Shown here: positions 1-20,000 of the stretch, one piece after another
How positions within the stretch are numbered: the first letter of the stretch is position 1
How the letters are laid out: each line of letters begins with the position of its first letter
Origin: Malassezia furfur
Taxonomy: Eukaryota
Assembly (NCBI GenBank): GCA_052055015.1
Contig: JBQJIT010000009.1
DNA: 20,000 nt
Direction: 5' to 3' (one strand)
The notes under the pieces: generated by a model
The model's input: the letters and a program-made list of their open reading frames with translations, nothing else
Database searches by the model: none
Told to the model about the DNA's origin: nothing
Made by a program: the position numbers and the translations under genes

Positions 1-1
1 G

Positions 2-295
2 CAAACCGCCGACCAGATTCGTGCTATGGCCGCACAGTCTTTTGCGGAGAACGAGTCGGCGCTCGCAGAATTGCTGGAGTACGCGACGTCGCGCGACGCA
101 CGCCGCGCGCTGAGTGCCGCGAGTCAACAGCTCGTTGAAGCAGGTGCATTTGGCTTCCCCTGGATCGTTGCGTCGCGCGCGAGCGACGGCGAGGAGATGC
201 CCGTGTTTGGTGTGGATCACCTCGAGGTGCTGGCTGCCTTTTTCCACAAGGCGTACCTCGGTCCCCAGGCCGACGGCCAGACGCCGCGCCTGTGA
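2..295 (+). CDS. Glutathione S-transferase kappa / DsbA-like (HCCA isomerase family) protein, 3' part; 5' end outside window
   Basis: Frame is open from position 2 to TGA at 293-295. The C-terminal motif LVEAGAFGFPWIV...VFGVDHL is typical of kappa-GST/DsbA thioredoxin-fold proteins. It ends in -PRL (PTS1-like). Confidence 0.8.
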   Translation, partial: QTADQIRAMAAQSFAENESALAELLEYATSRDARRALSAASQQLVEAGAFGFPWIVASRASDGEEMPVFGVDHLEVLAAFFHKAYLGPQADGQTPRL

Positions 296-419
296 GCGCG
301 CTGCGCCGCGTTCGTAAAGTAAAAAAGACTGTATTCAAATACTATTTAGCAAAGAAGTGGGACAAAAGGGGAAGGATGCAAGAAAAGCGCAGCTCCGAAC
401 CGGTCGTGTGGTGTGTCGC

Positions 420-2978
420 TTAGTAGCTTGCCGAGACGCTCTGGTGGCCCTCGCGGTCGTGCATCGAGACCGAGTACTGACCTTGCGAGTGAAGGTTGCC
501 CACGCTCTGCATCTGGTTGTGGTAGTACGAGTTGATCTGGTCGTGGGACAGACCCGTACCGCCCAGCAGACCCTGCGCGAGGATCTGCTGCAGGTCGCTC
601 TCCTCGCCGTTGAGCGCGTTGTGCGATGCGCGGCTCTGGGACGCGGTCATCACACCGTCGAGCAGCGAGCTGTCGCTCACGCCGTCAGACACGCGCGCAG
701 CCTGCTGGCCACGGTGGTGCGACACACTCGACGTGGGGCGCGCCTGGCCGTTGTGGCGGGAACGCGTGAAGTGGCCCATCGACGAGGGGCTCGCACGGCC
801 GCTGCTGCTCGCGTTGCCGCGGTGGTGGCTGCGCGACGCCGACGGGTGGTGGCCCGACGAGCTCGACGAGTCCGCCGCGTACGCAGTCGCACTCGGCGCA
901 GACGACGAGCCGCTCGCGCTACCCGACGAGGTCGCATCGGTCGAGGCGGAGCCCGAGCTGCTCGACGACGGGTGCTTGTTGTTGTGGTGACGCGAGTGCG
1001 ACGACGACGACGAGCCGCTGGGCGCCGAGCTCGACCACGACGACGACTCCGTCGCAGAGCTGCCGGTGGGCGCCGACGACGACGACCACGAGTCGGTCGA
1101 AGTCGCGTCCGCAGACGACGAGCCCGTCGAGCTCGGGTCGGCCGACGACGACGACACACGCTCCGGCGTGCCCATCTTGGGCTTACGCGTGCCCGAGGAC
1201 GACGACGAGGTCGCCGCAGACGACAAGCCACTGTTGGTCGCCGCAGACGACGAGCCGCTGTCCGTCGTCGACGACGGCTCACCGCTCGACGAGCTGCTCG
1301 CGCTCTCGCCGGTAGAGTCCGACAGCGCCGCAATGCGCGCCGGGCCGCCGAGGCCACCCGCACGCTTCTCGAGCGAGCGCTTCGACGCCGTAGCCGGGTC
1401 CGCAGCAACGGTAGGCGCAGCAACGGCCGAGTCCGTCGACGACGCAGCGTCGGTAGCCGAGTCCGTAGCCGAGGCGCTGGCCGAGTCGGTGGCCGAGTCG
1501 GTCGCGCTCGTGGGCACCGCCGTGTCCGTCGACGACGGCGAAGCCGAGCCCGAGGACGAGGCGGCGCTCGTCGACGCCGACGACGCACTACCCGACTTGG
1601 ACTTGTGGTGCTTGCCGTGCTTCGACGAGTGGCTCGACGAGGCGCTCGCACTGGGCACCGACGAGCTGTGGTGCTTGTGGTGCTTGCTGTGCGTCGACGT
1701 CGCGGCGCCCGAGGTGCTGGCGTGGTGATGCTTGTGCGACGCCGTCGACGTGCCGTGGTGCTTGTGGTGGTGCGACGAAGACGACGACGGCATGTTCGCA
1801 TCGTCCGACATCTGCGCGAGCGCCTGGCGGCCCGACTCGGCGCCCGAGTACGGCGCGTACTCCGAGCTGCCCGAGTCACTGTCCTGGAGGAACACGTTGC
1901 CGCTCGTGGCCTCAGCGTTGCGCGAGCCCGAGTGGTGCGAGTGGTGACGCGACGAGCCCGTCGAGCCCGAGGTGGCGCTCGAGCCAGTGCCCGTCTGCGC
2001 CGCGTTGGCCTGCGACTCGGGGATGTAGTGCTGGCCGCCAATGTTGAGCACAAAGGCGGGCGAGTTGCCGCTCGTGCCGTCGTTCTCACCGGTGCCCGAG
2101 TTGCTGTTGCTGCTGCTCAGCAGCTGGTTGACGTAGTCGTCGCTCGAGCCCGACGCGGCGTCCTGGCCGTCCTGCGTAGCGCTCTGGCCGTCCGTGTAAG
2201 CCTGGCGGCCAGACGACTGACCGGACGAGGAACCCGTTGAAGTGGCATCGTCCGAGCCCGTGAGGCCGCTGCCGGAGTAGGCGTTCGAGTCGGTGCTGTC
2301 CGTGCTGCCGGTGTTGTCGGTGTCGTCGGAGACGTAGTCGCTCGAGCTGGCGTTCGAGTTCGAGCTGTCGTTCGAGTTCAAGCTGTCGTTCGACGTGCTG
2401 CCGACGTTCGAGCCCGTGTTACCACTGGACGCAGCGTTGGCGAGCGCACCACGCGCACCCGAGCCCTGGGCGCTCTTCGGCAGCGAGAAGCCCCACGGGC
2501 CGTCCTCGCTGACCATGTCCGTCGCCGACGACGTCGACGACGACGAGTGGTGCGAGCGGCGGGCGTGCTGAGCCGCAGGGGTAGCCGCGTACGTGCTGTC
2601 CTTCTTCTCGATGACAAACGCAGGCGACTCCTTCTTGTGCTTCCCGTCGGAGAACACGACCACGAACTGGTTCTTGCCGGTAGAGTAGGGTGCCTTGATC
2701 GACACTCGGTTGTCGCCGGTCTTGGTGCCGTCGACGTTCGAGGCGACCTTCTTCACCAGGTGCTTGCCAGTGGCGTCCACCTCGACCAGCGAGATGTCCA
2801 TCTTCTTCCAGTCAGACGAGCCAGAGAGATCCGGCTGCCATGTGATGTTCATCATATGGCCGGGACGCGTCGCGGCTGGGGCCTCAGGCACGATGCCGTT
2901 GCTCGTCTTGGACACAGGCGCAGCGCTGGCGAGCATGCCCGTGGCCGAGATGAAAGCGGGGATGAAGCGGTACTGCAT
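420..2978 (-). CDS. Secreted Ser/Thr/His-rich protein (852 aa) with an N-terminal Kre9/Knh1-like (GPI-anchored superfamily) Ig-like domain
   Basis: Intronless ORF with a signal-peptide-like start (MQYRFIPAFISATGMLASA). A folded domain (NITWQPD..WKKMDISL..VASNVDGT..SIKAP..FVVVFSDG..SPAFVI) resembles the Kre9/Knh1 N-terminus. About 700 aa of low-complexity S/T/H follow, with internal KR sites. Confidence 0.7.
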   Translation of the reverse strand: MQYRFIPAFISATGMLASAAPVSKTSNGIVPEAPAATRPGHMMNITWQPDLSGSSDWKKMDISLVEVDATGKHLVKKVASNVDGTKTGDNRVSIKAPYSTGKNQFVVVFSDGKHKKESPAFVIEKKDSTYAATPAAQHARRSHHSSSSTSSATDMVSEDGPWGFSLPKSAQGSGARGALANAASSGNTGSNVGSTSNDSLNSNDSSNSNASSSDYVSDDTDNTGSTDSTDSNAYSGSGLTGSDDATSTGSSSGQSSGRQAYTDGQSATQDGQDAASGSSDDYVNQLLSSSNSNSGTGENDGTSGNSPAFVLNIGGQHYIPESQANAAQTGTGSSATSGSTGSSRHHSHHSGSRNAEATSGNVFLQDSDSGSSEYAPYSGAESGRQALAQMSDDANMPSSSSSHHHKHHGTSTASHKHHHASTSGAATSTHSKHHKHHSSSVPSASASSSHSSKHGKHHKSKSGSASSASTSAASSSGSASPSSTDTAVPTSATDSATDSASASATDSATDAASSTDSAVAAPTVAADPATASKRSLEKRAGGLGGPARIAALSDSTGESASSSSSGEPSSTTDSGSSSAATNSGLSSAATSSSSSGTRKPKMGTPERVSSSSADPSSTGSSSADATSTDSWSSSSAPTGSSATESSSWSSSAPSGSSSSSHSRHHNNKHPSSSSSGSASTDATSSGSASGSSSAPSATAYAADSSSSSGHHPSASRSHHRGNASSSGRASPSSMGHFTRSRHNGQARPTSSVSHHRGQQAARVSDGVSDSSLLDGVMTASQSRASHNALNGEESDLQQILAQGLLGGTGLSHDQINSYYHNQMQSVGNLHSQGQYSVSMHDREGHQSVSASY

Positions 2979-3332
2979 TGCGAGTAGCGAATGAATGTAG
3001 ATTGAGTAGGTGAGAGCACGCGATCAACGCTGTACCGAAGACACTCGGGGTGTGCGGTTACCAGAACCGCGGGAGAGAAAGGGAGAGGTGACGGAGCGGG
3101 GTTGCACCCCATCGCCAATATAAGCACTTCGCTCGTGGGCCATCAATGGACCCACAGATCTCGGTACGCAGCGTAGATGCTCGTCGGCGCGCCGCGCCGC
3201 GTGGGTGGTGGAATTCGCGCAGGACCTGCATCACGTGGATCGGCGAATGCGGGGCACGACCCTGGGTGAACATCTACCAATTCTACAACGCGCACGACCG
3301 GCGTATCGGCGTACGCGCATCGAGATCCTACC

Positions 3333-4862
3333 TCATCGCCACTGGTGCTGCTTCGCGCCAATGGCAACCGCAAGGTCCTCGAGCTCACGTCCCCATGCAT
3401 GAGCTACCCCGGCCTGCCGGCGGCTCACCTGCTCCGCACGCGGCGCAAGCTCGAGCGTCCCCTCCACCTGGTCAATCCGACCGCGAATGCGCCCGTCGAG
3501 GATAAGCATCAGCACGAGCGACGTCACCCGTTCCTCTGCGAGCTGCAGCATGTCGGCCAATGCCGAGAGCCGGATGGAGCCATAGGGCCGCACAGCACCG
3601 ATTAGGTATTGGATCCTCAGCTCCGTGAGCACGTCTGCAATGAACTCGCGGATAAAGTCGTCGTCGGTGAGCGTTGCATGGTTGTCTGGGTGAGCATGGC
3701 ACGTACCGCGCACAATGCGCTCGGCACCCTGTACATCACGCCGCTGGTAGGCGTCGACAAGCGAGGTCATCGCGACAATGTTGGGGTCGTCGCGGTATGG
3801 CTTAGTCTCCTGCGAGTCAAATGGGTTGACGTCGCTACCCATAAGCATGTGCGCTAGCACAAGATATTTGAGAACTTGGATGCGCAGCTGGCTTCCCGCT
3901 TCATCGTAGTTGCGGAACGCCTGGAAAAAGTCGACCTGCGCGGCCTCCCAGTTTTCTGCGTGAGCGTGCGACGTACTTTCGGCCATATGCATCTTACCGC
4001 CGCTCTCGCGAATCATGCCCATGGTGCGGGGGTGCGGAATCGCATTCTTGATTCGCATCGCTGCATCGTAGGTGTCCTGCATCAGTGTGTTGACCCACCT
4101 TGACTTTCTTCAGGTTGCCCATCTCGCGGTACATTTGGATCTCGAGCGCGAGCAGCTCCAGCATGAGCGTGCCCTTGGACTGTCCGTCGCCAGCATCGGC
4201 CGCGAACTCGTTTGCGCGCAGCTCACGCAGCGTCTCGGTAAGCCGCGCCCACTCTTTGCGCGACAGCCACAGCCGCGCAAGTTTCAGCTTAATCTTCATG
4301 TTGAGCCGGTCGCTCTGCGACGCGGCCAGCACCTCGTCTGTCGCTTGGTAGAATGCCTCGAGGATCGCGAGGGACGCATTCGACGCTGAGACGTAGTCGA
4401 GGATCGAGTTGACCGATTTTTCGCTGCATCAGTTTCCCACGTACGTGTAGTTTCGCGTTACGGCTGACTTGGTATACTTGAGCAGTGCGCGATAGGTCCG
4501 CAGCGCCTCTTCGTGCTGTCCCCGATGGAAATGGATCTTGGTCTGCTGCTTGAGCGCCTTGAATCCCCTGTGTGAGCGCATCCACATACCACTCGGTCAT
4601 ATCTGTCTCGGCATCCAAGATGTCCTGAAGCTCGCGGATCGCCGCGTCGGGCTGCTCAGCCTTGATGGCTGCGTCAGTGCGATGCATAGGTACCCTTCGC
4701 GTTGTAGTATTTGTTCTCGATATATGCGTCCGCATCTTGCTCATCGTCGTCGTCCTCATACTCGAAGTCATAGTCCTGCATAAGTCGGTTGCGCGCACCT
4801 CTTCGAGCGCATCGTCCATCATAAACTGCGTCAGTGGCGCGGCCTACCTCCTCGTCCGACAT
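3333..4862 (-). CDS. CSN2: COP9 signalosome subunit 2 (PCI domain), 450 aa after splicing 8 introns
   Basis: Spliced product reads MSDEE-FMMDDALEE-DYDFEYEDDD...IENKYYNAK...EWGFKALKQ...VTRNYTEKSVNSILDY...PHPRTMGMIRESGGKMHM...DFFQAFRNYDEAGS...NPFDSQETKPY...ILDGRIRGRIDQV. Introns are 4826-4847, 4776-4798, 4669-4693, 4568-4589, 4424-4444, 4077-4098, 3956-3976 and 3686-3706. Spliced length is 1353 nt (in frame). Confidence 0.95.
4424..4444 (-). other. Representative 21-nt spliceosomal intron (GTACGTGGGAAACTGATGCAG) in CSN2
   Basis: It contains an in-frame TGA, so it must be removed. Removal restores the conserved RNY(T)EKSVNSILDY. Confidence 0.9.
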
Positions 4863-4975
4863 CCTGGCGGCGCACGGTCGTTGCGGAGCTCGCCGATCGA
4901 TCGGGGAAATATACACGTGCTGGACTCCCGGCCGTCGCGCAGCCGAACCCCGTTTCCGATCGTCGATCGCTCGCC

Positions 4976-5692
4976 ATGGTCCTGGTACGTAGGCAGCTGC
5001 ATTGTGCCTTCTTACACGCAGGAAAAGCTGTCCATCTACCCCCAGCCCGATCAACCGGTGACCGTCGTCGAGACCTCGAACGAGCTCGAGCGCCAGGTCG
5101 GTGGCATCCGCGAAGCCGTCCAGCGAGGCACGCGCGGGGCCTTGCAGTCGGTGCGCTCGGGCGTCGACCGCGTGGTGAACACGGAGCACAAGGTCGAGAG
5201 TAGGTTCACGAGGCACTAACGCAGACCGCTTTGACCAGCTCGTCGCCAAAGACGAGTCGCTCACGCCCAACGGCCTGTACGTCGGCGTTGCGACGCTCGC
5301 CAGCGTTGTGTTCACGCGGTACCGTACGTGTTGCTACTCACCCAGGCTCGTTCCCGATTCGCTGGTTCACGCCGCCGCTTGTGCTTGCGCTGTCCTTCAA
5401 GTACTTCCTGCCGCACACCTTTGACAACACGGCGGAATACTACGATGCGGTGGAGCACAAGAACTTCCCGCAGTTCAGCGAGAAGCGCCAGAATGTTTGG
5501 TCGACGATCAAGCGCACCTACTTCACTGGTGTGTCGCACCTTGAGCGCACGGGCGAGCAGGCCAAGGATGCCCTCGCGTCGGGCGTTCACAGCATGGAAA
5601 ACAGCACCGGCCTCAAGCTCGGCTCGGTGCTGCCGACGGGCACGGTGCCGGAGTCGGCGCCGAAACTGGCCGACAAGACCAAGCTCGTGTAA
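4976..5692 (+). CDS. MICOS complex subunit MIC26/MIC27 (apolipoprotein O family), 210 aa, 3 introns
   Basis: Reads MVL-EKLSIYP...VETSNELERQV...EHKVE-NRFDQLVAKDESLTPNGLYVGVATLASVVFTRYRSFPIRWFTPP...YFLPHT, matching the ApoO/MIC26 pattern. Introns are 4985-5021 (37 nt), 5200-5224 and 5324-5345. Spliced length is 633 nt. Confidence 0.85.
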
Positions 5693-5713
5693 TAGGGTAT
5701 AGCCAACTCGATC

Positions 5714-6630
5714 CTATCGCTTTGCATGGCCAGGCGCCAAGAGTTGTCCTGCGAGACGCCGCCCAGCCGCGCTCAGTTGCGGCGCGCGCTGCGCTCGCGA
5801 AAACGCCGGCGCCGTTCGCACAGGCTTGGGTCGCTTTGCGCGCGCCTCATGAAAGTCGCGGCGCACAACTGGTGTCGACAGGCTAGGGTCCGTGGACGAC
5901 TCGCCGACCAGCGGCAGGTCGTCGCTCCACCCAATGCGCTCGCGCAGATCGGCGTCGCGCGCCGCGCGTTCTAGGCGCGCTTTCTTGTCCGCACGGAACG
6001 CACGGCGCATCTCAGCATTGCGCGCGTACGGGTCTGCCCACCGCCCATAATTGTGTTCCTCAAGCTCCTCGATGCGCGCCTGCCGCTTCGTACCGTCCTG
6101 CTGCTGTGTCTTTTTGCGCTCGAGCTGCGAAAAGGCGCCGTCCTCGCTGGGCGCCTCGGGGTCTGTGTGAGGAGGCATGCGTACCGTGAATCGGGAATCC
6201 GCCATGCTCCTCGGGATCCCAATCCTGGAGCTGCTCGCGCGCGCCTGACTCGATCACGTAGCGCGTGTGCTCAGGATCCGTCTGGATCGCAAAGTAGCTC
6301 TTGCACGACGGACACTTGCACCGGAACAGCCAGATAGGCGTCGAGTAGTACTGGCCTACCTGTCTTTTCTCAGCATTAAAGCGCACACCCTGTCCAATCC
6401 GCTCGTTGCACGAGAGGCTGGCATCAGCCTTGCACATACCACCAGATGTGAAAGGGCAGCTCAACTGTGTCATTGAAGTACACGTACATCGCACCACTTT
6501 GCCAAACTTGGACGGCCCGTCTCTCCGAGTCGGCCGTGGCTTGAATGGTTTGTCACGATCGTCCTCGTCCCAGGGGCGGTACCGCCCCACTATGCATCAG
6601 CGACGCACACCTACTATTAAACCCCTGCAT
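5714..6630 (-). CDS. Saf4/Yju2 (CWC16/CCDC130-type) splicing factor, 274 aa, 4 introns
   Basis: Spliced start MQGFNMGRY, then VRFELPFHIWCLSCNERIGQGVRFNAEKRQVGQYYSTPIWLFRCKCPSC...IQTDP (two CxxC), then DPYARNAEMRRAFR. Introns are 6590-6614, 6465-6487, 6418-6439 and 6163-6184. Spliced length is 825 nt. Confidence 0.92.
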
Positions 6631-6664
6631 GGTGGACGTATGACCTCCACACGTGCACGGGCAA

Positions 6665-7849
6665 CTACGGCAGGGAGAGAGCACGGAATTCCCAATACTT
6701 GGTGCGTGCAGGGTCGGCGTAGCGTAGCCGCGCAAGGATCTGGGTAAGCAAATTACGTACTGCGCGGCCCTCGTTGCGGAGCGCTTCATCCTGGCTCGCC
6801 TGGTACTGCTCGATCGCGGCGTCCAGAAGCCACTCCAGCGCATAGGGTGGCGTCCGACCAGCCTCGTCAATTTCAGGGTGCTCTGCGGAGTGCACATGGT
6901 CTCGGTCCGGTACAAAGGCAGCCACCTGATCCGCAATATCGGTCATCGGCTTCCGCGGCTCAAGCGCTGTACACAGCCTAGGTGAGCCCTCCACGTACCC
7001 CCGCAAGTAGTTCCACGGGCTCGCATTGTTGGGCGCCATAGCAATTTTCTCAAGCGCGTACGTGATTTCGGCATCGCGCGTCGTTTGCAAAGACGGACTG
7101 ATCCGCCGGCCTTCTGCGCCACGCCCAAAAATGCAGAACCAGCGGTGGTTGTACGCGCTATTGTTCCGAATGTCCTCTGCAAGCATCTCGTCCACAAACG
7201 CAAGCTCACCGTCCCATAGTTGAGGAAAAGCACCCGCGCCTGGCGCACGCAGTTTTTCGTCATGCTCATGCAGTCCGCCGAAGTGGGCCAGTACCCATTG
7301 CCGGTAGGCCCAGGTATGGTAATTCTTGGCGTCCAGGCTCAAATTCGCGCGTGTAAAGTCGAGTTCACGGCTTGGATCACCCAGCACGGACACAATGATG
7401 CGGCGGTGTTGCCTGTGTTAAAATAGAGCTTACCAGATCTGGTAGTTCTTCATGTTGTGCTTCGCAAACTCATCCAAGAAATCGAGTTCCTGGCGCAGGC
7501 GGTCATGGTTACCGTCGGCCTCGCTTAGCTGCAGCAGCACCTCAGCACGGTACTGCCAGATGCTGTAGTTGGCGGGGTTCAGGTACAAAAGATGAGCTGT
7601 GAGCTGCAGCGCGCGTTCCGAGGCTTCGACACGCCCAGGATGCATCTGCTTGAGTGCACGAAACAGGTCCATGGCCTGGGAATCTGCGTAAGCCTGAGAC
7701 GTACACTCGGGGTCGTACGGAATGGGGCACAGCGGATACGGTCCATCGTCCTGCGACACTGGCACAACGTCGGCCCACGTAGAAGACGTGGGATCGAATC
7801 GCATGGTGGACGGATCCTGCTCCGCGTCCACCTCGCGAATGGCAACCAT
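6665..7849 (-). CDS. RAM2: Protein farnesyltransferase/geranylgeranyltransferase-I alpha subunit, ~366 aa, 4 introns (all 21 nt)
   Basis: Contains WADVVPVSQDDGPYPLCPIPY and PPTA repeats NPANYSIWQYR, KNYQIWQHRR, DAKNYHTWAYRQW, DIRNNSAYNHRWF and APNNASPWNYLRG; ends DPARTKYWEFR. Introns are 7684-7704, 7413-7433, 6978-6998 and 6740-6760. Start codon is uncertain (7849 or 7804). Confidence 0.95.
7413..7433 (-). other. Representative 21-nt spliceosomal intron (GTAAGCTCTATTTTAACACAG) in RAM2
   Basis: It carries an in-frame TAA inside the PPTA repeat. Removal restores KNYQIWQHRR. Confidence 0.9.
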
Positions 7850-7936
7850 GCGAATGTGGAGAACAAAGGAACATGACAAAGCAACTATGGGCCTATCACC
7901 CCGCAGAAACAGAAACGAACATTGCGCCATCCCAAA

Positions 7937-9163
7937 CTAGGTATGCAGCGGCTCAGCAGCGACGTACTGGAACTCACTGTCCGACGCCACTTGTTGCGCT
8001 TCGCTGGCCCTCGCATCGATGGGCTTCGTGAGGTAATCCTCTTCGAAGAGCGTGCACCAGTCGTACGAGCCTAGCCGGCGCTGCAGCAGATCACAGACGC
8101 GCGCCTTGGTCCAACCATCAAACTCGATCTGCAAGGCCAAGGGATGGCTCGGTTCGGCCTCTGATAGCAACGCATCCACATTGAGATGGGTCGGCCACAG
8201 GTGGTGCTCGCGTAAAAGCCATTCGAGACGCACAATGCGTCGTTTGTGGTCACAGTAGGCTTCATGGATCAGGCATAGACGCTCGCGCACTTCCGGGTCA
8301 AGGATGCGCCCGGATACGTCGACCGCGCGCCATGCCGGCCCGTTCGGCCAGGGAGGTATGTCTGGCTCCAGGGGCACATACAGTGTCGTCACAACGCGGC
8401 GGCGCATTTGCTTGCTTGGTGCGACGGGGAACAGGCGCTCGAGGTCGTACTGCGACACGGTAAGCGTGTTCTTCGTTTCGTCCTCGTATGCGGCTGCAGT
8501 CGCCGCCGACTTTTCGAGCGCCTTGGCCTGCGCCACATCGGCGCGCTTCACAGGCGTATACAGCGATCCATCCAGTTCGATGCCAAAGCGATGCACATTG
8601 AGCGAGTGCGCAAATGCCGACCATGCGCGCTGCGCCGTCCACTTGTGCGACCATTGATCTTCCACCTCGCAGCCCACGGCGCGGAGTGCCAAAGGCGCGT
8701 TGGTGACCAGCGTTTCAAACAGGCGGGCGCCCTGAGGGCCCGAGCTAAACGAGCGTGCAGATTGAAGACCTGCGCCATGGCGCATCGAGGGCACATACGC
8801 AGGCCCATGCGGCAGCCTCGCACGCATCGCGGCAAAGTTGCCGAGCGGCGTCGCACGGCTCGACAGGCCAAAGTGCTCCGGCACGAAGCCAGAACGTGGC
8901 GAAGCGGGTCGCATCCCATTTTTCACGCTCGAGGGAGAGAAGACACGCAAAGCCCCATCCCAGAACGGGGCAAGTTTCTCGAGGGTCAGACGCGCATAGC
9001 GACCAAGGCGGTGGCGGCGGCCGCGCCGCGCCGCCATGCCGGCGTTGCGAGACGAGAAGCGCAAGGCAGAGGATCGTGGTGCACGTAGTGCTCCAGCTGG
9101 GTCTAAATTGCGACCCAGCCGGAGCATGGCTCGGAAGAGGTCCTGTTTAGGAGGACCTGCCAT
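7937..9163 (-). CDS. Uncharacterised fungal protein (~408 aa), possibly Spg5 (stationary phase protein 5)-like
   Basis: Long intronless ORF with first ATG at 9163 (MAGPPKQ); the ORF-track start at 9283 is not ATG. The segment GAGLQSARSFSSG..RLFETLVTNAPLALRA resembles my recollection of a conserved fungal motif. Family assignment is tentative. Confidence 0.55.
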   Translation of the reverse strand: MAGPPKQDLFRAMLRLGRNLDPAGALRAPRSSALRFSSRNAGMAARRGRRHRLGRYARLTLEKLAPFWDGALRVFSPSSVKNGMRPASPRSGFVPEHFGLSSRATPLGNFAAMRARLPHGPAYVPSMRHGAGLQSARSFSSGPQGARLFETLVTNAPLALRAVGCEVEDQWSHKWTAQRAWSAFAHSLNVHRFGIELDGSLYTPVKRADVAQAKALEKSAATAAAYEDETKNTLTVSQYDLERLFPVAPSKQMRRRVVTTLYVPLEPDIPPWPNGPAWRAVDVSGRILDPEVRERLCLIHEAYCDHKRRIVRLEWLLREHHLWPTHLNVDALLSEAEPSHPLALQIEFDGWTKARVCDLLQRRLGSYDWCTLFEEDYLTKPIDARASEAQQVASDSEFQYVAAEPLHT

Positions 9164-9350
9164 GCCGAGCGTCTGCAATGCAATCAATCCGGAGGGGAAG
9201 GTGGAGCAGCGGTGGCGGCGTGCCCATGGCGCAGGGGCCACCCTGGCGCCACCGGCACGTGGCCTTGTGGGGCGGAGCGCCACCGGCGAGGGCTGTGGGG
9301 CTGCGCAGGGCGCGTACCGATGGTATCCATAGAGGTGTGCTAATTACATG

Positions 9351-10045
9351 TTACAGAAGAAGCAGAAGCGACACGCCAATGGGGGCCACAATAAAGAGAA
9401 GGACGTGAATGGAGGGGCGAATGGCCGCACTCAGGAATAGAATGGGGAAGGTGTTGGCGTACTTACCCTCGCCGCTCGCGGAGCTGAGCGGGACAAAGCC
9501 CAGCATGCGGTCACGGTCATTGGAGAAAAGAGCTTCGCAGTCAGGAATCTTGCATGCCTCCTCTGCCGACACCTTGGCCTGGATGCGGTACCAGCATGTC
9601 GTGTCCGTCGCCGCAGTGCAGCACGTGTTCACGATGCTATCGGTCCAGCCGGCCTGCTGGTTCTGTGACAGGGCGTTATCCATCGTGCAGGTACCCTGCG
9701 GCGTGTCCGCCGAGAGAGTCGCCGTCGCACCGGCCGAGGCAACACCCGAATGCTCGAGTTGGTTCGACGCCGTGGGCGTGGCCACGTCCGAGGACGTCGC
9801 ATTGCTGCTCGCAGAGCTGTTTGAGCTTGGTGCACTTTTGGCGGCAGACGACGTTGCATTCGACGCGGTCGCGTTGTTTTCGGCGCGTGCAACGACCGGC
9901 GATGCAAACACAGGCGCAGCAGCTATGGGCGCGTTCAGGTCATTGTCACTGCGTCAGCACGTCAGACCTACCCCACGGCAAGCTGGGCCTGAGCCACAGA
10001 TACGAGCGCAAGAACCGCGAGTAGCAGGGCAACAAAGGCCTTCAT
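9351..10045 (-). CDS. Small secreted, probably GPI-anchored protein (223 aa) with an S/T/N-rich stalk and a 6-Cys domain
   Basis: Removing a 23-nt intron (9949-9971, GTAGGT...CTGACGCAG) joins the signal peptide MKAFVALLLAVLALVSVAQA to the 9351-9911 ORF. It has N-x-S/T sites, six Cys, and a hydrophobic C-terminus (SAAIRPSIHVLLFIVAPIGVSLLLLL). Confidence 0.85.
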
Positions 10046-10180
10046 CGACGTTTCGCTCCAAGTGCCGAGAGCGTCGTGGGGGCGACCGAGTCGACTCCCC
10101 AAAAAGCCACGTGCACAAGTCGTTTACCCCAGCCTATGCAATGAAAAGTGGGGGATGCGTGACCGGCGCGGTCAGACGGC

Positions 10181-11482
10181 CTACGGATGGTCGGCGAGCG
10201 TCTTGCGCATGCCCTGCAACAGATCGGCTTTGAGGTCCTCGACCTCCTCTATCCCGGTCGAGACACGGATCAGGCTCGGACTCTCGTCGGGCGTCGACAT
10301 GATGCGCTGCTCCATAAGCGACTCGACACCGCCCAACGAGGTGGCAGGCGTGAAGTAGGCGAGGTTGTGCGGCAGGTACTTGGCCCATACCTCCTTTTGA
10401 AGATAAATACCAAAGGTTGGCGAGGCACCGCCGGGCATCTGCTCCTTCGGGTCGAATGTCCGGTCTTCCAACCTGCTGTGCTCGTTCAAGTCCGAGTCGG
10501 CGTCGTGCCGCGGCTGCAATGACGAGTGGTAGACGCGTTGGACAAACTTGCCGTCCGTTAGCTCTGCAGGGACACCCTCTGGCGGTGTCTGGCCTTTGGT
10601 GAGCGAGAAGAGCCACTGCACAAGCTCGGTCGCGTTCTTGGACTGCTGGCGCACACGCAGCGACATGGTGCGCAGCGATCGCAGCAGCAGGTAGGACTCG
10701 AGCGAGCCCAACACGTACCCGTACACGGTGCGATCATGCCACATGGACTTAAACGCCTTGTAGTCCTTGGTTGCAACGACACCGGCAAGCACGTCCGAGT
10801 GGCCGCCAAAGTACTTGGTGCCTGAGTGCATCACAAAGTCGGCGCCCTGGTGGAAGGGGTTCTGCAGCGGTGGCGGGGCAAACGTGCTGTCCACGCCAAG
10901 ATAGCCATTGACCTCGTGAGCGCGCTTGGCATAGTGCGCAATGTCACGCGCCTCGCCGGTCGGATTGAGCGGCGACTCGACCCAGACAAGCAAACCGCCC
11001 TGGCGTAGCCCCGACTCGGAGTCGACCTTGCCCTCGATCGTCGGATACGGTTCGTCCAGGTCGATAAACTTGACATTGCGGCCGCGAGCATATACCTCTG
11101 CGACATTGTGTACACCAAAGTAGCCGCGGCGAATCGCAATCACGCTTGGGTTCACGGCGGTGATCACGGCGAGCGCCGCAGAGAGGCCCGAACTGAAGGT
11201 GAGTGCATGGCCCTCAAGAATGCTGCTCAACACTTCTTCAGTACGTAGGTTGGTATCCTGCGTATAGCGGCTGTACACGTTTACCGATGGCTTCTCCGGG
11301 GTGTCGAACGCACCAGCAATGCCCTTGCCGAGCACCGAGTCGGGATGCGGCTGGCGGAAGGTCGTGGAGAGTGACATCATGGGCGCGACCGAGTGCGCCG
11401 GGTCTTTGGAGTGATCCGGCTCATCGGCGTGCAGCAGACGAGTTTGCAGACTGGGCGCAGGAAGCTGGTTCGGGGCAGACAT
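10181..11482 (-). CDS. Cys/Met metabolism PLP-dependent enzyme (cystathionine gamma-synthase/lyase family), 433 aa
   Basis: Intronless; likely start MSAPNQLP at 11482. Motifs include YSRY, FSSGLSA, WVESPLNP, VDSTFAPP, the PLP-lysine motif HSGTKYFGGHSD, ATSLGGVESL and IRVSTGIE. Confidence 0.93.
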   Translation of the reverse strand: MSAPNQLPAPSLQTRLLHADEPDHSKDPAHSVAPMMSLSTTFRQPHPDSVLGKGIAGAFDTPEKPSVNVYSRYTQDTNLRTEEVLSSILEGHALTFSSGLSAALAVITAVNPSVIAIRRGYFGVHNVAEVYARGRNVKFIDLDEPYPTIEGKVDSESGLRQGGLLVWVESPLNPTGEARDIAHYAKRAHEVNGYLGVDSTFAPPPLQNPFHQGADFVMHSGTKYFGGHSDVLAGVVATKDYKAFKSMWHDRTVYGYVLGSLESYLLLRSLRTMSLRVRQQSKNATELVQWLFSLTKGQTPPEGVPAELTDGKFVQRVYHSSLQPRHDADSDLNEHSRLEDRTFDPKEQMPGGASPTFGIYLQKEVWAKYLPHNLAYFTPATSLGGVESLMEQRIMSTPDESPSLIRVSTGIEEVEDLKADLLQGMRKTLADHP

Positions 11483-11609
11483 GGCCGATTGCGTTACAAT
11501 CCCTGGGCAAGTAGGACAGTCCGAGCGCGACGTGCATGACTCGGAATTAGTGTTGCTGACTGTATTTCTTGTCCTCCACCGCGCCGGCGTTGGGCAGCGT
11601 GCACGTCCC

Positions 11610-12271
11610 ATGCAGATCCCCATTCTCCCGGAGCCGTTCCAGAGTGTAGGTGATGCGCTGATGCAGATCATTGCGTACTTTACGTCGACACCCATAAACG
11701 CCGGTCTCACCGGCCTGTTGTTGCTGTCGCTCTTTTGGCTGTTCTACGTGCCGCATCCGCTCGGCGAAGACTTTACGCCGCCCGTGTCGCAGGCACGTCA
11801 GCGGCTCGATACGAGCTCGGCGTACACCGCGCTGCCGCTCGACCACCCCAAATCGATCGAGTTTGTCTCGTACACTCCCAAGACCCTCGCGCTTTTTGAT
11901 GGAACGGGCAGTGAGCAGTCGCCGGACGGCAGCAAGATTCTCTTGGCGATCAACGGCAAGGTGTTTGACGTGTCGTCCGGCCGCAACTTTTATGGACCCG
12001 GAGGTCCTTACGGCAACTTTGCAGGCCGTGATGCGTCTCGCGGGATGGCCAAGCAGTCGTTCGATCTATGTATGTCACATGCTGACCCAGCCATGTTGAC
12101 GCCCCTCGACCAGCCGATTGACACGCTCGAGGACCTCACGGACAGCGAGCGGTACGTTCATGTGCTAACGATAGGAAAAACATGTTTGACTGGGAGTCGC
12201 ATTTCGCCGGAAAGTATGGCATTGTGGGCGAGCTGGTTAACGAGGGCCAGACCTCGCGCAGGCCACAGTAG
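11610..12271 (+). CDS. DAP1: Membrane-associated steroid/heme-binding cytochrome b5-like protein (Dap1/MAPR), 205 aa, 2 introns
   Basis: N-terminal TM helix, then ILLAINGKVFDVSSGRNFYGPGGPYGNFAGRDASRGMAKQSF. Introns are 12070-12090 and 12152-12174; removing the second restores ERKNMFDWESHFAGKYGIVGELV. TAG is at 12269-12271. Confidence 0.92.
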
Positions 12272-12308
12272 TCCGCCGCCGGCGCCGCCGATCGAACGAG
12301 TTTTGTAG

Positions 12309-13748
12309 ATGTGGAGGCTTGTGTGGCGTGGCGACATGCTTCGGTGCGGCGCCGCGAGCGCCGCGCGCGCGCGCCGCACTGCCCCGGCGCCTGCGTGCGC
12401 GCGCGGCTCACAGAGTGCCTCGGAGAAGCTCTTCCGCGATGCCGAGGCGGAGGAGGATGCCGAGGAGCGTGCGCGCGCGAAGATTCGCCGTGCGCAGCGC
12501 GCGTCAGAGCCGGTGTGGACGGGCGACGAGCGCATTGAGGACACGGTATTGCGCATGCTCGAGCACAAATACAAACCCCTGCGGCGTGGTGAAGATGGGC
12601 GTGCAGCGGAAAAAAAGCGGCTGGAGCGGGTGCCGCGACCCACCGTCCGGCCGCTCACGGCGCAGGACGAGGTAGGGGCGAATGGCGTCGTGATCCGACG
12701 TACCGGCGACAACCCCTGGGACCTGTTTTACTCGGCACAGCCGAAAAAAGAATCGCGCGTGTATCGCGGGCGTACCGATGTGGACCTGAAGCCGCCGGGG
12801 TCCGAGATGAAGCAGCAGCTCAATAAGATGGGCGTGTCGGTGCAGCACCTGCCGCGCGACGATCCCAAAGCCATGGGCAAGATCCGCGACACGCTGCGTA
12901 GCTCAGCGGTACGCGACCGAATCAAAACGGCGGTCGATAAGTCGATTCGGTACCCTGACCGCAAGAAACCCGCACCACCGGCCGACGCCGAGGAGGAAAG
13001 CGAGTCTACACCGCTGCTTGGTGTCGTGAGCACGGCCAAAGGCATGGCGGGCATCGCTGAGATGAAGATCGAGGAGGCACTGCGCAAGGGCACGTTCCAG
13101 AACAACTCGTTACGTGGCAAACCCATCCCATACGACTACAACGAGGGCAATGCACACCTGGGCCGCGAAGAATTCCTGCTGAACCGCATGGTGCAGCGGC
13201 AGAATGCCGCGCCGCCTTTCGTCGAGATGAACATGGACATGAAGAGCGAGGAGCGTGCGCTGCGGCAGCGCATCCAAGCAGCATGGCTCTGCCGCGCGCT
13301 CATTCGCCTCGAGCAGAGCGGCGCATGGCGGCGCATGGAGCCGGTCGCGGTCGCCTGGGAGGAGGACGACGCAAAGCCGAGCGAACTGCCGGCCTACACC
13401 CTGGATGTGACGAGCGACGCTCAGCGCGCGACCGTCGCGTGGGCACGCAGCTTCCGTGACACGCAGTGGGTACAGGAGCAGGCCGCGTACCATGCGGCGG
13501 CCGTCCAACAGCTCAACCAGGTCATCCGCCGCTACAACCACATTGCGCCCTACTTTGCGCGCAGATTACTCTATACCAAAGAAAGTTTTGTTGAGGACGC
13601 GCTCGACCGTGCGTTTCCGCTGCTCGTCGAGGCCGCCAGCGCGCGCCTCCGAGGCATGCGCGCGTCGGGTCCGGCCGCAGCATCTGCGCCCACGGCCGAG
13701 CGTCCACGCACGTCGTGGTGGGCATGGATCCGCGGGGGAGCCACATAG
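12309..13748 (+). CDS. DUF1992 / DNAJC28 conserved-domain protein, likely mitochondrial
   Basis: Intronless 479-aa ORF (alternative start 12336) with an Arg/Ala-rich presequence-like N-terminus. Motifs include WTGDERIEDTVLRML, AEMKIEEALRKGTFQNNSLRGKP, EEFLLNRMVQRQNAAPPFVE and LNQVIRRYNHIAP. Confidence 0.85.
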   Translation: MWRLVWRGDMLRCGAASAARARRTAPAPACARGSQSASEKLFRDAEAEEDAEERARAKIRRAQRASEPVWTGDERIEDTVLRMLEHKYKPLRRGEDGRAAEKKRLERVPRPTVRPLTAQDEVGANGVVIRRTGDNPWDLFYSAQPKKESRVYRGRTDVDLKPPGSEMKQQLNKMGVSVQHLPRDDPKAMGKIRDTLRSSAVRDRIKTAVDKSIRYPDRKKPAPPADAEEESESTPLLGVVSTAKGMAGIAEMKIEEALRKGTFQNNSLRGKPIPYDYNEGNAHLGREEFLLNRMVQRQNAAPPFVEMNMDMKSEERALRQRIQAAWLCRALIRLEQSGAWRRMEPVAVAWEEDDAKPSELPAYTLDVTSDAQRATVAWARSFRDTQWVQEQAAYHAAAVQQLNQVIRRYNHIAPYFARRLLYTKESFVEDALDRAFPLLVEAASARLRGMRASGPAAASAPTAERPRTSWWAWIRGGAT

Positions 13749-14666
13749 TTACATTACAATACACTGCGTGAGTCGCTGCACGTACCTCTTGCTCGTCGCC
13801 CGTAGCACTGCGCGCCATGTCACGCGTAAAGTTGGCGCTGCCGCCGCCGCGCGGACCGAAGAGGTTCACGACAAGCACACCGTGGTTCTTGGGATCGATG
13901 TGCGCCGCAATGTTGTACTTGCGCAGCAGATCCTCGACGGCCGGGCGGATCTTGGACACGTGGTCACGCGAGTGGATGCCTTTGCCGACAATGATGCGCA
14001 GTTCCGGCACGCCCTGCGCCTGCGCCTGCGCGACGACTTGGTCGACCTTCGCGAGCGCCTCCTTGACGTACAGGCCATGCACATCGATCGTGCCCGGCGG
14101 CGAGTCAGCGTTGTTGGCAGCATAAATCCACTCGACCGCCTGGGCGTTGAGCTGCTCCATCTGCTGCTTATGGTAATTGCCCTCGTCACTGAGCTGCTTG
14201 GCGCGCGCACGGTCGCCGTGGCTGTACGCCGACTTAGACTGGTCAAAGCACTTGGACATCTTGTCGCCCTCAGATCGTGCGCGGTTGCGCAGCTCCTTGT
14301 ACTGCGGGTTCTGCGCATTGACGTTGTTGTCGTCGAACGCGTGGATGTCGTTCGTGCCGAGAATCGCCTGCGTGTTGGGTGCGGGGCCGCCCACGGCGCC
14401 CGTTCCGGGCCCGGCGCCGTAGGCTGGTCCGGGAGCATAGCCGCCGCCCTGCGCATAGCCGCCCTGTGCATAGCTGCCGCCTTGGCCCCAGCCGCCCTGC
14501 GCCATGCCGGCGCCCATGCCAGCGCCCATGCCAGCGCCCGCGGCCGTCTGGAACTTGCGTCGTTTCAGCGCACGCAAAAGCTGTGTGAGCCCGTTATGCC
14601 TACCTTGCGCCCGATGCGCAAGAACATGCGCCGGTTGGACTTGACAAAGCGCAAAATTTCGTCCAT
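13749..14666 (-). CDS. DUF1771 + Smr domain protein (290 aa) ending in the CaaX motif CIVM
   Basis: Exon 1 is MDEILRFVKSNRRMFLRIGRK, followed by intron 14581-14603. DUF1771 (AYSHGDRARAKQLSDEG) and Smr (IDVHGLYVKEA..LRIIVGKGIHS..NHGVLVV) follow. After intron 13764-13785 comes the final exon TGT ATT GTA ATG TAA. Spliced length is 873 nt. Confidence 0.9.
13764..13785 (-). other. 22-nt terminal intron (GTACGTGCAGCGACTCACGCAG) preceding the CaaX micro-exon
   Basis: It matches the local donor and branch/acceptor consensus. Splicing yields ...DEQE-CIVM-stop. Confidence 0.85.
14436..14541 (-). repeat. Coding repeats (GAGM x3; QGGW/QGGS/YAQGG units) in the low-complexity N-terminus of the Smr protein
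   Basis: 12-bp GCGCCCATGCC(G/A) units and 15-bp GCATAGCCGCCC-like units are visible on the + strand. Confidence 0.7.
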
Positions 14667-14749
14667 CCTCGTGTCAAGCGTCGCGCAGATCAGTGGAGAA
14701 AAAAACGCGACGCGCATATGCATTCATTATATACATCCCCTCCACCTGT

Positions 14750-16914
14750 CTACGCGCCGCCGGGGCGAGGCAGCGGCCCCACCTGCACGCCGGCCGGCCG
14801 GCGCGGCTTTTGGGCCCTTTGCACGGCCTGATTGTGCCGTTTCATTGCCCGGCGCCACTTGGATTTGCCGCCGTGTCGTAGCCGCGTAAGCACGGTGCTC
14901 ACCGTGCCGAGCGACGCATTCGCCCACGGCGATTCCGTAGCGTCCTCGTCCAGTTCGCCCTTGCTACGCAACTTGTCCTCGAGCATCTGGATGGCGCGCG
15001 GGGACGCAGGCCGGCTCCGCCACTGTGCCATGCGACGCAGCCACAAAGGCGAGCGCCCCGCCGCGCTCGCCATCTTCGTCATAAAGGTGTCGCAGCCCCG
15101 CAGCGCATGCTCCCAATCCTCGGAACGGAGCACCTGCTTTTTCTGCCAGTAAGGCGACGTAGCACCCTGGTCCACCATCCAGTCAGGGTTGCGAGGGTAG
15201 TACGTCCCGACGTATTCATGACCATCACGCTGCAGCTTGAGGTAGCTTTGGTCCCAGCCGGCCAGTACAAACGTCTCATTTCCACAGTCGACCCACGCGT
15301 TGGGCGACGCCTTTTGCAGCTGGCGGCTGGGCGTGGCCTGCATGGCCGCATACAGCTCGGCAGGATTATCGTAGTCGACGAACGCAAACGTTGCCGACTC
15401 CCATGGCGAATGGGAAGCGCGCCGCGGGGCAACAGGCGTCTCCTTCTGCGCCCGCGACGCTTCTGCCCGCGCGCGAAGCGAGTCAATCGTCTCGTCTGCA
15501 TCAGCACATCACGTACCTTCGATTGGCTGCTCATCGTACAGACCAAAGAGCGTCGGAGTGCAGACCATATCATTGGCCAAATTCCCCACGAGATCGAGGA
15601 TCAGGCAGTCCTGCTTGCCCGTCTCGGGGCTCAGACGCATCCCCCGCCCAATCATTTGCGCAAACAGGTTCTGGGACTGGGTGGGTCGCGCGAGCAACAC
15701 ACAATCGATCGGTGGGACGTCGGCACCCTCGGTGAGGATCGCTGCGTCAGTCAGGACACGCACCGCAGTTGATCAGGACAGGAAAGTCGCCGCGCTGGAA
15801 TGCTTGGAGTAGCTCCTGGCGCTCGACAACGGGCACACCCGAATGGATGCCGCGTGCATCAATACCGCGCGCCTGGAACTCGTGGGTGAGAGCATGTACA
15901 TGGTCAATGTTCACCGCAAACACCAGCGTCGACCGCCGCACGCTGTGGGCGCGCTGGATCCACGTGCGTACAATCAGCTCGTTGATCGACGGCTCGTTGA
16001 TCACCTTGGCGAGCGACGCGACGTTGTAATCCGAGCCCACACGCGACACGGATGACAGGTCAAACTCGGCGTGCACGGCCGTAAAACGCAGCGGGCACAG
16101 CCTGGGTCAGGGACGTCACGTACCACTTTTCGTCCATCATCGCAAGGAAGTCCTTATGATACACGATTTCCTCATATACGGTACCGAGTGCCATGCCGTC
16201 GTGTCGACTGAACGTCGCCGAGAAGCCAATGATGGGTACAGCGTGCGGCTTTTTTGCCTCGGCGTCCGGGAGGGCCACACCGCCGTGAAAGTGCGCCAGG
16301 ACAGCGCGGTAAGATGCCGACGTGGAATGGTGTGCCTCGTCCACAATTACGCACTTGAACCGTGCCGGGTCGTACTTCTCAAGCCGGTTGGGTCGACAGA
16401 TGGATTGCACGGTCGCGACGGTGACATCGGCAAATCCTGACGCCTTGTGTTTCGTGCCCTGCTCTAGCTCTAAGCTGAGATGCGGCAGGATGCGCCGCAC
16501 AGTCGCGGCCGCCTGCTCCGCCAAGGCCACGGCGTTGACGAGGATAAGCACCTGGCCGGCACAATTCGGCGGAGGCGGCATCCGGTGCAGGAGCTCGGTG
16601 AACATGGTCGTCTTGCCGCTGCCCGTAGGTGAGGAGACGCCAATGCGGCTCACCCCGCGGCGCAGTGCAGCCAGGCATGTCTCGACGCACTCGGCTTGGT
16701 ACGGCCGGAGCACCACCGACGAAGCCGGTGCGGGCGGTGGAGCGGCGGCCGCAGTGTCAGCCAAGCCTGCAGTGCGACGCGCACCCACGTAGCTTGTAGA
16801 CCATAGAGTACGTATGCATGGACGTAAGGGGCGCACGTAGGCGCCTATGTGCGCCACACCGAGTCGCGCGCCTCGGCACCCCCCCACGACCAAGGCGCGT
16901 GCGGCGTGCTGCAT
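14750..16914 (-). CDS. IRC3: Irc3-like mitochondrial superfamily-2 (DExH) helicase, 699 aa, 3 introns
   Basis: Motifs are LRPYQ, PTGSGKT, DEAHH, GFSAT, TLVFAVNIDH, NCAILTEGADVP (across a splice) and QMIGRGMRLSPETGKQDCLILD; C-terminal LTRLRHGGK. Introns are 16102-16123, 15742-15763 and 15496-15516. Spliced length is 2100 nt. Confidence 0.88.
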
Positions 16915-16952
16915 ACCCACACCTCCACCCAGACCCGCGACGTGCCTCCTTG

Positions 16953-18055
16953 ATGACGACCCGCCCCGCGACTCATGCAGGGACCTGGTACTCGGCAGAT
17001 CGTACGCTCCCCCTCACTCACACAGCTGCGCAACTCGACAGGATGCTGTCGGACTGGCTCCAAACCGCTACGTCGGCGTCGGCTTCCGATGTGGCCACCG
17101 ACGCACAGACCCCCCGCATTGCGCAGCACCCGTTGGTGAAGGGATGCAAAGCAGTGATCGGCCCGTACGTGGCAAACGCTGACGCAGGCATGCCGGCTAC
17201 CGCTTTTCTGGTCCCTCGGCGGCGTGGGCATATGGCTGCATTGATCCCGAGACGATGTACGTCGCACGCCACTGACCCAGCCACCGTGTCATTGTGCTCG
17301 GTCCCTCGCACCACGCGTACTTGGATGGGTGCGCGCTCAGCCCGTACAAGAAGCTCGCGACGCCGCTCGGCGACCTGCGTGTGGACAAAGAGGTGAACGA
17401 TACGCTGCGCACCTCGAAGCTCTTTCGCCTGATGTCCGATGAGGTGGACGAGGACGAACACAGCATGGAGCTGCACTACCCCTACATCCGCAAGGTGTTT
17501 GGGGACCGCGACATTTCCGTGGTACCGATCCTCGTAGGCCACCTGTCAGCGGTCAAGGCGGCGCAGTTTGCCGAAGTGCTTGCGCCGCACGTCGCTGACC
17601 CAGCGACGCTGGTGGTGGTCTCGACCGACTTTTGTCACTGGGGCGAGCGCTTCCGCTACACGTACTACCAAGGCGAGGACGACGCGACGCCTGTGCTGCT
17701 CTCGTCGCGCACGTCGCGTGAGCAGTACGCCAAGCGCCCCATCCACGCGTCGATCGCGGCGTTGGACGCCGCGGCCATGACCGCCATCTCGTATAGCCCG
17801 ACGCCGGATGCGCCCGTGGTGCACACAAGTGCCGCGGATGCACGCAAGGCATTTAGCGCGTACCTGTCGCGCACGGGCAACACCATCTGCGGCCGCAACC
17901 CGCTGATGCTCCTGCTGGCGACGCTCGCGCACCTTGAGGCACAGCAGCAGGGCTCGTTTGTGTGCAAGTTCACCCACTATGCGCAGAGCGGCGCGGTGCA
18001 AGTGCCGAGCGACAGCTCTGTGTCGTATGCGGCAGGCTATGTACAGCAGGTGTAA
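16953..18055 (+). CDS. MEMO1: MEMO1 / Mho1 family protein, 343 aa, 3 introns
   Basis: Motifs are RPATHAGTWY, IGPHAGYRFSG (across a splice), LGPSHH, DEDEHSMELHYPY, STDFCHWGERF, NTICGRNP and YAQS..DSSVSYA. Introns are 17002-17025, 17165-17187 and 17257-17280. Confidence 0.95.
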
Positions 18056-19572
18056 TTAGTTTTTCTTGTCCATCCACGACGGGCGACTGTCGTCGCGCAT
18101 CGCATACACCTCGTCGAGGCGCTCGCGCAGCGCCTGCACCGCCTCCTTGCCCGCAACCAGGTCACCGTCGCGCATGGTGTGCACGTTGGAGATGTCGCGT
18201 CCCTCGCGCTCGTCGCGCTCGACGCTCTCCACGAGGCGCTCCGAGAAGATCGCCTCGCCCATGAGCGCAATGTGCTGCCGGTTCTCTGCGACGCCCTCGT
18301 ACAGCGGGCGCACGTTGGGCGCGTCCCAGTCAATCGCACCGAGCCCCGCGGCAGTTTCAGGCGCATCCGGCGCGGCGTGCGCCTCTTCCCACGCGAGGCA
18401 CGGCGCCCAGTCCGCCTGGTCGATGAGCTCCTCGGCGCGGTTCTCGAAGATGCTCTGCATCTGCGACTGCTGCGCCATGAGGTCGACGATGCGCGCCTCC
18501 GACTTTTCTGCGGCGTCCTCGCCGGCGTTCGGGTCAAGCACCGACTTGGCGACGGGCACCTGCGGGTCGAAGTCGAGCATGTCGAGATCGAGCCACGCCG
18601 GCGCGCCCTTGGCGACCCAGTTGGGCTGCTCGTCGCAGTACAGTGCATAGACGAGCAAATTTGGGTCCCACGCGCCTACCGCGACGGTCGCGAGGCGGTT
18701 CGTGTCGCCGTGTGCGCTGTAGCGGAAGCGGACGAGGTGGATCGGCAGCAGAATCGGGTAGCACGCAAGCATGTCGACGTCCAACGAGTCGCGCTCCATG
18801 CGCACGACGGCGCGCGCATCCTGGTCGGCGTGCTCATTGATGTTCGCCACCTGGATCTCGACGCCGGGCAGCAGCTTGAAGCGCCGGCGAATGTGGAGCG
18901 GCGGCCCCTGGGCAAGAAGGTCGACCATGAGCGTGCGCAGGTCGGCGTGCTGCAGCATCGCGGGCAGGCTGCGTGGAGACACGTTGAATGGCAGCACGCT
19001 GATCTTCCCGTCGATGCCCACGTCGGGGTGCAGGTGCCGTGGGCGCTCAAAGGCCGCATAGGGCATCGGCGCATCGGCGCCCTTGATGAGCGGCATCGGC
19101 ACCTGCTCCATGGCGGGCGTGCGCAGCGGCGGCGGGCGCAGCGGCAGCGTGTCGAGTGGCTTGTATGCGTTACCCGGGAACGCCGAGTTGGTCGAGACGA
19201 CTGTGTCAGTAGGCGCACCTACACGTTGCCGTGGCCTGGCCGGTATCGCCGCGGCACCGCATCTTCCACACGCCGTCGACGGTCTGGGTGAGCAGTACGA
19301 CGTACCCAGATCGGGTAGTACAGGGCCTGTGCCGACTCGAAGCGCATCACGTCCTCCTCCGACTCGGTCATCCACCCGAGCCCGAGCGCCTGCGACACCG
19401 CGAAGGCAATGCCGCCCCAGCGCCCCTTGATCGTGGGCAGAAGCTGCTCAAGCGCGCCGAGGCGTGCACGATGCACGGCGTCTTTGGTGCCGAGCTGGAA
19501 ATCAAGTGCGCTCACGCGGCTCGCGCGCGCCGCACGCGCCGACGTGCTCAACGCACGCACCGGCACAAACAT
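18056..19572 (-). CDS. Uncharacterised protein (490 aa), probable mitochondrial presequence, 2 introns
   Basis: Starts MFVPVRALSTSARAARASRVS. Introns 19284-19305 and 19201-19222 join three frames into one 1473-nt CDS (ALYYPIW-TVDGVWKMR..ATF-VSTNSAFPG...ACYPILLPIHLVRF). I do not recognise the family. Confidence 0.75.
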
Positions 19573-19597
19573 GGATCGAAGCGCAAAAAAGTGGAGG

Positions 19598-19999
19598 CTA
19601 TGCGTCGTCCGCGTCGTCCGCGTCGCTCGCGTCGCTCGCGTCGCTCGCGTGCGCGGCGGTGCCCGCGGTGGTCTCTACGACAAGGTTGGCGCTCTTTCCG
19701 AGGTGCGGCAGCGCCTTGAGCGGCGTTGCCAGATGCGCAATGTCCAGCGTGTGTCGCGGGTAGGTCTGAACGAGCTGGAACGCATAGGTGTGTACGTAGC
19801 CGTCCGGCGGAGCCGGCGCCGCGTCGCCCTCACTGTCGGCCGTGTCGACGTACGCGTACACGGCCTCGAGCGGTGCATCACTCGCAAACCGCCGCTGCAA
19901 GTTGCGCCCGCTCGGCAGGTGCACCGAGAGGCGCACGGCCTCGGCGCCTGCAGGCGGCTCGGCCGGGACCAGGGCCGTGCGCGCCCAGCGGCGCCAGTG
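19598..19999 (-). CDS. UBX domain protein (FAF2/Ubx3-like), 3' part; 5' end outside window
   Basis: Reads HWRRWARTALVPAEPP..VRLSVHLPSGRNLQRRF..LEAVYAYVD..FQLVQTYPR..ANLVVE, a UBX fold with a YPR loop, followed by an acidic tail. Confidence 0.85.
   Translation of the reverse strand, partial: HWRRWARTALVPAEPPAGAEAVRLSVHLPSGRNLQRRFASDAPLEAVYAYVDTADSEGDAAPAPPDGYVHTYAFQLVQTYPRHTLDIAHLATPLKALPHLGKSANLVVETTAGTAAHASDASDASDADDADDA
19602..19650. repeat. 9-bp coding tandem repeat (GCGTCGTCC x2, GCGTCGCTC x3 plus a partial unit) encoding the ASD/ADD tail of the UBX protein
   Basis: Directly visible in the sequence. Confidence 0.85.
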
Positions 20000-20000
20000 C

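Follow-up and report, generated by a model that had tools for sequence, protein, structure and literature searches.

Nearly all introns in the analysed DNA, 20 kb from a skin yeast of the genus Malassezia (furfur/brasiliensis clade) referred to here as the window, are only 21-25 nt long. Ten genes were rebuilt as spliced models, and together they contain 33 GT-AG introns between positions 3686 and 19305, with lengths of 21 nt (10 introns), 22 nt (11), 23 nt (6), 24 nt (2), 25 nt (3) and 37 nt (1). The 32 introns of 21-25 nt are spread over ten unrelated genes. The data support a sharp clustering at 21-22 nt, and none of the introns in the window is shorter than 21 nt. An earlier note on this DNA had counted 32 introns; it had listed nine instead of ten in the 21-nt class, and all other length classes were identical. 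The mode and the floor that it described both hold within the window.

We consider it very probable that these are ordinary U2-type (GT-AG) introns of the furfur/brasiliensis clade of Malassezia, shrunk to little beyond the three splicing signals. The analysis confirmed that the segments behave as genuine spliceosomal introns, and we infer from the sequence that they are spliced out of the RNA itself. All ten spliced models run from ATG to stop without an internal stop codon, in agreement with the frame consistency claimed previously. When retained, 21 of the 33 introns cause a frameshift and four more introduce an in-frame stop. The length is a multiple of three in 12 introns, eight of which are stop-free. 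For 19 introns, the support is a gap-free alignment with orthologues within or beyond the genus (CSN2, RAM2, Saf4, and MEMO1), and for three it is the unbroken sequence of Pfam profile positions. Frame restoration and the intron motif support nine others, and the motif alone supports two (11646-11666 and 12070-12090).

Splice junctions in the rebuilt genes

The gene for COP9 signalosome subunit 2 (CSN2; 3333-4862, minus strand) has nine exons and an open model of 450 amino acids, with the PCI domain in the last exon. The model aligned without gaps to the 450-aa M. brasiliensis protein P0001 and was collinear with it at all eight junctions, as expected if P0001 was annotated with the same introns. 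P0001 also matched human CSN2 (6r6h_B, E = 7.7e-126), and seven of the eight junctions had no gap within 10 residues in this alignment. Near intron 2 (23 nt, 4776-4798), which is collinear with P0001, the human alignment shows a 2-residue gap within an acidic segment of low complexity, 2-3 residues upstream. At the junction of intron 1 (22 nt, 4826-4847; GTAGGC..CTGAC.CAG), which falls at residue 5, there is no gap with either protein. Homology supports intron 3 (25 nt, 4669-4693, donor GTACCT), whose retention leads to an in-frame stop and a frameshift, and intron 5 (21 nt, 4424-4444), which gives an in-frame stop if retained. Removal of intron 4 (22 nt, 4568-4589) rebuilds EW/GFKALKQ (the slash marks the junction), matching human CSN2. 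Homology to P0001 and human CSN2 also supports intron 6 (22 nt, 4077-4098) and two stop-free multiples of three, introns 7 (21 nt, 3956-3976) and 8 (21 nt, 3686-3706); the 7-residue insertion that intron 7 would encode is absent from both proteins.

The gene for a Saf4/Yju2-family splicing factor (5714-6630, minus strand; five exons, 274 aa) yielded an open model with Saf4_Yju2 Pfam matches. All four junctions fit across 15 aligned homologues, including those of a micro-exon of 25 nt (6440-6464). Splicing of intron 1 (25 nt, 6590-6614, TAG acceptor) rebuilds MQGFN/MGRYRP, as in Tilletia and other homologues. The micro-exon is flanked by intron 2 (23 nt, 6465-6487, branch ATGAC), whose removal restores VVR/FELPFHIW with no gap relative to the 15 homologues, and intron 3 (22 nt, 6418-6439), which gives FHIW/C, again without a gap. 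The junction of intron 4 (22 nt, 6163-6184) falls where the conserved GGF..HD block ends, and 13 residues bridge Pfam positions 107 and 122.

RAM2, the alpha subunit of protein prenyltransferase, is encoded in five exons (6665-7849, minus strand; open model of 366 aa with PPTA repeats), and its four junctions are free of gaps in comparison with 20 fungal, animal, and oomycete homologues. All four introns are 21 nt long, and introns 1, 3, and 4 are stop-free multiples of three. Intron 1 (7684-7704) rebuilds PYDPE-Y-SQAMD with no gap in any of these groups, intron 2 (7413-7433) rebuilds KNYQIW/QHRR and would introduce an in-frame stop if retained, and intron 3 (6978-6998, TAG acceptor) rebuilds WNYLRG/L. 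Intron 4 (6740-6760) lies in a variable region, where homologues show no 7-residue insertion.

The MEMO1 homologue (16953-18055, plus strand; four exons, 343 aa, open model with a Memo Pfam match) was aligned with 20 homologues, and its three junctions fit across all of them. Without intron 1 (24 nt, 17002-17025, a stop-free multiple of three), the spacing from HAG.WY to L..L.(W)L is preserved as in all full-length homologues. Removal of intron 2 (23 nt, 17165-17187) rebuilds IGP/HAGY, and that of intron 3 (24 nt, 17257-17280), which gives an in-frame stop if retained, leaves gap-free columns ahead of RVF.LGPSHH.

Pfam profiles extend across junctions in two further genes. An ApoO/MIC26-like protein of 210 aa is encoded by four exons (4976-5692, plus strand; open model), the first of which has 9 nt, and the ApoO profile spans exons 2-4. 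At intron 2 (25 nt, 5200-5224), profile positions 52 and 57 are bridged by exactly 4 residues, and at intron 3 (22 nt, 5324-5345), exactly 2 residues connect positions 85 and 88. The longest intron of the set, intron 1 (37 nt, 4985-5021; GTACGT..CTTAC..CAG), is supported by the frame; the only in-frame upstream ATG for exon 2 falls within CSN2. The Irc3-like SF2 helicase (14750-16914, minus strand; four exons, 700 aa, open model with ResIII/DEAD and Helicase_C matches) passes from Helicase_C position 71 to 74 at intron 2 (22 nt, 15742-15763), again with exactly 2 residues between, rebuilding NC/AILTEG. Its intron 1 (22 nt, 16102-16123) restores the frame and carries the motif, and intron 3 (21 nt, 15496-15516) combines the motif with an in-frame stop upon retention. 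The junctions quoted in the earlier note (those given above for CSN2 intron 4, RAM2 intron 2, MEMO1 intron 2, and helicase intron 2, as well as VVR/FELPFHIW/C of Saf4) were thus all rebuilt.

The remaining four genes also gave open models. A small protein rich in Ser and Ala and hydrophobic at both termini (9351-10045, minus strand; two exons), for which a Pfam profile search found no family, has one intron (23 nt, 9949-9971) with a complete motif, whose retention leads to an immediate stop. A DUF1771 and Smr domain protein with Pfam matches (13749-14666, minus strand) has three exons, the last of only 15 nt. Frame restoration and motif point to its intron 1 (23 nt, 14581-14603) and intron 2 (22 nt, 13764-13785), the latter 15 nt ahead of the end of the stop codon. 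The same evidence applies to intron 1 (22 nt, 19284-19305) and intron 2 (22 nt, 19201-19222; in-frame stop if retained) of a 490-aa protein (18056-19572, minus strand; three exons), which had no significant match in the Pfam profile search. Lastly, a cytochrome b5-like/steroid-binding (Dap1/PGRMC-like) protein with a Cyt-b5 Pfam match and a PGRMC1 match in the PDB is encoded in four exons (11610-12271, plus strand). Its candidate introns 1 (11646-11666) and 2 (12070-12090), both 21-nt stop-free multiples of three, were recognized by the motif, and its intron 3 (23 nt, 12152-12174, TAG acceptor) by frame restoration.

Common layout and chance expectation

The introns follow a common plan: the donor GTAYGT, 6 or more spacer nucleotides (usually 6-10), the branch site CTSAC, any one base, and the acceptor YAG. 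All 33 have GT-AG ends. In the donor, position +3 is A in 30 introns, +5 is G in 32, and +6 is T in 27; 30 introns end in CAG and three in TAG. A branch-like pentamer CTSAC/T is present in 25 of the 33 introns. The distance between the branch A and the 3′ end is 5 nt in 29 introns, 6 nt in two, and 7 nt in two. Counted from the 5′ end, the branch A occupies position 16 (11 introns), 17 (11), 18 (6), 19 (2), 20 (2), or 30 (1), and never a position below 16. Because the branch A is almost always 5 nt from the 3′ end and never before position 16, the 21-nt floor corresponds to a 6-nt donor, a spacer no shorter than 6 nt, and a fixed 9-nt branch/acceptor module (6 + 6 + 9), and all length variation resides in the donor-to-branch spacer. 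Over 15 signal positions, the information amounts to ~20.6 bits.

We scanned the two strands of the window with a strict motif, GT[AGT]NG[TC] ... [CT]TNA[CT] N0-3 [CT]AG, with a total length of 19-27 nt. This gave 34 matches, compared with 2.23 ± 1.55 (maximum 8) in 200 dinucleotide-preserving shuffles. Thirty of the 34 matches are model introns, all on the coding strand of their own gene. The other four comprise two nested donors sharing one acceptor, one antisense match within CSN2, and one candidate in exon 1 of the gene for the 490-aa protein. Three model introns were missed by the strict motif: the 37-nt intron, the one with the GTACCT donor, and the one with the ATGAC branch. A motif scan of the window for lengths from 12 nt upward revealed no independent candidate below 21 nt.

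These results bear on whether the segments are introns at all, or assembly errors, decayed pseudogenes, or programmed-frameshift sites. The latter reading is extremely improbable and already contradicted by the present data: random indels would not share a 20-bit motif at fixed spacing, they would not all fall on the coding strand, and removing them would not bring the proteins back into exact register with orthologues. Public proteins of sister species are, moreover, collinear with the spliced models at these junctions (CSN2, Saf4).

Some of the eight stop-free multiples of three, above all the pair in the cytochrome b5-like gene, might be facultative or unspliced introns, such that both forms exist or the segment is coding. 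The frame stays open when any of the eight is retained. In addition, ~2 chance motif matches are expected per window, and therefore one or two of these candidates could be false. In the variable loop aligned with PDB chains, the protein is only 2 residues too long when 12070-12090 is retained and 5 too short when it is removed. However, six of the eight (two in CSN2, three in RAM2, and one in MEMO1) are located at sites where orthologues lack the 7-8-residue insertion, and in all eight, donor, branch, and acceptor are complete and fixed in their spacing. We regard this possibility as quite unlikely.

If the segments are shrunken U2-type introns, as we favor, established knowledge of the spliceosome suggests that U1/U6 would pair with the donor and U2 with CTSAC, and that the whole intron would be recognized as a unit (intron definition). 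With no space left for a polypyrimidine tract, the acceptor would simply be the first YAG past the branch. The lariat loop would comprise 16-17 nt, and the floor may represent the shortest donor-to-branch distance tolerated by the spliceosome of this lineage.

Comparison with other short introns

Tiny Malassezia introns are already known in outline for the genus; the present set is striking, but less novel than the earlier note implied. For M. sympodialis, Zhu et al. 2017 (PMC5389616) reported 5350 introns with a mean of 30 bp and RNA-seq support for 99%. In M. restricta, mean and median are 37.2 and 30, and the annotation was run with lower limits of 20 and 15 on intron length (PMC6473144, PMC9241646). 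This literature, which includes a review (PMC7426719), describes compact genomes of 7-9 Mb and "very short introns" with GT-AG ends in other Malassezia species. The published passages give means and medians, whereas neither a mode at 21-22 nt nor a floor nor a fixed branch-acceptor spacing appears in them; in the text passages of the Malassezia intron literature that the analysis covered, we found no paper describing either the mode or the layout. The description of the genome as intron-rich is doubtful: one comparative study placed M. sympodialis among intron-poor fungi. The complete genes of the window have ~2.4 introns each; the corresponding ratio for M. sympodialis is 1.19 (5350/4493), and that for M. 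restricta is 0.49 (2150/4390).

The introns could be real and the mode and floor nevertheless a product of a small local sample, with genome-wide lengths that are broader, nearer 30 nt, and in some cases below 21 nt. Our sample comprises 33 introns in 20 kb, and both values may differ genome-wide. The means published for M. sympodialis and M. restricta are higher, and older M. globosa annotations averaged 76-79 bp. Yet these means are raised by long outliers (maxima > 1000 bp) and depend on the annotation method, one M. sympodialis genome having been assigned 65, then 52, and then 30 bp. Together with the 21-25 nt range of 32 introns in ten unrelated genes and the empty scan below 21 nt, this makes the sampling explanation rather unlikely.

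Ciliate introns are AT-rich, and in Paramecium stop-free multiples of three are depleted. With 12 multiples of three among 33 introns, eight of them stop-free, no such depletion is visible in our small sample. The introns of Paramecium and other ciliates resemble those described here in averaging ~25 nt, with many per genome (10.1101/2021.08.05.455221, PMC5014332). Stentor coeruleus (PMC9505925) shares the very narrow length range and the GT-AG ends, and its branch A is nucleotide 10 of 15 or 11 of 16, which gives exactly the 5-nt distance to the 3′ end found in 29 of our 33 introns. In contrast, its introns have 15-16 nt, 75.6% A+U, no strong branch consensus, and a lariat loop of 10-11 nt, whereas ours have at least 21 nt, 57% G+C, a strong CTSAC, and a predicted loop of 16-17 nt. 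Since Stentor removes introns of 15-16 nt, the "steric limit" proposed earlier can at most be a lineage-specific floor, rather than a physical limit of spliceosomes in general.

Introns number only a few dozen in microsporidia, whose spliceosome is reduced. Those of Encephalitozoon (~23-24 nt), in a group related to fungi, are similar in their near-fixed ends and length (PMC13644364), and microsporidian splicing is reported to be inefficient, with a median of ~25% (cited within PMC13644364). In the window, by contrast, introns occur in 10 of the 14 complete genes, and conserved essential genes are among those that depend on them. Myxozoans and dicyemids have compact genomes with median introns of 22-27 bp, a convergent case of extreme shortening (PMC13644364), but Malassezia introns keep a strong donor, branch, and acceptor consensus. 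Malassezia is not named in the list of lineages with introns < 30 bp in the same article.

Annotation of genes with tiny introns

The main importance of these introns is that gene-prediction programs often mishandle genes containing them. Examples in public records bear out the mis-annotation that the earlier note had anticipated. Of six public CSN2 proteins from Malassezia, four show indels precisely at the splice junctions. Among the public RAM2 annotations, two lack exon 1 and four are fused to the neighbouring Saf4. Finally, one database ORF runs through two 21-nt introns unspliced.

Intron set of the window

Candidate introns were collected by reading the sequence and by a motif scan, and explicit gene models were then built from them. 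The motif scan took the place of permissive GT...AG scans with open flanking frames, which were uninformative because almost every frame is open in a window with 63% G+C. Ten genes require 33 GT-AG introns if their frames are to stay open from the ATG up to the final stop codon. Their lengths are 21 nt (10 introns), 22 nt (11), 23 nt (6), 24 nt (2), 25 nt (3), and 37 nt (1), which gives, for this window sample, a median of 22 nt with 32 of the 33 introns in the range of 21-25 nt. An earlier note on this DNA had counted 32 introns, nine of them of 21 nt. We found one more in this class; all other length classes are identical, and the outermost coordinates of the earlier set, 3686 and 19305, are the first and last intron ends found here. 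CSN2 contains eight introns, and their summed length is the 177 nt previously given for this gene. Four introns each are found in RAM2 and in the gene for a Saf4/Yju2-family protein, three each in the genes for an ApoO/MIC26-like protein, a cytochrome b5-like protein (Dap1/PGRMC), an Irc3-like helicase, and MEMO1, two each in a DUF1771-Smr gene and in a gene without a known family (gene N), and one in the gene for a small Ser/Ala-rich protein.

To compare these numbers with chance, a strict motif was defined as GT[AGT]NG[TC], followed by [CT]TNA[CT], 0-3 nt and [CT]AG, with a total length of 19-27 nt. This motif has 34 matches on the two strands of the window, compared to 2.23 ± 1.55 (maximum 8) in 200 dinucleotide-preserving shuffles. 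The model introns account for 30 of the 34 matches, all of them on the coding strand of the gene concerned. Three model introns lie outside the strict motif: the longest (37 nt), one whose donor is GTACCT, and one whose branch pentamer is ATGAC. Among the other four matches, two are nested donors sharing an acceptor. The third (4210-4230, plus strand) lies antisense within a CSN2 exon and is probably one of the approximately two chance matches expected per window. The fourth (19495-19515, minus strand) is a 21-nt segment in the first exon of gene N that has the full donor, branch and acceptor layout, is in phase 0, and can be read in frame as seven stop-free codons; it could be either a further intron, the 34th, or a match by chance. 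A scan that admitted lengths of 12-120 nt gave no independent candidate shorter than 21 nt in the window. For the helicase gene, a candidate intron of 19 nt at its 5' end was considered and discarded as unneeded, given an in-frame upstream ATG at 16914.

Protein support for the junctions and faults in public annotations

The gene models were aligned to fetched homologues, and a database protein served as substitute where required (the M. brasiliensis protein P0001 for CSN2). In total, 19 introns are supported by orthologues, three by Pfam profiles, nine by frame and motif, and two by the motif alone. The latter two (11646-11666 and 12070-12090) are both 21 nt long and readable in frame. Compared with PDB chains, the protein is 2 residues too long when 12070-12090 is kept and 5 too short when it is spliced out, in a variable loop. 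The 37-nt intron belongs to the group supported by frame and motif, and there is no plausible in-frame ATG upstream of it.

The CSN2 model (450 aa) aligns gap-free to P0001 (450 aa) across all eight junctions, as expected if identical introns were annotated in the public M. brasiliensis gene. P0001 in turn matches human CSN2 (6r6h_B) with an E-value of 7.7e-126 (residues 3-442 against 5-438), with gaps solely at residues 11-12, 26, about 124, and 421-423. Seven of the eight junctions are at least 10 residues away from any gap in the human alignment; junction 2 is located 2-3 residues past a gap of two residues, where the sequence is acidic and of low complexity.

For RAM2, we aligned 20 of 120 listed homologues, picked for taxonomic spread (smuts, Tilletia, Rhodotorula, mushrooms, Mucoromycota, animals, and oomycetes). 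All four junctions fall in columns that are gap-free in the model, and three of them restore the near-invariant blocks PI.Y...Y..AMD, KNYQIW/QHRR, and WNYLRG/L (a slash marks a junction). When 15 of 29 Saf4 homologues were aligned, MQGFN/MGRYRP and VVR/FELPFHIW/C were restored without gaps, and Saf4 of M. yamatoensis (P0132) was collinear with the model at all four junctions. These gap-free joins confirm an internal micro-exon of 25 nt (6440-6464, minus strand) between a 23-nt and a 22-nt intron. MEMO1 was compared with 20 of 150 listed representatives, chosen for having the N-terminal part. All three of its junctions are in gap-free columns, including that of a 24-nt in-frame intron, which, if retained, would add eight residues between HAG.WY and the next conserved leucines. 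Pfam profile positions continue exactly across two ApoO junctions (52 to 57, with four residues between, and 85 to 88, with two between) and across one in Helicase_C (71 to 74, with two residues between).

The best matches of translated exons are in Malassezia, with identities of 97% for CSN2 exon 6 (M. brasiliensis), 96% for Saf4 exon 4 (M. furfur), and 95% for RAM2 exon 3 (M. brasiliensis), and these place the DNA in the furfur/brasiliensis clade of the genus. A metagenome scan with the CSN2 alignment returned 80 loci, none of them Malassezia-like, with a best identity of 57%. Assembly errors, pseudogenes, and frameshifting were considered as sources of the intervening segments and rejected, since random indels should not share a 20-bit motif at fixed spacing, keep to the coding strand, or give back collinearity with orthologues once removed. 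The open gene models and the collinearity with orthologues bear out the earlier claim that these are real introns.

The same note had warned that gene finders would mis-annotate such genes. Indeed, public Malassezia entries for CSN2, RAM2, and Saf4 are often wrong exactly at the junctions, through missing exons, retained insertions of 7-8 residues, and fusions of neighbouring genes. Deletions or insertions exactly at junctions are found in four of six public Malassezia CSN2 proteins: exon 4 is skipped in one and exon 7 lost from another, a third carries eight additional residues at junction 7, and the fourth lacks 17 residues after junction 8. A fifth protein is truncated inside the last exon. 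Two RAM2 annotations begin at the first Met of exon 2, and in four Malassezia annotations RAM2 is fused with Saf4 into one protein. The M. furfur entry for Saf4 lacks residues at two junctions. The 242-aa database ORF P0012 (window 6668-7417, minus strand) is an unspliced read-through of two 21-nt RAM2 introns, with 241 of 242 residues matching, and illustrates what a frame-based gene caller produces from such introns. Read-through without a break of the frame is possible for eight of the 33 introns. Pipelines that set the minimum intron length above approximately 20 nt, or that trust open frames, will mis-call genes of this kind.

Splice signals, layout, and the length floor

All 33 introns start with GT and end with AG. 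The donor has A at +3 in 30 introns, G at +5 in 32, and T at +6 in 27, and its hexamers include GTACGT (16 introns), GTAGGT (5), and GTATGT (3). This extended donor fits a consensus of the GTRNGT type and is predicted to be able to pair with U1/U6. The acceptor is CAG in 30 introns and TAG in three, and its AG is always the first one downstream of the putative branch. The branch-like pentamers are CTCAC (10), CTGAC (9), CTGAT (6), CTTAC (3), CTAAC (2), and others (3); 32 of them conform to the yeast-type YTNAY, and the remaining intron has ATGAC. In 29 introns, the putative branch A lies exactly 5 nt from the 3' end; in two it is 6 nt away and in another two 7 nt. Counted from the 5' end, it occupies position 16 or 17 (11 introns each), 18 (6), 19 (2), 20 (2), or 30 (1).

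The donor takes up 6 nt and the 3' module C-T-S-A-C-N-C-A-G a fixed 9 nt; all length variation is confined to a spacer of 6-10 nt. The spacer bases are nearly information-free (0.04-0.3 bits per position), whereas the 15 signal positions together hold about 20.6 bits. A polypyrimidine tract is absent, as just three nucleotides (C-N-C) separate the putative branch A from the AG in 29 of the 33 introns. In budding-yeast introns this tract is weak or absent too, and its lack here is therefore compatible with membership in the U2 type. Intron phases 0, 1, and 2 occur 9, 14, and 10 times. Judged by their sequence, the segments are U2-type GT-AG spliceosomal introns.

From established spliceosome biology, we infer that the donor would pair with U1 and later with U6, and that CTSAC would pair with U2, leaving the A bulged. 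The first YAG past the branch would be chosen as acceptor, the lariat loop would measure 16-17 nt, and the intron would have to be recognised as a unit. A minimum length of 21 nt would then be made up of the donor (6 nt), the shortest tolerated spacer (6 nt), and the branch/acceptor module (9 nt).

With the lineages known for ultra-short introns (ciliates, nucleomorphs, microsporidia, myxozoa, and dicyemids), the set shares a median below 30 nt and a narrow length distribution. Excerpts of a study on the ciliate Stentor place the branch A at position 10 of 15 or 11 of 16, that is, 5 nt from the 3' end, as here (PMC9505925). By analogy, this identical distance suggests that a spacing of 5 nt is near the lower limit at which the acceptor can still reach the catalytic centre. 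The distance from donor to branch, however, is much shorter in Stentor, which makes the floor of 15 nt observed here a property of the lineage and not of the spliceosome in general. The earlier proposal of a spliceosome working at its steric limit was thus right about a floor, which is seen in the window, but went too far in its explanation, as the Stentor lariat loop is only 10-11 nt and the limit is lineage-specific.

The composition and strength of the signals set the Malassezia introns apart. According to the same excerpts, Stentor introns are 75.6% A+U and have a weak branch consensus (PMC9505925), and the accessible part of a 2026 survey of ultra-short introns describes reduced splice-site motifs in myxozoa and dicyemids (PMC13644364), whereas the introns of the window have a G+C content of 56.8% and strong signals. 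In that part of the survey, ciliates, microsporidia, and dicyemids are given as the exceptions below 30 bp, and Malassezia is unmentioned (PMC13644364). On the features of the sequence, the introns are an unusually clean case within the known class of ultra-short spliceosomal introns. In Paramecium, stop-free introns whose length is divisible by three are depleted. A depletion of this type is not visible here, since eight of the 12 introns with such a length (among 33) are stop-free in frame, in what is a small sample.

With somewhat less than even confidence, we propose that furfur-clade Malassezia have shorter signal-complete introns than any other free-growing, genetically tractable fungus known so far, and that their layout is rigid, which would set exactly 5 nt between branch A and acceptor and a minimum of 15 nt between donor and branch A. 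The branch-acceptor spacing shared with Stentor could, by analogy, be a convergent minimum for exon ligation, and the donor-branch floor of 15 nt could be the least that a spliceosome still demanding full pairing with U1/U6 and U2 tolerates. If this is true genome-wide, the intron counts of several Malassezia annotations would be substantially too low; if it is also as little described as the searches suggest, the organism would offer a yeast model for the spacing limits of a canonical spliceosome. Only about six bases between donor and branch and three between branch A and AG are free, and the canonical signals are still strong. M. furfur is amenable to Agrobacterium transformation and to editing by CRISPR. 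Therefore, the spacer minimum of a conventional spliceosome is directly testable here, and it is in the rigid layout and in tests of spacing limits in a tractable yeast that the open value of these introns lies.

Malassezia introns on record and gene packing in the window

Short introns have been documented in the genus before. Extracts of a review mention 'very short introns' in Malassezia genes (PMC7426719). For M. sympodialis, the portions available of the curated annotation list 5350 introns for 4493 genes; their average length is 30 bp and 99% have RNA-seq support, the mean having dropped from 65 to 52/50 to 30 bp with growing evidence (PMC5389616). For M. restricta, the minimum intron length in the annotation was set to 20 and 15, and partial text of the two papers gives 2150 introns with a mean/median of 37.2/30 (PMC6473144 / PMC9241646). 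Older annotations of M. globosa have an average intron of 76-79 bp. A mode at 21-22 nt, a floor at 21 nt, and a fixed branch spacing are unstated for any Malassezia in the literature searched (one collection). With short introns of the genus already on record, the observation is less novel than the earlier note implied.

The 33 introns fall in a window with 14 complete genes, corresponding to about 2.4 introns per gene or 1.65 per kb. M. sympodialis, with a published 1.19 introns per gene, has roughly half this density, and M. restricta, with 0.49, roughly one fifth. The excess could come from local chance, from a difference between clades, or from under-annotation elsewhere. To call the organism intron-rich, as had been done, was an overreach, since one comparative study classes M. 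sympodialis as intron-poor.

The G+C content of the window is 0.57-0.71 per kb, and eukaryotic genes are densely arranged on both strands. Rfam and tRNA scans of the window gave no matches. Two long intron-free ORFs, neither with a Pfam family, lie on the minus strand, one for an 852-aa Ser/Asp/His-rich protein (423-2978) and one of 468 codons with its first Met at codon 61 (7940-9343). The packing is extreme in several places. The stop codons of the convergent genes I and J (the latter encoding the DUF1771-Smr protein) abut with 0 nt between them (13746-13751), and so do those of MEMO1 and gene N (18053-18058). The RAM2 stop is followed on the same strand, after 34 nt, by the ATG of Saf4 (6630-6665), and the divergent ATGs of the helicase gene and MEMO1 are 38 nt apart (16914-16953). 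With such packing, UTRs and promoters must overlap the coding sequence of neighbouring genes.

Tiny exons of 9, 15, 15, 16, and 25 nt occur in the window. Besides the Saf4 exon supported by homology, the gene models place a first exon of 9 nt in the ApoO/MIC26-like gene (4976-4984, plus strand), a first exon of 15 nt in CSN2 (4848-4862, minus strand), and a last exon of 15 nt in the DUF1771-Smr gene (13749-13763, minus strand). Once the last intron of this gene is removed (13749-13785, minus strand), the C-terminus of the protein reads C-I-V-M, which we take to resemble a CaaX prenylation box. RAM2, the alpha subunit of a prenyltransferase, is encoded in the same window.

Follow-up and report, generated by a model that had tools for sequence, protein, structure and literature searches.

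Very short introns with a branch-like motif next to the acceptor in a 20-kb Malassezia window

Genes and introns of the window

The stretch of DNA analysed here, referred to as the window, is 20 kb of a Malassezia genome in which 14 complete genes were modelled. The source is close to M. brasiliensis, with protein identities of 92-97%. Introns and their putative branch adenosines were deduced from the sequence, the reading frames and homology, and 34 GT-AG introns were modelled, spread over 10 of the 14 genes. An earlier note on this DNA had counted 32 introns between positions 3686 and 19305. This span runs from the outer end of the first intron (3686..3706) to that of the last (19284..19305), both on the minus strand, and that reader's observation is confirmed, with about 34 genuine introns in the window, although one of those modelled (16767..16788) is doubtful. 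In the list below, the position of the putative branch A is counted back from the last base of the intron (-1), and L002 and L003 are syntenic loci from a Malassezia more distant than M. brasiliensis.

4826..4847, minus: CSN2-like intron 1; 22 nt, A at -6; L002 intron at same site
4776..4798, minus: CSN2-like intron 2; 23 nt, A at -6; absent in L002/L003, where coding is uninterrupted with a 3-aa acidic indel
4669..4693, minus: CSN2-like intron 3; 25 nt, A at -6; internal stop; L002/L003 24 nt, same site
4568..4589, minus: CSN2-like intron 4; 22 nt, A at -6; L002/L003 25 nt, A at -7
4424..4444, minus: CSN2-like intron 5; 21 nt, A at -6; in-frame stop; L002/L003 25 nt, A at -8
4077..4098, minus: CSN2-like intron 6; 22 nt, A at -6; absent in L002/L003, junction alignment ungapped
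3956..3976, minus: CSN2-like intron 7; 21 nt (a multiple of 3, without internal stop), A at -6; absent in L002/L003, ungapped, 12/16 identical
3686..3706, minus: CSN2-like intron 8; 21 nt, A at -6; absent in L002/L003, ungapped
4985..5021, plus: ApoO/MICOS-like intron 1; 37 nt, A at -8; L002 30 nt, same site
5200..5224, plus: ApoO/MICOS-like intron 2; 25 nt, A at -6; L002/L003 37 nt, A at -11
5324..5345, plus: ApoO/MICOS-like intron 3; 22 nt, A at -6; absent in L002/L003, ungapped, 12/16 identical
6590..6614, minus: Saf4/YJU2B-like intron 1; 25 nt, A at -8, TAG; L002 acceptor at same exon start (by eye)
6465..6487, minus: Saf4/YJU2B-like intron 2; 23 nt, ATGAC, A at -6; L002 26 nt; adjoins a 25-nt exon coding ELPFHIW
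6418..6439, minus: Saf4/YJU2B-like intron 3; 22 nt, A at -7; L002/L003 27 nt, A at -8
6163..6184, minus: Saf4/YJU2B-like intron 4; 22 nt, A at -6; none found in L002, alignment weak
7684..7704, minus: prenyltransferase alpha intron 1; 21 nt, A at -6; L002/L003 31 nt, A at -9
7413..7433, minus: prenyltransferase alpha intron 2; 21 nt, TTAAC, A at -6; internal stop; L002/L003 27 nt
6978..6998, minus: prenyltransferase alpha intron 3; 21 nt, A at -6, TAG; L002/L003 24 nt, A at -7
6740..6760, minus: prenyltransferase alpha intron 4; 21 nt, A at -6; L002 26 nt, L003 result unreliable
9949..9971, minus: secreted Ser/Thr-rich protein intron; 23 nt, A at -6; L002 32 nt, A at -10
11646..11666, plus: Cyt-b5/Dap1-like intron 1; 21 nt, A at -6; L002 reads through ...YWQSII... 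(by eye)
12070..12090, plus: Cyt-b5/Dap1-like intron 2; 21 nt, A at -6; L002 26 nt, A at -8
12152..12174, plus: Cyt-b5/Dap1-like intron 3; 23 nt, A at -7, TAG; L002 27 nt
14581..14603, minus: Smr/DUF1771 intron 1; 23 nt, A at -6; exon-2 frame lacks an upstream ATG; no comparative support
13764..13785, minus: Smr/DUF1771 intron 2; 22 nt, A at -6; precedes a 15-nt last exon (CIVM, stop); L002 orthologue ends ...ECLIM, intronless here
16767..16788, minus: helicase intron 1, doubtful; 22 nt, no branch motif, U2 pairs 2/6; would be unnecessary because an in-frame ATG lies upstream
16102..16123, minus: helicase intron 2; 22 nt, A at -6; absent in L002/L003, ungapped, 12/16 identical
15742..15763, minus: helicase intron 3; 22 nt, A at -6, tied with a motif at -10; absent in L002/L003, ungapped, 14/16 identical
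15496..15516, minus: helicase intron 4; 21 nt, A at -6; internal stop; none in L002/L003, weak alignment with 1 gap
17002..17025, plus: MEMO1 intron 1; 24 nt, A at -6; L002/L003 24 nt, A at -7
17165..17187, plus: MEMO1 intron 2; 23 nt, A at -6; absent in L002/L003; gap-free against 8 fungal MEMO1
17257..17280, plus: MEMO1 intron 3; 24 nt, A at -6; internal stop; absent in L002/L003
19284..19305, minus: gene O intron 1; 22 nt, A at -6; absent in L002/L003, ungapped
19201..19222, minus: gene O intron 2; 22 nt, A at -6; absent in L002/L003, ungapped

Except for a single intron of 37 nt, all have lengths between 21 nt and 25 nt (21 nt in 10 introns, 22 nt in 12, 23 nt in six, 24 nt in two and 25 nt in three), and none of the 34 is shorter than 21 nt. 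The donor is GTACGT in 16 of them, the number given earlier for a total of 32. The acceptor is CAG in 31 introns and TAG in three.

Removal of the introns yields complete frames from ATG to stop in all 10 intron-bearing genes. The length is not a multiple of three in 22 of the 34 introns, and four of the remaining 12 contain in-frame stops. Pfam domains run on across the exons of the spliced models; the exons flanking the fourth Saf4/YJU2B-like intron, for example, match positions 37-107 and 122-225 of the Saf4_Yju2 profile in their spliced frames. Removing CSN2-like introns 1 and 2 produces the conserved FMMDDAL exon, and splicing of 9949..9971 connects a signal-peptide exon with the body of the secreted protein. 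M. brasiliensis MBRA1_002825 and the CSN2 model are colinear across each of the eight junctions, and the MEMO1 model aligns without gaps at all three of its junctions with eight full-length fungal homologues. These alignments, together with the syntenic loci, support the predicted junctions. Experimental evidence for tiny introns in the genus comes from M. sympodialis, for which 5350 introns with a mean length of 30 bp were reported, 99% of them with RNA-seq support (PMC5389616).

The branch-like motif and its distance to the acceptor

A branch-like NTNAY motif with its A at -6 was found in 29 of the 34 introns, 27 of which end in strict CTNAY-N-YAG, while one has TTAAC and one ATGAC. The A is at -7 in two introns (6418..6439 and 12152..12174) and at -8 in two others (4985..5021 and 6590..6614); the doubtful intron 16767..16788 has no such motif. 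The pattern described in the earlier note (28 of 32 introns at -6, the rest at -7 or -8) is thereby retained with these amended counts. A sequence logo of all 34 introns has R at -10 in 26, C at -9 in 27, T at -8 in 29, A at -6 in 30 and Y at -5 in 32. Position -5 is C in 26 introns, and position -4 is R in 25 and never T. Pairing with the U2 hexamer GUAGUA is strongest in a register that leaves the A at -6 bulged in 27 of the 34 introns, with ties in two more; two introns have a second motif, with its A at -10, that pairs with U2 equally well.

The motif is far more frequent than expected by chance. CTNAYNYAG occurs 31 times on the two strands. In 200 dinucleotide shuffles it averaged 5.53 occurrences (sd 2.41), and no shuffle gave as many as 31. 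The 3' ends of modelled introns account for 27 of the 31 matches, and the other four are no more than chance would yield. For the composite GTNNGY-N4-12-YTNAYNYAG, 28 matches were obtained, of which 27 are modelled introns, against a mean of 0.97 and a maximum of 5 in 200 shuffles.

Counted from the 5' end, the branch A is base 16 in 11 introns, 17 in 11, 18 in six, 19 in two, 20 in two and 30 in one. Thus, among the 33 introns with a motif, the A is never closer to the AG than -6 and never less than 16 nt from the donor. In the 21-nt introns it is base 16, so that the 16-nt lariat loop calculated previously is arithmetically right. The first AG downstream of the branch A is the acceptor in all 33. 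The spacers between donor hexamer and branch motif, 249 bases when pooled (G76, C71, A55, T47), are 47% pyrimidine. Their composition does not suggest a polypyrimidine tract, nor is there room for one, in agreement with the earlier note. Only about four unpaired bases separate the donor hexamer from the U2-paired segment in the 21-nt introns.

Comparison with more distant Malassezia

Of the window introns, 32 could be judged against L002 and two could not. For 17 of them L002 carries an intron in the same place. The other 15 are missing there and the coding sequence is continuous, with zero gaps within 8 aa on either side in 10 cases. In 16 orthologous introns the A is at -6 in 13 cases in the window and in none in L002, where it is found at -7 (six introns), -8 (four), -9 (four), -10 (one) and -11 (one) in introns of 24-37 nt. 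The window therefore differs from this sister lineage in its tighter spacing between branch motif and AG, and the spacing drifts in the course of evolution. Because the branch-like motif moves relative to the AG in L002 and L003, it is an element separate from the acceptor.

Probable compaction and its alternatives

Judging from the sequence, these are probably ordinary U2-type GT-AG introns of the furfur/brasiliensis group of Malassezia that have been compacted to the apparent physical minimum of the spliceosome, with the first AG being used. The 6-nt GTAYGT-like donor would pair with U1 and later with U6. After a spacer of 4-8 nt without composition bias, the branch site RCTNA*Y would pair with the U2 hexamer, its A bulged and the YAG two bases on. 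The first AG past the branch A would then be the acceptor, at the shortest distance that the second catalytic step permits (A at -6). In that step the intron end would fold back so that A(-2) meets the branch A and G(-1) meets G(+1), the pairing described in the yeast P complex (bioRxiv 10.1101/212811). The limits on spacing and length would be steric, and early recognition would proceed without a polypyrimidine tract or a U2AF65 footprint. Exon ligation would occur in the short-distance regime in which Slu7 is dispensable, reported for yeast at distances below 9 nt between branch point and 3' splice site (bioRxiv 10.1101/212811).

The window appears to add one more case to an extreme already known, as a -6 spacing has been published for two other organisms. 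In Yarrowia lipolytica, whose introns end in ACTAAC-AC-AG, branch point and AG are 2 nt apart (4 nt in T. vaginalis and Giardia), and C at -5 and R at -4 are preferred as in the window (PMC2483917). In Stentor the branch A is base 10 of 15, again -6 (PMC9505925). The convergence with other lineages proposed earlier is thus real, and closer than had been stated. A literature search found no paper on Malassezia branch sites.

The earlier note had proposed that the acceptor is chosen by a fixed ruler from the branch site. Such a ruler, in which a modified or reduced early complex reads branch site and YAG as one 9-nt element at fixed spacing, with SF1, U2AF and U1 altered or lost because all of them cannot fit on 21 nt, is unlikely. 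The tightness of the spacing (29 of 34) and the exclusion of T from -4 would also be expected of a factor that recognises branch site and AG jointly, and the prevalence of C at -5, the few unpaired bases and the missing room for a polypyrimidine tract point the same way. In the yeast P complex, moreover, seven nucleotides are ordered around the branch and 3' splice site, and its authors suggest that about two more are needed to join them (bioRxiv 10.1101/212811). About 9 nt would hence be comfortable. To span only 5 nt, the RNA in the window has to follow a more constrained route than the one seen in yeast, possibly a sign of an altered spliceosome. However, the positions of the A are distributed one-sidedly, with 29 at -6, four farther and none nearer. 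The four introns at -7 or -8 share genes with -6 introns, the orthologous introns of L002/L003 work at -7 to -11, and the choice of acceptor always falls on the first AG. Stentor, with the same spacing, and myxozoans, with 22-bp introns, keep both U2AF1 and U2AF2 (PMC9505925, PMC13644364), showing that introns this small and this tightly spaced do not require loss of U2AF. A lower limit on the distance therefore explains the spacing no worse than a measuring device does, and the one-sided limits and the wider spacing in L002 suggest introns compacted down to a steric floor, with the first AG chosen.

It is rather improbable that the -6 spacing was inherited, without selection, through a recent burst of gain of near-identical minimal introns by copy-and-paste or reverse splicing. 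The 15 absences from L002/L003 would suit such a burst, and all 13 absent introns scored by script are at -6 (mean 22.1 nt), compared with 13 of 16 shared ones (mean 23.2 nt), but this difference is not significant (Fisher p = 0.23). Most of the old shared introns are also at -6 in the window while their L002 orthologues are not, so that pre-existing introns were remodelled. The spacers hardly exceed shuffled ones in similarity (identity 0.312 compared with 0.260), one pair reaches at least 80% (0.23 expected), and in no case did an intron resemble its flanking exon at p <= 0.05. The introns retained in L002 are found mainly towards the 5' ends of their genes, a pattern compatible with loss in that lineage.

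In this reading the putative branch point is the A at -6, as its sequence context suggests, and it is very improbable that branching occurs at another A, with CTNAY-N-YAG an extended acceptor signal: two introns have the equally good register at -10, and 5 nt from branch to intron end is shorter than the ordered RNA of the yeast P complex (bioRxiv 10.1101/212811), but the motif matches the general branch consensus WCTRAY (PMC2483917) and shifts independently of the AG in the relatives, 27 of the 34 introns have no other A of comparable U2 pairing, and in many 21-nt introns the only other A past the donor is that of the AG itself.

Gene models and the reality of the introns

The window has a GC content of about 63% and its genes are densely packed on both strands. 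Homology searches were queried with single exons. The last exon of the MEMO1 gene has its best match in M. brasiliensis MBRA1_002816 (92% identity), followed by other Ustilaginomycotina at about 50%. The exon identities of CSN2 are 97% to M. brasiliensis MBRA1_002825, 83% to M. japonica, and 72% to M. yamatoensis, M. vespertilionis and M. psittaci. Because of the two M. brasiliensis matches, the lineage of the window is taken to be a Malassezia near that species.

Most of the genes were named from Pfam matches on single exons: PCI (CSN2-like), ApoO, Saf4_Yju2, prenyltransferase alpha repeats, Cys/Met PLP enzyme, cytochrome b5-like, DJC28, DUF1771 with Smr, ResIII/DEAD helicase and Memo. The Saf4_Yju2 gene was considered as the branching factor Yju2 and rejected, being a YJU2B/Saf4 paralogue. 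All gene models were curated by hand. An exon-chaining gene finder (codon log-odds, any GT-AG) joined neighbouring genes via spurious long introns and was dropped; unconstrained chaining is unsuitable here because antisense frames are open in GC-rich DNA. Ten genes run from ATG to stop once 34 short GT-AG segments are excised, and three more complete genes run from ATG to stop without introns. The gene of the Cys/Met PLP enzyme is intronless and open for 433 residues from its ATG. Other features of the models are as follows.

420-2976, minus strand: long intronless gene encoding an 851-residue, Ser/Asp/His-rich, low-complexity protein that has no Pfam match
3262-3295, minus strand: 34-nt segment with donor, branch-like and CAG motifs just 3' of the CSN2 stop, possibly a 3'-UTR intron, possibly a match by chance
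6440-6464, minus strand: 25-nt micro-exon (ELPFHIW) of the Saf4/YJU2B-type gene, flanked by introns of 23 nt and 22 nt
13749-13785, minus strand: C-terminus of the Smr/DUF1771 protein, CIVM, a CaaX-like prenylation motif
16767-16788, minus strand: doubtful intron 1 of the helicase gene

The N-terminal 40 residues of the Saf4/YJU2B-type protein are apparently divergent from the Pfam profile, the match beginning at profile position 37. The CIVM terminus is encoded by a 15-nt last exon situated 3' of a 22-nt intron; the orthologue in L002, one of two syntenic metagenome loci (L002 and L003) from a more distant Malassezia, ends ...ECLIM and lacks that intron.

Length distribution of the 34 modelled introns (length, number of introns)
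21 nt: 10
22 nt: 12
23 nt: 6
24 nt: 2
25 nt: 3
37 nt: 1

In this window, 33 of the 34 introns thus measure 21-25 nt and belong to the class below 30 nt, known from ciliates, microsporidia, dicyemids, myxozoans and the type B introns of Trichomonas vaginalis. The termini of all 34 are GT-AG, with G at +5 in 33 and T at +6 in 28, in line with the GTNNGT-type fungal consensus of U2-type donors. Excision restores a continuous homologous frame, the segment at 16767-16788 remaining doubtful: it is without a branch motif, forms two of six U2 pairs, and an in-frame ATG upstream makes it unnecessary. Retention would shift the frame for 22 of the 34 introns. The other 12 would keep the frame; four of them contain an in-frame stop, and the remaining eight rest on comparison.

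The synteny between the window and L002/L003 is complete across 13 genes. The GC content of these loci is 54%, and protein identity is 31-61% over aligned stretches. For the 32 window introns that were judged against L002, an intron is found at the same site in 17 cases (16 by script or printed sequence, one by eye), and the L002 coding sequence is uninterrupted at the other 15 sites (13 by script, two by eye). There are no gaps within ±8 residues at 10 of the 13 sites called absent by script. The 'absent' calls in L003 at 6740-6760 and 12070-12090 were left out for their poor local alignments. The MEMO1 model is gap-free at all three junctions against eight full-length homologues from Basidiomycota and Mucoromycota, and the M. 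brasiliensis homologue follows the CSN2 model colinearly across all eight junctions. Short introns have been reported for M. sympodialis: 5350 introns with a mean of 30 bp, 99% of them supported by RNA-seq (PMC5389616, in part).

A relaxed pattern gave nine additional matches in the window beyond the modelled introns. The candidate intron of gene O at 19495-19515 (minus strand) was rejected because the residues that would be lost, VSALDFQ, are conserved as coding in L002. Four of the other eight use a modelled acceptor with a different upstream GT, and four lie elsewhere. The match at 17566-17603 (plus strand) falls inside a continuous MEMO1 exon, and its length is not divisible by three.

Branch motif and 3' end

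The motif NTNAY-N-YAG, with the putative branch A six bases from the intron end (A at -6), terminates 29 of the 34 introns (27 strict CTNAY, one TTAAC, one ATGAC). These 29 have two nucleotides between NTNAY and AG, the spacing of an anchored branch site. In two introns the A is at -7 and in two at -8, and the donor is GTACGT in 16 of 34. The earlier note had put the A at -6 in most introns, with the rest at -7 or -8, and had read half of the donors as GTACGT; its counts were nearly identical to these.

Base preferences at the 3' ends of the 34 modelled introns (position from the intron end, preferred base, number of introns)
-10: R, 26/34
-9: C, 27/34
-8: T, 29/34
-6: A, 30/34
-5: Y, 32/34 (C in 26/34)
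-4: never T, 34/34 (R in 25/34)
-3: Y, 34/34

The last two bases are AG. The string CTNAYNYAG occurs 31 times where 5.53 occurrences are expected; none of 200 shuffles reached 31, and 27 of the 31 are intron ends. For the full donor-spacer-branch-acceptor pattern, 28 occurrences were observed against 0.97 expected, 27 of them modelled introns. The spacer, that is the bases between the donor hexamer and the branch motif, is 47% pyrimidine, and there is no space 3' of the branch. A polypyrimidine tract is therefore absent on both sides of the branch, in agreement with the earlier note.

The branch-pairing hexamer of U2 is universal. Pairing was scored with this hexamer as generally known, not as taken from this genome; an Rfam scan of the window, L002 and L003 gave no matches at the gathering score. 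An NTNAY motif is present in 33 of 34 introns, and in 33 of 34 the best U2 register forms four to six of six pairs around a bulged A. The register with a bulged A at -6 is uniquely best for 27 of the 34 introns; for two others, the register at -10 pairs equally well. In the introns with A at -7 or -8, the best pairing is likewise at -7 or -8. The purine at -10 and the C or T at -5 are those expected from U2 pairing. From this pairing we infer that the A at -6 is the branch point. The U2 hexamer has been described as conserved (PMC9505925, in part).

Distances within the intron and a proposed mechanism

Both distances within the intron have a sharp lower limit. The A nearest to the intron end is at -6, with none closer in the 34 introns. 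Counted from the donor, the branch A is base 16 in 11 introns, 17 in 11, 18 in six, 19 in two, 20 in two and 30 in one, with none nearer than 16; the shortest intron is 21 nt. The acceptor is the first AG past the branch A in 33 of 33 introns.

A dedicated measuring factor may lie behind the spacing, by which the acceptor would be picked at a fixed distance from the branch. At 16 orthologous sites, however, the A is at -6 in 13 window introns and in none of the L002 introns, where it is at -7 (six), -8 (four), -9 (four), -10 (one) and -11 (one) and the intron length is 24-37 nt. The spacing therefore varies within the genus. The sequences indicate instead that the window lineage drove both distances, donor to branch and branch to AG, down to a stop. 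Deletion-biased shrinkage that runs up against a steric limit would produce one-sided limits of this kind. The fixed measure and the reduced machinery suggested in the earlier note are not needed as an explanation.

At L002 ~17040-17065, the orthologue of window intron 4669-4693, the L002 and L003 introns end ...CTGACAGTAG. Judged by the alignment, the distal TAG is a likelier acceptor than the AG situated one base past the branch motif; an AG that leaves the A at -4 may be too near for use. The frame alone is ambiguous at this site.

Splicing of these introns most probably proceeds as follows. The donor hexamer would be read by U1 and then by U6, and RCTNAY, with the branch A in its penultimate position, would be paired by U2, leaving about four free bases between the donor hexamer and the U2-paired segment of a 21-nt intron. 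U2AF65 bound to a polypyrimidine tract probably could not serve early recognition in its usual manner. After branching, the AG two bases past the branch motif would fold back. In Saccharomyces cerevisiae the 3' splice site is likewise picked after branching, through pairing of the AG with the branch A and G(+1): in the P complex the partner of A(-2) is the branch A and that of G(-1) is G(+1), bases -3 to -5 being ordered too (bioRxiv 10.1101/212811, in part). With the A at -6, base -5 would be both the last pair of the branch helix and part of the 3' splice site segment. The result would be a two-base turn, plausibly the smallest possible. A short distance from branch to 3' splice site also makes Slu7 dispensable in yeast. 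The threshold there is <9 nt, whereas 5 nt is the rule in the window (bioRxiv 10.1101/212811, in part).

Other lineages, intron number and annotation

The branch site is fused to the acceptor and resembles those of other lineages, so that both the fusion and the convergence proposed in the earlier note hold. The spacing equals that of Yarrowia lipolytica (ACTAAC-AC-AG), also a fungus, in which the branch-AG distance is 2 nt with the A at -6, there is no 3' polypyrimidine tract, and C at -5 and a purine at -4 are preferred (Irimia & Roy 2008, PMC2483917, in part). Both base preferences recur in the window. Y. lipolytica differs in being an ascomycete with long introns (median 204 nt) that are few in number (719 listed; PMC2483917, in part). 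The window introns measure 21-25 nt in full, have one looser position in their branch consensus (CTNAY), and number locally about two per kb coding.

Trichomonas vaginalis type B introns, 23-25 nt long (PMC12316389), and those of Giardia share with the window the fusion of branch site and 3' motif, an extended donor and the lack of a polypyrimidine tract (PMC12316389 and PMC2483917, in part). Their branch is anchored 4 nt (ACAC) from the AG (PMC2483917, in part), with the A at about -8, and in this they differ from the window (PMC12316389 and PMC2483917, in part). T. vaginalis differs further in having only 24 such introns in its genome and a reduced spliceosome; ten of the 34 window introns, at 21 nt, are shorter than the 23 nt called one of the shortest known (PMC12316389). 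Stentor coeruleus has thousands of tiny introns, 15-16 nt long. Their putative branch A, base 10 where the intron has 15 nt and base 11 where it has 16, is also at -6, and the ciliate has retained both U2AF1 and U2AF2 (PMC9505925, in part). Its introns are AU-rich without a strong branch consensus, and the donor-branch distance is 9 nt (PMC9505925, in part), whereas those of the window have a strong consensus, a GC content of 57% and a donor-branch floor of 15 nt (A at base 16). Myxozoans with 22-bp introns also keep U2AF1 and U2AF2 (PMC13644364). The recurrence of a -6 branch in an ascomycete yeast, a ciliate and a basidiomycete yeast suggests that folding the 3' splice site back onto the branch A has a lower limit common to all three.

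Within the genus, M. sympodialis and M. globosa likewise have very short introns confirmed by RNA-seq, the literature giving counts and mean sizes only (PMC5389616, PMC4634964 and PMC7426719, each in part). No published description of branch sites or 3' architecture in Malassezia was found in a search that covered sources other than subscription journals and supplements. The word 'branch' is absent from PMC5389616, on M. sympodialis, as is 'splice' from PMC4634964, on Malassezia; where 'branch' occurs in PMC3560662, it concerns glucans and PAML models. Papers combining 'Malassezia', 'introns' and 'branch point' deal with other subjects, as judged from titles and the beginnings of abstracts, and Malassezia is not named in the PMC13644364 list of lineages with introns <30 bp. 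The -6 spacing itself is already known from Y. lipolytica and Stentor. What stands out locally is that a strong branch consensus, a 21-nt floor and a high density occur together, in contrast to a sister lineage whose introns are fewer, longer and looser.

With 14 complete genes and 34 introns, the window has about 2 introns per kb coding, as calculated from the gene-model lengths. Anchored branch sites have been linked to intron-poor genomes (PMC2483917, in part), a trend that is broken locally here. Published averages differ between species, at 1.2 introns per gene for M. sympodialis and 0.92 for M. globosa. Fifteen of the 32 judged window introns are missing from the syntenic genes of L002/L003, where introns are fewer and mostly 5' in genes; either gain in the window lineage or loss in the L002/L003 lineage would account for this. 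An origin by tandem duplication was rejected, as no intron is similar to its flanks, and so was an introner-like family, there being no similarity beyond the splice signals (spacer identity 0.312 against 0.260 in shuffled sequences; one pair at ≥80% identity against 0.23 expected).

A wider reading, which we consider rather unlikely, is that the whole intron population of the lineage (about ten thousand if the window is typical) lies at the spliceosome floor, with 15 nt from donor G to branch A and 5 nt from branch A to the end, and that intron number stayed high or rose, as the lack of 15 of the 32 judged introns in another Malassezia clade would suggest. If this were true, there would be no footprint for SF1, U2AF65 and U2AF35 and scarcely space for the U1 and U2 snRNPs together. 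Early assembly and second-step geometry would then have to depart from the yeast and human structures. Such a transformable yeast would be a natural model for the smallest substrate of a spliceosome and perhaps also for the de novo gain of minimal introns; genetic tools for Malassezia have been described (PMC7426719 and PMC5654937, in part).

Gene predictors fail on introns of 21-25 nt, and the annotation of these skin yeasts, which are of medical relevance, would gain from an intron model tailored to the species (21-25 nt, GTAYGT...CTNAY-N-YAG). In related Malassezia, public protein models have holes or insertions exactly at tiny-intron junctions. Missing exons, an 11-residue hole and insertions of 8-9 residues occur in MEMO1 of M. 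brasiliensis and in CSN2 of M. japonica, M. vespertilionis, M. yamatoensis, M. psittaci and Malassezia sp. These defects look like annotation errors caused by introns of 21-27 nt.
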